Virus record (IMG/VR): IMGVR_UViG_3300025141_000022
Coordinates: 32,001 to 96,000 of that record
Source: a virus
Strand: one strand, 5' to 3'
DNA: 64,000 nt
Positions 1-64,000 of this stretch are shown one piece after another (the first letter of the stretch is position 1; each line of letters opens with the position of its first letter). The translations under genes were made by a program, and so were the position numbers. Below the pieces are notes generated by a model. The model was not told the origin of the DNA and did no database searches. It saw nothing but the letters and a program-made list of their open reading frames with translations.

Positions 1-23
1 TATGACATCTTTCAATAAATAAA

Positions 24-32
24 ACTATTTAT
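24..32 (+). promoter_or_regulatory. Putative phage late-promoter motif ACTATTTAT
   Basis: The same 9-mer (or with T at position 1) recurs in intergenic gaps upstream of ORFs at 4130, 4775, 32621 and 58738; here it lies upstream of ATG 60. Confidence 0.6.
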
Positions 33-59
33 TGCGTAAGACTCTAAAGGGAGAAGAAC

Positions 60-626
60 ATGTCATATAATTTTAGCACAGGAAGCCTGAAGGTTGGAGA
101 TTTATACTTTGAGAACGATTCCGATGGTGATACCGTAATTGATTTTAGTGAAGATACTATAGATTTTAAAATCAATAACGCCGTAATGGTTTCACTAAAT
201 ACAGCAGGACCACAAATTCGACATTCGGCCATCTCAAACGTTTCTAATGATACCATGGGCGGTGGTCAAGTTATATATGATGGAGCCGGCTCTTTAACTG
301 CTGGTCAACTCTATTATATGCATACGAGTTCTGCAACATGGACAGCGGCAAAAGCTTTACCAACAGGTAGTGAACAAGCCTTGCTGGGAATCGCTTTAGG
401 CTCCGCTGTATCTGATGGATTATTAGTCCAGGGCTCTTTCGATGTTTACAGTCACTTGAGTGGTGGGTTTGCTCCCGGTAAGCCGGTTTATTTGAGCACT
501 GCCGCAGGCAAACTTCAAACCATTCCACCATCTGGTTCTGGTGAGATTTTAAGACTTGTTGGATATTGTATGAGTAGCACTAATGTAGTTTGGTTTAGCC
601 CAAGCTCAACATGGATTGAATACTAA
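60..626 (+). CDS. Probable virion accessory protein (fibre/decoration-associated domain), 188 aa
   Basis: G/S/T-rich beta-type sequence with C-terminal LLGIAL..DGLLVQG..GF.PG.PVYLST.AG..P.GSG..LR.VGY, a pattern seen in phage fibre/decoration modules; follows the late motif. Confidence 0.5.
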   Translation: MSYNFSTGSLKVGDLYFENDSDGDTVIDFSEDTIDFKINNAVMVSLNTAGPQIRHSAISNVSNDTMGGGQVIYDGAGSLTAGQLYYMHTSSATWTAAKALPTGSEQALLGIALGSAVSDGLLVQGSFDVYSHLSGGFAPGKPVYLSTAAGKLQTIPPSGSGEILRLVGYCMSSTNVVWFSPSSTWIEY

Positions 627-628
627 AA

Positions 629-1768
629 ATGCCTGATATTGATGAAATAAATGGAGTAGATACAGATAATATCGCCAAAGTCAACGGCGTAGCCAAGTCT
701 AGCGTGGACGAGTTTATGCTTGGAGAGATGCCGTCAGGAGAAATAGCTACACGCTGGCTAATTGGCAGCACAAGTGGTAAAATGTATCACAGCACTCAAG
801 CTATGCCGGCATCATGGTCTGAATTGGTTGATTTGGGAGGAAATACTCATAAAGATGTTGTCATCGGGCAAGATAACAGTGGCAATAAGCGATGGCTAAT
901 TCACGCGTCCAATACTACTAACGAACTCATGTATGTTAATGATAGTGCCGATATGACCGATGCTAACAACTGGACGGCAAAAGATTTCGATCCAAACGCA
1001 AACAAAAATCAGGGAACTGGTGGACCAGCTGCCGCATGGGGGAATGGAGTTTGGATCCTCGGCGGTACAACTTCTGCTGAAACCCGCGATTCAACCACTT
1101 ATTATGACGGTCCTCAGAGGTCAACCGATGGTGGCGCAAATTGGACCAAATTAGATGTTGACAATACCGTAAATGATGGTATAAAGGTCGTGGCTTATAA
1201 GGGCGCAACGAGCAATCTTTGGTTTATGGGGATTGACAGGTATCTTTGGAAGTCTACCAACAACGGAGCATCTTGGGCACAGCCCACTGGCTGGCCAATC
1301 CAAATTGAATCCGGCAAGGATATTCATTGTTTGGCTTATGATGGAACTAATCGTTGGGTTGCCGCTTTGACCGGCGATAATATATGGTACAGCGACGACG
1401 ACTGCGAGACATGGACTGAAGCTGGTACTGGTGCATGGGCTGGAAACTGGGGCCCCCAATGCCTTGTTTACGCCGGCGGCAGTATTAATAAATGGATTCT
1501 GGCTGGTAATAACGGTAGATTGGCGTATAGCTCAGATGGTCAAAATTGGACAGCAATCTGGACAGGGAACGATTCTACTTGGAGTACCTCTCACATATAT
1601 GATGTAGCAACGGATGGCAGCACAGTTGTTATTGTTGGTGCTAGCGGCAAAATTGCAACAAGCACAAATGGAACTAGCTTTACTAATCGTTCTATTAGTG
1701 GCGTAAGCACCACTTTCTGGTCGATAGATTGCAATGTTATTGGAGCCGGCGCACGAGGCGGTGCGTAG
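629..1768 (+). CDS. BNR/Asp-box beta-propeller protein, likely virion-associated, 379 aa
   Basis: Five Asp-box-like repeats: STDGGANW, STNNGASW, SDDDCETW, SSDGQNW, STNGTSF; Trp/Gly-rich blades; short N-terminal INGV..IAKVNGV module. Confidence 0.75.
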   Translation: MPDIDEINGVDTDNIAKVNGVAKSSVDEFMLGEMPSGEIATRWLIGSTSGKMYHSTQAMPASWSELVDLGGNTHKDVVIGQDNSGNKRWLIHASNTTNELMYVNDSADMTDANNWTAKDFDPNANKNQGTGGPAAAWGNGVWILGGTTSAETRDSTTYYDGPQRSTDGGANWTKLDVDNTVNDGIKVVAYKGATSNLWFMGIDRYLWKSTNNGASWAQPTGWPIQIESGKDIHCLAYDGTNRWVAALTGDNIWYSDDDCETWTEAGTGAWAGNWGPQCLVYAGGSINKWILAGNNGRLAYSSDGQNWTAIWTGNDSTWSTSHIYDVATDGSTVVIVGASGKIATSTNGTSFTNRSISGVSTTFWSIDCNVIGAGARGGA

Positions 1769-2709
1769 TGCCTGTTGATAAGGTATTCTATAATCAATCT
1801 TCATCGGCTAAGCTGGGATGGGAACCATCTTGGTTTGGGTGTAAATACAATGATGATGAATTAGTTGAAGCTGTCGAGCTATGGCAAAGAGAGAGAGGTC
1901 TGGATGACGACGGTCTAGTAGGGCCAGCAACATATAGAAGAATCTGGACCGACCGAGAATCAGAAATATCAGATTATAAACCTTCCCCTGGTGGATACCG
2001 ATGGACAAAACAACGCTGTGACGAACAAAAGCATATTGTACATAATGGTAAATTTTATGAAATTGATTGGGACAAGGTGGTACTTTGGGACGAAGACGAT
2101 GGTTTAACCACAGATGATGGCAACTATTACGATTATGCCGGAAAGGAAGACCGCAAGCCAACCATATTTGTTAATCATTGGGATGTGTGTTTATCCTCCG
2201 AATCATGCTCAAAAGTATTGTCGAGAAGAGGAATTTCAGTTCATTTCTGCATAGATAACGATGGTACAATTTATCAGCTATTAGATACTCAACATGGCGC
2301 TTGGCATGCCGGTATTGGTAGAGTAAATCATGCTTCTGTAGGAGTAGAAATTAGTAACGCTTACTATACCAAACATCAAGATTGGTATGAAAGAAATGGA
2401 TTCGGCAAACGTCCAGTTGTTAAAAAGGGTGAGGCAAGAGTGCATGGGCGAGGGTTAGATGAGCATTTAGACTTTTATCCAATTCAAATAGAAGCCTTAA
2501 AAGCTTTGTGGAAAGCAGTACATCAAGCTCTAGATATTCCCTTGGAAGTGCCTATGGATGGCGATGAGTTATTAACTGCTGTTCATAAGGATTCTTCGCG
2601 AGCTAAGTTTAAAGGATTTGTAAATCACTATAATTTAACTGAAAGAAAGATTGATTGCGCCGGCCTGGATTTATTACAAATTGCAAACGATGTAAAAGAC
2701 GAATTATAG
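1768..2709 (+). CDS. Endolysin: peptidoglycan-binding domain plus N-acetylmuramoyl-L-alanine amidase (Amidase_2-like)
   Basis: PG-binding signature AVELWQRERGLDDDGLVGPATY; amidase motifs VNHWD, SVHFCIDNDGTIYQ, AWHAG, SVGVEI, HYNL..KIDC. Start set at GTG 1768, overlapping the upstream TAG (ORF track starts at 1729). Confidence 0.85.
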   Translation: MPVDKVFYNQSSSAKLGWEPSWFGCKYNDDELVEAVELWQRERGLDDDGLVGPATYRRIWTDRESEISDYKPSPGGYRWTKQRCDEQKHIVHNGKFYEIDWDKVVLWDEDDGLTTDDGNYYDYAGKEDRKPTIFVNHWDVCLSSESCSKVLSRRGISVHFCIDNDGTIYQLLDTQHGAWHAGIGRVNHASVGVEISNAYYTKHQDWYERNGFGKRPVVKKGEARVHGRGLDEHLDFYPIQIEALKALWKAVHQALDIPLEVPMDGDELLTAVHKDSSRAKFKGFVNHYNLTERKIDCAGLDLLQIANDVKDEL

Positions 2710-2726
2710 AATTTATTAAAAAAACG

Positions 2727-2755
2727 TTGACAGTCGCCTATAAATGGGATATAAT
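2727..2755 (+). promoter_or_regulatory. Consensus sigma70 promoter
   Basis: TTGACA (2727-2732), 17 bp spacer, TATAAT (2750-2755), A-tract upstream, AGGAG RBS before TTG 2778. Confidence 0.88.
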
Positions 2756-2777
2756 ATAACCAAATATAGGAGAAAAA

Positions 2778-3293
2778 TTGAATATCTTTGCATTAGAAGG
2801 AAAAGACAATACCATAGATTGGGTAGCATCTGCAAAATCACAAGACAATTATCGTGTTGTTAAAATGATATTAGAGTCATGTCAAATGCTCTGTACAGCA
2901 ATTAACGAATTGTCTGGCGATCACGTTGCCCCATATCGTTCAACCCATAAACACCATCCAAGTACGAAGTGGGTTATGGCTTCATCTGCAAATTTTGAAG
3001 CTCTGGTTGAACACACGGAAGCGATGTTACAAGAATATACCGAACGTTTCAACAAGGTACATAAATGTGCCTCTGTGTTGGTAAAGTGTATAGACTTGTA
3101 TGATCCGAATCTATTTCCTCAAAGCAAGCCAACGAAATTGCCGTTAGCTATGCCGTATGAATTTCATAGTGATGATATCATAGAATCATATCGCAAGTTC
3201 TATGCTTCAAAACCAAGAATCAGGTATCCTGAAAATAAGATTCCATCATGGTTTGTACAATATCGCGGAAATAAAAAATATCAAGTGGTGTAA
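2778..3293 (+). CDS. Pyrimidine-dimer DNA glycosylase / T4 DenV-like family protein
   Basis: MNIF..VVKMILESCQMLCTA..YRSTHKHHPSTKW..EYTERFNKVHKC..PLAMP..ESYRKFY pattern; TTG start with RBS. Confidence 0.7.
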   Translation: MNIFALEGKDNTIDWVASAKSQDNYRVVKMILESCQMLCTAINELSGDHVAPYRSTHKHHPSTKWVMASSANFEALVEHTEAMLQEYTERFNKVHKCASVLVKCIDLYDPNLFPQSKPTKLPLAMPYEFHSDDIIESYRKFYASKPRIRYPENKIPSWFVQYRGNKKYQVV

Positions 3294-3814
3294 TGCGAGA
3301 TAAAACAAGAAAAGAAAGGTATGATAACAAAAAAAGACTGGCTAAAACTTATCCTATTGGCCTCTGCTGTGTTAATTTCAAGTATGACGGTAACTTCGCT
3401 TATCTTATCAGAGCCGCCGCATGTTTTGGGGCTGATACAATTCATGTTATAGGTTCTACACCACCGAGAGCGGTACTGAATCCGCTTTCAGGAAGTTTAT
3501 ACGATTATGTCAAAATTAAAGAATACAGTTCGCCAATGGCTTTTCTCGATTATACTAGAGACAACCAGACTAGATTGGTGGCTGCGGAAATATGTCAAGG
3601 TGCAGAGCCCATTGCGTCTTATCATTTCGATTTCCGCAGCCCTACTGTTTTGGTGGTGGGTCACGAAGAATTAGGAATCCCAGTAGAGATTCTAAAGAAC
3701 AGTGATAAGGTATATATTCCTATGCCTGGAATTGGGTATTGCTTAAATACTTCTCAAGCAGCAAATATAATGTTGTATGAAGCCACCAAACGATTTGAAC
3801 AGCAAGCGAGGTAA
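3293..3814 (+). CDS. SpoU/TrmH-family (SPOUT) RNA 2'-O-methyltransferase
   Basis: GNFAYLIRAAACFG (motif 1), VLVVGHEELGI (motif 2), VYIPMPG..CLNTSQAANIMLYE (motif 3). Confidence 0.9.
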   Translation: MRDKTRKERYDNKKRLAKTYPIGLCCVNFKYDGNFAYLIRAAACFGADTIHVIGSTPPRAVLNPLSGSLYDYVKIKEYSSPMAFLDYTRDNQTRLVAAEICQGAEPIASYHFDFRSPTVLVVGHEELGIPVEILKNSDKVYIPMPGIGYCLNTSQAANIMLYEATKRFEQQAR

Positions 3815-3815
3815 T

Positions 3816-4010
3816 ATGGACACTAGAGATTTATGGGAAGAACACATAAACGGTTTGACGAAACAGGTTGCATATCTGTTACACAAAGTAAAAGAAATGG
3901 AAGAGAGGGCCCAGTATTTTGAAGAGGTGGTGATAACATTGATTACTGCTTTGAAAAATGCTGGCGTTATTGTGGACGATGAGTCTGGCGACAACCAAAT
4001 GCCATCGTAG
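3816..4010 (+). CDS. Hypothetical coiled-coil protein, 64 aa; stop codon lies inside the tRNA
   Basis: ATG 3816 follows GAGG and the upstream TAA; heptad-like sequence; ORF track starts at 3777. Confidence 0.55.
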   Translation: MDTRDLWEEHINGLTKQVAYLLHKVKEMEERAQYFEEVVITLITALKNAGVIVDDESGDNQMPS

Positions 4011-4076
4011 CTCAGTTGGTAGAGCAGCTGATTTGTAATCAGCCGGTCGTAGGTTCGAATCCTATCGATGGCTCCA
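4001..4076 (+). tRNA. trnT: tRNA-Thr (anticodon UGU), encoded CCA
   Basis: Acceptor GCCATCG/CGATGGC, D arm GCTC..GAGC, anticodon stem GCTGA/TCAGC with loop TTTGTAA, T loop TTCGAAT, 3' CCA at 4074-4076. Confidence 0.97.
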
Positions 4077-4110
4077 CAATCTATATTTTGTGCTTTAAGT
4101 TTTTTTAATA

Positions 4111-4119
4111 TCTATTTAT
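4111..4119 (+). promoter_or_regulatory. Putative late-promoter motif TCTATTTAT
   Basis: Matches the recurring motif, just upstream of ATG 4130. Confidence 0.5.
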
Positions 4120-4129
4120 ACTTAGAATA

Positions 4130-4378
4130 ATGGAACTGATTGTAGGAATATTCTTTGGCTTCTTCTTTGGGTTGTGTGTAGGGCTTCTATACGAGAACCA
4201 GAGAAAAAAACGAGTTAGCGAGCTAAGCCAAAAGCAAGAATTGTATCTTTATATGAAAGAACTTGAATTACAAAAGATGCTATATGATATGGAACATGAG
4301 CAAGTGACACAAGAACCAATTAAAGATAATGTGTTACCATTTAAAAATGTTTCTGACACCGATAAAAAACGTAAATAA
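4130..4378 (+). CDS. Small membrane protein with a single N-terminal TM helix, 82 aa
   Basis: Hydrophobic LIVGIFFGFFFGLCVGLLY followed by basic QRKKR. Confidence 0.65.
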   Translation: MELIVGIFFGFFFGLCVGLLYENQRKKRVSELSQKQELYLYMKELELQKMLYDMEHEQVTQEPIKDNVLPFKNVSDTDKKRK

Positions 4379-4393
4379 AAAATAGGAGCTAAA

Positions 4394-4732
4394 ATGCGAA
4401 ATCATATAAATTTTCCCGTCTCTGAGCTTAAAGAAAAGCTATTAGAGGAGTTGGAACAGTGGCGTTCAGACGCCCTATTGATTCCAAAGGGGACAACTGT
4501 ATGTAGAAATAAGTGGGGCCACAATAACTTTGGCTATCCTAGAGAAGCGGAACCTGTCAAATTAGGAAAGGACATACATGCTAAAAAACTATCCTGGGTA
4601 GGAGGTTCAACTGATTGGATTCCATATCAGATTAAAGATGATGCACCATGTCTCAAACAAGAGGTAGACGAGCTTACTAATGAACCAAAAGTAATAGTTA
4701 TTGGCAATGTTATGTGGGTAAAGAAAGAATAA
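4394..4732 (+). CDS. Hypothetical protein, 112 aa
   Basis: AGGAG RBS upstream; fills the gap; no recognised motif. Confidence 0.65.
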   Translation: MRNHINFPVSELKEKLLEELEQWRSDALLIPKGTTVCRNKWGHNNFGYPREAEPVKLGKDIHAKKLSWVGGSTDWIPYQIKDDAPCLKQEVDELTNEPKVIVIGNVMWVKKE

Positions 4733-4744
4733 TATTCTATTCAC

Positions 4745-4753
4745 ACTATTTAT
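4745..4753 (+). promoter_or_regulatory. Putative late-promoter motif ACTATTTAT
   Basis: Exact copy in the intergenic gap upstream of phoH ATG 4775. Confidence 0.6.
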
Positions 4754-4774
4754 TTACAAGACCAAGAAGTACTA

Positions 4775-6109
4775 ATGGCAAAAAAAACATACGTCCTAGA
4801 TACTAGCGTTTATCTAACAGACCACAATTCAATTTATAGTTATAAGAACAACGATATCATTGTGCCCTTAAAGGTACTTGAAGAGATCGATGCGCATAAA
4901 AAAAGACAAGACAGCGTTGGCACAAATGCACGCTCAATTATAAGAACCTTGGACTCCTTGCGCGAACGAGGGAATCTCTGCCACGGTGTGAGATTAGGAA
5001 AAGGTCGCGGCATCGTCAGTGTGTGTAAAGGTAAAACTAGCTTACTCCCAGCAGACTTAAATTCTTCTCACCCAGATCATGTTATAATCTCTACTGCTTT
5101 AGCAGCTAAGGAAGAGAATCCATCACGAAAAATAATTGTCGTCACCCGCGATATAAACATGCGAGTCATTTGCGATTCACTATCGCTGGAGTGTGAAGAT
5201 TATATACACTCTCAGGCTGTAGAACAAGTTGAAAATGTATATAGCGGATTTGCTGAACATTTGGTGGATGATCCAATTATCGATCAGTTTTATGAAGGCG
5301 AAAAAATATACATTGAAGGCAACTTTTATCCTAACCAATTTGTTATGCTCATATCCAATGCCAATGAGAAAAAAACGGCATTAGCTAGATATATGGGCTC
5401 TGATAGAGCATTGCTTCAAGCCGGCTTTTATAAAGAGGGAGTCTGGGGTATAAACCCAAGAAATAAAGAACAAGTGTTTGCAATGGACTTGTTGATGGAC
5501 CAAAGTGTGAACGTAATCACTCTAGTTGGTCAAGCAGGCTCCGGTAAGACGCTCTGTGCCATTGCTGCTGGCTTGCAGCAGACATTACAGGCACCAAGTG
5601 GTAATAACAAGCGGAACGCCTTAGAACCGAAATATAAGCGCTTAATCGTATCCCGACCAGTTCAGCCTCTTGGCAGAGACATTGGGTTCTTGCCCGGCTC
5701 AATGGAGGAGAAGATGTCTCCTTGGTTGCGGCCCATTCAAGATAACCTTCAGTTTCTTATGGGAAATGACAGAGAAACACTCGAAATGTATATGAGTAAG
5801 GGCGTAATTGATATTGAGGCGCTAACTTATATTAGGGGTCGTTCTATTTCGAATGCATTTATTATTATTGATGAAGCGCAGAACTTAACAAGTCACGAAC
5901 TTAAGACTATAGTTACACGAGTTGGTGAAAATACAAAAATTGTTTTTACTGGTGACATTGAGCAAATAGATAATGTCTATATTGATGAAACGACGAATGG
6001 CCTAACAAACGCGGTAGAGAAATTTAAACATTATGATCTATCTGGCCATATTACGCTTATTAAAGGCGAGCGTTCCAAGGTAGCGACCTTGGGCGCAAAA
6101 ATATTATAA
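4775..6109 (+). CDS. phoH: PhoH-family ATPase with N-terminal PIN domain (PhoH2/YlaK type), 444 aa
   Basis: PIN motifs YVLDTSVYL, VLEEID, VVTRDINMR; Walker A GQAGSGKT; PhoH motifs IGFLPG, YIRGRS, IIIDEAQN, TRVGENTKIVFTGDIEQID. Confidence 0.93.
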   Translation: MAKKTYVLDTSVYLTDHNSIYSYKNNDIIVPLKVLEEIDAHKKRQDSVGTNARSIIRTLDSLRERGNLCHGVRLGKGRGIVSVCKGKTSLLPADLNSSHPDHVIISTALAAKEENPSRKIIVVTRDINMRVICDSLSLECEDYIHSQAVEQVENVYSGFAEHLVDDPIIDQFYEGEKIYIEGNFYPNQFVMLISNANEKKTALARYMGSDRALLQAGFYKEGVWGINPRNKEQVFAMDLLMDQSVNVITLVGQAGSGKTLCAIAAGLQQTLQAPSGNNKRNALEPKYKRLIVSRPVQPLGRDIGFLPGSMEEKMSPWLRPIQDNLQFLMGNDRETLEMYMSKGVIDIEALTYIRGRSISNAFIIIDEAQNLTSHELKTIVTRVGENTKIVFTGDIEQIDNVYIDETTNGLTNAVEKFKHYDLSGHITLIKGERSKVATLGAKIL

Positions 6110-6116
6110 AAAAAAC

Positions 6117-6145
6117 TTGACATAACCATGTAGTATGGTTATACT
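6117..6145 (+). promoter_or_regulatory. Sigma70-type promoter containing a perfect inverted repeat
   Basis: TTGACA (6117-6122), 17 bp, TATACT (6140-6145), upstream A-tract; ATAACCAT-N5-ATGGTTAT spans 6122-6142; GGAG RBS before ATG 6164. Confidence 0.82.
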
Positions 6146-6163
6146 AAGATTGGAGTATACACT

Positions 6164-6448
6164 ATGGAACAAAATCCTGACTTAACCAAAGCAATTGAGA
6201 AAGACTCGCCAATTAAAGAATGGCTAGTTGATTATGTTGGACAAGAGCACGATCCAGAAGATGGTGACGTAACTGTAGAAATGATTATCGATACCATGGC
6301 AAATGAGTTTCCAGAATTCTTGATGGTCTTGGCCGAGGAGAACTGGATCCGAGGATATCAACAGGCCATGTTTGATATTGATGACGCTGAAAAAGAAATT
6401 GCAAAGTTAGAGCATCAAAATGAATTAACCAATGACACAAAATCCTGA
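6164..6448 (+). CDS. Hypothetical acidic protein, 94 aa
   Basis: First ORF after the promoter, with RBS; no recognised catalytic motif. Confidence 0.7.
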   Translation: MEQNPDLTKAIEKDSPIKEWLVDYVGQEHDPEDGDVTVEMIIDTMANEFPEFLMVLAEENWIRGYQQAMFDIDDAEKEIAKLEHQNELTNDTKS

Positions 6449-7154
6449 CACAAGAACACATCTAGAAGAGTATTTAAAAGAGAGCACTGAACGAAATATG
6501 TCTGAGCGAAAAGAATATTCTCTATATAACCGTATGCCGGTATATGTAAAAGACGCTCTTCCGCAAAAGGTAAGTTTGGTGAGCGTTATTCAAAAAATTG
6601 AAGATTTCATTCCGGTCCATCTATTATCTCATCTAGAAATGATTATAGTAGCACACTTACCAGAATTTGATGAAAGGGATATTACGGCAGTATTTAAGGA
6701 CGGTGCTATATATGTTTCGAATCAGCAGGAAGATGAGCAAGAGTTGTTTGAAGATATGGTTCATGAGATTGCCCACGCTGTAGAACATGCTTACCCGCAA
6801 GATATATATGCTGACGGAAAAATAGAGGGAGAGTTTTTAGTTAAACGCAGAACGCTATATCAGACACTAAAAACAAACAATTATTTAAATGATAAGGTGA
6901 TTGCAAAACATTTTTTCGATGTGGAATATTCACAAAAGCTAGATATGTTTTTCTATAGGGATGTTGGGTACGATGCATTGAGCATGTTAACTGTTGGTTT
7001 ATTTGTGTCACCATATGGCGCCACGTCCCTTAGAGAATACTTCGCAAATGGATTTGAAGAATACTTTACTGGCGAACCACACAATCTAAAGAAAATATCG
7101 CCACAACTCTATATAAAGTTTCAGAATTTGGTAGAAAAAGGAGAGATGTACTAA
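6432..7154 (+). CDS. Zinc metallopeptidase-like protein (HExxH; lethal-factor/MtfA-like signature)
   Basis: VHEIAHAVEH zinc motif and downstream ATSLREYFANGFE supplying the third-ligand Glu. Confidence 0.7.
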   Translation: MTQNPDTRTHLEEYLKESTERNMSERKEYSLYNRMPVYVKDALPQKVSLVSVIQKIEDFIPVHLLSHLEMIIVAHLPEFDERDITAVFKDGAIYVSNQQEDEQELFEDMVHEIAHAVEHAYPQDIYADGKIEGEFLVKRRTLYQTLKTNNYLNDKVIAKHFFDVEYSQKLDMFFYRDVGYDALSMLTVGLFVSPYGATSLREYFANGFEEYFTGEPHNLKKISPQLYIKFQNLVEKGEMY

Positions 7155-7155
7155 A

Positions 7156-7443
7156 ATGAAATATACAATTAAAAAGAATGCTAAAAAGAAGACAGTCGAA
7201 CTGCACATGAAGTGTGAACTAGTATCTGGTTCACGTTATGCTAGTAAGCAAAAATACCGTACAGAAGATGCATGTCGAATCTTAGAAGAAAATGGAATAA
7301 CGGTGGGCGCATGTTTACAGAAGGCCACTGTTAGTAATTGGTACGAGGATAGAACCGAGGGCACTTGGGTGTTTGAAATGAAGGGTGCTTCAGCGCCGAA
7401 GACCGCCCCTAAAGCCACTACAACTACAACTGCACAAAAATAG
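7156..7443 (+). CDS. Hypothetical basic protein, 95 aa
   Basis: Tightly packed ORF with a K/A/T-rich C-terminal tail; no motif. Confidence 0.65.
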   Translation: MKYTIKKNAKKKTVELHMKCELVSGSRYASKQKYRTEDACRILEENGITVGACLQKATVSNWYEDRTEGTWVFEMKGASAPKTAPKATTTTTAQK

Positions 7444-7452
7444 AGGTGTTAT

Positions 7453-8235
7453 GTGCCACATATATCATTTTCAGAATTAAAGAATTGGTGTCAGTGTCCC
7501 TTTTATCATAAAATTGTAAATCTTGATAAAATTAGAATATTCAAAGGAAATGAGTATACTGCGTTTGGAACAGCAATCCACGATGTATGCGAAAATCATT
7601 TGTTGGGAAAAAACGATATCAATTCTGAAAAAACATTAGATTTTTTTGAATTAAGGTTCGCTGAAGAATTAAAAAAACTGCCAAAAGATGTTATTCTTAG
7701 GGAAAGTCTGATAAATCAGATGCGCCCACAGGGGAGAGAGATAATTCCTCACATAGAACCAGCACTAAAAGAATATTTCAATTCTTATGAGACTGTTTCA
7801 ACGGAAGAGTCGATCATGATCCCAATTGATGACACTGAATATAATTTCAAAGGATTTATAGACGCTGTTATAAAGACTTCGGACGGCATATATCATATTA
7901 TAGATTGGAAAACGTGCTCTTGGGGTTGGGATAACAGAAAAAAGAATGACGCGATTACAACATATCAGTTAACTTTGTATAAGTACTTTTATGCGAAAAA
8001 GCACAATATAAGTCTTGATAAGATTGAAACACACTTTGCGCTTCTTAAGCGCACGGGAAAGAAGAATAGGGTTGAGCTTTTTAGAGTATCAAGTGGCAAG
8101 AGAAAAGTTGATAATGCTATCAAATTAGTAAACAAGGCTATCACCAACATCGAAAAAAAGAGATATATTAAAAATCGTTTAGCTTGCACATCTGGATATG
8201 GATGCCCGCTCTATAAAACAGAACACTGCCCATAA
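7453..8235 (+). CDS. PD-(D/E)XK nuclease, Cas4/RecB-like exonuclease
   Basis: ISFSEL..WCQCP, GTAIHD, KGFIDAV, IIDWKT, YQLTLY and C-terminal C-x5-C-x7-C cluster; GTG start after GAGGTG. Confidence 0.85.
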   Translation: MPHISFSELKNWCQCPFYHKIVNLDKIRIFKGNEYTAFGTAIHDVCENHLLGKNDINSEKTLDFFELRFAEELKKLPKDVILRESLINQMRPQGREIIPHIEPALKEYFNSYETVSTEESIMIPIDDTEYNFKGFIDAVIKTSDGIYHIIDWKTCSWGWDNRKKNDAITTYQLTLYKYFYAKKHNISLDKIETHFALLKRTGKKNRVELFRVSSGKRKVDNAIKLVNKAITNIEKKRYIKNRLACTSGYGCPLYKTEHCP

Positions 8236-8249
8236 GGAAAATTAAAAAC

Positions 8250-9521
8250 ATGAATGAAGAACAAAGAATAAAGATCCTAACCTTATCGGATCATCCGTTA
8301 TCACCATCAGGTGTTGGAACACAGACAAGGTATATGATTGAAGGACTGCTCGATACTAACAAGTATGATGTGATATCCCTTGGAGGCGCGATTAAGCACA
8401 ATGACTACACGCCACAAAAGACAGACAAGTACGGAGATCACTGGAGGATATTCCCAGTTGATAATTACGGTACTCAAGAGCATGTTCGCCAAATACTTAG
8501 AGCCGAACGCCCTGATATTATCTGGTTCATGACCGATCCAAGATTCTGGCCATGGCTGTGGGATATCGAAAACGAAATCAGGCCGATGGTGCCGCTGGTA
8601 TATTATCATGTTTGGGACAACTTTCCACCGCCTAGGTTCAACCAGCATTTTTATGAATCTAATGATGTGATCGTTACTATTTCTAAAGTGACAGATGAAA
8701 TAGTAAAACAGGTGGCGCCCAATGTTAAGCGTATTCATCTGCCCCATGCAGTCACCGCTGATGTATTTAAACCCTTTCCAGAAGAAGAAATTCAAAGGAT
8801 TAAGGGTCTTAGTCTTGCAGATCATCCTCAACATGAGGGCAAACTTATGTTCTTTTGGAACAATAGAAACGCCAGAAGAAAGCAGAGTGGTACACTTATT
8901 TGGTGGTTTAAGGAATGGTTAGATAAGGTAGGCCATGATAAGGCTTATTTGATTATGCACACCGATCCTAAAGATCCAAATGGGCAAGACTTACAGGTAA
9001 TTATTAAAGAGCTAGGGTTGTCTGAAGGGCAGGTTCTATTGTCTACGGCAAAATACCCACCACAAGAATTGGCCGCGATGTATAATATGGCTGATTGTAC
9101 TATCAATATTTCTGATGCAGAAGGATTTGGGTTGGCCACATTAGAATCTCTATCATGTGGAACTCCAATTATTGTTAATATGACCGGCGGCCTACAGGAG
9201 CAAGTAACCAATGGTAAAGACTGGTTTGGAATTGGAATTGAACCTTCATCTAAAGCAATTATTGGTTCTCAGGCGGTGCCTTGGATTTATGAGGATAGGG
9301 TTTCAAAAGAGGACTTCCTCAAGGCACTTGATGATATTTATGCGATGTCTGATGAAGAGCGTAAAGCTTTAGGCGCCGCCGGCCGTAAGCATGTTTTAAA
9401 AAATTACGGTTTTGAGAAATACCAAAAAGAATGGGATAAGATTATGTCGGACATACACGAACAAAACGGTTCTTGGAAAACAAGAAAAAATTATAAAAGT
9501 TGGGAGCATTTGGAATTTTAA
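8250..9521 (+). CDS. GT-B glycosyltransferase (GT4-like)
   Basis: SGVGTQ, HLPHAV, NRNARRKQ, E-x7-E motif EGFGLATLE, CGTPII..TGGLQEQV. Confidence 0.88.
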   Translation: MNEEQRIKILTLSDHPLSPSGVGTQTRYMIEGLLDTNKYDVISLGGAIKHNDYTPQKTDKYGDHWRIFPVDNYGTQEHVRQILRAERPDIIWFMTDPRFWPWLWDIENEIRPMVPLVYYHVWDNFPPPRFNQHFYESNDVIVTISKVTDEIVKQVAPNVKRIHLPHAVTADVFKPFPEEEIQRIKGLSLADHPQHEGKLMFFWNNRNARRKQSGTLIWWFKEWLDKVGHDKAYLIMHTDPKDPNGQDLQVIIKELGLSEGQVLLSTAKYPPQELAAMYNMADCTINISDAEGFGLATLESLSCGTPIIVNMTGGLQEQVTNGKDWFGIGIEPSSKAIIGSQAVPWIYEDRVSKEDFLKALDDIYAMSDEERKALGAAGRKHVLKNYGFEKYQKEWDKIMSDIHEQNGSWKTRKNYKSWEHLEF

Positions 9522-10787
9522 ATGAGAAAGCGTATATTAGTTAGAGGCCCAGCCCTGTCCTTATCAGGCTACGGAGAACAAACAAGGTTTGCTCTCAGAT
9601 CGTTAAAAGCTTACGAAGAGTTATTCGATATTTACCTTCAAGTGATTCCATGGGGCCGCACAGGCTGGATTTGGAATGATAATGAAGAAAGGGAATGGAT
9701 GGATTCTCTTCTACAGAAGACGGCGATATATCAGGCACAAGGTGGTCAATTTGATATGTCTTTGCAAATTACAATTCCTAATGAGTGGGAAAAGCTAGCA
9801 CCAGTAAACGTTGGTTATACAGCAGGAATTGAGACAGATAGAATTGCTGCTCAATGGATTGAAAAGAGTGCATTAATGGATCGAATAATCGTGATATCAA
9901 ATCACTCTAAGCATGGTTTTGACAATACAACTTATATTGCCGAGCACCCGAATGGACAGAAAACCCCCTTTAAGTGTACGACTCCTGTAACGGTTGTGAA
10001 CTATCCAGTGCGAGAGTATGAGGCCGCACCAATGAAGTTAAAGTTGAAGCATGATTTTAACTTTCTAGCTGTAGCTCAATGGAGTCCTCGCAAGAATATT
10101 GAAAATTTAGTAAGATGGTGGGTAGAAGAATTCATTGATCAAGAGGTGGGTCTGGTATTAAAGACATTTAGATTAAACACATCGCACGGCGATAAGATGT
10201 TTAGCAAACACATGATAGAAACACTGTTGGCTGAATACCCCGACCGTAAATGTTCTGTAAACCTTATTCATGGCTCGCTAACCGACGAGGAGATGACAGC
10301 ACTGTATCAGCATCCGAAGATTAAAGCCTTTATAACATTGGCCCACGGAGAAGGTTTCGGCCTGCCAATCTTTGAGGCAGCCTACAATGGCATGCCCGTA
10401 ATTGCTCCAGCATGGAGTGGTCAATGCGACTTTCTCTATGCTCCAGTTAAGAGGGGTAAGCAAAAGAAGGCTAAGGTTCGTCCACTTTTCGCTAGAGTAG
10501 AATACACTATTAATCAAGTACAGCCAGAGGTTGTTTGGGATGGAGTACTGACAAAAGATTCTATGTGGTGTTACCCAGAACAGGGCAGCTACAAGATGAA
10601 GCTAAGAGATGTGTACAAGAATTATTCTAGGTACAAGGGCGATGCTAAAAAGCTACAAAAATATGTTTCAGAACGATTTTCAGCAACCAATCAATACAAA
10701 GCATTTGCTGACGCTGTATATGGCGAGAAGATCGATGTTCAGACATGGTTTGAGCAGTTAAGTGAAGACGTGGTGAATTATGACTAA
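9522..10787 (+). CDS. GT-B glycosyltransferase (GT4-like)
   Basis: SGYGEQ, QWSPRKNI, EGFGLPIFEAA..GMPVIAPAWSGQCDF. Confidence 0.88.
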   Translation: MRKRILVRGPALSLSGYGEQTRFALRSLKAYEELFDIYLQVIPWGRTGWIWNDNEEREWMDSLLQKTAIYQAQGGQFDMSLQITIPNEWEKLAPVNVGYTAGIETDRIAAQWIEKSALMDRIIVISNHSKHGFDNTTYIAEHPNGQKTPFKCTTPVTVVNYPVREYEAAPMKLKLKHDFNFLAVAQWSPRKNIENLVRWWVEEFIDQEVGLVLKTFRLNTSHGDKMFSKHMIETLLAEYPDRKCSVNLIHGSLTDEEMTALYQHPKIKAFITLAHGEGFGLPIFEAAYNGMPVIAPAWSGQCDFLYAPVKRGKQKKAKVRPLFARVEYTINQVQPEVVWDGVLTKDSMWCYPEQGSYKMKLRDVYKNYSRYKGDAKKLQKYVSERFSATNQYKAFADAVYGEKIDVQTWFEQLSEDVVNYD

Positions 10788-11658
10788 AAAGTTTGTATTT
10801 ATCGCAGACTTCTTTTCTGATGAAGTACCCGGCGGTGGAGAATTAAACAACGATGAATTGGCCAACCTTTTAATTGAGCGCGGCCATTATGTTCTTAAAT
10901 TGAAGAGCCAAAACGTAAATTTTCCTATGCTGTCTGCTATAGAGTCGGATGGGATTCCTGCTAATTTTATTATTAGCAATTTTATTAATCTTTCCGAAGA
11001 AGCAAAAAGGTTTTTTTATGGCGCACCAATGGCGTCGATGCGACCAAGGTATGTTATCTATGAGCACGATCACAAGTATTTGCAGAATAGAAACCCAGCA
11101 CTTTATGATAATTATGTTGCTCCGAAATCTCACATTGTCAATAGGCCATTTTATGAAGGAGCCAAAGCAATCATTTGTCAATCAGAATTCCATGCTAAAA
11201 TTGTAAAAGCTAATTTGGGATTGGATAACATCATTAATATTGGGGGCAATTTATGGTCAGAAGCCGTGCTTGAAGTATGTACAATTTTGGCAGATCGAGA
11301 TAAGCATCCGATGGCCTCCATAATGGGATCCGACATAGAACACAAAAACACGCACGAAGCAATTGCATATTGCAAGTATCACGGAAATGATTACCGAGTT
11401 ATAAAGCCATGTCCTCACATAGAATTTCTGGATAAATTAGGCTCAAATATGCAATTAGTTTTTCTGCCAAAAACACCAGAAACTTTGTCTAGAATCGTGG
11501 TAGAGGCCAGAATGATGGGCATGGCTATTGCTACAAATGGCAATGTTGGAGCCTGTGGTGAGCCATGGTTTAAACTTAGAGGCAAAGAACTGATTGAAGA
11601 AGTTCGCACTTGGCGTCAAACAATTCCCGACAGAGTTGAAGAAATATTTAATGGCTAA
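10780..11658 (+). CDS. GT-B glycosyltransferase-like protein
   Basis: GGGELN N-terminal loop, ICQSEFH, E-x7-E motif ETLSRIVVE followed by ARMMG. Confidence 0.7.
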   Translation: MTKKFVFIADFFSDEVPGGGELNNDELANLLIERGHYVLKLKSQNVNFPMLSAIESDGIPANFIISNFINLSEEAKRFFYGAPMASMRPRYVIYEHDHKYLQNRNPALYDNYVAPKSHIVNRPFYEGAKAIICQSEFHAKIVKANLGLDNIINIGGNLWSEAVLEVCTILADRDKHPMASIMGSDIEHKNTHEAIAYCKYHGNDYRVIKPCPHIEFLDKLGSNMQLVFLPKTPETLSRIVVEARMMGMAIATNGNVGACGEPWFKLRGKELIEEVRTWRQTIPDRVEEIFNG

Positions 11659-13681
11659 TCATTTCAAAATAATAGTCCCTTTTTATAATGTAGAAAAATG
11701 GATCAAGGTGTGCATCAGAAGTATCAGAGCACAAGACTATACCAATTTTCAGTGTATTTTAATTGATGATATTTCAACAGATAATACAGTTGAGATAATT
11801 AAAAAAGAAATTGGCGATGATAAACGATTTAAGCTGATCGTCAACAAACAAAAAAAGCTGGCCCTAAAGAATATTTACGATGGGATTATAGAGTCCCAGC
11901 CAGATGATGAAGATGTTATTGTTACATTAGATGGTGACGACTGGTTTGCAAATCAAGCCGTCCTGTCAAGGCTTAATGATGAATATGAAAATCAAGACGC
12001 TTGGATAACGTATGGTAGTTATGCGGAATTTCCAACATCTGTCAGGGGCAAATTTGCTCAACAGATTCCAGCACAGGTAATTGATAATGGCTTGTTAAGA
12101 CGTGCTGTATGGATGAGTTCTCATCTTCGCAGTTTTAAATATAAACTTTGGCGCCGTATTGACAAGAAAGATATGCTTGACACCGAAGGCAATTTCTATA
12201 AAATGGCTTGGGATTTAGCCTTTATGTTTCCTATGTTGGAGATGGCTGGTAACAAAAGTAGATATATTAAGGATATTTTATATGTATACAATGTTTCCAA
12301 TCCCTTAAACGACCACAAAGTAGACAACACTCTACAAATAAATTTAGAAAAAGAAATAAGAGAAAAGCCCCCTTATGCTAGAATAGATTTAGATGGTACC
12401 CATCCAGCACTTCTGTTAACGCCGCTAAGGTACGATATTGTAGCTAAGACAATGTACGCGAGGTATAAACTCAAGCAGATTGATAGCTCATGGGCTAACG
12501 AAGTGTATGCACAGCATCTAAAGGTGTGGAATGATTTTAAAGAAAAAGACCCAGAAAAAAATAGGTTGGCTGATTTTACTAATAGTTTTGATTCTCTTTT
12601 AAGTTCAATGGAGCAAGAAGGGTTCAGCCGCGATCCTGCTAACGCTATTCCTTTGTACGCTGGTTCTCCCCTTAATGGAGCCCACAGAGTAGCTGCAGCC
12701 ATAGCGTTGAACAAGAGAGTATATACTACCGGACCAACCCCCGAAGGACAGCTTGATTGTAGTTCAGAATACTTTAGAAATAAAGATAATTTTGTAAGCG
12801 GGGGATTAGACGTAAAGTTTCTTGACGATATGGCATTAGAGTATTGCAAGCTAAAGGGTAACGTATACACGGTTACTTTGTTTCCGGCAGCAAATATCGA
12901 AAAGAATAATGCTGAGCAAATTCTATCTGAATATGCAACAGTTGTGTATAAAAAAGAAGCAGCCCTAAGTGAGCTTGGAGCTACAAACTATATTCTCTCA
13001 CTCTACCAAGGAGAGCCATGGCTTGGCACTGTCCAGAATGACTTCCCAGGAGCCCACGAGAAAAAGGCAGGCTGCTTTGGTGCAGAAAATGAAGGAACAA
13101 TAACTGTTTATTTGGTAGAGACAGATGAACCAGAAAAGCTAAATATAGCCAAGAAAAGAATCAGAGATGTCTGCAATGTAGGCAACCACTCTATTCATAT
13201 TAATGATACACATGTAGAAACATGGAGAATAGCATCAAGCGTCTTTAATAAAAATAGTTTACACTTTCTAAACAATTCCAATCCGCACAGATACGGAAGA
13301 TTTACTCACCTGTTTACTCAATTTAAGACTTGGCTCATTTCGCACTTAGCACACATAACTCAATTAGAGGATTATTGTGTGGACGCTAGCGCAGTTCTTA
13401 GTGTTTATGGCTTAAGAGAGTGTAGAGATTTAGACTTTTTATATCGAGGTGAAAATATAGAGACAAACGTATTGGATGTTAATTGTCATAATTTCGATGC
13501 TCATGATTACATAATTGGAAAAGATGAGATAATTTTCAATCCTGAGAATCATTTTTATTATGAAGGGATTAAGTTTGCTACACTGGAAACGATCCGAGAT
13601 ATGAAAATAAACAGAAACGAAGAAAAGGACCGACGTGATGTGGCCTTAATAAATTCATGCTTAGGAGAAGACAATGAATGA
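11651..13681 (+). CDS. GT2 (GT-A) glycosyltransferase fused to ParB-like and nucleotidyltransferase-like domains, 676 aa
   Basis: IIVPFYNVEKWI, LIDDISTD, TLDGDDW (DxD); later NGAHRVAAA and DASAVLSVYGLRECRDLDF. Start set at ATG 11651 (ORF track 11594). Confidence 0.8.
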   Translation: MANHFKIIVPFYNVEKWIKVCIRSIRAQDYTNFQCILIDDISTDNTVEIIKKEIGDDKRFKLIVNKQKKLALKNIYDGIIESQPDDEDVIVTLDGDDWFANQAVLSRLNDEYENQDAWITYGSYAEFPTSVRGKFAQQIPAQVIDNGLLRRAVWMSSHLRSFKYKLWRRIDKKDMLDTEGNFYKMAWDLAFMFPMLEMAGNKSRYIKDILYVYNVSNPLNDHKVDNTLQINLEKEIREKPPYARIDLDGTHPALLLTPLRYDIVAKTMYARYKLKQIDSSWANEVYAQHLKVWNDFKEKDPEKNRLADFTNSFDSLLSSMEQEGFSRDPANAIPLYAGSPLNGAHRVAAAIALNKRVYTTGPTPEGQLDCSSEYFRNKDNFVSGGLDVKFLDDMALEYCKLKGNVYTVTLFPAANIEKNNAEQILSEYATVVYKKEAALSELGATNYILSLYQGEPWLGTVQNDFPGAHEKKAGCFGAENEGTITVYLVETDEPEKLNIAKKRIRDVCNVGNHSIHINDTHVETWRIASSVFNKNSLHFLNNSNPHRYGRFTHLFTQFKTWLISHLAHITQLEDYCVDASAVLSVYGLRECRDLDFLYRGENIETNVLDVNCHNFDAHDYIIGKDEIIFNPENHFYYEGIKFATLETIRDMKINRNEEKDRRDVALINSCLGEDNE

Positions 13682-14426
13682 TTTAAAAGTATATGTATCA
13701 ACCTCAGACAACTATTTGCATGTATTGAAGCCGTTTAGTTATTTGTTTAATAAGTTCTGGTCACCCGAACAGAAGGTGACTGTAGTTGGATTTAAGGAGC
13801 CTGATTTTAGCTTACCAAGTAATTTTGATTTTATTTCACTAGGCAAGCAGCGAGGTATACAATATTGGTCTGATGATTATATAGAGTTTTTGAATCTGGT
13901 CGAAGATGATTATTTTATCCACATGGTGGAAAATGAATTTCTCCTAAGACCGGTCAACTTTGAACTCATAAAGACACTCTCAGGACACTTAAATGAAAGT
14001 GTTGGAAGGATTGATTTGACCCCAGGACCATCGTTACGATCATGGGAGCCAGTAGAAACACACGACAATTATGATGTTATTCAATTGACGCAGGAAGCTC
14101 AATACAGATTGGCCATTCGATTAAACATTTGGAATAAAGAATATTTTCTTAAGAATTTACATTCTGGTGAAGATGCGTGGCAATTCGAAATTAATGGATT
14201 AGAACGGGCAAAAAACGATGGATATAAAATTTTAGCTACAAATAGAAGATATCCGTGTTATATTATGGATGGAACTAAAGCAGAGAACCCACGACTTCTT
14301 GATTTAAGAGCAAAGAATCCAGAGATAAGCTCTTTTAGTCTTCCACTCGATGAAGGAACGATAAAAGAAATGTGCGAAAGTAACATTATAACAGAAAGGA
14401 GAAAGGGATTTTTCTCTGTATGTTAG
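13674..14426 (+). CDS. Putative GT-A-like glycosyltransferase, 250 aa
   Basis: VYVSTSDNY, YFIHMVENEFL, RLNIWNKEYF..GEDAWQFE resemble small phage GT-A proteins; cluster context. Confidence 0.5.
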   Translation: MNDLKVYVSTSDNYLHVLKPFSYLFNKFWSPEQKVTVVGFKEPDFSLPSNFDFISLGKQRGIQYWSDDYIEFLNLVEDDYFIHMVENEFLLRPVNFELIKTLSGHLNESVGRIDLTPGPSLRSWEPVETHDNYDVIQLTQEAQYRLAIRLNIWNKEYFLKNLHSGEDAWQFEINGLERAKNDGYKILATNRRYPCYIMDGTKAENPRLLDLRAKNPEISSFSLPLDEGTIKEMCESNIITERRKGFFSVC

Positions 14427-14435
14427 GGATATATT

Positions 14436-15416
14436 ATGGACGAGTTAAACAAAATAGTAGAAAGCAACTTAAAAACTGAACTTGAAAGGAATCTAAAACT
14501 AAGAGAACTGCAGCGCGCGGCAATTAGAGAATATGGCATGATCAGGTTTGAGCCTCAAAGGGAGCTTCGACAGCACATGATAGAGGGTGACCCTGGATCC
14601 GATTTGCCAAAAGAATCAAATATTGATTTAGGCGAGTACAAGCACGGCGACTTTTTACCAGAATTAACTTACTTGATCACCTACCCCAGAAGTGGTGCCA
14701 ACTGGCTACGATATTGCTTAGAAGCTATTTATTTGTTGCCGACGTATGGCGTAGCTCCACAGCAACCGCTAACGTGGCTAGATTTAACAATTGAAGATGC
14801 GTGTAGAAAATTGGTAGGTGTGTCACTTGGCGTAGATAGAACTGACGGTGCGCTGTTTCAACATTCGCACAGATTTAAAGCTGCACATGATTCAACGAGA
14901 ATATTCACAATCCTTAGAAATCCGAAGGAAGCGATCTTAAGAGAATTTAGGGGCCAGTATGGCGATGAACAAACCAGGGTGTTGGCCAAAAAAGATAGCC
15001 TCAGAATCTTGGAGTTTGAAGATGGGCTAAGGGACTATAAAGCACTTATAGATGGATACCATCAGCACAAGGGCGAAAAACATATAATATATTATGAAGA
15101 TTTGTTATCAGATCCCCTCAACACGTTGTTGACCTTTCATGATTCTAATGTAGATTTTTTTCCGCATGTTATGAATCCAAAAAGATTATTTAAGAGAATT
15201 CTTAGCTTTGTAGAACATATAGATGAGCACACCAAAGTCTCCATATCCATTTATAATAATGGGGTCGCCAAATCATATACTTCTGGTAAAAGCACAAGTT
15301 TGTCAAAGCACTCAAATGAGTTTCTCTCCAAAGAAGAGAAGCTTAAGTGGGATGAGCGACTAAAAGAGGTATTTGATAAAGAGACGACTCCATACATCAA
15401 GAGGTATTTCGAATGA
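14436..15416 (+). CDS. PAPS-dependent sulfotransferase
   Basis: 5'-PSB loop TYPRSGANWL, 3'-PB motif ILRNPKEAI, IIYYEDLLSDP. Confidence 0.85.
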   Translation: MDELNKIVESNLKTELERNLKLRELQRAAIREYGMIRFEPQRELRQHMIEGDPGSDLPKESNIDLGEYKHGDFLPELTYLITYPRSGANWLRYCLEAIYLLPTYGVAPQQPLTWLDLTIEDACRKLVGVSLGVDRTDGALFQHSHRFKAAHDSTRIFTILRNPKEAILREFRGQYGDEQTRVLAKKDSLRILEFEDGLRDYKALIDGYHQHKGEKHIIYYEDLLSDPLNTLLTFHDSNVDFFPHVMNPKRLFKRILSFVEHIDEHTKVSISIYNNGVAKSYTSGKSTSLSKHSNEFLSKEEKLKWDERLKEVFDKETTPYIKRYFE

Positions 15417-16342
15417 TAAAAGCATATTTCATGCCCGCCTGGGGAGACTCCCCAGAGGTGATCCTAGACACACTTAAGTTACAAACGCCAAGTAATTCTG
15501 GTCAGTGGAAAGATTTGATAGGAGTTTCAAATATTGCCGATGCGGACTGTTTTATAATTCAAGATTATACAGACAAAGAACACATAAAATTCTTAAAAAG
15601 TAAAAATATGATAGATAAGGCATTTTATTTCGCTCGCGAGGTTCCCGGCGGTGGCCCAATGGAAGAATATGAAGGAGTCAAGAGGTTTTCTTACCTAGAC
15701 AAAAATTCATATCTTTATACAAAATGGGCCTACCCAAGAAGCATCAGTGGTGGAACTGGCCAAACGTATGATGATTTAGTTAATTTTGAAGCTCCCAATA
15801 AGACTAAATCTTTGATATGTGTTCAATCGAATAAAATGTTTTTAGAAGGCCATCGAGTCCGAGTTAAATTCATTAGAGAATTTTGTGAATATACACCAGA
15901 TGATTTAGATCTCTTTGGGAGTATTATGAAAAACCCTTATTTTACGGCTTTGCCAAGTTGTAATAATGCACCAAAAATGGTGGATGATGATAAATTTAAG
16001 ACGATGCAAGAATACAAATATTGCCTCGCTTTTGATAATGGCCAATATGAGAACTATTTTGGAACGCAGTTCACTGATGCTATATTAAGCTGGACCGTAC
16101 CAATTTACTGGGGAGCGCCCAACATTGCTGATTTCTTTCCAGAGGGCTCTTACATTTCGTTTGATGCGAGAAACTATGAAGAAATTGATAGAATACTAGA
16201 AGTGATTGAAGATGAATCAGACTACCAATCAAGATTACCGGCCCTGAGAGAAGCCAGAGAACTAATTTTAAATAAATATAATGCATGGGATACAATCCAT
16301 GAGGCAATCACCACAGGAAAAAATACCTGGGGTTTTAAGTAA
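15413..16342 (+). CDS. GT10 (alpha-1,3-fucosyltransferase-like) glycosyltransferase with an altered motif
   Basis: VQSNK..GHRVRVKF and YKYCLAFDN..NYFGTQFTDA..TVPIYWGAPNIADFFP..SYI. Confidence 0.8.
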   Translation: MIKAYFMPAWGDSPEVILDTLKLQTPSNSGQWKDLIGVSNIADADCFIIQDYTDKEHIKFLKSKNMIDKAFYFAREVPGGGPMEEYEGVKRFSYLDKNSYLYTKWAYPRSISGGTGQTYDDLVNFEAPNKTKSLICVQSNKMFLEGHRVRVKFIREFCEYTPDDLDLFGSIMKNPYFTALPSCNNAPKMVDDDKFKTMQEYKYCLAFDNGQYENYFGTQFTDAILSWTVPIYWGAPNIADFFPEGSYISFDARNYEEIDRILEVIEDESDYQSRLPALREARELILNKYNAWDTIHEAITTGKNTWGFK

Positions 16343-16400
16343 ATTCACGTTAAAAAATCATAACTTTTAAGTTAAAATAAAAATACAATTAGGAGATTAA

Positions 16401-17528
16401 ATGAAAGTACCACAGTTTATGCCATACGTTGATATGGAAGAATATGAGGCAATTAAACACTGCTTTGAGATCAATTGGATTACCGAGGGTCCAAAAGCAA
16501 AAGAATTCTGTCAACAAGTGTGTGACATGGTTGGCGCAAAGTATGGGGTTTTCGCCCCCAACGGAACTCTTGCACTCTATCTGGGATTAAGGGCCATAGG
16601 TGTTGGTCCTGGCGATGAAGTGATTGTTCCAAATTTCACATTCATTGCTTCTGCCAATGCAGTAGAGATGGTTGGTGCAACACCTGTGTTTGTAGATGTC
16701 AACGAGGACGATTTACAAATCAATGTAGACGACTGTAAGCGTGTCTTATCAGGAAAAACCAAAGCCATTATGCCTGTGCATCTTTATGGATTTACGGCAG
16801 ACATGGATAAAGTAATGGAGTTTGCTAACGACAATGACCTATTGGTAATTGAAGATGCAGCGCAAGCTCTTGGAATTAAGTGGAAAGGACAAGGCTGCGG
16901 AAGTTTTGGAGATGTAGCAACATTTTCCTTCTTCGCAGACAAGACACTCACAACCGGTGAGGGTGGATTTGTATGTACCAACAATAAAGAGATATACGAC
17001 AAGCTCCTGTTTTTAAGAAATCAGGGCCGCGTAAATCGGGGAACCTTTGTACACCCAATGATTGGGTATAATTTCAGGATGAACGATATTCAAATGGCTA
17101 TTGGCTTAACACAGATGAAAAAGTTCAATAAGATTGTTGCCTTGAAACAGAGAAACTATAGCTTATATTCTAATCTACTATCTGATGTGTCGGAAGTAGA
17201 GATTATTGGCCCCAAGAGTGAAGTGTCACCATACATTCCTTTTAGAGTTGTGTTGAGAACGCTCACAGAGCCTTCTGAATCGCTTATGAATTATATGAAG
17301 GACAACGGAGTAGAGACTCGCACATTCTTTTATCCTCTGCATAAGCAGCCGTGTTTCTCATGTTGGCAAGAAGATGAGCAACGTCGATATGCAGATGAGA
17401 ACTTTCCAGTAACCAATCATGCATTTGAGCATGGCGTGTGCCTGCCATCATTCGCTGCGCTGACAGTAGAAGAGGTTACATATGTGTGCGATGTCATTAG
17501 AAAGTATTACGAGGAAAAGAATGCATAA
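16401..17528 (+). CDS. DegT/DnrJ/EryC1/StrS sugar aminotransferase (perosamine-synthase-like)
   Basis: NGTLAL, VGPGDEVIVP..TFIASANAV, IEDAAQ, PLP-lysine motif FSFFADKTLTTGEGG, GYNFRM; AGGAG RBS. Confidence 0.93.
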   Translation: MKVPQFMPYVDMEEYEAIKHCFEINWITEGPKAKEFCQQVCDMVGAKYGVFAPNGTLALYLGLRAIGVGPGDEVIVPNFTFIASANAVEMVGATPVFVDVNEDDLQINVDDCKRVLSGKTKAIMPVHLYGFTADMDKVMEFANDNDLLVIEDAAQALGIKWKGQGCGSFGDVATFSFFADKTLTTGEGGFVCTNNKEIYDKLLFLRNQGRVNRGTFVHPMIGYNFRMNDIQMAIGLTQMKKFNKIVALKQRNYSLYSNLLSDVSEVEIIGPKSEVSPYIPFRVVLRTLTEPSESLMNYMKDNGVETRTFFYPLHKQPCFSCWQEDEQRRYADENFPVTNHAFEHGVCLPSFAALTVEEVTYVCDVIRKYYEEKNA

Positions 17529-18027
17529 AATTCATGAAGGGGTAACAGAACCCCAATTATTAAAAGTGCAGAGCATCTCTGATGATAGGGGTTATTTAAT
17601 ACCATTTACAGACCATATCGATCATGAGTTATTTCACCGTTGCTACGTTGTGGGAGATTATGGAAAAGGAGTGATTAGAGGTCTTCATTACCATAAAGAA
17701 GAAATGAAAATCTTCACAATTGTTTCCGGCGCCGCAAAGTTTGTAACAACTGATCTTCCAGAAGAATTAGCAGACCGAAACGATTCTGCAGAGATAGAAA
17801 TTTATTTAAAAGAACACCCAGAGGCTGTTAAGACGTTTGTGCTTAGTTCTAGACATCATGGTGTTGTTATAGTACCCGCTTATTACGCCAATGGGTGGGT
17901 TAGCTTAGAGGATAATACTATTCTAGTATCCCTCAGCAATCTTAGATTTGAGAGGGCGATGCATGATGATATCAGAATCGACCCATATGTAATTGATAAA
18001 AAATACTGGGAGGTAATAGGAAGATAA
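17521..18027 (+). CDS. Cupin sugar isomerase/epimerase (FdtA 3,4-ketoisomerase or RmlC-like)
   Basis: DDRGYL, RCYVV, IRGLHYH cupin motif. Start set at ATG 17521 (ORF track 17482). Confidence 0.8.
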   Translation: MHKIHEGVTEPQLLKVQSISDDRGYLIPFTDHIDHELFHRCYVVGDYGKGVIRGLHYHKEEMKIFTIVSGAAKFVTTDLPEELADRNDSAEIEIYLKEHPEAVKTFVLSSRHHGVVIVPAYYANGWVSLEDNTILVSLSNLRFERAMHDDIRIDPYVIDKKYWEVIGR

Positions 18028-18956
18028 TGAAAATTTTAGTAACTGGTGGAGCGGGATATATCGGCAGCACCTTGGTTCCAGAATTACTGGCACTAGGTCA
18101 CGAAGTCACGGTATATGATAATTTGAGATTTGGGGGCCAAGGGATGCTTGGCCTATTTAAAAATCCTAAATTTAATTTGATTAAGGCAGATGTTAGAGAC
18201 ATTACCAAATTAAAGGAAGCTACAAAGAGTGTTGACGCTGTTATTCACTTAGCAGCAATTGTTGGATACCCAGCTTGTAAAAATGAGCCAGAATTGGCCA
18301 CAGCTGTCAATGTGGGTTCGACTAAAGCTTTGGCTAGCTTTTTAAGTAAAGATCAATATATTTTATTTGGCTCTACTGGAAGCAACTACGGAGTCATCAC
18401 TGATGGCGTTTGCACCGAGGAAACCCCTCTTAGTCCACTGAGCCACTATGGTAGAACTAAGACCGAAGCCGAACGCATTGTCATGAACGAATGTACAGCC
18501 ACAGCATACAGATTCGCCACTGCGTTTGGTTTGTCGCCACGTCTGCGTTTAGATTTGCTTGTTAATGATTTTGTTAATAAGGCACTCAATGATAGATATA
18601 TTGTTGTATACGAATCACACTTTATGAGAACATTTATTCATGTACACGATATAGCTCGTTCTTTTGTTTTCGCGTTAGAAAACCGTGATAACATGGAAGG
18701 TCAAGTTTATAACGTTGGAGCCGACAACATGAACTGTAGTAAAAAGGGCATATGTGAGATGATTGGCGACAAGGTAGATTATTATCTGCATTTGGCTGAT
18801 TTTGGTTCGGATGCGGATAAGAGAAATTACATTGTTTCTTATGATAAAATAGCATCCCTTGGATATAGAACTACCATCAATCTTGAAGCCGGCGTAGATG
18901 AATTAGTCGCTGGCCTTCAGGCAATCAAGGTAGCTAATCCGTATTCTAATGTATAA
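18027..18956 (+). CDS. NAD-dependent epimerase/dehydratase family (extended SDR)
   Basis: ILVTGGAGYIG, VIHLAAIVG, YGRTK (YxxxK), FIHVHDIA. Confidence 0.93.
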   Translation: MKILVTGGAGYIGSTLVPELLALGHEVTVYDNLRFGGQGMLGLFKNPKFNLIKADVRDITKLKEATKSVDAVIHLAAIVGYPACKNEPELATAVNVGSTKALASFLSKDQYILFGSTGSNYGVITDGVCTEETPLSPLSHYGRTKTEAERIVMNECTATAYRFATAFGLSPRLRLDLLVNDFVNKALNDRYIVVYESHFMRTFIHVHDIARSFVFALENRDNMEGQVYNVGADNMNCSKKGICEMIGDKVDYYLHLADFGSDADKRNYIVSYDKIASLGYRTTINLEAGVDELVAGLQAIKVANPYSNV

Positions 18957-18968
18957 AGGAGAAATAAC

Positions 18969-19295
18969 ATGGGTTTATTATTAGAAGATAAATATAAGAA
19001 TTTTGACGAATTCTACAGCTGGTATTTATCCCAGCATCAAAACGTGAACAATAGAAGGATGCACCTTTTAGGCGTATTAACTACTTTGGGTTTTATCGCT
19101 ACAGTATTGTTGACTGGGTTAAACCTTTGGTGGCTACTTTTAGCGCCTCTAATTGTGTATCCGTTTGCTTGGACGGGACATCTTGTACTTGAAGGTAATC
19201 GCCCTGCTGCCTGGAACTTTCGTCGCACACTACCATCTAAAGTAGCAGACATTAGAATGTGTACGGATATGTTAGTTGGTAACATACCGCTATAG
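18969..19295 (+). CDS. DUF962 / Mpo1-like membrane protein
   Basis: FYSWYLSQHQNVNNRRMHLLG, TM segments, FAWTGHLVLEGNRPA. Confidence 0.8.
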   Translation: MGLLLEDKYKNFDEFYSWYLSQHQNVNNRRMHLLGVLTTLGFIATVLLTGLNLWWLLLAPLIVYPFAWTGHLVLEGNRPAAWNFRRTLPSKVADIRMCTDMLVGNIPL

Positions 19296-19297
19296 TT

Positions 19298-20041
19298 ATG
19301 TATCATTTAGAATACGCTGAAATATATGATAGACTGCATGAAAGTAAAGACTATCTGTATGAGGTAAATTTTATACAAGAAGCTCTTAAGAGAAACAAGA
19401 GTGATGCTGACAGGATATTAGATATTGGGTGTGGCACTGGAACACACTCTTTACTTTTATGCCAGCGTGATTATACTATTGTTGGAATAGATGATTCAAA
19501 ACAAATGATAGATATAGCAAATCGAAAAGCCGCAGGCCGACCAAATATTGAATTTAGCACAAAGCGTATAACACAAGTAGATGGCGATTTTGATTTGGCG
19601 ATAAGTATGTTTAATGTTGTTAATCATATACACGACATGGATCGGTTGACTGACTTCTATGATGACATAAGAACAAAGTTAGTTCCCGGCGGGCTTTTTA
19701 TATTTGATTGTTGGAACGGAGTCGCGGCTCTTCGTGATCCGCCAATAGATCGTGTTCTTGCAAAGAAGTGCCAAGACGGAACTATTATGGAAATAGAAAC
19801 GGTCTGTAAGACCGACTTGATGCGTCAAGAGACTGATATGTTAACAAATGTCCACATTAATGATAATATTGTAAAATATGGACTTAAACATACATTATGG
19901 ACACCTAGACAGCATATGAACATATTAGATACAGTTGGGTTTAAAATAATCAATATATGCAAAGCACATGATTTATCTTCCCCGGCCAACGCCGGTGATT
20001 ATAAAATAGCATTTGTTTGCGAGGTCTATGATGGCTACTGA
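19298..20041 (+). CDS. Class I SAM methyltransferase resembling DesVI/TylM1-type sugar N-methyltransferases
   Basis: YAEIYD..KDY..E, ILDIGCGTGTH, FDLAISMFNV..HI, LVPGGLFIFDCW. Confidence 0.85.
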   Translation: MYHLEYAEIYDRLHESKDYLYEVNFIQEALKRNKSDADRILDIGCGTGTHSLLLCQRDYTIVGIDDSKQMIDIANRKAAGRPNIEFSTKRITQVDGDFDLAISMFNVVNHIHDMDRLTDFYDDIRTKLVPGGLFIFDCWNGVAALRDPPIDRVLAKKCQDGTIMEIETVCKTDLMRQETDMLTNVHINDNIVKYGLKHTLWTPRQHMNILDTVGFKIINICKAHDLSSPANAGDYKIAFVCEVYDGY

Positions 20042-20723
20042 CAATGATGGAAAATTACCAAAGGATACAAAATTTCCCTGCACTCAGTGTGGTATATGTT
20101 GTAAGACGACGGGTAGGATTCAAGAAGGAATCAGACGTGGAATCACACTCTGGACACCTACTAAGCTTGCTGGTCATGGATTCTATGATTACAACAAAAC
20201 TGAAGCAAAACGATTGGAAGAAGAGATTATGAGTTTGCCTCTTAAGGAGGATCAGCGTACATGTGGACACTTGTCAGACGACGGACCACCGTACACATGT
20301 GGAATATATGAATCCAGGCCATTATCGTGTCGGCTTCTAGGAAATGGAAACCAAAGCAATCCATGGAAACCTAAAGCGCTTACAGACAAAGAATGGCTGA
20401 TGAGTAATATCTTGTCATGCAATATAGGGATGGGCGCTGTCGCAAATGCTAAAGAAGTTGATCTTCTTGTGCAACAAGGTTCCCAAGAAATGCTCGATAC
20501 GGAGTTCTATCTTCAGGAAGATCGTGAAGGCGTTACCCCTATTGACATTCCAGAAAATCTACAACCTTTAGTGGTTGAGGCATATAGCAAATACACGGAA
20601 CTGATCAATGGGTTTGGTAATTTCTTAACTGAACTGAAGAATAAGTCACCCGCTTCTAAGCGCAAGCGCAGGAATAGGACGCGGAGTAAAAATAAAAAAA
20701 ACAATAGGAGAAACAAAACATGA
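20028..20723 (+). CDS. YkgJ-family Cys-cluster (Fe-S/Zn) protein with a basic C-terminal tail
   Basis: FPCTQCGICC, CGHL, CGIYESRPLSCR; tail KRKRRNRTRSKNKKNNRRNKT. Start at ATG 20028 or 20031. Confidence 0.75.
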   Translation: MMATDNDGKLPKDTKFPCTQCGICCKTTGRIQEGIRRGITLWTPTKLAGHGFYDYNKTEAKRLEEEIMSLPLKEDQRTCGHLSDDGPPYTCGIYESRPLSCRLLGNGNQSNPWKPKALTDKEWLMSNILSCNIGMGAVANAKEVDLLVQQGSQEMLDTEFYLQEDREGVTPIDIPENLQPLVVEAYSKYTELINGFGNFLTELKNKSPASKRKRRNRTRSKNKKNNRRNKT

Positions 20724-21058
20724 GTGATAAAATTAAAACAGATGGTGTCGGTATGGCCGGCGAATCGGAGTTTAGAACAGTAACGATGGACTATGCTAAG
20801 CCAACAAGAGTTGAGGCTATGACGTTATCAGATCAAGCGCTTGGTGCTGTAATGATGGCCTTGCAGCGTTCGCTAATGGAGCAGTCAGACATTGTACCTG
20901 TTCTAAAGGGGTTCGAATTTGTTAATTCAGAACATGGTCTAACGGTACGAAACCCCCCGGTGGTTAACCAGCCAGAACGGCACACTTTTGTGGGCATAGA
21001 GGAAGAAGAAGACAACAGCGGTGCAGTTTTTCAAGCTTACGTTGATGACCTACCTTAG
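20720..21058 (+). CDS. Hypothetical protein, 112 aa
   Basis: AGGAG RBS, ATGA overlap; no recognised motif. Confidence 0.7.
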   Translation: MSDKIKTDGVGMAGESEFRTVTMDYAKPTRVEAMTLSDQALGAVMMALQRSLMEQSDIVPVLKGFEFVNSEHGLTVRNPPVVNQPERHTFVGIEEEEDNSGAVFQAYVDDLP

Positions 21059-21071
21059 AGGATAACAACTG

Positions 21072-21353
21072 ATGCCTAAGTATTCTTATAAATGTAAACA
21101 ATGCGAATACATGTTTGAGACATATCACGGCATCAGTGAAAAATTATTATTTTGCGATAAATGCAAACTTGATTCATTGATAAGAATTCCATATAATATT
21201 AATTTTAAATTGCCAAACAGAGATTATTCCGAGATTTTGACGCAAAGTCAGGACCGCAATGTTGGTGATTTGGTAGAGAGATTTATTGAAGAATCAAGAG
21301 AAGAATTAAAACAACAACAAGACGATTTACAAAACAAAAGAGAAATTAAATGA
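21072..21353 (+). CDS. FmdB-family zinc-ribbon protein
   Basis: MPKYSYKCKQC..FE..H..CDKC pattern. Confidence 0.8.
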   Translation: MPKYSYKCKQCEYMFETYHGISEKLLFCDKCKLDSLIRIPYNINFKLPNRDYSEILTQSQDRNVGDLVERFIEESREELKQQQDDLQNKREIK

Positions 21354-21709
21354 GTTTAACAGCCGGATTAGCAATTACTTGTACTATAACAACATTTTTA
21401 GTTGTGGTATTGGTGTGGTATATTAAACGAATACTAGCAAAATTATTTTTTGTCTCGGATAGTATGGGAGATTTATTAATTAAATTAATGGAATACTCTG
21501 ATCACTTAGAGACAGTATACTCGCTTGAGACGTACTATGGTGATACAACACTACAGGAACTTCTTCGTCATTCCAAAATAATAGTTGAAGATTTAAAAGA
21601 GTATGAAGAAATTTATTCTCTTACAACTGTAATAGAAGAAACCGATGACACAGAGAAGGATGGCGAAGAAGATGACAGAACAAGACAGCAGCGGCAGTCC
21701 GCCGATTAA
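21350..21709 (+). CDS. Membrane protein with N-terminal TM helix and acidic coiled tail, 119 aa
   Basis: LAITCTITTFLVVVLVWYIKR segment. Confidence 0.65.
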   Translation: MSLTAGLAITCTITTFLVVVLVWYIKRILAKLFFVSDSMGDLLIKLMEYSDHLETVYSLETYYGDTTLQELLRHSKIIVEDLKEYEEIYSLTTVIEETDDTEKDGEEDDRTRQQRQSAD

Positions 21710-22406
21710 AAAAAGACGTAGAAGAAGAAGATCTAAAAATGCTCGACACTATTTTACACAAGCTCATGAAGATGCGATTGTTAAATATGTTGCATCTAAT
21801 GACTTAAGAGAACGGACATATTTATATACAGAATATATACAACCAGCTTTTAACGAGATGGTAGATAAAATTGTATTTACCTATAAATTTACGACATTGC
21901 CAAATATTGATGACTTAAGAGCAGAATGTAAGATCTGGCTAACTACAATATTGGACAAATATGATCAATCTAAAGGCTCCAAAGCCTTTTCTTATTTTTC
22001 AGTAATTACAAAAAATTGGTTTATACACAAAACTAAAAAGACTGCCGATAGAAACCGAAAAGAATTTGCAATTGATGAGATTAGAGACTTTTCCGAACAC
22101 GATGTCTTAATAGTAGAGCACGGCTATCAATCAGACCGCGAAGAAAAAGAATTTTGGTTATCCCTGTGGAAAGAGATTGATACTTGGGATACTGGCAATC
22201 TAAAAGTCAACGAAAAGAAAGTACTAGAGGCTATCAAAATTCTACTTAATAATCCAGACGACATAGAAATTTTTAATAAAAAAGCTATTTACTTATATCT
22301 GAGAGAAATTACTGGCTTAAACACCAAACAGGTGGTTAACAATCTTAATAAATTGAGGATAAAATATTTTAACTTCAAAAAGAAGTGGAATAAAGGTGAG
22401 ATATGA
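21672..22406 (+). CDS. Phage RNA polymerase sigma factor, T4 gp55-like (late sigma)
   Basis: Basic N-terminus then HYFTQAHEDAIVKY, and region-2-like DKYDQSKGSKAFSYFSVITKNWFI. Start uncertain (21645, 21660 or 21672). Confidence 0.72.
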   Translation: MTEQDSSGSPPIKKRRRRRRSKNARHYFTQAHEDAIVKYVASNDLRERTYLYTEYIQPAFNEMVDKIVFTYKFTTLPNIDDLRAECKIWLTTILDKYDQSKGSKAFSYFSVITKNWFIHKTKKTADRNRKEFAIDEIRDFSEHDVLIVEHGYQSDREEKEFWLSLWKEIDTWDTGNLKVNEKKVLEAIKILLNNPDDIEIFNKKAIYLYLREITGLNTKQVVNNLNKLRIKYFNFKKKWNKGEI

Positions 22407-22409
22407 TTT

Positions 22410-22700
22410 ATGAAGACAAGTTTGGAAAAATGCTTAGAAGAAGCACTCGATAATATAAGGAAAGATCGCGAAGTTACAAAAGAATTGCTCAACGATGCAA
22501 TTGCCTATTTAGCTAAAGATGATGGCCGTCACAAAGAGATCGGAGTCATTCTGGCCAAGTATGTAGAAACCCTCCAGCGCTCCAATGAGCAATTGGTGAA
22601 AGTCGCAGCACTTAAGCAGAAGAAAGAAGGTGCCTCTGTCGGGCTGACTGAGCACGATAAGAACGAGTTATTTGACATAATCAAAGGGGGCTCAGAATAA
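22410..22700 (+). CDS. Helical hypothetical protein, 96 aa (weak resemblance to T4 gp16-type small terminase)
   Basis: Amphipathic helices, GVILAKYVETLQRSNEQLVKVA; coupled to neighbours. The function call is weak. Confidence 0.55.
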   Translation: MKTSLEKCLEEALDNIRKDREVTKELLNDAIAYLAKDDGRHKEIGVILAKYVETLQRSNEQLVKVAALKQKKEGASVGLTEHDKNELFDIIKGGSE

Positions 22701-24172
22701 TGTCGTTAACAGTTGTACCTATTAATCCTGCAGGCAACACTAGTGCCGCTGGCGTCAATGCTGACACTCCAGCCACTGTGCAGCCAAATGAAACTACTTC
22801 GAACACCGTTGATGGCCTTTCGGGAGATCCGGCTAGACATGCATTCGGTGAATTGAACGCAATCACAGAAATTCCAAATGCGCCATTGCCCCCTGGAATT
22901 CACAATCCAGACGGCCCCGGTGATCCTTTTGGGGCCCACCGTGCCGCCACTCGCGCCGCGCTGACACCACAATCAATCCAGCAGGCTAATATTAGTGGTT
23001 GGCTCGGTACCGTCCTTCGCGTCGAAGATGTTCAGCAAGATAGTGGTACAGATGATGGTACATGGGTAAGCGCGGTTAGTCGCACATCGGCTAGCCAACA
23101 ACCCAGGGTACATATTAAAGTTAGAATACCAGAGTTACATGTTGGTATGCCAGAGCCAGAAATGTATGGTCCTGACGCGCCCGATTCTGATCAAGCAATA
23201 ATGGACGGGTATCCAACGTTTATTGGTGAGGTGCCAGGACTACCAACTCCCCAGCCCGGCGATATCGTCAGAGTTACGTTTGGAAACTTAGCAACTCAAT
23301 CTGATCCAAAATACCTAGGCGGCCAGACTCCCGGTGTCGGCGGAGTCGGCGGTGTTGGAGCCTTCGGCGCCTTTGGTGCAGGCGCCGCATCATTGGTGGG
23401 GAATGAATCTCAATGGGAAACCGGCACCGGCGAAATTGAATCTTACAGAGTTGTATTAACTGGAGCCCAAGCTACTACTGCTGTTTCAGCCTTTAGAACT
23501 GTTATACAAAATATGGGACTCGAATGGCAAGAGCCTGGAGGTGAGCATTCAAGTGGGCCAATTGCAATGAATTGTATTGGTGTTCGTTCTGCGACTTTAG
23601 AAGCAAATAAGTTTAGAGACAGATTCAATTGTTGTTGGTATGAAAATGGCCAGTGGACGGTGTATAGTTGGCCAAACACAACTACACCGGGATATAATGG
23701 ACTGACCGATCCTAGTTATCGTTCAGGGCAAGGCGTAGCAATCATGGTCCCTGGTCAATATAGGGCTTGGAAAATCCGTAATCATGGCTCCAGCAACCCT
23801 TATCCAGCCGGCGGACAGACCATGGGATCGGTAAGAATATATCGCGATGCGAATGTTGGCACTACATTGGATATGGATGCTTCAACTATTACAGAAGGGT
23901 ACTTTGGTATCAACCTTCACAGATCAAGAGCTTCAGGTCGTACACCAAGTGTTGGTCCGTGGAGTCTGGGATGTCAAGTGTTTCAAGAAAATCAACAAGG
24001 CTTTGCCGAGTGGATGACATTGTTTTATAAACTTGAGGAAGCCTATGGACAAGTGGGAGTGTATTATACTCTAATGCCAGAAACAGCGTTCAGCGGCTAT
24101 AACGGAACTGCTGGCTCTGGACAACCAATTCCAGGCCGTCCCGATCCATCGGCCGCAGCTAGCGAGACTTAA
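22700..24172 (+). CDS. Probable baseplate hub protein: gp5-like N-terminal OB-type domain plus L,D-transpeptidase (YkuD)-like domain
   Basis: IKVRIPELH..YPTF..PQPGDIVRVTF, Gly-rich linker, then GINLHRS-x13-SLGCQV (H-x14-SxGC catalytic signature). Confidence 0.62.
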   Translation: MSLTVVPINPAGNTSAAGVNADTPATVQPNETTSNTVDGLSGDPARHAFGELNAITEIPNAPLPPGIHNPDGPGDPFGAHRAATRAALTPQSIQQANISGWLGTVLRVEDVQQDSGTDDGTWVSAVSRTSASQQPRVHIKVRIPELHVGMPEPEMYGPDAPDSDQAIMDGYPTFIGEVPGLPTPQPGDIVRVTFGNLATQSDPKYLGGQTPGVGGVGGVGAFGAFGAGAASLVGNESQWETGTGEIESYRVVLTGAQATTAVSAFRTVIQNMGLEWQEPGGEHSSGPIAMNCIGVRSATLEANKFRDRFNCCWYENGQWTVYSWPNTTTPGYNGLTDPSYRSGQGVAIMVPGQYRAWKIRNHGSSNPYPAGGQTMGSVRIYRDANVGTTLDMDASTITEGYFGINLHRSRASGRTPSVGPWSLGCQVFQENQQGFAEWMTLFYKLEEAYGQVGVYYTLMPETAFSGYNGTAGSGQPIPGRPDPSAAASET

Positions 24173-24190
24173 TAGTAATAGGAGATATAT

Positions 24191-25144
24191 ATGGCATTTT
24201 CATTATTTGGAAAACCCTTCCCACCAAATAGAGCCGCCAAGGCACACGATCAAGAAGGTCTGTTAGAATCTACCCAAGCTATGAGGCAACTTTCCCAAGC
24301 AGTAACTGCGGGAATTGCCGGTACAGGCGCCTTTTGTGGAAGATTGGCAGAGCCGATTCCTGGGTTTATTGAGGCTGAATGTGAAACAATTAATTTTGGC
24401 GCTGGCGAGAATTCTTGGCAAAGCAACACATGGATTATATTAGGCCGCGACCGCCCCGGATCTCGCCTGACTGGATATGGCGGCAATGGCGAGACACAAG
24501 CCGGAATGATTGATATTGTTTGTGGCCGAGGTGGTCACGACCCCAACGCGGAAGAAGAGGTAGATCCAAGCTTTGTGTTAGATGCTGCAAGAGTATATGT
24601 ATCGCAAAAAACAGATGTGGATAGAAATTTTGAATTGGTAGCAGGCTCTGTTGGTTCAAAATCAAGTAAATATAAGTCTGCAGTCGCAATGAAGGCTGAT
24701 GGAATACGACTTATTGCAAGAGAGGGGATTAAGCTAGTCACGCTGTCCGAAGAAGCGAATTCCAGAGGACAAATTCCTGAATCGATTAAAGGCATCGATT
24801 TAATAGCTGGAAATGACGACAGAGACTTGCAGCCACTAGTAAAAGGTAACAATCTTGTCGAGTGCTTGAAATCAATGATGCAACACATCGATGAGTTAAA
24901 TGCACAAGTTGAAAGCCTAGCAAGGGAGAACTTGAAGCATGCTACTGCGATAGCTCTTCATGTTCATTCTTTTCATGGTACCCCTGGAACAAATATTGGT
25001 GTTTCTGCTGGACAGATTGTCAGAAGTGCTAGCACTATGCTCGATACATGGATTCATAAAGTAAATAACTTTACCGTAACTACAAGATATTTAGAACCTT
25101 TTGTAGACGGTTATATTTTAAGTAGACACAATCATACAAACTAA
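24191..25144 (+). CDS. Probable baseplate central spike-related protein, 317 aa
   Basis: Beta-strand-rich middle (AVAMKADGIRLIAREGIKLVT), then a helix and LHVHSFH (HxH as in gpV/gp138 spike tips); position before the wedge genes. Confidence 0.5.
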   Translation: MAFSLFGKPFPPNRAAKAHDQEGLLESTQAMRQLSQAVTAGIAGTGAFCGRLAEPIPGFIEAECETINFGAGENSWQSNTWIILGRDRPGSRLTGYGGNGETQAGMIDIVCGRGGHDPNAEEEVDPSFVLDAARVYVSQKTDVDRNFELVAGSVGSKSSKYKSAVAMKADGIRLIAREGIKLVTLSEEANSRGQIPESIKGIDLIAGNDDRDLQPLVKGNNLVECLKSMMQHIDELNAQVESLARENLKHATAIALHVHSFHGTPGTNIGVSAGQIVRSASTMLDTWIHKVNNFTVTTRYLEPFVDGYILSRHNHTN

Positions 25145-25155
25145 AAGACAAAACA

Positions 25156-28100
25156 ATGGCTGACATCGAAATTACACAACAAGAATATCTTAATATACTT
25201 TCTGCGTCAGCAGAGGTGTCCGAACTAGAAATTGTAGATGCTTCCAGAATAATAATTGCCGATCCATGCTCGTACACTGGAAGCCAAGAGGAACCCGAAG
25301 AAGAGCTTCCCTGTGGTTGCGAACCAGATCCAGAGGCGTATGTGCCGAACTGGTATGAGTTGGCCGGCGGATCAACCTTATTTGACCCAACACAGTGTAC
25401 AATGTTAACCGTAGTGCAGACTGAGTGGGCCGGCCCAGGCGGTGATCAATTTATGTCTAGAGTTACCGCTTCTATGACTACTGGAGTCGATCAATTTATC
25501 GATCATTATAATAAGGCTCCAACTATGACCGATCCAGATGAGGATTCAGATACATCAGGTTCGACCATAAACACGACTGATTATCTACTTCGCCATGCAT
25601 ATATGCCAATGCCAGATAGCACTAATGAACAACCAATTGGATATTATGTTGAGACGCGTCCTATTTTCCCGATGAAAATAAGGTTTGATATTCCGGTAGA
25701 TATAATACAAGGAGTAGAGGAAGTACCGGCCACATCCAGCATCAATGATATTATGTTTGCTGCTTCGGCTAGCGTCTATTCAGTTATTGCAGACACTTTG
25801 ACAGGAAACAGTGTTAAATTAAAATGGACAGACTTTGCCCACAAAATCCGCCGTGTCCGTCGCGCATTTGACATATATGGTGGTTATGTTAGTGCATATA
25901 AAATAACTAATGGCGGCGATGTTGAAGGTTTAGATTTACAACAAGAAAGGGACAACTTAAGTCGATTCAGACCGGCCCTTAAGGACTTCTTGATAGAAAA
26001 TGATATATATCCTAATTGGGCTCGATATGATGATGCAGAATATGAGTTTATATTCGATGACGAGTATCAACTAGAAGAAATACAGTTTTATAATCCTGGC
26101 TGTCCCCCGAAACCTCTTAAGAAAGGGCTGACTCGATTAAAGAAGACGCATCCATTTAACTGGCCAAGAACTATGGCCTACATTTCTGGCCTGCCAGCAA
26201 TGGATATATCCTTGACAGCTAGAGAGCCGATGCACTGGGTTGAGTTTCTTGAAACTTATACTTATCCAGCGATTGAGGTAAGAGATGGCCCAGAAGCTAC
26301 AACTGATGATGATATGAGCATGCTTGGTTGTGCGGTGGATGCCATGGCTGATAAGGCTAAGGCCGCACTCCTTAGTGCCATGTTTGAAATGGTTGACGCT
26401 ATTGCATTAGAGGTTCGAAGTCAGATTTGTACCGCGAAGCCTCGAAAAACAATATATGAGGTTAGAGAAGAAAATGCGATAATTGCAGATATGGGTAAAA
26501 TATTAGATTTATCCATGAATATAGAAGGATTGGAACATGCATTAAGTACGTTTTTTGGAGATCTGGAAGAGCATCTTGGTCGCATTGATACAATTGAAGA
26601 TCTATTTCAAGTTGGTCTTAATCCAATGGGTCGCTGCGGCTTCCAAGCTATGATCCAAGCCGCTTTGGGTTGCTTCGCACAAGGGTTTGGCTTTGATCAG
26701 ATGCTAGATAAAATTTTAGCCAAAGCAATCGAAGCAATGGACTCTCACGCAACTGAGTTTTTGTGTAAGATATTGCCACCAGAAGTTTGGGAAGAAATCA
26801 AAACTGAAGCCTTTAAGAAGATGTCATCAGCAGACGTGGCATATGCATTAGGAGAAGATTCATTTCCAAAGACATCTTCAGGTTCATTGATATCTTTGGA
26901 ATTATCAACCCAGCCAACAACCGGTACAACGTTTCAGATTTATGACGGCACGACTCAGGCTACTTTTACATTTGAAAAAACCATTTATATTGAGATTCCA
27001 TCGACTGTGCAGTACGGTGATGGATTAAGTTCTGAAAATGGCGACTCCAACGTAGAAAAGATGCAAACTATATTAGACCTGTTTGATTACCCATTGCCAG
27101 AATATGGGGTTGACGGAAAATTTGGTTCTGAAACTCAAGGTGCTGTTGAAAACTTTCAAGCATCAAATGGACTCACAGTTGATGGTATTTGTGGTCAAGA
27201 AACGTGGACCTACCTCCTAACAGGTGAAGCAGAATTAGAAGAGGGAGTGACAGAATATCTAGAGGAAGGTTCAGTCGTATATTACGCACCAGAAAATGTT
27301 AGCGATACTATTAGTAAAGCACTGGGCTCTGAAGGTGATTTGGTAACCGAATTGCAAGGTTTATTGTTAGATAAAGGATATGAACTTCCTGTATACGGAG
27401 CAGATGGCGACTTTGGCTCGGAGGCGGATTCAGCCGTAAAACAATACCAAGAAAAGAATAAGATGTCCGCTGATGGAGTTGTTGGGCCAAATACATGGCT
27501 ATCAATAAGATCATCCCGCGCCGCTCCCAATGTACCAGACACAATCCAGCACGGAGACTCAGGCGAAGCAGTTACCGAGATGCAGACATTGCTGGTTGAG
27601 AGTTTCTATTTTGAATTACCGGAACATGGCATCGATGGAGAGTTTGACGATGAAACAAAAGGTGTTGTTGAAGGATTTCAGCAGATTAATGATTTAACTG
27701 TAGACGGCATCTGCGGCCCTGAAACATGGACAGCCTTATACGATCCGACTTCAAATGATAATATAACTGGAGATTTGTTAGATCAACTGGAGGCAGAGTT
27801 TACTGCAACAATTCAAACTGGAGATACGCTAGCCGAAACCGCTGAGCATATATGCTGGGCAATAGACGCTATGGACTCTTTTAAGATGACTTCGTTGTTG
27901 GATGATGATAGTGGGCGAATGGTCAATCCAATAGAGACAGCTGATGCTGATATTGGTGGATTGATGGTGGAGCACAATGAGATTGGAGAAATCGAGGTCA
28001 CCGTTACAGATGATTCTGGAGCCTTCAGCAACATAGAAATAACTATGGGCGAAGCCGGTTGGGAAAATCTAGATTTACCAGATCCTTGGGGTGCCGGCGT

Positions 28101-31100
28101 CGAGTTTAATGGTGAAGCGGCTCTGGATGTAATTCTTGATTATATCAAGGAAGCTATCTTAGAATACTATGAAGACGCCATGGAAGATTTGATGGAGTTT
28201 GTCGAACAACTTCCAGGGTTTGCACTAGTGGCAAAAATTATGGCTATAATTGATTGTCCACGTCCTCCATTATTTTCTCCGCCTCTAGACAACTGGATCC
28301 AAGATATAGATCTGAATTTCTGCCGAGGTATCGATGCAATCGCATTACCACAAGCTCTATTTCCAAAGTTTTATACTCCAAATTTGCTAGCAATTATAGT
28401 TGAGATCGCCAAGCAAAAGCTAAAGGAGCTTATACTCAAATTAACAATAAAGATCACGATAAATATTTTGATACAACTCCAAAGCACTATGTGCCAGATG
28501 TTGGAGGATTTGGGACAGATGGCGGCTGGCACATACGAAAATCCCGCTACTGGGGTTGATATAATGGATCTTCTACGCCAATTGGCAGGCTGTGAAGACG
28601 AGGAAGGCACCGATGAAGAAGGCGTTGCTGCAGCGGCAGACGCCCTAGCAGCTGTGGGAGCAGAAGGCACAGAGGAATCGGCAGAGCAGCTAATGTTGTC
28701 TCTCGCGTCGGTCATTACATATCAAGAATATATGGATGTTATCAACTGTGAGGCATCTGAAGCAACGTATCAAATGATGGCCAACTTGGTGGCCTCAATA
28801 GCGGACTTAGCCGAAACCTATCCTGGGCTGACCACAGTAGCTGGAATTAAAGCCCTCTTCTGTGAAATTGGCGCCCAGCTTAACTTGGAAGAGTTTAATG
28901 ATCAAATGGAAGAACATGCTCGTTCTACAAACATGCTTCCAGTAGCACCTACCTTTTGTGATGTTGACGGGATAGAATTATTTAAACGATTGCGCGGCGA
29001 TCTATTGGCAGAAAAAGACCCTGATATGACAGATGAGCAGGTGGCAGATCAGGTGCAAGCTGCTGTTGATAGCTTAGAAGATCAGTTTGATTTACTGAGT
29101 GATTTACAGCAAGGTGGATTAGAAGCATATATTCAAGGTCAATTGCCACCATTGTTCCCCACAGATGGATGCGAAGAGAACGCGCTGCTGCCAGCCATAC
29201 CTCCCGCAATGGCCTTGGCGGCTTCTGCTGCAACAAAAGGCGCGTTAGCCAGCGTTCAAGATCAGTATTTTAGAGATATTGGCTATTCAAGAGGTGGATT
29301 TTTCGATTACATGTTGTGTGACAAAAAAGGAACCACATTTAGCACACACAATTGGGTTTATGAGTTATTTTATTCATTTAGATGGTTTGAAAGGCCGGTA
29401 GCAGTATACCCTAACACAATAGCTCAATATATGAGAGATCAAATGCGACAAAATGGCGGAGCATTTACGGATCTTTGCGGCGGCCAGAGCGGTTCAGTGG
29501 ACAGTAAAGATAATTTTACATTTGATTCACCAAGTTATATTAATAATGGCGGCACTGGAACATCATATAACAACAATACAAGAGATCCAGATGCCATATT
29601 GACATTTAATGATTCAGAAGGTACCTGGGCCAGCGACTTTTATGTCGAGGTGCAATATTGGAATTTTCTCACCTCTGATGAGGGCTCAACAGCCTCTACT
29701 GATAACACTTTTAGGTTAAAGGTGGTGGAAAACTGGTCAGAAGAAGAAACAATGGTAGATATCACAGGACAATCAGAGATGTCAGATGAGGTAGAAGAGT
29801 TCCTTACGGACTTAACCGAGGGTGCTTTAGATCTATCAGCAGGACACTCAAGACAAGCTGAGGCGTTTGCTCAAATGATCAAGAAGCAGCTTTCCGAAGC
29901 GCTAGGCGTAGCTGATGATAATGAGGCGCTAGGACAACTAACAGATCTATTCCGCACAAGAGTATTCAATAATATTTCCGAGAAAATGATTAAAGGATTA
30001 TTATTAGAGACATGTAGCCCGTTTGAATGGAACTCTACTGAATCCCCTTCCTGGTTTTGGGGAAAGAAATTTGGCGAAGAACCCGTACCAGATCCAATGA
30101 ACCCAGAAGAAAATCTCGAAATTGAACCAGATTACAAATATCCTTATGCGCCGTTATCGCAAAACAATGGTATGGTTGGGGTCGCATCAGTGTTCGTGCC
30201 TCCATGGGACGCATGTAATCCACCTGGGCCAGACGTTATGCAGTGGGATGAGATGTGCGATATTATAGATGAGCTACAGAAAACTTTGCCAGAAGATGAA
30301 AGGCTGGGCTACCTCCCAGATTGTCGTCAAGATCCACCCTTTGATCGAATCCAAGGAAAGTTTTGTCGCGGCGGAACTGAAGGTATGATTAAAGTGATTA
30401 TGCGTATCCACATCGTAGAGATAATGATCAAGAGCCTACATACATTTTTAAGGTTTCAATCATCTTATTCAGGAACTCATGATGATCTATTTCTTTCGTA
30501 TTTGGTTTCAAGAACTTCTTACAACCTTAAAGAAGATGGTAAGGGCTTTTGGGGGCAGGAGAACTGGTCATATTATTACGAATTCATTGAGCAATGTGCC
30601 AGAATTTGCCGAAGAAAAGTCGAAGCTGGAGAGATCGAGAATCCTTCCGAAGAATTAGAACAGGCCCTATCTACAATTGCAGACGAAGTAGAAAAATGGA
30701 AAACTGACCGAGTACAGCTAGAAATACCTCCCAAAATTTTAGATAGATTCATGGGAGTGTATAGAGAAAAGTGGGAAGAGGTCATTAGTAGAGCAGAGCC
30801 CGCAGCCTTAGTTTGTGTAAAAGAACTTTACAAATTAGAGTTGGGCCCAATGATGGATAATCTGCACTCAGCAGTTCAAGGATATCCAATTATTAACGCT
30901 AGTGAAGATTTTGGAACATTGCACAAATTATTGTTAGGATTGACAAACGATAACTGGGTTCCAACATTTGATGCCCCATCGCACTTAGCCCTTAAAGATG
31001 AAGAAGGGGAACTGTCAATAACCGAAGCTGATGATCGATTTGGAACGTTCTTGACTGAAGACAATGCCTTCAATGCGATCCAAACAGATCTTGAAGCTGA

Positions 31101-32544
31101 TGAAGAGGAGGGTAGAGCCGCTGTAAATGGACATGAAGCAACAGTCGATAGATTCGCAGATGGCTGGTTCTTCTTAGAGAGATATATTAGGGTTGATGAG
31201 AAGTGGACTACCGCAACAGAATATAGCGATGGTTGGATCGCCTCTGGAGAAAAATCCGTGTTTGATTTTAGTCTATCCGAGGCTATTTCATTTGGTATAG
31301 ATGAAACCACTGGAGAAAGTTCAGTTGTAGATGAGGAAACATTTGCCGTAGCCGCTGCTGAATTTTATGATGCTACCGGCCACACTGTTACTGCAGATTG
31401 GTCAGATGAGGGTGAAATGACGGCAATTTATGTCGATGGGGTATTAATTGAAAGCGCATCCACCATTAGCGACTTAATTGTGTATGAGCCTAATTCCAGA
31501 GATCCTAGGCTATATGGAATAATGAATATAGAAGCATGGAAAGATTTTATTCAGGCTTCGGGCTTAGAAGGCACCATCGCTGATTACTTTGAAAATTGGT
31601 ACTTTGGCTTAAGGTTATGTTATGTTCCATCATTAGCTGAAAGAACAGACTGGGGCGATGATTCTGTATCTATCCCTAGTCTAATTAAAACTTTAGTTGA
31701 TGATGAGTCTAACGCAGACTATGCTTACAATGCGATTACAAAAATGAAATCGATTGCAATTCCCGACGCTGGTAGATCACACGAAACAACCTCAACTAGT
31801 ACCAGCAGCACTAGTGATACTGTGGCGCGAGAAAGTCCTTATATCGGGTCGCCGCCGGATAGTTCAGCAGACTCATCTAAAAGGCTTTATGCAATCCCAC
31901 TTGTATCTGTAGAAGTAGCAATAGAGGAACAATATGTCCAAAACTATGCTGGTATGGATGATTATGACGAAGAGTGCATGCTCAGACTACTAAGGGCAAC
32001 ACCGGCATATAAAACACTATTTGAATATTGTTTTCCAATGGATAGGTTTTTGTCCCTTACAACAATCTATAATGCTCACAGCACGATTCCATCTATTGGG
32101 CAGCACGGAGAAGGCGCCGACGCTTCCAGCGGCTTTGACACCCGCACAGATGGCGAAGCTGATGCCGAAACCGACGAAAATTGGGCTGGAATAGATTTTC
32201 CACTAAATGCAATTTTTGGAGATGTTGGCCCCGGTGGAATATTTGGATTCCGAGGGTGGGACCAAGATGTTATGGATGAGACTCGACGCCGCTGTAAGCG
32301 AATTTTCCGTAGTTATTATAACAACGATGACGAAGGGTATGAAGATGAGGATGACGCCGATGAGGGCGGTCCTATGGGTCGCCTAAGAGATAGGATGCAG
32401 CCGGCCAACTTAAGTAGAAAAGGTCTGAGATGGTGGCAAAAACGGTGGTTTAAGAAACAGCATGGCCGAGGATGGGAGTACAAACCAGATGCCCTTCTTA
32501 TCGGAACCGATACATGCCCCGAAGAAGAGGAAGAGGACCTTTAA
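25156..32544 (+). CDS. Giant acidic virion/baseplate protein with three tandem peptidoglycan-binding domains, 2462 aa
   Basis: Three PG_binding_1-like repeats (V..MQ..L..Y.LP..G.DG.FG..T..AV..FQ..N.L..DGI.G..TW); located between the spike and gp25-like genes. Confidence 0.75.
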   Translation: MADIEITQQEYLNILSASAEVSELEIVDASRIIIADPCSYTGSQEEPEEELPCGCEPDPEAYVPNWYELAGGSTLFDPTQCTMLTVVQTEWAGPGGDQFMSRVTASMTTGVDQFIDHYNKAPTMTDPDEDSDTSGSTINTTDYLLRHAYMPMPDSTNEQPIGYYVETRPIFPMKIRFDIPVDIIQGVEEVPATSSINDIMFAASASVYSVIADTLTGNSVKLKWTDFAHKIRRVRRAFDIYGGYVSAYKITNGGDVEGLDLQQERDNLSRFRPALKDFLIENDIYPNWARYDDAEYEFIFDDEYQLEEIQFYNPGCPPKPLKKGLTRLKKTHPFNWPRTMAYISGLPAMDISLTAREPMHWVEFLETYTYPAIEVRDGPEATTDDDMSMLGCAVDAMADKAKAALLSAMFEMVDAIALEVRSQICTAKPRKTIYEVREENAIIADMGKILDLSMNIEGLEHALSTFFGDLEEHLGRIDTIEDLFQVGLNPMGRCGFQAMIQAALGCFAQGFGFDQMLDKILAKAIEAMDSHATEFLCKILPPEVWEEIKTEAFKKMSSADVAYALGEDSFPKTSSGSLISLELSTQPTTGTTFQIYDGTTQATFTFEKTIYIEIPSTVQYGDGLSSENGDSNVEKMQTILDLFDYPLPEYGVDGKFGSETQGAVENFQASNGLTVDGICGQETWTYLLTGEAELEEGVTEYLEEGSVVYYAPENVSDTISKALGSEGDLVTELQGLLLDKGYELPVYGADGDFGSEADSAVKQYQEKNKMSADGVVGPNTWLSIRSSRAAPNVPDTIQHGDSGEAVTEMQTLLVESFYFELPEHGIDGEFDDETKGVVEGFQQINDLTVDGICGPETWTALYDPTSNDNITGDLLDQLEAEFTATIQTGDTLAETAEHICWAIDAMDSFKMTSLLDDDSGRMVNPIETADADIGGLMVEHNEIGEIEVTVTDDSGAFSNIEITMGEAGWENLDLPDPWGAGVEFNGEAALDVILDYIKEAILEYYEDAMEDLMEFVEQLPGFALVAKIMAIIDCPRPPLFSPPLDNWIQDIDLNFCRGIDAIALPQALFPKFYTPNLLAIIVEIAKQKLKELILKLTIKITINILIQLQSTMCQMLEDLGQMAAGTYENPATGVDIMDLLRQLAGCEDEEGTDEEGVAAAADALAAVGAEGTEESAEQLMLSLASVITYQEYMDVINCEASEATYQMMANLVASIADLAETYPGLTTVAGIKALFCEIGAQLNLEEFNDQMEEHARSTNMLPVAPTFCDVDGIELFKRLRGDLLAEKDPDMTDEQVADQVQAAVDSLEDQFDLLSDLQQGGLEAYIQGQLPPLFPTDGCEENALLPAIPPAMALAASAATKGALASVQDQYFRDIGYSRGGFFDYMLCDKKGTTFSTHNWVYELFYSFRWFERPVAVYPNTIAQYMRDQMRQNGGAFTDLCGGQSGSVDSKDNFTFDSPSYINNGGTGTSYNNNTRDPDAILTFNDSEGTWASDFYVEVQYWNFLTSDEGSTASTDNTFRLKVVENWSEEETMVDITGQSEMSDEVEEFLTDLTEGALDLSAGHSRQAEAFAQMIKKQLSEALGVADDNEALGQLTDLFRTRVFNNISEKMIKGLLLETCSPFEWNSTESPSWFWGKKFGEEPVPDPMNPEENLEIEPDYKYPYAPLSQNNGMVGVASVFVPPWDACNPPGPDVMQWDEMCDIIDELQKTLPEDERLGYLPDCRQDPPFDRIQGKFCRGGTEGMIKVIMRIHIVEIMIKSLHTFLRFQSSYSGTHDDLFLSYLVSRTSYNLKEDGKGFWGQENWSYYYEFIEQCARICRRKVEAGEIENPSEELEQALSTIADEVEKWKTDRVQLEIPPKILDRFMGVYREKWEEVISRAEPAALVCVKELYKLELGPMMDNLHSAVQGYPIINASEDFGTLHKLLLGLTNDNWVPTFDAPSHLALKDEEGELSITEADDRFGTFLTEDNAFNAIQTDLEADEEEGRAAVNGHEATVDRFADGWFFLERYIRVDEKWTTATEYSDGWIASGEKSVFDFSLSEAISFGIDETTGESSVVDEETFAVAAAEFYDATGHTVTADWSDEGEMTAIYVDGVLIESASTISDLIVYEPNSRDPRLYGIMNIEAWKDFIQASGLEGTIADYFENWYFGLRLCYVPSLAERTDWGDDSVSIPSLIKTLVDDESNADYAYNAITKMKSIAIPDAGRSHETTSTSTSSTSDTVARESPYIGSPPDSSADSSKRLYAIPLVSVEVAIEEQYVQNYAGMDDYDEECMLRLLRATPAYKTLFEYCFPMDRFLSLTTIYNAHSTIPSIGQHGEGADASSGFDTRTDGEADAETDENWAGIDFPLNAIFGDVGPGGIFGFRGWDQDVMDETRRRCKRIFRSYYNNDDEGYEDEDDADEGGPMGRLRDRMQPANLSRKGLRWWQKRWFKKQHGRGWEYKPDALLIGTDTCPEEEEEDL
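27013..27741 (+). repeat. Three tandem peptidoglycan-binding domain repeats
   Basis: Units at about 27013-27219, 27316-27507 and 27544-27741, ending DGICGQETW, DGVVGPNTW and DGICGPETW. Confidence 0.85.
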
Positions 32545-32584
32545 TTGTCAGCAAAGAAAACTTGTATATAATTACAAGAAAACA

Positions 32585-32593
32585 ACTATTTAT
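32585..32593 (+). promoter_or_regulatory. Putative late-promoter motif ACTATTTAT
   Basis: Exact copy upstream of GAGGAG and ATG 32621. Confidence 0.65.
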
Positions 32594-32620
32594 ATTTTAG
32601 AGGAGCGATAAGACTAAGAA

Positions 32621-33013
32621 ATGGCCACAGGAAGATCCCCACGATTACCGCTATCCACTTCAGATGAAGATGGGTTCACAATGAACAAAACCATTTTACA
32701 GGTCTGTCACCAGAACCTGAAAATGTTATTGCTCACGAATCCAGGCGAGCGTGTAATGGATGCGAAATATGGAGTAGGGCTAAAAACATTCTTATTTGAG
32801 CAAAATGTAGCAGGCTCTCATACCAAAATTGATATGAGAATTAGAGAACAAGTTAGTAAATATATGCCCTATATAAGAATTGATAAGATTGGATATAATC
32901 AAACACTTGACACATGGGAAAGAGACGCTTTTCCAAATGTGCTATTCATAAAGATTACTTATACCGTATTATCTACTGCCCAAACCGCCACTATGGAACT
33001 TCCAGTAAGCTAA
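32621..33013 (+). CDS. Baseplate wedge protein, gp25/GPW-like
   Basis: QNLKMLLLTNPGERVMDAKYGVGLKTFLFE..IREQVSKYMPYI. Confidence 0.88.
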   Translation: MATGRSPRLPLSTSDEDGFTMNKTILQVCHQNLKMLLLTNPGERVMDAKYGVGLKTFLFEQNVAGSHTKIDMRIREQVSKYMPYIRIDKIGYNQTLDTWERDAFPNVLFIKITYTVLSTAQTATMELPVS

Positions 33014-33046
33014 CGTCACAGAGACTAAAAAGGAGCCAATTTAAAA

Positions 33047-34864
33047 ATGCCACGCCGAGCAGCACCACAGATTGATTACACCGCAAGAGATTTCGTTACA
33101 ATTAAGAACGAATTGATGGAATACGCCAAAAGGTATTATTCTGACTCCTTTAAAGATTTTAGTGATTCTTCTTTCGGCGCTTTAATGCTAGATACGGTAG
33201 CATATGTGGGAGATAACCTATCATATTACATTGATTATCAGGCAAATGAGACATTTTTAGATTCTGCCCAAGAACGACGAAATATTATTCGAATAGGCCA
33301 ACAACGTGGCTATAAGTTCAGAGATACATATACGTCATACGGAACCTTATCGTTCTACATAATAGTCCCAACTAAAACTACTGGATTGGGTCCAGATATG
33401 GAATACGCACCAACATTAAGAGTGGGATCACTATTCGGAACCAATAGCGGCGGATATTTTCAATTAACTCAGGAAATAGACTTTTCCGAATCATCTAACG
33501 AAATTGTTGCGGCTAGAATGAACGACAGTACCGGCATTCCGACGCATTATGCCATAAAGGCTTTTGGAGCCGTCATGTCGGGCTACCCTAATCAGTTTAG
33601 CGTCAATATGGGAGCTTACATGAGATTTCCAAAAGTTTATTTAGACGTGCGCGATCAGATAGCTGAGATATTATCTGTCACAGATTCTTTTGGAAATATA
33701 TATTACGAGGTTCCCTACCTGTCACAAAACACTGTTTACCGTGTTAGATATAATGGTTCTAAAGAGGCGACCGATACAGCCGCTGCCCTAATGATGCCAC
33801 AAAGGGTTCCAAGGAGATTTACATTTAATTTTGATCCGCACAAGAGTCAGCATTATCTCCAGTTTGGTGCAGCAAACCCAGATCAAGAAACTATAAATGC
33901 TGCAAATGTTTCCGATCCAAGCAACGTTGTTATGGATTTGCACAACAGAGATTACACAAACGACACAGACTTTGATCCAGCAAGACTTTTAAGTACGGAG
34001 AAGATGGGGATTGCTCCTGCGAATACGACTCTGAGAATAATTTATAGAGCGCACAGATCTACGACTGCTAATGCAGCTGCCGGCGCAGTCACCAAAGTAA
34101 AAAATGCAAAATTAAGATTTAAAGTTCCTGGCTCATTAACAATGTCAAAGAAGCAGGCTGTTATTAAATCTTTAGAGTGTTATAACGAAGAGTCGATAAT
34201 TGGCTCTGTCAATGCTGCTTCGAATGATGAGATGAAGATGAGAATAAAAGATAATTATACAACCCAAAATAGAGCAGTGACACAATCTGATTATGTTTCT
34301 TCAGTATATAATATGCCAGCTAAATTTGGCCAAATTCATCGTTGTATGATTTTTAGAGATGATGATTCGTTTAAAAGAAATTTAAATTTATATGTAATCA
34401 ACAAAGGTGCGAATGGAAAGCTTAGAACTACACCATCACAACTTAAGCAGAACTTAAAGATTCATCTTGCTTCTGTTAAAATGATTAACGATACTATTGA
34501 TATAATGGATGCTAAGATAATTAACCTAGGAATAAATTTTACCGTGCAAGGGCTACCAAACATACCCACAGCACAAGTGTATCAACAATGCGTTAATATA
34601 TTAAAAAACTCCTTTGCTGCTGCCGATTACTATATTGGTGAGTCAGTTGGCATAGCCGAACTATATAAAAGACTCAATGCCGCAACATTAGTGCAGGATG
34701 TAAAAGACATATCGATTGTGAGAGCAAAGGGGCCAAGATATTCAGATATCAAATTCAACCCCAAAAAGCATATGTCCGCAGACGGCCGATGGCTCCTGTG
34801 TCCAAAGAACTGTATTTTTGAATTTAAGTTTCCGAATCGAGACTTCACAGGAACCGTTGAATAA
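33047..34864 (+). CDS. Baseplate wedge subunit, T4 gp6 / baseplate J-like
   Basis: IDYTARDFVTIKNEL, DFSDSSFG.LMLD..AYVGD.LSYYID.QANE.FLDSA, TQNRAVTQSDY. Confidence 0.88.
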   Translation: MPRRAAPQIDYTARDFVTIKNELMEYAKRYYSDSFKDFSDSSFGALMLDTVAYVGDNLSYYIDYQANETFLDSAQERRNIIRIGQQRGYKFRDTYTSYGTLSFYIIVPTKTTGLGPDMEYAPTLRVGSLFGTNSGGYFQLTQEIDFSESSNEIVAARMNDSTGIPTHYAIKAFGAVMSGYPNQFSVNMGAYMRFPKVYLDVRDQIAEILSVTDSFGNIYYEVPYLSQNTVYRVRYNGSKEATDTAAALMMPQRVPRRFTFNFDPHKSQHYLQFGAANPDQETINAANVSDPSNVVMDLHNRDYTNDTDFDPARLLSTEKMGIAPANTTLRIIYRAHRSTTANAAAGAVTKVKNAKLRFKVPGSLTMSKKQAVIKSLECYNEESIIGSVNAASNDEMKMRIKDNYTTQNRAVTQSDYVSSVYNMPAKFGQIHRCMIFRDDDSFKRNLNLYVINKGANGKLRTTPSQLKQNLKIHLASVKMINDTIDIMDAKIINLGINFTVQGLPNIPTAQVYQQCVNILKNSFAAADYYIGESVGIAELYKRLNAATLVQDVKDISIVRAKGPRYSDIKFNPKKHMSADGRWLLCPKNCIFEFKFPNRDFTGTVE

Positions 34865-36354
34865 TGGCTATTAAGAGATATACTGCAGATGCAGACAATG
34901 TAATTACAAACGCTTATGAAGAAAATCTTTCTACCAGGGCTACCGGCTCTAATATGGGCTTGTCTGATGTTTTAGAAGTCTTCTCGGTATACGCTCAGGC
35001 TGACGCGACCTCTACTGAATATGCGAGATCGTTGGTAAAGTTCCCCATCTCCTCTATTTCCACAGATAGAACTGCAGGAACTATTCCGGCTACAGGGAGC
35101 GTTAGTTTTTATTTGAGAATGTTTAACGCCGAACACTCCGAGACATTGCCAAAAAACTTTAAACTAGTCGTAGAGGCAATCTCGTCTTCATGGGACGAGG
35201 GCCATGGCCTAGATATGGACACATATACACACTCAGGCACGTCAAACTGGATATCAGCTTCTAGCACTGCGGCCTGGACTTCTGCCGGCGGCGATTTTCA
35301 TTCAGAGCCATATTATACTGCTAGTTTCGATGACGGCACCGAGGATTTGGAATTAGATATTACAGCACTTGTTGAGCAATGGATAGCTGGAACCAAAAGT
35401 AATTATGGTCTTGGCGTCAAGTTGACCTCTAGTCATGAATCTGAAACCCGGTCATATTACACCAAAAAGTTTTTTGCACGAGGTTCGCAGTATCTCTTTA
35501 AGAGGCCAATCATCGAGGCACGCTGGAATTCAGCTAAGAAAGATGATCGAACAACGTTTTATTATAGTAGCTCGTTAGCCCCTGCAGCAGACAATTTAAA
35601 TACTCTTTATTTGTACAATTATGTTCGTGGTCGTCTGCGTAATATCCCTGGCGTTGGGACGGGAAATGTTTATGTAAGTTTATATTCTGGTTCTTCAAAC
35701 AACGTGTTGCCAGATGGAGATCCACTAACTTTGGTTGCCGATGGAACTTATGTTAGATCTGGTATTACTACCGTGGCCACAGGTGGATATGTAGAAACAG
35801 GAATTTATTCCGCTTCTTTAGCAATTACATCAGCAGCTACCCCGTTAACAAAAGTGTTTGATGTTTGGTTTAGTGGTGGAGATAGTATTAGCGGTGGAGG
35901 CGTCGGGGGTGGAACATTGTATCATACAGGCTCTATTGTACCAACTGTACTTACAGCTTCCGTGAACAATCCAAGCACAGATTATGTAACATCGATAACA
36001 AATCTTAAGCCAATTTATAAAGATAGTGAAACAGCAAGAATAAGAGTTTATACTCGTACAAAAGACTGGAATCCCAACATTTACAGTAAAGCCGTCGCGA
36101 CCGCCGAATCAAGAACTATAGAGAGTGGTTCATATCAGGTCTATAGACTTTCTGATGGAATGGTGGTGGTGCCATATGGAACAGGAAGTCTATTGCATAC
36201 ACAAATGTCTTATGATGTATCGGGTAATTATTTTGATTTTGATATGTCAATGCTACAGCAAGGGTACGCATACGCATTTCAGTTTGCCTATTACAATGGT
36301 GCAGTTGGAGACTGGCTGGAGCAGCCAGAATTTTTTAAATTTAGGGTCGAGTGA
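34864..36354 (+). CDS. Baseplate/tail structural protein (DNRLRE-like beta-sandwich N-terminus), 496 aa
   Basis: RSLVKFPIS, FYLRMFNA, WDEGHG, LDITALVEQWI, NYGLGVK, RPIIEARW; coupled to the gp6-like gene. Confidence 0.6.
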   Translation: MAIKRYTADADNVITNAYEENLSTRATGSNMGLSDVLEVFSVYAQADATSTEYARSLVKFPISSISTDRTAGTIPATGSVSFYLRMFNAEHSETLPKNFKLVVEAISSSWDEGHGLDMDTYTHSGTSNWISASSTAAWTSAGGDFHSEPYYTASFDDGTEDLELDITALVEQWIAGTKSNYGLGVKLTSSHESETRSYYTKKFFARGSQYLFKRPIIEARWNSAKKDDRTTFYYSSSLAPAADNLNTLYLYNYVRGRLRNIPGVGTGNVYVSLYSGSSNNVLPDGDPLTLVADGTYVRSGITTVATGGYVETGIYSASLAITSAATPLTKVFDVWFSGGDSISGGGVGGGTLYHTGSIVPTVLTASVNNPSTDYVTSITNLKPIYKDSETARIRVYTRTKDWNPNIYSKAVATAESRTIESGSYQVYRLSDGMVVVPYGTGSLLHTQMSYDVSGNYFDFDMSMLQQGYAYAFQFAYYNGAVGDWLEQPEFFKFRVE

Positions 36355-36361
36355 GTAACAA

Positions 36362-39300
36362 ATGAGTGTTAAAGATTTATTTGAAAAACAAAAATTAAAA
36401 GTTATAGCTAATCAATCTCCTGACAGCCAAGCTTCCGATGTTGAGTCGGCCGATTGGGTTGCCTCAAAGATGGCCAGTGATAAAACTGTTTATCCAAGAA
36501 TTGATTTTACAACCGCATCAAACTTTGCTCGTTGGGGCTCTGCAGAACAGTATTATAAAGACGCCTGGACTAGAATTGCAGATCAGTATCCTTATGATGG
36601 CTCTAAAACTGAAAAGCAACAGTGGATCCAAAACTCGTCACAATTTGATTTATTCATATTCGACACAGAATATCCCAGGACCACTGGATATGTTACCCTA
36701 TCGTATAACGGCGGTTCAGGATGGGGAAATACATCTTCTTCTGGAATTAGTGCCGCACCATCTGGCGGTTATGGATTCCCTTCTGATGTAGAGTATATTG
36801 AAATCTTAGGTGGACCGCATACCTCCTCTGGTGGAATGGTAGGCAAATCCCTACATTCAGTCTTTACTAGTTCCAATAAGTTTCATGACGATCTGACAGC
36901 TTCATATGATTTTAGATATGGAACAAGAGAATCAAACTTAAAATATGATCTTAATTATGTCAGTGGCGGTGTAACTTTAGAATTTTGGTTCAAAAAAGAA
37001 TCTTTCGATGCTACCAAGACACGAAAAGAAATTATATTTGACTTATGGAATGGCAAGGCATCATCGAGCACAGACTATGGTCGCCTCACGGTTGAGTTAA
37101 CTTCATCACATGAAGCAGGGACGCCGTTTAGATTAACCTGTATGTCGGGCACAACTGGTGTCAACTTCGGATTGTTGGGCTCGGATGTTACAACTGGTTC
37201 ACTAGAAAGTTGGCAACACTACGCTATTTCTGTAGGTAACACCGGAAATGGCCATCTACAAGCAAAATTGTATATTTCTGGTACACTTAATGACGAAAGA
37301 GTATTCAACAATCAAGCATTCACGACTCCAGTTACAGGAGCACTAAACGCTTATATCGGAGCACTGAGGACAGCCCCATCAGGCGCTACAGATGTTTCTT
37401 TAACTAGTTCATGGAAAGGTGCTGGTAAATTATCAGCTTCTATGGATGAGTTTAGATACTGGAAAGGACTTCGTACAGCTAAAGATATAGGAAGAAACTG
37501 GTGGACACAATATGCCGGCGGCTCCAATACAGATCTTTCTAATACATCACTGGGTGTGTATTATAAATTTAATGAAGGCGTTTGCGAAATTGAAAAGCAT
37601 GATACTGTGCTTTTGGACTATTCTGGACGAATTACAAATGGATCTTGGGTTGGATACACACTGGGCGCAAGAAATACAGGATCTGCAATTGTTTCCTCTA
37701 GTTATACATCGGCCTCAGCCGAATTTCATGATCCAATTATCTATAGAAACCATCCTACAGTAGCTGCTACATGTGATAGACTTTTAGTGTCTGGCTCCGA
37801 GTGGGATTTATACAACAACGCAACGATTTTTGGAAGTATACCAGAATGGATTACAACTGACGACGATCCAAGCACCGGCACAGGCGCAAATCAATTATTG
37901 CAGCTAACACAGATAATGGGTAGCTATTTTGATACAGTGCATGCACAAATTGATTTCTTAAATCAGATCAAAGATCCAGCATATATGAGTGGCAGTACTT
38001 TAAGTTCTAGAGCTTTTGAGCATTCTAAAAGGCTTCTTGAAGATCAAGGATTGCTAGTGCCAGAGCTGTTTATAGATGCAGACATTATAAGTCAAATTGA
38101 TCAAAGAGACGAAACGCGTGAATACGAGATGGATCTTGTTGATGTCAAAAACATGATTTATCAAAACATATATAATAATTTGACTTACATGTTTAAGTCC
38201 AAAGGTACAGAAAAGAGCCTTAGAAACATGCTCCGATGTTTTGGTGTGGATGACGAACTTATTAAGATTAATCTGTACGCCGATTCAGTTAAATACAAAT
38301 TTCTAGATAACTATCGCACTATCTCAGTAAGAAAGAACTATGCTGATTTTAATGATCCAGATCGATTCGACTCATCTGTGTATCAACAGACTGCTAGTAA
38401 TAATGCAGATAGCGTATCATTTATTTCGGGTTCTGGAGATGACGCCAAAGAGCCATCATTGGGGATGACCACGACATGTGAAGTTTATTTCCCAAATAAA
38501 TTGCCAGAAGATCATGAAGCATATTTTGATACACCATTTACAACGGCTTCCGTTTGGGGTATGCATACAGCAGATGGAGATAATCCAACTGACTTTGCCT
38601 ATACAACAGCCACCAACTACGCTAATTTCCATGTATATGCGATCAGGGATGAATTAGAATCACCACACGTTTCTTTCATGCTTTCTTCTTCGGCGCCCTA
38701 TTATATGCCAACGCTGACGAGTAGTTTGTTTTACGATGTATATGATGGGGATAGATGGCACCTATCGGTAAGGGTCAAGCCTCAGCCGGTTGACTTAGTG
38801 GCAAGTGGAAGTAGTGGTAGTTATGATGTAGAGTTCCATGGCGTGCAGATGATAATGGGAACTGCACTCAATGAGTTTTTAGCTACAGGTTCGATGACAA
38901 ACGCACAAGGTAAAGCATTCCTGAAATCAGGAAAGAGGCTCTATGCCGGCGCCCAAAGAACAAATGTTACAAGCTCTGCCGTAGTGAAATATAGTGATGT
39001 AAGACTCTCTTCTGTGAGATATTGGGCCGATTATCTTGAATTAGATGCCTTACATGCCCATGCAAAAGATTCTAAAAATGTTGGCGTACTGTATCCTGAT
39101 AGGAGCATTAGTGCAGCCAACACAACATTAAACAATAGAAAAATTCACAAAGCAAACACATTGGCTCTTCATTGGAGCTTCAATAATCTTTCTAGCTCCG
39201 ATGATGGTGGAGATGCAGTTGGCACCGCTGGCTCCAGTGATGCAGGGTTTTGGATAGAGGATGATACATCTGGCTCTGTTACACTTAAAAGTAGAGATGG

Positions 39301-42300
39301 CTGGATGGGCGGAATCACGGGCCCACAACACACCGCCCGAGGCAGCTACTACATGGCTAGTGATACAGGCAGTATTTCACAGCAGCACATTTCTACGATG
39401 AAGCAAAACATACCTGAAGCTATGAGTATGACCGATCAGATTGAGATTCGTTCACAAGATGATTTGACGTTCACAAAGGATTCGCGGCCAATAAACATGT
39501 TCTATGCAATCGAGAAGAGTATGTATCAGACGATCTCTGAAGAAATGCTCAACATGTTTGCTACAATTGTTGAATTTAATAATCTTATTGGCGAGCCAGT
39601 ACATAGATATCGACAAGAATATAAAGATTTGTCTGTACTGCGACAAATGTTTTTTGAAAAGGTAAAAAATACACCAGATTTAGATAAGTATATTCAATTT
39701 TATAAGTGGCTTGATAGTGCATTGTCAATATTACTAATGCAACTAATGCCAGCTTCAGCAAATTCATCTAATGGTATTAGAACACTAGTAGAAAGCCACG
39801 TCTTAGAAAGAAACAAATATTGGAATAAATTTCCAACATTAGAAATGAAAGTGGATGATCCTGAATCCGGCGCCGAAGGTATCAATAAGCACCTGTATAA
39901 TTGGAGATTTGGGCACGCTCCAATAAGCAAAAGTGAAAGAGATAATGTTTTTTGGTGGAACCAAAGAGCGGAAAGGGATGAGGATATTTCTACCCTTGCT
40001 GGTGCAGCCATTTCATCTTCTGTTGCCGATGTCAACACAGACAGAGCAAGGATGTTATCGTCAAGTGTACAGGTATTGACTAGAAAATACACCACACCAT
40101 TTAGATTTGCCGTAGATGAATCAAAAGAATATCGTGGTGGAGTTAATGCAGAGAAGAACAAGAAGCGCGATCTGGTTTACACCATGACCACTCCAGCCGG
40201 CCATATTAATGTTCCAACAGAGATTCCAAAGAATATTATGATTGTTGATGATATTGATGTTGGTACAATGGATCGCGGCCCAACTCGGCCTGGCAATAAT
40301 GATTTGGACATTCTTGAGCCAAACAGAAAATACAAGTACAATTTTAAGCTTCGCACATTTAAAGACGATCAGGATCCCAAAGACTCATACGTTTCAATAA
40401 TGAAGGGTTCCTTTGCGGTACCATTCGTCATTGTCAGTTCTTCAGTTACCTCTGGATATAACGCAGACTTTATTGATAAATTTATGTCTGGAGCACAAAT
40501 TACTAACTTACATCATGACGCGTATGGACCGGATTACGAAGTGCCGATGCAAGGCCCGTTCACTAACAAATATGTTGGAGGACATCAGAGCCGTCATATT
40601 GAATTGAATTCATATGCTTCCCGCGCAGCAGGTTCTGCATCAGCACATGCCGGCTTAGATAGTCATCTGACACGTCCTGAAGCTTGGAAATTGCTCTTTG
40701 GACCGACAGTATGGGAAGCTGCAGCGCATGATACTGTAGCGCTCGTCTCTGCCTCTATGTTGGGTTTTGTGGGTGCAGACTATCCTCACCCTGTCGGAAA
40801 CCCCGGCGAGCCCTCATACCCCGTTACAGCGGCTTTAAAGGCAACTCGATATAGAGAAGAGCACGCTAAGCGCCCGGTAAATATTCGGAATATCATGCTT
40901 ACAACCGGCTCTTACACTTTAGGTGCCGGCCACGAATTGTTGCGACACGCGGCTCAAACAAAGGCCCCTACGGTTCTTGGCAACTATAGAAAGCCTTACA
41001 ATTATGTGCATACTGCTGGACGGATAACACAGAGAAGGTATCTAAGAGACTTTTCAGGCTCTTCTGTCTTGCCGGAAATTTTAACTGGCTCTGGCCTACA
41101 TGCAACGACTAACCCGCATGCCTTGATTGGAATTTATAATCCCAGATATGGTGGAGTTGGTGTTGTGTTTGGCAGGGATCAATCACAACTATTTAGGAAT
41201 AGAAAGTCCGACGATTCAGCATACGAGGATGGCCGAAGTGTCTTTGAAATGCCGAGAAGGCAAAAACAAGAAGTTGTATTTGTAAATAGATTTTCCGCTC
41301 CTGGCTCTTGGGAAACCAGTCACGGGTTCTTAGATGTACACTCTGGAGAATACTCAGTATATAATAGCTTAAACTATAGAAATATGTTTGTCCGTGGTTC
41401 CTCGTCAGGCGAGGGTAATGCATCAATTTATAGAGTTTCAAACCATATGACTAGAGACATGTCTCACCTTACAAGAGAAACTAGAGATGGTCTTGCGGCA
41501 TTATTACAGCGTCCTGCTGGTCGATTCGGAATTGACTCTGTATATGGTGCCGTAACGGCTGAAGATTATGATGCCTCAGCATCATTCCACAAAGTTCCTA
41601 GAAATCTTCTTAGAAGGCTAGAGTTTAATAAGACTGGCTCATATGATCTCTCATCGGAAGGTGGCCCATCGGTTGGAGCAAGCCTTAATAGTGAAACGTT
41701 CACAACGGCTTCGAAGTACGATAACTTCTACATTCAGCACCCTATTCCAAGATCAGATTTCCAATATAAGTGGATTCATGATTCTGCAGGTCGCTCTATG
41801 AGAACGGGTAGCCATTGGAGTAAAAAGTGGCAGCAAGGCGACTTATGGTTTGGGTATGCTCCGGTTGACGGACTACTCTCAGGTTCTGATCCCGATAGTC
41901 CTGAAATGTGGGCCTCGGCTTTCACATGGCCGACCAGCAGTGATTACGGATTTGTTACTGCATTATCAGGTGGTGGAGTAGCAGAAGGTAAATTAATAAA
42001 CTCTGCTAGTTACGCCGGCCATGCTAACAGCGGATCCGCCAAGTTCCTTTTTGCTCTTAATGAAAGAATACATACCGGGTCCGACAAGGGATACAACAAC
42101 AAAGCAGACACAAACCTCAACACCGACGCGCTTGGCCGCCAAGCATATAGAAGCTATAGATTCAATTGGGCAATGAAAAACTTCCCAATTGTAGATCCAG
42201 TTGTGGCAGAGTCTAACTCACTGGGCCATTTTGCTTCAGGAGCACACTCGCCCCCAGGAATCAGTGTAGGTATTAATAGTGACGGCGGTGCGATTGATCC

Positions 42301-45300
42301 CGACCTTCGCACGACCCCGGAGAAACGCGAAGGAAGAGCCGGTATTGGTATTTATCCAATAGATGGCGCCACTGACGTGTTCGATAGTTACAGGTGGATT
42401 ACAGCTTCTTATTGGGCCGGCCAAGGTGGTGATGAAACCCTCGGCCGCAATCCGCATGTGGCCTTTGAGGCCATGGTGATAGCCGCTGATGGACCCAAAG
42501 AGTTTGGAGGAGTGTGGAACAACGTCAAGACCGGTTCTGGTGATGATAAATGGCATCGCTGGATAACTCTTGCCGATGATAATGATATGGAAGAACATTT
42601 CGCTCCCCCTGATGGTGCAGCCATTTCTCACCGCGATTTGGTTACAAATGTTGAATTGACAAACGCTTTGATTCTACAAAGAAACCGTGGACCCCATGGG
42701 TGGCCATCATGGAAACAAATTAGAGGCTCAGAGCATCCAGTTGTGATAGCTCAAAGAAAAACAAATACGATTTCTGTACTAGATGAGCCAGTTACTATAA
42801 CGTTGCCAATGACAGCTAGCAGTACAACACTGTCCTTGAGCCCGTATGTTAAATCATGGCGAGGCCACAGGTTTACAAATTATGTGGAACCCGTTGTATC
42901 AAGAAACCACCCAATGGTCACAATTGTTGGAGATGCAGCGGTAACACACACATACAACAATAATCTAGAAATGTTTTCAAACCCTGTACTAAACGAGAGG
43001 TTAGGCACATTTAGCTCTAATGAAGAAGGCAATCAGATGTATGATTCTCTATTGCCGACATACGCGACAGCCACAGGTATTACTCGTGTAGGAGGCTTAC
43101 AGCGACCTTCATTCGGCCTCAAGTACACCGAAACAGTTTTCCCACGCAAAGAGAATGCCTATCAGCGCAAGTCTTATTATAGAGAAAACTGGAATACAAT
43201 GTATTGGAAGAATAAGAGATGGGAAAGAATGGAAGGTCGCGGTGCGCTATTTGGAATCCCCTTCGGCTTGCCAATTAGTCACTCCAATCATCCTTCTGCC
43301 GGCGGCTTTGTTGAAGGCCGACATGGGCTGTCCCAGTCATATTGGCCATTTGCTGCCACCAATCATGGCGTTGTACAGGACGCTTCGAATACGCCGGGGC
43401 TTGCATTTGTAAGAGTTGCCTCCGCTAGCGTTTGGCCCCTGGACGCAAGGCAAAACTTTGCTTATGCCCCAATTGCACCGGTCCTTGGATGGGATTATAC
43501 GAGCAGCGTTGACTACGGATATGGCACAACGAATGATGGAAACCCCTTCGGAAATGGGATTAACCCAGAACAATTAGGAGAGGATTTTCAACTGCATGCA
43601 ACAGGTACTTTTCGAACTCTAAGTTCTGATGGTGGCCTTCGTGCAGCTATTGCCGGGCACCCGACAATGAGCTATTTCGGTTACAGCCCCGGCTCACGAA
43701 TACCAGATCCTGCGATTAATGGTTCTAACTCTTCATGGTTTTATGTTCGTGGAGCCCCTTGTGGCATTCTGCAAAATAGTTTTACACAATTTTCCTGTTC
43801 GTGGAATGAAGAACTTGAGCGCCAATGGGAACAGTCCACTGGATTAAGTGCCGCCGAGATAAGCACTCAACGCCAATACGTTTTAGGCAAAGGGCCAAAA
43901 AGCCGGCCAATGTTTATGGCAGGTCCGATTTATGCGAGAAGGCATACACTTCCGACAGCATCTTCGCTATATTCTCCTTCTCATGGCTTTGCCTCCATCG
44001 AAATCATGGCCGACACGACCGCAACCCCTGGAGGTACAAACCATTGGAGACTGTCTGGCTCAAATACCATAAATACAGATCAAATGTTTGGAGGCGACAC
44101 TCTGTGGGAAGCCGGCGATCAGGCCGCAGCCCAGGGTTCTTGCTCCTTGGATGCCCCGTTCTATGAATCTTATGAGGATTATGCTAAAGATCTAAAATCA
44201 AGAGGAAAAGGGTACGGCCTGATCCCAGAGTTTAGGATTTCCGATCATATGGAAGATTATATTGTCAATCATGACGGTAATTTCATGACAGAAAACTTAG
44301 ATTACTTTAATGTTACTGGGGCTTCTGGAGTTTCAGGGTCTAGTGAAGACGACTTCTTTAAAATATACAGCAATACAGACTTTATGAAGCACTTTGAAAA
44401 GATTAATAATGATCATGATTTTACTGGCGGCCCAGCGTCTATCTCGTTAAAAATGAAGGCGATAAAGAAATTCGTTCCATATAGTAGTTTTTATCCTGCT
44501 CTTCACACTGTGGAAATGTCAAAATTGTTTGCTAAGTGTTATGGCGAGTATGTTATAAATCCTGCCCGACCCGCAGATAACGAAGCCGGGGATACCTTTA
44601 AGTGGGGTGCTATGAACAATGAACAAGCGGCATTTTGTAAACCCTTCTTTGGCCCTGGAGTGTTGTTTAATGCGATAAAATCAGGAATTGCAGTAGACTA
44701 CCCATTTACTACTGGTTCTACCACAACATTTGCGGCTCATGAAGCTGTCGCAGCACCGTATTGGCCTGTCCTTGCTGGCTGGTCCGGTCTTCCCGTGTCG
44801 GCTTCTACGCTGGCCGGCGGCGCAGGACACAACTGGGGCGCGATCCCTTGGCTAGTAGAAGATAAAACTGGACATACAGCCAATAGCTCACTGAGTATGA
44901 GTTATGACTATTCCTCTCAAAAGATGCTGGGCGTCAAACATGGAAACGCAGATGGTCCAGGCTATCGCGGCTTTCTGGAATCCACCGCCGAGTTGTTGGC
45001 ATTTTGTGCTCAAAATAACAATATGTTAAATTGGAGCAGCTATTCAAGCAACGTAGATCATGGATCAGCCCGTCTGCTATATACCGCTGAAAGTACTGTT
45101 TATAATCCGCAGGCGTCTTATTACAAACGCTTGCCATTTGAGGCTCTAGTGGAGCCAGAAAAATATGTTAAGGATCAGTGGATCACATGGGATGAGCCAC
45201 ATCCATCGTGCTCGTTTACAAGAAGCTACGCCGGCGGAGGCCACATGCCTGAAGACGGAACATGGTCAGCGACCTTTACGCCCTCTATGGGTACTGCCTC

Positions 45301-47518
45301 ATGGAATGGCGACGGGGATATGCGATATAAACTGGCTATGAACAACTTCTTAGCAGAGGTGCCCACATTCTTCTTAAAGGGTGCAGGGATGTCAACTATG
45401 GTATCGCGCCCAGAATCCGATCCGCAATTCGGTGTTGCTGAGCGAGGCAAAGTATATGCTGCTATGGTTAAACTTAGAAAAAGTCGCTCAAAGACCGGGC
45501 AAGGCCGCACCGTGTATGATGTATCTGGTACTTTACAACAGGATGGTTTAGGTTATGAGCGCCCATCTGAGCCATATCCAGAAACAATTACAATGTACAG
45601 CAGACCTTCAGCTTTTGGACCACCAACTTATTATTCTTTCATGGGTTTTTATCCACAGTATACGCCTCCTTATTATGATGGAGAGGCTTGGGCCATCTTA
45701 AGGTTTACCGGCTCGGATGAAGGAATTACGCCCAACGGCTTTGGGGGTCAGTTCAATAAATTTACCCTAGATGAGATTTTACAACACACTCAGGTGGAAT
45801 ATGTTAGGGTATCACACACTGGATCTGTCTGGGCTGTAGTGCCGCATCAGTCGGGATCGGGACTAGCTTATCGGGATGGGCTGTGTTTACACGAAAAAGT
45901 TAACGATCAGGCAATGCAAGTGTCCGCATCATTAAATCTTTTCCAGAAAGCAGAAATTAAATCTGTTGAATATGATGCAATTACCGGTCTACCATTATCA
46001 GTCACTGATGATCCAACAGCGAACTATCAAGTTTGGGCAATTCAGCCTAAATGGGAAACGCCAATTCTTAACTTTAAGGGCGTTGATGTCACTATGCCAA
46101 AATACGGCTCAGGTTCGTGCGCCCGAGGGATGTGGCATCAATATGGAAGAACTCCGACAGGCTCCGAGGGAATTTATATGGAAATTGTAGATGTGCCAGA
46201 ATCATATATTCTTAATGGGCCCACTGGCCTAGGTCAATTTGATACTCACAACGGCCATGCACCAATTCACCATATTGATAGTAGACAATATGTTGATTAT
46301 TATACTGGTACCGACTCGTCGGTTTCGGGCATCGGTGCGCTTATATATGGAAACGCCCCCGCCACCGCCGTCAGTGATACACAAGCCGCCCGAGAAGCTG
46401 GTTTAAACAAGACTGGCTCTTTGGCAGATTTAGTAGGATTCAGTCAGCAGCCAGTCAAGTTGGGCCAGACCGCACAGTCAAAGACGGTTTCTGAAGCAGT
46501 CATCGCCGTACCATTTATGGAGAGAAATGGCGAACGAGTGCTGTTCAACATTAGCAGAGACACGATCAATGAAGCACAATACAAGCTCATTGGTGGAGCC
46601 CGCCGCGAATTGGGACTCTCTTCGGACGGGTATGATATAAATCCAGGCGATACTATTATGTCAATGGTTGAAAAAATGGGAAGATATGTATTCCCACCAA
46701 AGATGGACTTTATTACAAATGAAGATGTTGAGCCGTATGCGATGTATATATTTGAATTTCAACACACCTTCGATCAAACAGATTTGATAAATATGTGGCA
46801 AAACTTGCCGCCAAAATCCGCCACAAAGGTGGAGACACAAACAGTAACTATTACGCATGAATTATTAGCCTCAGAATTGCTTGGCTTGCAGCAACAAGAG
46901 AGCGGCAAGAAGCTTCCAAATGAGCTTCAATGGATGGTGTTTAAGGTGAAGCAAAAGGCAAATAAAGATTATTTCAGTAAAATCTTTGGCTCAAACTCTA
47001 AACAAGATACAGCGAATCGGACAGCATTCTCAGCAGTGAACACAAATACGTTTAGATTTAATTTTGGCGAGTTGACCAATGATACTGTTTCGAGTCAAGA
47101 GCAGGCGCCAGATTATAGTTATAACTGGCCGTATGACTACTTCTCACTTGTAGAGTTGGCTCAGCTGGATGTATCTGTGACATGGGGAGATGTGCCATTA
47201 CCGGGAACTACCGCGATATCAGTACCACAATATTCAGCAGCAGGAACAAATATGCAAGCATCTAGACTGCAAGTTGGCCAAGAACCTCTCATCGCGGCCC
47301 CAGGACTTGTAACTCAATTGGACTTTTCGAATCCCCGCACCGGTGGCACCCGCGCTACGGCATCTCCCGTCACGACAGCTAATGCAGATATTTTAGCCTC
47401 AGCAGTAGAATTTTCAGCTACTGCATCACCAGTCGCAGCTGCAGCCACTGCAGTAACTTCTACAATTACGGCCACTGCTGGTAGTGCTAAGTTGGATGCT
47501 ATTGTGAAGAAAATATAA
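36362..47518 (+). CDS. Giant baseplate/tail protein with LamG-like domains and a gp7/gpI-like segment, 3718 aa
   Basis: LamG-like VTLEFWFKK..WQHYAISV..MDEFRYW and WHLSVRV..SVRYW; YMFKSKGTEKSLRNMLRCFG wedge motif; single uninterrupted ORF. Confidence 0.75.
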   Translation: MSVKDLFEKQKLKVIANQSPDSQASDVESADWVASKMASDKTVYPRIDFTTASNFARWGSAEQYYKDAWTRIADQYPYDGSKTEKQQWIQNSSQFDLFIFDTEYPRTTGYVTLSYNGGSGWGNTSSSGISAAPSGGYGFPSDVEYIEILGGPHTSSGGMVGKSLHSVFTSSNKFHDDLTASYDFRYGTRESNLKYDLNYVSGGVTLEFWFKKESFDATKTRKEIIFDLWNGKASSSTDYGRLTVELTSSHEAGTPFRLTCMSGTTGVNFGLLGSDVTTGSLESWQHYAISVGNTGNGHLQAKLYISGTLNDERVFNNQAFTTPVTGALNAYIGALRTAPSGATDVSLTSSWKGAGKLSASMDEFRYWKGLRTAKDIGRNWWTQYAGGSNTDLSNTSLGVYYKFNEGVCEIEKHDTVLLDYSGRITNGSWVGYTLGARNTGSAIVSSSYTSASAEFHDPIIYRNHPTVAATCDRLLVSGSEWDLYNNATIFGSIPEWITTDDDPSTGTGANQLLQLTQIMGSYFDTVHAQIDFLNQIKDPAYMSGSTLSSRAFEHSKRLLEDQGLLVPELFIDADIISQIDQRDETREYEMDLVDVKNMIYQNIYNNLTYMFKSKGTEKSLRNMLRCFGVDDELIKINLYADSVKYKFLDNYRTISVRKNYADFNDPDRFDSSVYQQTASNNADSVSFISGSGDDAKEPSLGMTTTCEVYFPNKLPEDHEAYFDTPFTTASVWGMHTADGDNPTDFAYTTATNYANFHVYAIRDELESPHVSFMLSSSAPYYMPTLTSSLFYDVYDGDRWHLSVRVKPQPVDLVASGSSGSYDVEFHGVQMIMGTALNEFLATGSMTNAQGKAFLKSGKRLYAGAQRTNVTSSAVVKYSDVRLSSVRYWADYLELDALHAHAKDSKNVGVLYPDRSISAANTTLNNRKIHKANTLALHWSFNNLSSSDDGGDAVGTAGSSDAGFWIEDDTSGSVTLKSRDGWMGGITGPQHTARGSYYMASDTGSISQQHISTMKQNIPEAMSMTDQIEIRSQDDLTFTKDSRPINMFYAIEKSMYQTISEEMLNMFATIVEFNNLIGEPVHRYRQEYKDLSVLRQMFFEKVKNTPDLDKYIQFYKWLDSALSILLMQLMPASANSSNGIRTLVESHVLERNKYWNKFPTLEMKVDDPESGAEGINKHLYNWRFGHAPISKSERDNVFWWNQRAERDEDISTLAGAAISSSVADVNTDRARMLSSSVQVLTRKYTTPFRFAVDESKEYRGGVNAEKNKKRDLVYTMTTPAGHINVPTEIPKNIMIVDDIDVGTMDRGPTRPGNNDLDILEPNRKYKYNFKLRTFKDDQDPKDSYVSIMKGSFAVPFVIVSSSVTSGYNADFIDKFMSGAQITNLHHDAYGPDYEVPMQGPFTNKYVGGHQSRHIELNSYASRAAGSASAHAGLDSHLTRPEAWKLLFGPTVWEAAAHDTVALVSASMLGFVGADYPHPVGNPGEPSYPVTAALKATRYREEHAKRPVNIRNIMLTTGSYTLGAGHELLRHAAQTKAPTVLGNYRKPYNYVHTAGRITQRRYLRDFSGSSVLPEILTGSGLHATTNPHALIGIYNPRYGGVGVVFGRDQSQLFRNRKSDDSAYEDGRSVFEMPRRQKQEVVFVNRFSAPGSWETSHGFLDVHSGEYSVYNSLNYRNMFVRGSSSGEGNASIYRVSNHMTRDMSHLTRETRDGLAALLQRPAGRFGIDSVYGAVTAEDYDASASFHKVPRNLLRRLEFNKTGSYDLSSEGGPSVGASLNSETFTTASKYDNFYIQHPIPRSDFQYKWIHDSAGRSMRTGSHWSKKWQQGDLWFGYAPVDGLLSGSDPDSPEMWASAFTWPTSSDYGFVTALSGGGVAEGKLINSASYAGHANSGSAKFLFALNERIHTGSDKGYNNKADTNLNTDALGRQAYRSYRFNWAMKNFPIVDPVVAESNSLGHFASGAHSPPGISVGINSDGGAIDPDLRTTPEKREGRAGIGIYPIDGATDVFDSYRWITASYWAGQGGDETLGRNPHVAFEAMVIAADGPKEFGGVWNNVKTGSGDDKWHRWITLADDNDMEEHFAPPDGAAISHRDLVTNVELTNALILQRNRGPHGWPSWKQIRGSEHPVVIAQRKTNTISVLDEPVTITLPMTASSTTLSLSPYVKSWRGHRFTNYVEPVVSRNHPMVTIVGDAAVTHTYNNNLEMFSNPVLNERLGTFSSNEEGNQMYDSLLPTYATATGITRVGGLQRPSFGLKYTETVFPRKENAYQRKSYYRENWNTMYWKNKRWERMEGRGALFGIPFGLPISHSNHPSAGGFVEGRHGLSQSYWPFAATNHGVVQDASNTPGLAFVRVASASVWPLDARQNFAYAPIAPVLGWDYTSSVDYGYGTTNDGNPFGNGINPEQLGEDFQLHATGTFRTLSSDGGLRAAIAGHPTMSYFGYSPGSRIPDPAINGSNSSWFYVRGAPCGILQNSFTQFSCSWNEELERQWEQSTGLSAAEISTQRQYVLGKGPKSRPMFMAGPIYARRHTLPTASSLYSPSHGFASIEIMADTTATPGGTNHWRLSGSNTINTDQMFGGDTLWEAGDQAAAQGSCSLDAPFYESYEDYAKDLKSRGKGYGLIPEFRISDHMEDYIVNHDGNFMTENLDYFNVTGASGVSGSSEDDFFKIYSNTDFMKHFEKINNDHDFTGGPASISLKMKAIKKFVPYSSFYPALHTVEMSKLFAKCYGEYVINPARPADNEAGDTFKWGAMNNEQAAFCKPFFGPGVLFNAIKSGIAVDYPFTTGSTTTFAAHEAVAAPYWPVLAGWSGLPVSASTLAGGAGHNWGAIPWLVEDKTGHTANSSLSMSYDYSSQKMLGVKHGNADGPGYRGFLESTAELLAFCAQNNNMLNWSSYSSNVDHGSARLLYTAESTVYNPQASYYKRLPFEALVEPEKYVKDQWITWDEPHPSCSFTRSYAGGGHMPEDGTWSATFTPSMGTASWNGDGDMRYKLAMNNFLAEVPTFFLKGAGMSTMVSRPESDPQFGVAERGKVYAAMVKLRKSRSKTGQGRTVYDVSGTLQQDGLGYERPSEPYPETITMYSRPSAFGPPTYYSFMGFYPQYTPPYYDGEAWAILRFTGSDEGITPNGFGGQFNKFTLDEILQHTQVEYVRVSHTGSVWAVVPHQSGSGLAYRDGLCLHEKVNDQAMQVSASLNLFQKAEIKSVEYDAITGLPLSVTDDPTANYQVWAIQPKWETPILNFKGVDVTMPKYGSGSCARGMWHQYGRTPTGSEGIYMEIVDVPESYILNGPTGLGQFDTHNGHAPIHHIDSRQYVDYYTGTDSSVSGIGALIYGNAPATAVSDTQAAREAGLNKTGSLADLVGFSQQPVKLGQTAQSKTVSEAVIAVPFMERNGERVLFNISRDTINEAQYKLIGGARRELGLSSDGYDINPGDTIMSMVEKMGRYVFPPKMDFITNEDVEPYAMYIFEFQHTFDQTDLINMWQNLPPKSATKVETQTVTITHELLASELLGLQQQESGKKLPNELQWMVFKVKQKANKDYFSKIFGSNSKQDTANRTAFSAVNTNTFRFNFGELTNDTVSSQEQAPDYSYNWPYDYFSLVELAQLDVSVTWGDVPLPGTTAISVPQYSAAGTNMQASRLQVGQEPLIAAPGLVTQLDFSNPRTGGTRATASPVTTANADILASAVEFSATASPVAAAATAVTSTITATAGSAKLDAIVKKI

Positions 47519-47523
47519 GGAAT

Positions 47524-47532
47524 ACTAGTTAG
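47524..47532 (+). promoter_or_regulatory. Late-promoter motif variant ACTAGTTAG
   Basis: Fills the short gap before ATG 47538; fits ACTAnTTA. Confidence 0.4.
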
Positions 47533-47537
47533 TAACG

Positions 47538-48677
47538 ATGACATTTTTTAATAAAAAAGAAGAAGTAATTGACATACAGCTAACCCAGTATGGCAAGTAC
47601 TTATTGTCTAAGGGCAAATTTAGACCTCACATGTATGCGTTTTATGACGATAATGTCCTATATGACAATGAATACTCTGGCTTGCCTTCCGGCTCTCAAA
47701 ACGATATCGAGGGCAGAATTCAAGAAGACACCCCTTCCTTAAAAACACAGCATGTATTTTCCGGTATCGAAACCAATATTACAAGAATAAATGAATTGGT
47801 CCGATCAGGAAAGGAACACATAGGCTCAGAAAATATTCTACCAGTAGGAGAAAAACATTTTTCACTAGCCCTTCCCCTTGGGACTACCAAGTTAGGTTCA
47901 GAGTATGCTCCTTCTATAAATGTTAATTTTTTAAATAATGAGATTACTAGTTCGATCTCGTATATGACAGGTGCTCACCCTACAATGCTAATACCACAGA
48001 TCGAGTCGCGGGCAACATATGAAACCAGTATTGGTGATACAAATAACGGAGAAGAAGCCGGCGGCTACTATTCAAAGTCATTCGATGATGGAACTTTCAT
48101 TCAGGTTGATGATGATTACTTACTGTTAGAGTTATATGAAAATGAATCTTTTTATGGAACAGAAAATTTTGACATTGAGGTATTCTTGGTAGAAGAGGAT
48201 GATGTATCTGGTTCAATATATACACCGGGATTAGATTCTGAAAAGCAATATAAGCAAGAAAAACTTATACCGCTACACTTTAGAAGACCACCAGTAGAGA
48301 TGAAAGATGGATTCCTGATGGACGACAAAAGTAGTTTTTCCCAAGAGGCGATTGAACTTACTCCAGCCTTTGTTGGATACTGGTTTGATGTTCTCGTTGA
48401 TTATGAAATAGATACAGATGTTCTTTGTGCGGCATTCCAAAGCAACGAAGTTAAATCTCTAATAGGAGATCCACAATTCTATTGCCCAGAGGCATCTCTA
48501 GATGATGCTTCTCAGGTCACATCAATTAAAGACACAACATCGCTGTACGATTCAAACACAGTTTACGAAGATCCAGAATGCCGTATTGAAGAGATATCAG
48601 ACTCCACTACATCATGGTATTGGAAAGCACCTAAATCGGGCGTCAGCGCCAATGAAGATGAGGATTCAGAGACATAA
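47538..48677 (+). CDS. Baseplate/tail structural protein, N-terminus related to the 54900 protein, 379 aa
   Basis: IDIQLTQYGKYLLSKGKF..YAFYDDNVLYD aligns with LDAVLTDTGRMRLAKG..FALGDDEINYS. Confidence 0.6.
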   Translation: MTFFNKKEEVIDIQLTQYGKYLLSKGKFRPHMYAFYDDNVLYDNEYSGLPSGSQNDIEGRIQEDTPSLKTQHVFSGIETNITRINELVRSGKEHIGSENILPVGEKHFSLALPLGTTKLGSEYAPSINVNFLNNEITSSISYMTGAHPTMLIPQIESRATYETSIGDTNNGEEAGGYYSKSFDDGTFIQVDDDYLLLELYENESFYGTENFDIEVFLVEEDDVSGSIYTPGLDSEKQYKQEKLIPLHFRRPPVEMKDGFLMDDKSSFSQEAIELTPAFVGYWFDVLVDYEIDTDVLCAAFQSNEVKSLIGDPQFYCPEASLDDASQVTSIKDTTSLYDSNTVYEDPECRIEEISDSTTSWYWKAPKSGVSANEDEDSET

Positions 48678-51600
48678 TGGCTTTAATTAATCAAGAAAAT
48701 CTAATTGGCGATCAGTTACCGAATGTCTTCATAAGTTTTATTACGCTAGAAGTATCTGGTGGAGATACCATTGTACAACGTAACCCTCATATTGAAACTG
48801 GAGTTGCCCCGTTCAGAGGAAGGGATCGTACCGGCAAGACCGTTACAATATCTTCATCACCTTTGTATAGTAGCAAGACTACATCAACCAGCACCTTGTT
48901 AGTTAAAGTGCAATTGCTGTTGAAAGAAAAATATGATAGCGATCAAAAGGGTGCATGGACTACAGATGAAGAGTTTTTAAAATATTTGAAAATACGAGTG
49001 ACACAAAGTAGGGATAAAAGATTAACACAATCATTTGAAAATGGAGAATTCACCATTGATCCTGAAAGTTATGCCTCTTCTTCTATGGCTTCATACGCTG
49101 ATACCGTATCGTTGGCTCTAAAAGATTATCTTAAAGAGATTACTGAGTACACATATACGATTGATTCGGCCGGAAATAAAATCTATGATGTTCCGTTTGA
49201 AACGACATTCGCGCACAGCGACACAAATCCAACACATTTGTCTTATTTCGCTGCAGTGTATTTTGATACACAACAGATGATAGATGATTACACTTTAAAC
49301 TTGCCTAGCGAACTGAAAAAGAATGTTTTTGGTAAAATAGTTGGTGAAAAGGTCATCGCCAGATCGGCCAAGGTTGAAAATGCTACGGCGCTTTTCTTGC
49401 CAGATAAAACTGTATATGCAGGACCAACGCACAAGGACTCTCGCGGCCGACTGCGCAAAGGAGCCCAAGCGGTCACTTCTCACAATTCAGGTCACCATCA
49501 CGAATATGTTATGTATATACAAAATTCTGGTCTTGCCATGGCAGTCGTTTCTGGAGGTCACACACATAGTATCGTAAATGGAGTTGTCCAGCCCGGCGGT
49601 GGCGCCGCAAATCTACATACGCATACTTTGCCACCACCACTTAGTAAGAAGACAGTCCCTAACAGCACAGTTAAAGATCTGAGGGACGCCCAAGAAACCG
49701 AAAGGGTACAAATAGATTTTTCTTTGATTGAAGAGGCAATATTAGGAATCCAATCGACTATTGGTAAAGTATCAGTTACGGATAAACTATATGTGCCAAA
49801 TATGTACGCCGATGAAACCTATTTTTCGGATTCGTATATGTCTCGCGACAAAGACGGTAACTGCAGGTTTCTATTCACACTTGACTTTTATAAAGCTCTC
49901 CGAGAAAAAACTCATTATGGAGCACTGCTTTCCACTACCGACGATAGAGTAAAAGATGAATTATTAAATTCCTGTATTATCAAAGAGGTAAAAGTATTCA
50001 GAAGGCGAGTTAAAAGTGTCCAAAAAATGAATCGATTAGGTTCAATAGTTACTGCCCGTGAACCGTACTCCACCATAAGCGAACCAGAACTTATAGGTAT
50101 AAATAGTAGGGCCACTGCCGGCACCTTTGATTCTAAAACTTTATATAGAAACGAATATGGAGGATTTACTGTTAATTCATCTGCAGAGACTTCTATAATT
50201 GGCGTTCTTGGAGAAGTAGAATTAGCTTCTGTAAACTCGCAACTTGGCCTACGCCATTTTATGGTTATGGACGATTCAATGTCAGAAGTCACTGATGGAC
50301 TCTATCAGTATGGAGTTGAATTCACTATTCAAGACTCTACTAAAGAATATCTTAAGAAGCAGTTAGACTCTTTATCTAAAGTTCGCGATTCAATGTTGGC
50401 ATATTATGCAGAAGCTAGCGATCCTAAATATTTTGATGTAAAGACAAATCGGTTTACACAAAAATTTATAGAATTAAAAGATAGGCAATATCCAATACTA
50501 AGATCGCGTTCTGAAGGGGTCGTCACGGCTATTAAAAATCAGACACTCTCGCCTAAAACTGAAGTAATGGTTAGAAACTCAAATAGGCAAAATATTGAAC
50601 ATGCGCCTTACATAAGAGCAACATCGGAATATTTAAAAGTGCTAAATACTATGACAATGAATGCACAATATGGAAGAATCAAAAGCTTTACTAGGGCACT
50701 GTATTCAATGTGTTCTCCAAAGTTGGGCACGCCAGATGGAATATTAACCTTTTTGCAATTAATTGAGAATTTGATGTTGCAAGTACAAAGGACAATTGGC
50801 GAAAACAATACACAAGATAGATCTAGAAGCAAAGCATATACTGGCAAAGCTCTACCAAAGTTTACTGTTACAAGATATTTCGATGAAACATTTGATAGTA
50901 ACGTGTTGAAAGAGACTGGTTATGATTATCTATCTGGACAAGACCAGAATAACCTGGGCCTCCGAGTTGTCAATGGGCAAGAATATATTCAACGAGCCAC
51001 CTCAGAAACAGAACAGTATTTTACCACAACGGATTTAACTCTTAATCTAGGCTCTTATCTTCCAGCAGCTTCAACAAATGACACTGAACTTACATTTTTA
51101 ACACCAGCGTCTGTACAAGTTGGTGGAGTCACTTTAGACATAATAGACCAGGGTTCCTCAGCACTGGTAGCGGAAAGTTACCAAGCAATGGAGTCTCTAA
51201 TAACAATGTATAACTCTTCAGATTCTGGAGCCCCTGCACCGCTAACTACCGCTTTGGACACAACAATTAACTATACACCAGTTGTGGCAGATACAGGCAC
51301 GACTATGACCACGCTTCAGGGCCTTACAGACGCCGTGAATAGAATTAGTGCTGAAGAAGAAATGGTTGTGTATTCTGATATTAGGCCATACTTAGGAGAA
51401 GGTTCAAATCAGGTCAGTGCCTCGCTAGATTCTTCTATACTCTCAAAGTTTGGCTCTAGTACGTTGGCCAGTATAATTTTTCCATCATCAGCACCGTCGC
51501 TATTAACAAGTGTTTTGGCTAGTTCTAAAATAACAGGATACGGGGTTAACAGAACAACTACTACGACCTCTAATATTGGCACATTGGCTGCAGTGCCAAC

Positions 51601-52423
51601 TAATACGAGCACAACAATTCCTACAATACAGACATACAATCTGTCAGCAGTAACAAATGGATTAGAATTGATGCGCAATTCTCCAATTGATAAATCATCG
51701 GTAGCCGCTTTGCCAAACCAAGTCTTATCACTGTTCGCTGCCAGTCTGGGAAGTACAAAAGTTGCAACAAATGTATTCAGTGCAAGCACTGATATTGCTG
51801 CCGACCCAGACACTGAAGGATACTTTAGGTTCAACTATTCAATGATTAATCAGGTTGAATGTTTTATTGGATATGGAGAGTCAACTGGCGGAGACATTGA
51901 AACAAAAGAGTCTGTATGGGTGCCACTTGATTATAGTATTCTTAATGGAAACGTTGGCGGAAATATCCTGTGTAGAATTCGTGAATATGAAAATCCCGCA
52001 TTAGATATATACTGTTCTAATGGATTGGAACTTCCCACTTACGATGAGCATTTTATTTTAAAACCAACTGAAGAGGTTCAGCGTCAAGGTTCTACATATT
52101 ATAATCCTTTTGGCAGCACTGCGGTCCTAAGAACTACATCGCTTTTGAACAGTGCCTCTCCCGCAGACATGACTAAAACTAATTTAACTTCGCCTATATC
52201 GATTACAAGTGACTGGGCACCCATTGTGGTAAGAGATTTGGGATTGACGGCTACAAAATCAGAAGAAATTAAAATTCCTACTGAATATATATCTACAATG
52301 CATATCAAGCCATCCACAAGCTTGGTCGAAACAATGGCGGTAGCCACAGCAGAATCAACGCTCGATGCGGACGTAATAGCCGCAGGCATGGGTAGCGCTC
52401 AAACACCAGGGAGTCGATACTAA
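48677..52423 (+). CDS. Large structural protein with a His-rich HxH module, 1248 aa
   Basis: In the tail operon; GHHHEY, GHTHSI, LHTHTL cluster; S/T-rich C-terminal half. Confidence 0.65.
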   Translation: MALINQENLIGDQLPNVFISFITLEVSGGDTIVQRNPHIETGVAPFRGRDRTGKTVTISSSPLYSSKTTSTSTLLVKVQLLLKEKYDSDQKGAWTTDEEFLKYLKIRVTQSRDKRLTQSFENGEFTIDPESYASSSMASYADTVSLALKDYLKEITEYTYTIDSAGNKIYDVPFETTFAHSDTNPTHLSYFAAVYFDTQQMIDDYTLNLPSELKKNVFGKIVGEKVIARSAKVENATALFLPDKTVYAGPTHKDSRGRLRKGAQAVTSHNSGHHHEYVMYIQNSGLAMAVVSGGHTHSIVNGVVQPGGGAANLHTHTLPPPLSKKTVPNSTVKDLRDAQETERVQIDFSLIEEAILGIQSTIGKVSVTDKLYVPNMYADETYFSDSYMSRDKDGNCRFLFTLDFYKALREKTHYGALLSTTDDRVKDELLNSCIIKEVKVFRRRVKSVQKMNRLGSIVTAREPYSTISEPELIGINSRATAGTFDSKTLYRNEYGGFTVNSSAETSIIGVLGEVELASVNSQLGLRHFMVMDDSMSEVTDGLYQYGVEFTIQDSTKEYLKKQLDSLSKVRDSMLAYYAEASDPKYFDVKTNRFTQKFIELKDRQYPILRSRSEGVVTAIKNQTLSPKTEVMVRNSNRQNIEHAPYIRATSEYLKVLNTMTMNAQYGRIKSFTRALYSMCSPKLGTPDGILTFLQLIENLMLQVQRTIGENNTQDRSRSKAYTGKALPKFTVTRYFDETFDSNVLKETGYDYLSGQDQNNLGLRVVNGQEYIQRATSETEQYFTTTDLTLNLGSYLPAASTNDTELTFLTPASVQVGGVTLDIIDQGSSALVAESYQAMESLITMYNSSDSGAPAPLTTALDTTINYTPVVADTGTTMTTLQGLTDAVNRISAEEEMVVYSDIRPYLGEGSNQVSASLDSSILSKFGSSTLASIIFPSSAPSLLTSVLASSKITGYGVNRTTTTTSNIGTLAAVPTNTSTTIPTIQTYNLSAVTNGLELMRNSPIDKSSVAALPNQVLSLFAASLGSTKVATNVFSASTDIAADPDTEGYFRFNYSMINQVECFIGYGESTGGDIETKESVWVPLDYSILNGNVGGNILCRIREYENPALDIYCSNGLELPTYDEHFILKPTEEVQRQGSTYYNPFGSTAVLRTTSLLNSASPADMTKTNLTSPISITSDWAPIVVRDLGLTATKSEEIKIPTEYISTMHIKPSTSLVETMAVATAESTLDADVIAAGMGSAQTPGSRY

Positions 52424-52424
52424 A

Positions 52425-54818
52425 ATGGCAGTTAGTAAAACAAGATATTTTATTGGTTCCGCGCATGCCGATGGCTCAACAGATCCTTTAAGAGAAGGTC
52501 AGGGCAAATATTGGGTAACGCCAGGAAACGCCCGCGCTTCCGCACCCGAGGATTTGTTATCACAGCCGGAAATGGAATACTCTGGAGAAGACGCGTCTTG
52601 GAGCGATAACGTAAGTTTTCATATGTCTGTTGGAGATGCAGAATATGATTCTGAAACAATGTTTTATAAAATAAAACATAAAATAAAATTAATGGGAAGA
52701 TCAGATGCTTTCGCAGATAATGATAATTGGGCTTCCTATGTTACAGGCACTATAGTAAACACTACAGATGTGTTCGAAGATTGTGTATTTGATTTAGAAT
52801 CTCCATTTTCTAAACAAGAGTTAGAATCATTTGCCGAAATTGGAAACCCTCTTCAGGCCGATATTGAGCCGTCTTATAATTTTTACATTGAATCTTATGA
52901 AAACAAGCTAAACACTAGAAGAGTTCCAGAGCAATTGCTACCAAATTTATATGCATTCATGTTCGAAAAGGAAGGAGTAAACCTAGATTCAGAAAACACA
53001 GCTTTTAACCAGCTTATTACATTAAACGGTAATATACCAGATGTTTATGTTGATGTAACCAATCAAAAGGGTGAAAAGATTGGAGAAAAAGATGAAGGTG
53101 AGTATTATCAAAAATATGCATATTATTATGATCAAGCATCTAGCGGAAGTTCCTTGACCGAGTTAAAAGATAAATATTCACGCATTGGCATACCAATAAG
53201 CGATGTAGGCAAAATAAATGAGTATAATCAGAAAGCAGAGTTGTTTCCGATGTATTCAAATATTGTATTTTCTACAGACAAGTTAACAACTTTTGCACAA
53301 ATTTTATCTGACGCTAAATTAAGCACAGCACTAATAAGAGAGTTATTAGAGAGTAAATTATCTAGTTCTGGCACAATGAGCTTTAAAGAAGCGGTTGAGG
53401 TACTACATCAGCATACTCTAGAAACAGGAGAAACGAAGGTTACTAGAACGGTATCTACCGAAATTGGGCAACGAAAAGTTTACGATTTATTATCGTGGTG
53501 GTCAAACTATAACTCCGTAACTCCCACTGCAATGTCTGATGAGGTAGTTATGCTAACGAATGACGACAATCAAGTGAGAGCCCATAGTGAAACAGAATAC
53601 TCCTTTGAAAAAAATATGGGTCTGCTTATATTTGCCGGAAAGCTAAGAACCTTTATCAAAAACAGTCTCAGGACTTATGGTGATATTACTGCCGGCACAA
53701 AGGCTCACTCTGAAACAGTGATGTATAGAATAGAAAAGCGTCTAGGGCATGCATCTGGGCCTGTATTACAAAACTTTTTTATTCCAAATTCAAATGATAT
53801 TGACATTTTTACATATATCGACACACAGGTAGGGTATGCTAGACGATATACATATAACATTTATGCATACCAATTAGTTGTAGGTTCGCAGTACCGGTAC
53901 TCAAATGTTAATATTACTGAAATAGCGGAGAGTAGAGGCCGAGGCGGAGACATAGAAGATCCTTTAGACATTGAATATACGGCAAACCTTGAGGTTGAAG
54001 TGACGCCCACGTTAAAATTAGTTGAAACTCCGTACTTCACTGAATCAGAAGTTATAATGGACGATCCGCCTCTTGCTCCTGATATTCAATTAATACCGTA
54101 TAAGGGTATTAATAATCGCATTCTGCTTACATTTAATAATAATGTAGGAGAATATTACTTCCATCCTATTATGCTAGATCAGCATGAAGAGCAAATAATC
54201 AACACTGTTAGACAGGCTCAAAAGATTCCCGATACAGGAAAGCCAATCAGGTACAAAGGTGATGATCACGCACAGTACTTTGAAGTACTCAGGTTGAGGC
54301 AGAAGCCAAAGAAGTGGGCAGATTTTTTGCACTCCAACAGAAGACTGGTGGCCACTGATATTTCTAAGAAAACCAAACTCAAAGCTGGCTCAGCAGCTAT
54401 GATAGATAAAATTTTGCCAAATCAAAAATATTATTATATATTTAGAACTTGGGACATTCATAACAAAATTTCTAATCCATCACCTATTTATGAATTAGAG
54501 ATAGTAGATGATGGCGGAGTAATCTTTCCTGTAGTTAAGGTCGTAGAATTTGCCGAGCCCATTCCAAAGATGCCTGCCAAGACAATGAAAAGGTATGTGA
54601 TGATACAGCCAAAAATAGCACACGCAATAATTAATGAGTCGAAATCTAATGTTCAGAACTCGACAACTGCATTAGATTCTAACGGTGAGGTTTACCTGGG
54701 CACCAAAGACGAGGATATTTGGGATAAAAAATTCAAGATTAGATTTACTTCGAAAGACACAGGTAAGAAGTATGATGTAAATGTTCAATTTAACTATGAA
54801 CATGTTGCGAAAGAATGA
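52425..54818 (+). CDS. Structural protein with Ig/FN3-like beta segments, 797 aa
   Basis: YIDTQV.Y..RYTYNIYAY and DKILPNQKYYYIFRTWD..SNPSPIYE resemble FN3 strands; tail-module context. Confidence 0.55.
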   Translation: MAVSKTRYFIGSAHADGSTDPLREGQGKYWVTPGNARASAPEDLLSQPEMEYSGEDASWSDNVSFHMSVGDAEYDSETMFYKIKHKIKLMGRSDAFADNDNWASYVTGTIVNTTDVFEDCVFDLESPFSKQELESFAEIGNPLQADIEPSYNFYIESYENKLNTRRVPEQLLPNLYAFMFEKEGVNLDSENTAFNQLITLNGNIPDVYVDVTNQKGEKIGEKDEGEYYQKYAYYYDQASSGSSLTELKDKYSRIGIPISDVGKINEYNQKAELFPMYSNIVFSTDKLTTFAQILSDAKLSTALIRELLESKLSSSGTMSFKEAVEVLHQHTLETGETKVTRTVSTEIGQRKVYDLLSWWSNYNSVTPTAMSDEVVMLTNDDNQVRAHSETEYSFEKNMGLLIFAGKLRTFIKNSLRTYGDITAGTKAHSETVMYRIEKRLGHASGPVLQNFFIPNSNDIDIFTYIDTQVGYARRYTYNIYAYQLVVGSQYRYSNVNITEIAESRGRGGDIEDPLDIEYTANLEVEVTPTLKLVETPYFTESEVIMDDPPLAPDIQLIPYKGINNRILLTFNNNVGEYYFHPIMLDQHEEQIINTVRQAQKIPDTGKPIRYKGDDHAQYFEVLRLRQKPKKWADFLHSNRRLVATDISKKTKLKAGSAAMIDKILPNQKYYYIFRTWDIHNKISNPSPIYELEIVDDGGVIFPVVKVVEFAEPIPKMPAKTMKRYVMIQPKIAHAIINESKSNVQNSTTALDSNGEVYLGTKDEDIWDKKFKIRFTSKDTGKKYDVNVQFNYEHVAKE

Positions 54819-54870
54819 TATAATAACAATTAAGAGAGATAATAAAAAAAGGTGAATTCTAGATTCAAAT

Positions 54871-54879
54871 ACTAATTAT
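54871..54879 (+). promoter_or_regulatory. Late-promoter motif variant ACTAATTAT
   Basis: Intergenic, upstream of GAGGA and ATG 54900. Confidence 0.5.
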
Positions 54880-54899
54880 TTTACTATGAGGAACACAAT

Positions 54900-55805
54900 A
54901 TGGCATTTTTAGATAATTCTGGTGATATTATTTTAGATGCTGTCCTAACTGACACCGGTCGAATGAGATTGGCAAAGGGCGACGGCAGCTTTAAGATAAC
55001 AAAATTCGCACTCGGTGATGACGAGATCAACTACTCGCTTTACGATAAAAACCACACAAGCGGAAGCGCGTATTACGACTTAGAGATTTTACAAACACCA
55101 GTACTAGAGGCTTTTACCAATAATACGTCTACTATGAAAACAAAGCTGGTTTCAATCCCAAGGACAAACCTGTTATATATGCCAGTCGTACAATTGAATG
55201 AATTGAAAGACGGTGCGGCTAGACACTCCAGTGGCTCGTTCATGGTCGCTGTTGACAGCGATACAGAGACTAGATGGGGCACAGTAGCTGGTATCATGTA
55301 CGGTGAAAACCCAAATGACGGAGGCTCTTATGTCCGATGTGATCAGGGCCTCGACACTACGGAGATTTCTCCAACTTTTACAATTGATGCAGATTTGGTT
55401 GAAACACAATATATTGTAGAAATAGATAATCGATTTGGAAGCATTGTTAGTGCCAAAGATGGTTCACAGGCATCTGTTTCGTTCATTGATGACGATAATG
55501 TCGCTACCTATTTTTTCTCGCTAGGAACAGATTTGCAATATGTGTCTGAAAATACAAATCGAAAAGCCTCCGCAGCACAAGAAACAATTAGCGGCCCAAG
55601 AGGAACAATATTCCAGTTTAAGATTTTGTCCTCCTTGGATCTTAATACAAGCACTCACTTATTTACATTGTTGGGATCCACAGCGGCCATGCCGGATTCG
55701 GGCTCTACAGTGACTTCATATAAGTATATTGACACCAACGTAAGAGTCCAAGGGGCAACAACAGGGTATAGAATGGATATTCCTGTTAGATTTATTAAGC
55801 TATAA
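54900..55805 (+). CDS. Baseplate/tail-collar structural protein, 301 aa
   Basis: VLTDTGRMRLAKG..ITKFALGDDE resembles the N-terminal half of tail-collar fibre (DUF3751-like) domains. Confidence 0.6.
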   Translation: MAFLDNSGDIILDAVLTDTGRMRLAKGDGSFKITKFALGDDEINYSLYDKNHTSGSAYYDLEILQTPVLEAFTNNTSTMKTKLVSIPRTNLLYMPVVQLNELKDGAARHSSGSFMVAVDSDTETRWGTVAGIMYGENPNDGGSYVRCDQGLDTTEISPTFTIDADLVETQYIVEIDNRFGSIVSAKDGSQASVSFIDDDNVATYFFSLGTDLQYVSENTNRKASAAQETISGPRGTIFQFKILSSLDLNTSTHLFTLLGSTAAMPDSGSTVTSYKYIDTNVRVQGATTGYRMDIPVRFIKL

Positions 55806-55823
55806 TAAAAAAGGATAACAAGA

Positions 55824-56927
55824 ATGGCAACAACCTATAAAACATTTTTAAGTAATGATGTAGTCTCAACGAGGACTTTATTGCACGAAGCGATCCCGGT
55901 AACGGGCACAATCGTTTCTGGAGTTTACGGAGATTTCCAATCAGAGGCGAACGTTAAGAACTATTCACATGGAATGTTCCAATCAGTATATGATTATCCT
56001 TATTTGAGTTCTTCAGCAAACCATATCTTCGATTTAGGTGTGTGCTATTCGGCCAACTCGTCATTCTCAGGCGCCTCAAATACACAAAATTCAAAGAAGA
56101 TTAATGTGTATAATCAGTTGACCCAGGTTCTGATGGGCTATGATGCCACTGGTTCAATTTTAGAGTTTGATGAAGATGGAGACATCCTCGCCGGCGGAAC
56201 AAAGCTTAGAGAGTGTTTTTATATGAACTTTGCAAGACTCTTGAATAAGGATGAAATTAAAAAGGGAACATTTGCGCTGACTTTGGGCGTACACAGCAAC
56301 TTTGACAATCCTCATTCCGGTACTATCAAGATTAGTGATGCTGGGGCCACAACTGATTACAGGGTAAACTCGCCTGCAGGAGAGTATGCTATTCTTTACG
56401 CAAACGGCCTCTCTGGTTCTCACATAACCTCGCAGACGGCATGTGGGCTACTGTTTTACCAAGCAGGCATTGCGATTGTTACAGGTTCTGTTTTTACAGA
56501 TGCGACACTTGGCGGCAAGCTGACAGATGCATATGGCCATGCTGAGATGTCTCCGACCATGGGGGGCACCGCAGCTTCAAGCGCAAGCTTCGATCATGTG
56601 TTAACTGGTTCATCTATCTCGGCTTCTTGCGATTATCTTCGCCACAGAATTAAGAATGTTGAGTTCAACAACACAACAGAACTTAATTCAACAATCTACT
56701 TTGCTCGTATCAATCACAACGACTACAACTACAGTGCTAATCCAACATACTTGTCCGCAAGCAAGATCAGAGTAAAAAACAGCACAACTGATTCCCCAGT
56801 ATCGTACATCACCACTGTTGGATTATATTCCGCAGACAATGAATTACTTGCTGTAGCAAAACTAAGTGAGCCGCTTAAAAAGGATCCAACAACTGAATTC
56901 ACATTAAGAGTTCGCCTGGATTACTAA
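55824..56927 (+). CDS. Baseplate/tail structural protein, paralog of 56958, 367 aa
   Basis: IKKGTF.L, GLLFYQAG..VTGS, NYSANPTY, YITTVGLYSADNELLAVAKLSEPLKK..LDY. Confidence 0.65.
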   Translation: MATTYKTFLSNDVVSTRTLLHEAIPVTGTIVSGVYGDFQSEANVKNYSHGMFQSVYDYPYLSSSANHIFDLGVCYSANSSFSGASNTQNSKKINVYNQLTQVLMGYDATGSILEFDEDGDILAGGTKLRECFYMNFARLLNKDEIKKGTFALTLGVHSNFDNPHSGTIKISDAGATTDYRVNSPAGEYAILYANGLSGSHITSQTACGLLFYQAGIAIVTGSVFTDATLGGKLTDAYGHAEMSPTMGGTAASSASFDHVLTGSSISASCDYLRHRIKNVEFNNTTELNSTIYFARINHNDYNYSANPTYLSASKIRVKNSTTDSPVSYITTVGLYSADNELLAVAKLSEPLKKDPTTEFTLRVRLDY

Positions 56928-56942
56928 ATTAAAAAAGTGGCG

Positions 56943-56951
56943 ACTAATTAA
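56943..56951 (+). promoter_or_regulatory. Late-promoter motif variant ACTAATTAA
   Basis: Intergenic, just upstream of ATG 56958. Confidence 0.4.
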
Positions 56952-56957
56952 ATTAGC

Positions 56958-58196
56958 ATGCCATATTACGAATTCGATAAAAACGATTTATTCTATAATA
57001 CGATTGAGGCTCATCCTAAATTTGAGTTCTTGGTGTATGATGGAAAGACCTACTACAACAGAAGGCCAGAAGTTGCTGGGCAATTTACAGGCAGCACACC
57101 AAATGCGCCTGTAGGGCACATTAACTTATATGAACTTAATGTAGATAGAGTATCAGCCTCAACGGGACTTATCTACCCTTTTGTGACAAAGGCCGGAAGT
57201 CTCACATCGTTCAAAACTACCAGTACCAGCAATTTCAATAATGATTTTGCCTATGGCGATAAGATGACTGGCAGCTATCCTTTGACAGCATCTTTGCATA
57301 GGCATTATTATTCTGAAGGCGGCACTGCATCTACAAGGCTCTCTTGTAGTGCGCTTCTGAACACGCTTAATTATTATAAATATTTATCCCCACATTATGC
57401 TTATTCTTCATCTACAGCAGTAGGTGATGGCTGGGACAAAGTATCACAAGAAATGTCCGTAATAAGTATACCATCAATTTTTTATGGCTCTTATATTAAA
57501 AAGGGAACCCTAGACTTAAAATTTTACATAACAGGTACACTAGTTGGGCACCTTAACGATATCCACAAGAACGGAGAATTGATTCAGGTTGGTCCTACGG
57601 GGAGTCAAGGTTCTGGCTCTGTAGCCGGCGTTGTTTTGTATAATGAGGGCTTTCTTTTTCTAACAGGAAGTTGGGATTTAACAAGTCCGTCTTTAGACAT
57701 AGATTATCTTAATGACACGACAAATCTGCAAAAATCGAAATGGATCTTTTGGGGCGTAGGCATGGGAGGCTATGAAACCGCAGCAGGCACATCAATAGGC
57801 TCCTCAGATACTGGAGGTTCAAACAGTACCAGAGCCTCAGCTAGTTTTGAAATGTCATATAAGGGAACTACTAATATTCAAACGGTTACAATGTTGGCCC
57901 ATGCACGAAGGGCACAGCTAAACTATTCTAATAATCCAACATACGTTCAGTATGGACAGCCTCGAAACCCTGTTACCAACTCAATGCAATATATTGAGCC
58001 AACAAATCTAAAAATTAAAAACACAGTAACATCAATATACGCGGAACCTTCAGCTAGTTTTGAAAAACACACTTACATAACTAAGATTGGTGTATACGAT
58101 GAAAATAGAAATTTAATTGCTATAGCCAATTTGGCTACACCAGTTAAGAAGACAGAAGATAGAGAATTGACTTTTAAATTAAAGTTAGATATATAA
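56958..58196 (+). CDS. Baseplate/tail structural protein, paralog of 55824, 412 aa
   Basis: IKKGTL.L, GVVLYNEG..LTGS, NYSNNPTY, YITKIGVYDENRNLIAIANLATPVKK..LDI. Confidence 0.65.
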   Translation: MPYYEFDKNDLFYNTIEAHPKFEFLVYDGKTYYNRRPEVAGQFTGSTPNAPVGHINLYELNVDRVSASTGLIYPFVTKAGSLTSFKTTSTSNFNNDFAYGDKMTGSYPLTASLHRHYYSEGGTASTRLSCSALLNTLNYYKYLSPHYAYSSSTAVGDGWDKVSQEMSVISIPSIFYGSYIKKGTLDLKFYITGTLVGHLNDIHKNGELIQVGPTGSQGSGSVAGVVLYNEGFLFLTGSWDLTSPSLDIDYLNDTTNLQKSKWIFWGVGMGGYETAAGTSIGSSDTGGSNSTRASASFEMSYKGTTNIQTVTMLAHARRAQLNYSNNPTYVQYGQPRNPVTNSMQYIEPTNLKIKNTVTSIYAEPSASFEKHTYITKIGVYDENRNLIAIANLATPVKKTEDRELTFKLKLDI

Positions 58197-58197
58197 T

Positions 58198-58719
58198 ATG
58201 TACATTTTGGGACTTGATATAAGTTCCTCCAAGATCGGAATCGCACTCTTAAAAGACGACAACATTGTTATAAGTGAGTCGATTAAGTTTAAGAGCGGAT
58301 TGTCTTTGGAGGAACGTGCAATTAATTTTGAAAAACGCATGCGCGAGATAGATCGTAAGTATGTTGTCTTTTCTACATACGTTGAACAGCCAGCTATGAT
58401 GTTTAAGGGTGGCAAGACCACAGCATTCACAATGGCTACCTTGCAGCGATTTAACGGTATGTGCTCGTACATCGTAAGAAAAGTATTTGATGACGATCCG
58501 ATTCTTATAAATCCCAGATCTGCCAGAGCCAAGCTTGGCATAAAGACGCCCCGAGGACGCCCAAGTAGAGAAGTCAAAAGGTGTATAATTGAACATGTCG
58601 AAAAAAGGTTTGAGGGTCAATTCAAATACAATCTCACGCACAAGGGAAATCCACAACCGGGAACGGATGACCGGGCCGATGCATTAGTGATCGCTTTAGC
58701 TGGCCCTTTACTTAAGTGA
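58198..58719 (+). CDS. RuvC-like Holliday junction resolvase
   Basis: ILGLDISSSKIG, TYVEQP, DDRADALVIA (RNase H-fold acidic residues). Confidence 0.85.
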   Translation: MYILGLDISSSKIGIALLKDDNIVISESIKFKSGLSLEERAINFEKRMREIDRKYVVFSTYVEQPAMMFKGGKTTAFTMATLQRFNGMCSYIVRKVFDDDPILINPRSARAKLGIKTPRGRPSREVKRCIIEHVEKRFEGQFKYNLTHKGNPQPGTDDRADALVIALAGPLLK

Positions 58720-58721
58720 TA

Positions 58722-58730
58722 ACTATTTAT
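58722..58730 (+). promoter_or_regulatory. Putative late-promoter motif ACTATTTAT heading the ENWR-leader cassette
   Basis: Exact copy in the 18-nt gap before ATG 58738. Confidence 0.6.
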
Positions 58731-58737
58731 TAGTACT

Positions 58738-59739
58738 ATGCGATCACACAAGCTTATTTTAGAGAATTGGCGAAAGTTTTTAAAAGAAGTAGACGCGGGC
58801 CCAACGGCTGCGATGCCTGCTCATTTAGATCCTAAAGTAAAGACACAGGCCGACTATGATACCCTGGACCAGATGGGCTATCAAGTTCTTAAGGAGCTTG
58901 GTCGTGGGCTATTTGGTATAGTATACCAAGTGGAAAATAAGCAAAGCGGAAAAAGGTTAGCCGCCAAGGTTGTTAAAGCAGACAATCGAGAGGCAGAAAA
59001 TTACCAGTTCGCCATGGACAACAAAGCCTCCATGCCAGAAGAGTTTGGTAAATACCTACCAGAAGTATATGAGGTGGCCCCCGGCCACGATGGTTATAAT
59101 ATTATCCTCATGGAAGAGTTAGTACCTTTGGATCCCCAAGTTGCTCAAGAATTGTTTGCAGTGGAAACAGATGATGCAAATCAGGAAACTCCCGATTCTA
59201 AGAAACATGAAAAGATCTTCAGAGATCCAGAAGCTCTAGCTGAATTGGTTGGTGAATCTGTATACGCAAACAGAATATTACATCAATTAAATCTTGGTTT
59301 TAAGGAGATGAGAAGGCTTAGAATGGTAGCAAGAAAAGCAGTTACCAAAAAAGTTCACAACGATCTTGACTCCCTTGTGATGACCGTGTATGGTACTATA
59401 GTAAGAGAGATAGATGATCAGAGCGCAGCAATATATAAAGCTTTCGAAAAAGACTTGAAAGAAACTATGTCATATTATCTCAACAAGCAAATTGTACCAG
59501 TCCACCAGCCAGAGCCAGATGAGGAGTATTTGGAAACATGGACCTCTGGAGGTCTTGAAGGGACAAGAGCTTTGTTTCCAGAAGCTAAAGGTTTAGCACG
59601 AGCTATGAAATATTTTATGCAAGATAAGAATTGGCGACCAAAAGACGTGCATTGGAAAAATGTAATGGCAAGACCATCAACTAAAGATATGGTTATTGTT
59701 GATTTAGGATTATTTGAAAAAGGAATATTTGTATTATGA
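58738..59739 (+). CDS. Atypical protein-kinase-like enzyme with ENWR leader, 333 aa
   Basis: LGRGLFGIVY (Gly loop), AAKVVK (Lys), ILMEEL (hinge), DVHWKN (catalytic loop), VIVDLG (DFG equivalent). Confidence 0.85.
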   Translation: MRSHKLILENWRKFLKEVDAGPTAAMPAHLDPKVKTQADYDTLDQMGYQVLKELGRGLFGIVYQVENKQSGKRLAAKVVKADNREAENYQFAMDNKASMPEEFGKYLPEVYEVAPGHDGYNIILMEELVPLDPQVAQELFAVETDDANQETPDSKKHEKIFRDPEALAELVGESVYANRILHQLNLGFKEMRRLRMVARKAVTKKVHNDLDSLVMTVYGTIVREIDDQSAAIYKAFEKDLKETMSYYLNKQIVPVHQPEPDEEYLETWTSGGLEGTRALFPEAKGLARAMKYFMQDKNWRPKDVHWKNVMARPSTKDMVIVDLGLFEKGIFVL

Positions 59740-60350
59740 AAATTATAATTGAAAATTGGAGAAGATATTTAAAAGAAGAGGTTGATCTTCAGGCTGCACA
59801 ACAGCTTATTGATGCGAACCCATATTTAAAAGGTAAATTAATGGCAACACCAGAGAGTATTATTGAAGGAGAGGGTTATGTTCTTGCCGTATCGGAAGAA
59901 TCACTGGGGCATATTAAAGATCGCCATATGGACGCTAGCGCCCCAGGCTCGCTGTTTCTTCCCGAAGTTGATTTAGGAGAGGTGATGAGAAGCTTGTTGT
60001 CTATGCCCCCAAGCGAAGAGTCAGGAGGCAGAGTGAAGTGGTTAGGCGTGGACGCCGGCATGCCAGTTGGAAAAATGGGCGTTAAACTTGGCGATCCAGA
60101 GGAAGTGGCAAAAATGCAAGATTATAAAATGCCCGGCGGAAGAAACGAAATGGTTAAATTAACTTCTGGTGAACGAGAGCCAACAAATGAAATTAGTCTA
60201 ATCACTGCGGAGCTTGGCGATCTGGGTGGTAAGAAATTATTATCTTTGATCACTGCCTTCCCCGGCGGCATAGAGGTTAATGGAAAAGAGATGCCCATGG
60301 ATAGAAACGATTTTGCTGCACAGGGTTTTTACTTTGTTGTATCACAATGA
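59736..60350 (+). CDS. Putative EndoU/toxin-type RNase with ENWR leader, 204 aa
   Basis: SLGHIKDRH..GSLF, VDAG.PVG, PTNEISLIT and LITAFP match the layout of polymorphic-toxin RNase domains. Confidence 0.5.
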   Translation: MKIIIENWRRYLKEEVDLQAAQQLIDANPYLKGKLMATPESIIEGEGYVLAVSEESLGHIKDRHMDASAPGSLFLPEVDLGEVMRSLLSMPPSEESGGRVKWLGVDAGMPVGKMGVKLGDPEEVAKMQDYKMPGGRNEMVKLTSGEREPTNEISLITAELGDLGGKKLLSLITAFPGGIEVNGKEMPMDRNDFAAQGFYFVVSQ

Positions 60351-61138
60351 AACTCCTACTTGAAAATTGGCGACTGTATTTGAACGAGATTACAACCCTT
60401 GATTCTGAACTAAAGCAGGGTTTTGCCGAAGCAATAGAAGATTCGCAATTCTGGACGCTACCCAATGCCGAAGATGATGTTGACATTGGCAACCACCCTG
60501 ACGAGATGGAAACCCCAGCCAGCGAGGCATTGAGAATTGCGCTAAACGAAAAAGCACAAGAGCTTGACACTGATTTATATTTTATTGTAACTGTTTCAAA
60601 TGTACATGTGTTATCTAAAGATGATCCGCATGGAGGGTATCCAAGTAATTGGATGTCGCATGGTATGTATCAGGGCCCTCAATCCGGCCATCATGTGATA
60701 TGGATAGAGCTTCGACCATTGGGAGATGATTATGAAATTTCTGAACTGAATCCTTCTGAATTGATAAAGAAGATCTCAAGAACCATTAACCATGAAATGG
60801 TACATTACAAACAACTAAAAAAGCAAGCTGAATCAAAGGGGATTAGTGAAGAAGACGCATGGCAGCAAATGATAGATGACCCGGCCCAACTACCACAAAC
60901 CAGCGATAGAACAGACTATCTGTCAAGGCATCCAGAAGTTGACGCTTACGCTCATGAAGCCGCCGAAGAATTAATAGATAAATATGGCGGTCGAAGGGCT
61001 CTACAACTAATTAAACAAAGAGACTCTGATGTTGTTGGAGTTTTGGCAGACTACAGAGAAGTTTTCAAAGACGACCGAGAAACAATGAAAAAGTTTTTAA
61101 AAAAGCTGTATTCACAAATTATGAGCAAGGAACAATAG
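60347..61138 (+). CDS. HExxH zinc metalloprotease-like protein with ENWR leader, 263 aa
   Basis: TINHEMVHYKQ and downstream YLSRHPEVDAYAHE (third ligand). Confidence 0.72.
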   Translation: MKLLLENWRLYLNEITTLDSELKQGFAEAIEDSQFWTLPNAEDDVDIGNHPDEMETPASEALRIALNEKAQELDTDLYFIVTVSNVHVLSKDDPHGGYPSNWMSHGMYQGPQSGHHVIWIELRPLGDDYEISELNPSELIKKISRTINHEMVHYKQLKKQAESKGISEEDAWQQMIDDPAQLPQTSDRTDYLSRHPEVDAYAHEAAEELIDKYGGRRALQLIKQRDSDVVGVLADYREVFKDDRETMKKFLKKLYSQIMSKEQ

Positions 61139-61139
61139 A

Positions 61140-61703
61140 ATGAAACACGAATTGATAATGGAAAATTGGCGACAGTTCTTAAATGAAGAAGATGAAGAGC
61201 AGCTTGAAGAAGGCTGGAAAGAAAAAGTAGCCGGCTTAGCAGCAGTCGGGTCCATAGGGCTTGGGGCGCCTAATATGGCACACGCTGGACCTGGAGATAA
61301 TATAAGAGATAAATATCAATCAACTTTGCAAATGGCAAAAGAAAAAGGACAACAAGTTATCGATAAATTACCGGCGCCAATTGATCGCACATCTGGTGCA
61401 GGAGCTGAAGCAGAAAGTGGAACGTCTACTTCTGATGGCTATCAACAAAATGCTGATGGAACTCACGAATTTAGAGTTAAATTGCCTATTGAGAAATATG
61501 AAACACACGGCGGCAAGACTTTTGGCGAGATGAAGGCTCGAAACGGCCTTATGCAGGCGTTGCAGCAGTCGGGGATTGTAACCGGTGATACGATATCCGG
61601 TATATCGCTGTCTTATGATCGAGCTAATGGTCAAGTAGTTGCTAATTGGAGCCCAACATCATCGGCGACGGCTTCTGCTATTTATAAAGCTATGGGCAAC
61701 TGA
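61140..61703 (+). CDS. Hypothetical protein with ENWR leader and an internal signal-peptide-like segment, 187 aa
   Basis: Leader, then LEEGWKEKVAGLAAVGSIGLGAPNMAHA. Confidence 0.7.
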   Translation: MKHELIMENWRQFLNEEDEEQLEEGWKEKVAGLAAVGSIGLGAPNMAHAGPGDNIRDKYQSTLQMAKEKGQQVIDKLPAPIDRTSGAGAEAESGTSTSDGYQQNADGTHEFRVKLPIEKYETHGGKTFGEMKARNGLMQALQQSGIVTGDTISGISLSYDRANGQVVANWSPTSSATASAIYKAMGN

Positions 61704-61711
61704 AAATACTT

Positions 61712-62548
61712 ATGAAGCTCTTAATGGAAAACTGGCGGTATTACTTAACCGAAGAACAACAACTATCGGATGAGTTTTTAGAGTTTCTGTTTTCCGACAG
61801 AATAAGTGCTTTTATGAGCGATTCCACACTAAATGAGGTGGAGAGTTTAGAAACCAAAGCTAAAAGGCTAGCCAAGAAATATGGCGTCCCGTTTGCTATA
61901 GCTATGGGCATACTTACTGGTGCAGCAGGAAGCAAAGTAGTTGGAGACATGCAAAGTCCCGCTAACGACCCAGAAATTGTACAACAGATAGAGAAGCCCT
62001 CTCCGCGCTCCTCATTGCCGCCAGGGTATTCTGATCTGACTAATCTGCAGGCTATGGAAAAAGCATGGGAGACTATTGATGGTAAGCAACATCAAGCCGC
62101 CCCCGTTTCTGGCGGATATCCAACAGCGCAAGGTATGATGCCATTTACATATGTGCCTGCTGTAGAGTTATCTGGTGGCGACATTCTACCTATGTCACTA
62201 ATGACCGCCGATGAGTACAGGGCATTCATACTGGATAAACTAGAGAGTGGAAACCCACAGGAGGTTATTTACCTTAAGAATATGGTTTATGGGGATACCG
62301 CAAAATGGCTTTCAGGAACGGGAGAGTCAGACTTCAGGGTCACTAATGGGCTACCAGTTTTGCCACCAGAGTGGTCGATTGCACATGATGTATTCGCTAG
62401 CGAAGTAGAAGAACGAATAAATAAAGTAGTAGAATATTTGCAGGAAAATCCAGATCATAGAGAAGCCGTTGCTGTGGAGCTTAATCTTGCTAGCGTAGAT
62501 GATTTAGAACCTTTCATAAACAGTCAGTATGCAAAATTGGCTAGATGA
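61712..62548 (+). CDS. Hypothetical protein with ENWR leader and an internal TM-like segment, 278 aa
   Basis: Leader, then KAKRLAKKYGVPFAIAMGILTGAAG. Confidence 0.7.
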   Translation: MKLLMENWRYYLTEEQQLSDEFLEFLFSDRISAFMSDSTLNEVESLETKAKRLAKKYGVPFAIAMGILTGAAGSKVVGDMQSPANDPEIVQQIEKPSPRSSLPPGYSDLTNLQAMEKAWETIDGKQHQAAPVSGGYPTAQGMMPFTYVPAVELSGGDILPMSLMTADEYRAFILDKLESGNPQEVIYLKNMVYGDTAKWLSGTGESDFRVTNGLPVLPPEWSIAHDVFASEVEERINKVVEYLQENPDHREAVAVELNLASVDDLEPFINSQYAKLAR

Positions 62549-62558
62549 TTAAAAACGC

Positions 62559-62587
62559 TTGACGCCATAGATCAACTGTGTTATATT
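62559..62587 (+). promoter_or_regulatory. Sigma70 promoter with extended -10
   Basis: TTGACG (62559-62564), 17 bp, TGn-TATATT (62582-62587), upstream A-tract, GGAGGA RBS before ATG 62604. Confidence 0.8.
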
Positions 62588-62603
62588 ATATGCAGGAGGA
62601 AAT

Positions 62604-62762
62604 ATGAAAACTTTTAGAGCGTTTGTTGCTGGAGTTATTTTCGCATTTGTTATTGCTGGGACCGTTGTGGCGGTATGTGGCACCGAAACAAACTATATTG
62701 ATCAGGTCATGTACGAGGATGAAGAAATAGAAAGACTCATCCTACTTGATGTTTCAGAATAA
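62604..62762 (+). CDS. Small membrane protein absent from the ORF track, 52 aa
   Basis: MKTFRAFVAGVIFAFVIAGTVVAVCGTETNYIDQVMYEDEEIERLILLDVSE; strong RBS and promoter; fills the gap exactly. Confidence 0.78.
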   Translation: MKTFRAFVAGVIFAFVIAGTVVAVCGTETNYIDQVMYEDEEIERLILLDVSE

Positions 62763-62773
62763 GAAGTTATAAT

Positions 62774-63709
62774 ATGACTTCAAAATATAAAATTATTTCA
62801 GATATTCTGGGCGATAGTTATCAGGTCAGCGGTGAGCGCCTGTTTCATTGCCCGTACTGCAAACACCATAAAAGAAAATTATCAATTAATATTGATAAGA
62901 ATGTATACAAATGCTGGATTTGTGATACGAATGGTCGTAATTTAAGACGCATTGTCCGCCGCTTTGGGACGTTTAAGCACCTTCAAGAGTGGGACACTAT
63001 CTCAGGTCGAATTGATATCAACGACTTTGATAATCTGTTTCGTGAAGAAGAGAAATCAACAGAGATAGAGCAGATAATAAAACTACCCGAAGATTTTATA
63101 TCCTTGGCCAACAACGATTTGCCTAAATCATCCAGATGGCCACTGAGGTATCTAAAGCATAGGGGTGTTACCAAGAAAGATGTACTAAAATGGAAGATAG
63201 GCTATTGTGATTCTGGGCCCTATGCGGGTAGAATTATTATACCATCGTTTAATATGGACGGGCATGTAAATTATTATATCGCTAGAACGTATGATAATTC
63301 TTGGCCAAGATACAAAAATCCGCCAGCATCAAGAAATGTTGCATTTAACGAACTCTATATTGATTGGAATAAAGATTTAGTAATTGTAGAGGGTGTTTTT
63401 GATGCTATTATAGCCGGAAACAGTGTGCCTATTTTGGGCTCAACTCTTCGACCAAGTTCTCAACTAGTACGAAAAATTATCTACAATGATACGCCGGTTT
63501 ATTTAGCTCTTGACCAAGATGCCCAGCAAAAAGAAAACAAGATTATCAAAACACTTTTGCAATATGACATCGAGCTTTACAAAATTGATGTGTCTGGTTA
63601 TGAAGATGTCGGAGAGATGAGTAAAGAAGAGTTTTCTAAACGTAAGGAAAATGCGTACTTTATCTCTCAAGAAGACTATTTATTGACAGCGGCTATAAAT
63701 ACTATCTAA
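62774..63709 (+). CDS. DNA primase (zinc finger plus TOPRIM)
   Basis: HCPYCKHH..YKCWIC zinc finger, GRIIIP, VEGVFDAI, ALDQDA. Confidence 0.9.
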   Translation: MTSKYKIISDILGDSYQVSGERLFHCPYCKHHKRKLSINIDKNVYKCWICDTNGRNLRRIVRRFGTFKHLQEWDTISGRIDINDFDNLFREEEKSTEIEQIIKLPEDFISLANNDLPKSSRWPLRYLKHRGVTKKDVLKWKIGYCDSGPYAGRIIIPSFNMDGHVNYYIARTYDNSWPRYKNPPASRNVAFNELYIDWNKDLVIVEGVFDAIIAGNSVPILGSTLRPSSQLVRKIIYNDTPVYLALDQDAQQKENKIIKTLLQYDIELYKIDVSGYEDVGEMSKEEFSKRKENAYFISQEDYLLTAAINTI

Positions 63710-63723
63710 ATGAGGAGCTTTTT

Positions 63724-63912
63724 GTGGACGAAAGAGAACAAAAGATAAGATATGCCATTCAAAAGGCTATCAAAGAAATGAACTCTAAGCCAAGCGAAGA
63801 GTCAGTAGATTTGTTTGAAAAGGTTACTACGCTAATAAAAGAGCAGAAACTCAATCATGAACAACAGGCCGTTTTAATTGGAAAATTACTCGACTGGGAC
63901 TTAAACAAATGA
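63724..63912 (+). CDS. Hypothetical helical protein, 62 aa
   Basis: GTG start after GAGGAG; REQKIRYAIQKAIKE. Confidence 0.6.
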   Translation: MDEREQKIRYAIQKAIKEMNSKPSEESVDLFEKVTTLIKEQKLNHEQQAVLIGKLLDWDLNK

Positions 63913-64000
63913 AGATTGACATGAAAACATTAAGAGAGGTAGTTAAGCAAGAGCTTACAGAGGTGTGTGGAGCAGAAGCCGAAAACGCTCAGCAAGCTGT
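63909..64000 (+). CDS. 5' fragment of a gene running off the window end (MKIDMKTLREVVKQELTEV...)
   Basis: ATGA overlap with the upstream stop; frame open to the window end. Confidence 0.6.
   Translation, partial: MKIDMKTLREVVKQELTEVCGAEAENAQQA

Follow-up and report, generated by a model that had tools for sequence, protein, structure and literature searches.

In phage T4, the internal proteins IPI, IPII and IPIII (MKTYQEFIAE) and Alt carry a capsid-targeting sequence (CTS) that the gp21 prohead protease cuts off (Mullaney and Black, 1996; PMC9026906; PMC3012670; PMC5694885). The CTS comprises 10 residues, and cleavage by gp21 follows the rule L/I-x-E (PMC9026906). In the phiKZ-like and SPN3US giant phages, the propeptides of inner-body and ejection proteins are cut by gp175/gp245 at S/A-x-E (PMC5694885; PMC9026906). 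Here we describe a gene cassette in an uncultured marine phage, a distant relative of T4, whose products have only a short N-terminal leader with the core ENWR in common. The initial annotation of this locus regarded it as a candidate new system; in kind the proposed ENWR address tag is not new, since it follows the principle of the T4 CTS and internal proteins (PMC9026906; PMC3012670).

The five-gene cassette and its surroundings

Five consecutive genes (Table 1) each open with (M)K[LI][LI]xENWRx[FY]LxE and share nothing else. In a six-frame search of the window, i.e., the whole 64-kb stretch of DNA analyzed, ENW[RK] was found five times, always at the N-terminus of a cassette gene; no family common to the five bodies was detected in Pfam or PHROG, and three of the five were singletons in BLAST clustering. 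All five leaders are closed by L-x-E, and the genes are mostly coupled, two junctions being ATGA overlaps and the remaining two gaps of 1 and 8 nt. On these points the initial annotation was borne out. It had also placed the cassette directly after the baseplate module, which proved wrong: the actual neighbors are a gene for a RuvC-like resolvase on one side and, past a 52-aa membrane ORF, a DNA primase gene on the other. The sole real intergenic gap 3' of the cassette holds a sigma-70-like promoter match, from which the following transcription unit (membrane ORF plus primase) is probably initiated; the total of such matches in the region is not above that in shuffled sequences.

Table 1. Coordinates of the cassette genes and adjoining features in the window.
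Feature	Position	Strand	N-terminus	Leader	Remarks
9-mer ACTATTTAT	58722..58730	+			16 nt 5' of first cassette gene; candidate late-type promoter or regulatory element
RuvC-like Holliday-junction resolvase	58198..58719	+			phrog_159, E 4.6e-12; directly upstream of cassette, outside the tag system
Cargo 1, 333 aa, protein-kinase-like, long helical insert	58738..59739	+	MRSHKLILENWRKFLKE	residues 1-17 (58738-58788)	
Cargo 2, 204 aa, putative BECR-fold RNase-toxin-like	59736..60350	+	MKIIIENWRRYLKE	residues 1-14 (59736-59777)	
Cargo 3, 263 aa, putative zincin-type metallopeptidase	60347..61138	+	MKLLLENWRLYLNE	residues 1-14 (60347-60388)	invariant HExxH
Cargo 4, 187 aa	61140..61703	+	MKHELIMENWRQFLNE	residues 1-16 (61140-61187)	no function assigned
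Cargo 5, 278 aa	61712..62548	+	MKLLMENWRYYLTE	residues 1-14 (61712-61753)	no function assigned
Sigma-70-like promoter (putative)	62559..62587	+			TTGACG, 17 nt, TG-TATATT; best + strand match, 10/12
DNA primase	62774-63709				downstream of cassette, after 52-aa membrane ORF

The upstream 9-mer, to which attention had been drawn as a late-type motif, is real and non-random: genome-wide there are nine copies on the + strand versus one on the - strand, and eight of the nine are intergenic. It also stands 5' of the gp25-like baseplate gene and of the scaffold/MCP operon, and relatives conserve it mostly ahead of head genes and 24 times ahead of ENWR-type genes. The cassette may be expressed together with the late genes. 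The distance of the motif to start codons is only 8-70 nt, which counts against its candidate role as a promoter.

The functions originally proposed for the cargo proteins fared unequally. Assignment of cargo 1 as a kinase is supported by its Gly-loop GxGxxG, AxK and DLG motifs, a partial match to the Pkinase N-lobe (E 6e-6, under the Pfam cut-off), a PHROG kinase match (E 1.5e-5) and a homolog bearing GKGSFGTVY in a MAG contig. The RNase-like character of cargo 2 received modest support from BECR-toxin fold neighbors at Z 5-6.7, the best of which, YxiD, BrnT, CdiA-CT, MafB-CT and RelE (Z 5.2-6.7), form a coherent list, all with Z < 8; its residues H59, H64 and K101 are invariant among homologs. 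For the supposed metalloprotease, cargo 3, the HExxH motif stands and nothing beyond it: H149, E150 and H153, together with the leader-closing E14, are invariant among 35 homologs, and the fold search returned no significant match, its weak rows being zinc peptidases. In the AlphaFold2 models of cargo 2 and cargo 3, the bodies are confident (pLDDT about 90; means of 90.8 and 88.9, respectively) and the leader is a detached helix with pLDDT < 50 (residues 1-12 and 1-6, respectively). Cargo 4 and cargo 5 had been called membrane-directed, for which their Gly/Ala-rich hydrophobic stretches are the one basis. In cargo 4 an acidic linker and then this stretch (about residues 30-50) follow the leader, an order also seen in relatives; in cargo 5 it lies at about residues 57-77. 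Neither protein matched a family in Pfam or PHROG, and an atlas search with cargo 5 gave low-score viral clusters only.

Distribution, composition and exchange of the leader

The statement that this start is unique to the cassette genes is true of the window and fails for the 185-kb genome to which it belongs, where shorter or degenerate forms of the tag occur on at least four further proteins, one of them a 5'-3' deoxyribonucleotidase. Three carry W[RK]x[FY][LI]xE at residues 5-11 (genome positions 145758, 146372 and 175237), and degenerate forms head the proteins at 144931 and 110339; the bodies of these additional proteins cluster with full-ENWR-leader proteins of other phages. As had been anticipated, the motif also occurs in other uncultured phages. 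In viral contigs of marine origin, the full tag stands at the head of at least 190 distinct proteins, with strict copies numbering 3-10 per genome, and 147 tagged bodies fell into 86 unrelated clusters. Homologs of this genome are present in 155 of 179 tagged loci, and among about 186,000 prokaryote genomes there were only eight tag matches, all in MAG contigs; seven of these contigs also contain homologs of genes from the present phage. Occurrence of the tag is restricted to this lineage, whose relatives number at least 590 in one collection. Neither of the two closest relatives in culture, Microcystis phage Mel-JY01 and Flavobacterium phage immuto, has ENWR, and deposited phages searched with the tag as a short query gave no match.

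Within the lineage, the tag is borne by ordinary enzymes, including 5'-3' deoxyribonucleotidases (in this genome and at least seven relatives), NUDIX proteins, HAD phosphatases, AAA_33/P-loop kinases and a nucleotidyltransferase, and also by an 840-aa protein in the replication module. Other tagged cargo of the relatives includes Peptidase_M23, Zeta_toxin and HNH domains.

To describe the leader, 190 unique sequences were gathered with no constraint on the end motif. Of these, 88% have F/Y at position 11, 84% L/I/V at position 12 and 76% Glu at position 14; the 24% without Glu at position 14 count against the head-loading reading proposed below. The tag end [FY]-L-x-E corresponds to P4-P1 of the cleavage sites of T4 gp23 (F-L-T-E65↓A) and IPII/III (F-I-A-E↓A). 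A second tag, MKITKxxLKxIIxEE, substitutes for the ENWR tag on the same bodies, and the Phi-x-E junction is kept. Among homologs of the cargo 3 body, 71 have ENWR leaders, 10 ESWR leaders and more than 25 MKITR-type leaders, all retaining Phi-x-E plus [IVAS]-T at the junction, with E14 invariant; the same exchange of leader families was seen for cargo 2. Orthologs with and without the tag were found for a NUDIX-type protein (typed by its relatives), the nucleotidyltransferase and the GGNVF family. The tag is a portable module, present or absent on orthologous bodies.

A Sec/Tat signal peptide was considered and rejected: the leader is amphipathic and charged (E6, R9, E14), is followed by an acidic linker and lacks a hydrophobic core of at least 10 residues after a basic N-region. 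A propeptide of the phiKZ type was likewise rejected, since the ENWR leader has 14-17 aa and L/I/V at P3.

Head genes and the possible role of the leader

The genome encodes a prohead protease (Peptidase_S77, PF03420, gp21-type; E 1.6e-32, above the cut-off) and a capsid protein (Gp23, PF07068; E 4.7e-70), the propeptide of which has five [LI]xE sites. Upstream of the capsid gene lies an acidic 367-aa protein with 17 [LI]xE sites, a putative gp22-like scaffold judging by position and composition. In 80 loci retrieved via the head gene h189 regardless of tag, 29 of 37 variable ORFs in the slot between portal and protease genes were tagged (19 ENWR-like and 10 MKITK-like), versus 22 of 694 outside the slot (odds ratio 111, p = 6e-31), an enrichment of about 25-fold. 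About 15 of 43 slots are empty and only two of 43 contain strict ENWR; these many head modules without any tagged gene count against head loading. In a tally of neighboring homologs, head genes and lineage core genes were the most frequent near tagged genes.

A link of the leader with head assembly is proposed because of the slot enrichment, the swappable leaders that keep Phi-x-E, the match to T4 sites and the detached helix. On balance we somewhat favor the reading that the ENWR leader would be a T4-CTS-like head-loading tag of this marine lineage of distant T4 relatives. From these observations we infer docking, cleavage, packaging and injection: the short amphipathic N-terminal helix, with L4, L5, W8, [FY]11 and L12 on its hydrophobic face, would dock the protein into the prohead core during head assembly; the S77 (gp21-family) protease would cut after the Glu of [FY]-[LI]-x-E, leaving the mature protein free inside the capsid; and the freed protein would enter the next host cell along with the DNA. 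In that case the present cassette would supply five payload proteins: a kinase, an RNase of the BECR type, one protein with HExxH and two that have hydrophobic segments. Effector and entry types among the predicted cargo (BECR RNase, kinase, Peptidase_M23, Zeta_toxin, HNH) were counted in favor of head loading. The modular head-address label put forward in the initial annotation is partly supported, by the slot enrichment, the presence of the protease, the gp23-type capsid protein and the acidic scaffold, the swappable leaders, the detached helix and the sharing of ACTATTTAT, and opposed by the tag on ordinary enzymes. The annotation itself had named a leader on clearly non-virion enzymes as evidence against packaging, and at face value such enzymes do bear it (deoxyribonucleotidases, NUDIX, HAD, P-loop kinases, nucleotidyltransferase); tagged enzymes of these types are cytoplasmic in other phages, which counts against head loading.

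It is these enzymes, along with the 840-aa replication-module protein and the resolvase and primase genes adjoining the cassette, that lend some support to a rival in which the tag is a cytoplasmic docking helix recruiting enzymes to one phage or host hub, such as a nucleotide-metabolism or replication complex or a chaperone, with packaging irrelevant. An amphipathic, detached helix fits a docking peptide as well. We nevertheless consider this rival unlikely, for it leaves the 25-fold enrichment between portal and protease unexplained, does not account for the survival of the Phi-x-E junction through a change of leader family or for the match to T4 cleavage sites, and no hub was identified. 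Rather improbable is recognition of the tag, in the manner of RiPP leaders, by some modifying or activating enzyme distinct from the head protease, or a role as a pro-sequence silencing toxic cargo until its removal in the cytoplasm; the presence of an RNase toxin-like protein without an adjoining immunity gene would suit it, but no specific candidate enzyme co-occurs with tagged genes, the neighbors of which, going by the tally, are mainly head and lineage core genes.

Several synonymous sites within the leader are conserved above background, which counts against a purely peptide-level account and suggests that something at the nucleotide level acts too: CTT encodes Leu5 in 96% (25% in the background), CTC Leu3 in 42% (9%), CGA Arg9 in 48% (14%) and AAG Lys10 in 73% (32%). 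Along with the tandem, coupled arrangement of the genes, this speaks for conservation mainly as a roughly 42-nt translation-initiation or operator module, or as a homology patch for the recombinational shuffling of cassettes, with slight peptide function. However, positions 7 and 11-14 show background codon use while their amino acids are still conserved, upstream regions are not conserved, the same bodies also occur with another leader encoded by different DNA, and avoidance of GGAG explains CGN after TGG. We give this account little credence, and a recombination role could coexist with targeting, as proposed for the T4 IP locus.

Beyond head loading as such, we entertain only tentatively, at somewhat less than even chance, the broader possibility that the lineage uses two interchangeable address tags to pre-load the capsid with active enzymes delivered with the DNA, drawn from a large set under rapid shuffling that includes RNase toxins, protein kinases, peptidases, deoxyribonucleotidase, NUDIX proteins, HAD phosphatases and P-loop kinases. 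Such a natural, programmable means of injecting proteins would far exceed that of T4 in breadth. If the tag means head entry, a motif search alone would list the injected proteome of an abundant uncultured group of ocean phages, and such a list would be a catalog of candidates for host takeover and counter-defense. Phages could then package ordinary metabolic enzymes, perhaps as an adaptation to oligotrophic hosts that grow slowly. Directly testable constructs follow from the tag, the [FY]-L-x-E junction rule and the second tag, which could also take the place of the T4 CTS in delivering proteins. Should packaging prove wrong, it would still have to be explained why more than 86 unrelated protein families bear a detachable helix of 14 residues.

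Comparison with known systems

The polymorphic toxins of temperate phages that carry a MuF domain have variable effector or toxin domains, which presumably enter the head by way of a common N-terminal part; this part is a whole folded MuF domain bound at the portal, compared with a 14-residue helix here; no MuF domain was seen in this analysis. Encapsulin cargo-loading peptides resemble the ENWR tag in that a short portable peptide sends unrelated enzymes into an HK97-fold shell; they differ in being usually C-terminal and uncleaved, in serving a cellular nanocompartment and in being unrelated in sequence. In the phiKZ/SPN3US phages, many head-internal proteins are processed after Glu by a gp21-family protease, and paralogs sometimes have identical N-termini, but their propeptides are mostly longer than 100 residues, with a small P3 residue and no single conserved tag, and they belong to another phage lineage.

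As with the T4 CTS, a short N-terminal peptide is the sole part common to otherwise unrelated proteins, and the ENWR tag has the M-K start, Glu6, the aromatic core and the aromatic-(L/I)-x-E end. Like T4, this phage encodes an S77 protease, a putative gp22-like scaffold and a gp23-type capsid, and its cargo loci are variable. Unlike the CTS, the ENWR tag lacks sequence homology to MKTYQEFIAE, has 14 residues instead of 10 and possesses an invariant ENWR core, and two interchangeable leader families are in use. The predicted cargo set is far larger than that of T4, with at least 86 unrelated bodies and 3-10 strict copies per genome, and in contrast to the small, basic, DNA-bound proteins of T4 it includes full-size enzymes of metabolic type.

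The source phage and its five-gene cassette

The window sits in a single contig of 184,913 bp (42.5% G+C), in which nearly all genes share one strand. The contig encodes a terminase, a portal, a prohead protease (Peptidase_S77, E 1.6e-32; genome 109744-110352), a capsid protein (Gp23, E 4.7e-70) and gp25-like and gp6-like baseplate wedge proteins, and the genome is a distant relative of T4. The gene just before the capsid gene, where T4 has gp22, encodes a 367-aa protein that is 23% acidic and has 17 [LI]xE sites, and the capsid propeptide carries [LI]xE at residues 25, 29, 50, 66 and 75. Judged by the capsid protein, its closest relatives in culture are Microcystis phage Mel-JY01, Flavobacterium phage immuto and Rhodothermus phage RM378. 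Two giant ORFs (2462 and 3718 aa) were noted in the baseplate/tail region. Small proteins of ~65-105 aa that start with MKVGDLVK or a close variant, three of them in tandem at the contig end, may be a small set of paralogs or a further case of a shared N-terminus.

The cassette is flanked by genes for a RuvC-like resolvase and a DNA primase, the latter preceded by a small membrane ORF. The leader that the initial annotation described on its five genes, (M)K[LI][LI]xENWRx[FY]LxE, is real: ENW[RK] occurs five times in the window in six frames, always at a cassette N-terminus. When the HMM proposed as a check was run, the five leaders scored 27-32 bits against 13 bits for the next match in the 185-kb genome, an internal copy. 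The bodies, that is, the proteins minus their leaders, have no Pfam or PHROG family in common. Cargo 1, earlier called a kinase, is predicted to be kinase-like, with a partial match to the Pkinase N-lobe, a PHROG kinase match and GKGSFGTVY in a relative. The fold neighbours of modelled cargo 2 (YxiD, BrnT, CdiA-CT, MafB-CT and RelE; Z 5.2-6.7) form a coherent list with moderate scores and are those of BECR RNase toxins; this activity is predicted, and His/His/Lys is invariant in the homologs. As to the metalloprotease assignment of cargo 3, HExxH is invariant in its homologs, but Foldseek against the PDB gave no significant match for its fold, nor for that of cargo 2. No family was found for cargoes 4 and 5, and an atlas search with cargo 5 returned low scores only. 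In both, the leader is followed by an acidic linker and a Gly/Ala-rich hydrophobic stretch, an arrangement also present in relatives.

Coordinates of the cassette, leader carriers and associated features
Feature	Position	Strand	Remark
Cargo 1	window 58738-59739	+	MRSHKLILENWRKFLKE
Cargo 2	window 59736-60350	+	MKIIIENWRRYLKE
Cargo 3	window 60347-61138	+	MKLLLENWRLYLNE
Cargo 4	window 61140-61703	+	MKHELIMENWRQFLNE
Cargo 5	window 61712-62548	+	MKLLMENWRYYLTE
ACTATTTAT sites	window 58722, 32585, 4745, 24; genome 118081, 164996, others		
Sigma-70-like promoter	window 62559-62587		after cassette
Internal HMM match	genome 10986		13 bits
Carrier, short leader	genome 145758		203 aa
Carrier, short leader	genome 146372-148894		840 aa, replication module
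Carrier, short leader	genome 175237		282 aa, 5'-3' deoxyribonucleotidase, phrog_2643, E 2e-21
Nucleotidyltransferase	genome 144931		degenerate leader
ORF after prohead protease	genome 110339-111361		degenerate leader
Leaderless ORF	genome 149526		135 aa
h274 family	genome 107360-108184		next to portal
h143	genome 111364-111795		MNKTELKKMLKPLIKECIKEAIFEE
Second-tag genes	window 63909-64000; genome 96991-97704; P0041, P0097, others		MKITKxxLKxIIxEE
Giant ORFs	window 25156-32544; window 36362-47518		2462 aa; 3718 aa
MKVGDLVK-type proteins	genome 184070-184683, 143737, 182730, 1151, 372		~65-105 aa
Leaders in phage immuto	NC_055915.1 97856-122434		several hypothetical proteins

Composition, spread and exchange of the leader

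Leader composition was determined from at least 190 unique leaders in a scan that left the end of the leader free and in which positions 6-9 (E-N-W-R) were fixed by the search. Positions 3-5 are L, I, M or F, position 11 is Y or F in 88%, position 12 is L, I or V in 84%, and position 14 is Glu in 76% and is followed by an acidic stretch. Many of the exceptions have (L/I)xE one residue later.

W[RK]x[FY][LI]xE occurs nine times in the predicted proteome, eight times at residues 5-11 of a protein. The earlier statement that no other gene starts in this way holds within the window; the genome has three extra N-terminal carriers outside it. Their bodies cluster with full-ENWR-leader proteins from other phages, as do those of a nucleotidyltransferase and of the ORF after the prohead protease, both with degenerate leaders. 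In the latter ORF, the sequence LDGHHRW recalls ParB/Srx-like domains and is kept in relatives; a Pfam search gave no family for it. The ninth occurrence is at the extreme C-terminus of the 840-aa carrier, which starts with the short leader MNINKWRNFLNE and has a near copy of it (NSWRKFLNG) at that end; Alt of T4 is cut at its N- and its C-terminus.

The expectation that the motif occurs in other uncultured phages was borne out, with at least 143 leader ORFs listed from at least 120 IMG/VR loci in a back-translated pattern scan, 114 of them with M-K directly before the motif. Among the matches listed, 147 bodies fall into 86 unrelated clusters, of which 57 are singletons. Pfam searches with 75 representatives identified NUDIX, AAA_33, Zeta_toxin, Peptidase_M23, Pkinase, tRNA_lig_CPD, HAD_SAK_1, HD_3, HNH_5 and PGDYG, and the majority matched no Pfam family. 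Each complete relative (184-203 kb) has between 3 and 10 strict ENWR sites, which are mostly clustered and almost without exception on one strand. Homologs of the source genome are present in 155 of 179 tagged loci, and ~186,000 prokaryote genomes yielded 8 stretches only, all on MAG contigs and seven with homologs of the phage's genes; in these sequences the tag is confined to this phage lineage. Lineage DNA was seen in MAGs of unrelated taxa, such as CP070664.1 (an assembled 2.8-Mb 'WOR-3 bacterium chromosome') and a Pelagibacter sp. TMED166 MAG. The host cannot be reliably deduced from this, since the probable cause is chimeric assembly or mis-binning. A pattern search of Mel-JY01 and immuto found no ENWR, a 20-aa tblastn query, insensitive by design, had no match in deposited phages, and a literature search for 'ENWR' returned unrelated words only. 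Recurring leaders of other types, MKKSQLRxIIKE and M(E)NFDLKKFLVENKL, were observed in immuto, which may be a tractable system for such tags.

Orthologous bodies exist both with and without the tag. The 135-aa ORF is leaderless here and has ENWR in its relatives (NUDIX-type by sequence), the GGNVF family is leaderless in immuto, whereas its members on marine contigs have ENWR immediately ahead of GGNVF, and deoxyribonucleotidases of cultured phages lack the tag. Among 120 homologs of cargo 3 listed, the body is constant and the N-terminus takes three forms: ENWR-type (71), ESWR-like (10) and a second family (more than 25; MKITRRQLRQIIKEEILLxE and similar). Both leader families end in Phi-x-E, then [I/V/A/S]-T, at equal distance to the body, and E14 is invariant in an alignment of 35 sequences from both. 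Cargo 2 homologs display the same swaps, MKITRKKLRRLLKE included. Since swaps on the same bodies keep the Phi-x-E junction, the two tags appear to be functional equivalents with a junction under selection. The second tag, MKITKxxLKxIIxEE, was also seen to head other proteins in this genome and to replace ENWR on the same bodies in relatives.

Position in the head module and expression

In loci fetched for containing ENWR, a tagged gene often lies within the conserved head module, ordered TerL, portal, h274, h189, slot, h104, S77 protease, slot, h143, h141, where the h-numbers denote conserved head-module proteins of the lineage and a slot is a variable gene position. Such loci are a biased sample, and therefore 80 loci, among at least 590 existing relatives, were fetched via h189 alone. 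About 15 of 43 complete slots have no extra gene and 2 have a strict ENWR gene, so the tagged protein is no constant component of the module. A conserved scaffold-like role of an ENWR protein was rejected on this count and because the acidic protein encoded ahead of the capsid gene is, by position and composition, the scaffold. Among the variable slot ORFs of at least 100 aa (n = 37), 19 have an ENWR-like start (LIFENWDKFINE, LIMESWRSYNNEE, IIMEGWRGYLTED and others), 15 of these with a Phi-x-[ED] end, and 10 an MKITK-like one, compared with 22 tagged among 694 ORFs outside slots in the same loci (odds ratio 111, p = 6e-31). The conserved protein h143 itself has an MKITK-like start. In T4, the corresponding position around gene 21 is occupied by genes 67, 68 and 22. 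The prohead protease was rejected as a tag carrier, its N-terminus (xLLREYYELCEGGxCQDLLTE) being conserved but different in motif. In the h274 family, a conserved internal LKx[FY]LNEExGRL was noted (N210, E212, R215 and L216 invariant); its [FY]LNE, the same as the leader end, may be a protease site.

The 9-mer ACTATTTAT occurs nine times on the + strand versus once on the - strand, and 8 of the 9 lie in intergenic DNA, 8-70 nt ahead of a start codon. It precedes the cassette, the gp25-like gene, the scaffold/MCP operon, a PhoH-like gene and the downstream second-tag cluster. Related loci, 2.2 Mb in all, contain it 188 times versus ~45 estimated by chance, and 137 copies are no more than 120 nt from a start. 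They mostly precede head genes, among them h141 (22 copies) and the scaffold gene (6 copies), and 24 copies precede ENWR-type genes. The late promoter of T4, TATAAATA, shows no enrichment ahead of genes in this phage, and ACTATTTAT, distinct from it, is a candidate late promoter. When an A follows ACTATTTAT, the opposite strand reads TATAAATAGT. The distribution of ACTATTTAT and the sigma-70-like promoter after the cassette fit late co-expression, without proving it.

Function of the tag and comparison with T4

We lean towards regarding the tag as a putative head-loading and processing signal resembling the T4 capsid-targeting sequence (CTS). Counting against packaging, the tag heads metabolic-type enzymes, some of its carriers are encoded in the replication module, and 24% of the leaders lack Glu14. 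The tag could also be a helix for docking in the cytoplasm, which we consider unlikely, or could address its carriers to another enzyme, which is improbable. The hydrophobic residues of the leader lie on one helix face. AlphaFold2 models built with natural alignments gave confident bodies for cargo 2 (mean pLDDT 90.8; residues 1-12 below 50) and cargo 3 (mean pLDDT 88.9; residues 1-6 below 50), each with the leader as a detached low-confidence helix followed by a linker; a complex prediction of cargo 3 residues 1-40 with h274, h189 and the gp22-like scaffold scored 0.00, which is evidence neither way.

The conservation of synonymous sites in leader codons 3-5, 9 and 10 beyond background, as observed in loci L010-L188, counts against packaging as well. 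Usage is far from background at Leu5 (CTT 96%), Leu3 (CTC 42%), Arg9 (CGA 48%) and Lys10 (AAG 73%); codons 7 and 11-14 show background usage, and the DNA upstream of the leaders is not conserved. CGN after TGG may avoid GGAG, and the other conserved sites may go back to gene conversion or to recombination among copies of the leader; that the tag is mainly a nucleotide-level module has little probability.

The preferred reading, a CTS-like signal, does not make the cassette the new kind of system that the initial annotation had proposed. The gp21 protease of T4 cleaves by the rule L/I-x-E, the N-terminal 10 residues of IPIII are enough for packaging, CTS residues 4 and 7 serve targeting and 8 and 10 processing, and foreign proteins up to the size of beta-galactosidase are packaged at 20-200 copies (PMC9026906). 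[quoted passage not shown] The T4 sequences compared are MKTYQEFIAE, then A (IPII and IPIII), MKTFKEF...ITE, then A (IPI), MELITELFDE (Alt), MNEPQLLIE (gp21) and the gp23 site ...SFLTE65, then A. A likeness of the tag to a motif in the T4 gp23 propeptide (LLNKWKPLLEG) was set aside because the spacing differs in the phage's own capsid protein. The ENWR tag and the T4 CTS both start with M-K, have Glu6 and an aromatic core, and carry aromatic-(L/I)-x-E at P4-P1, but the ENWR tag is four residues longer and not homologous.
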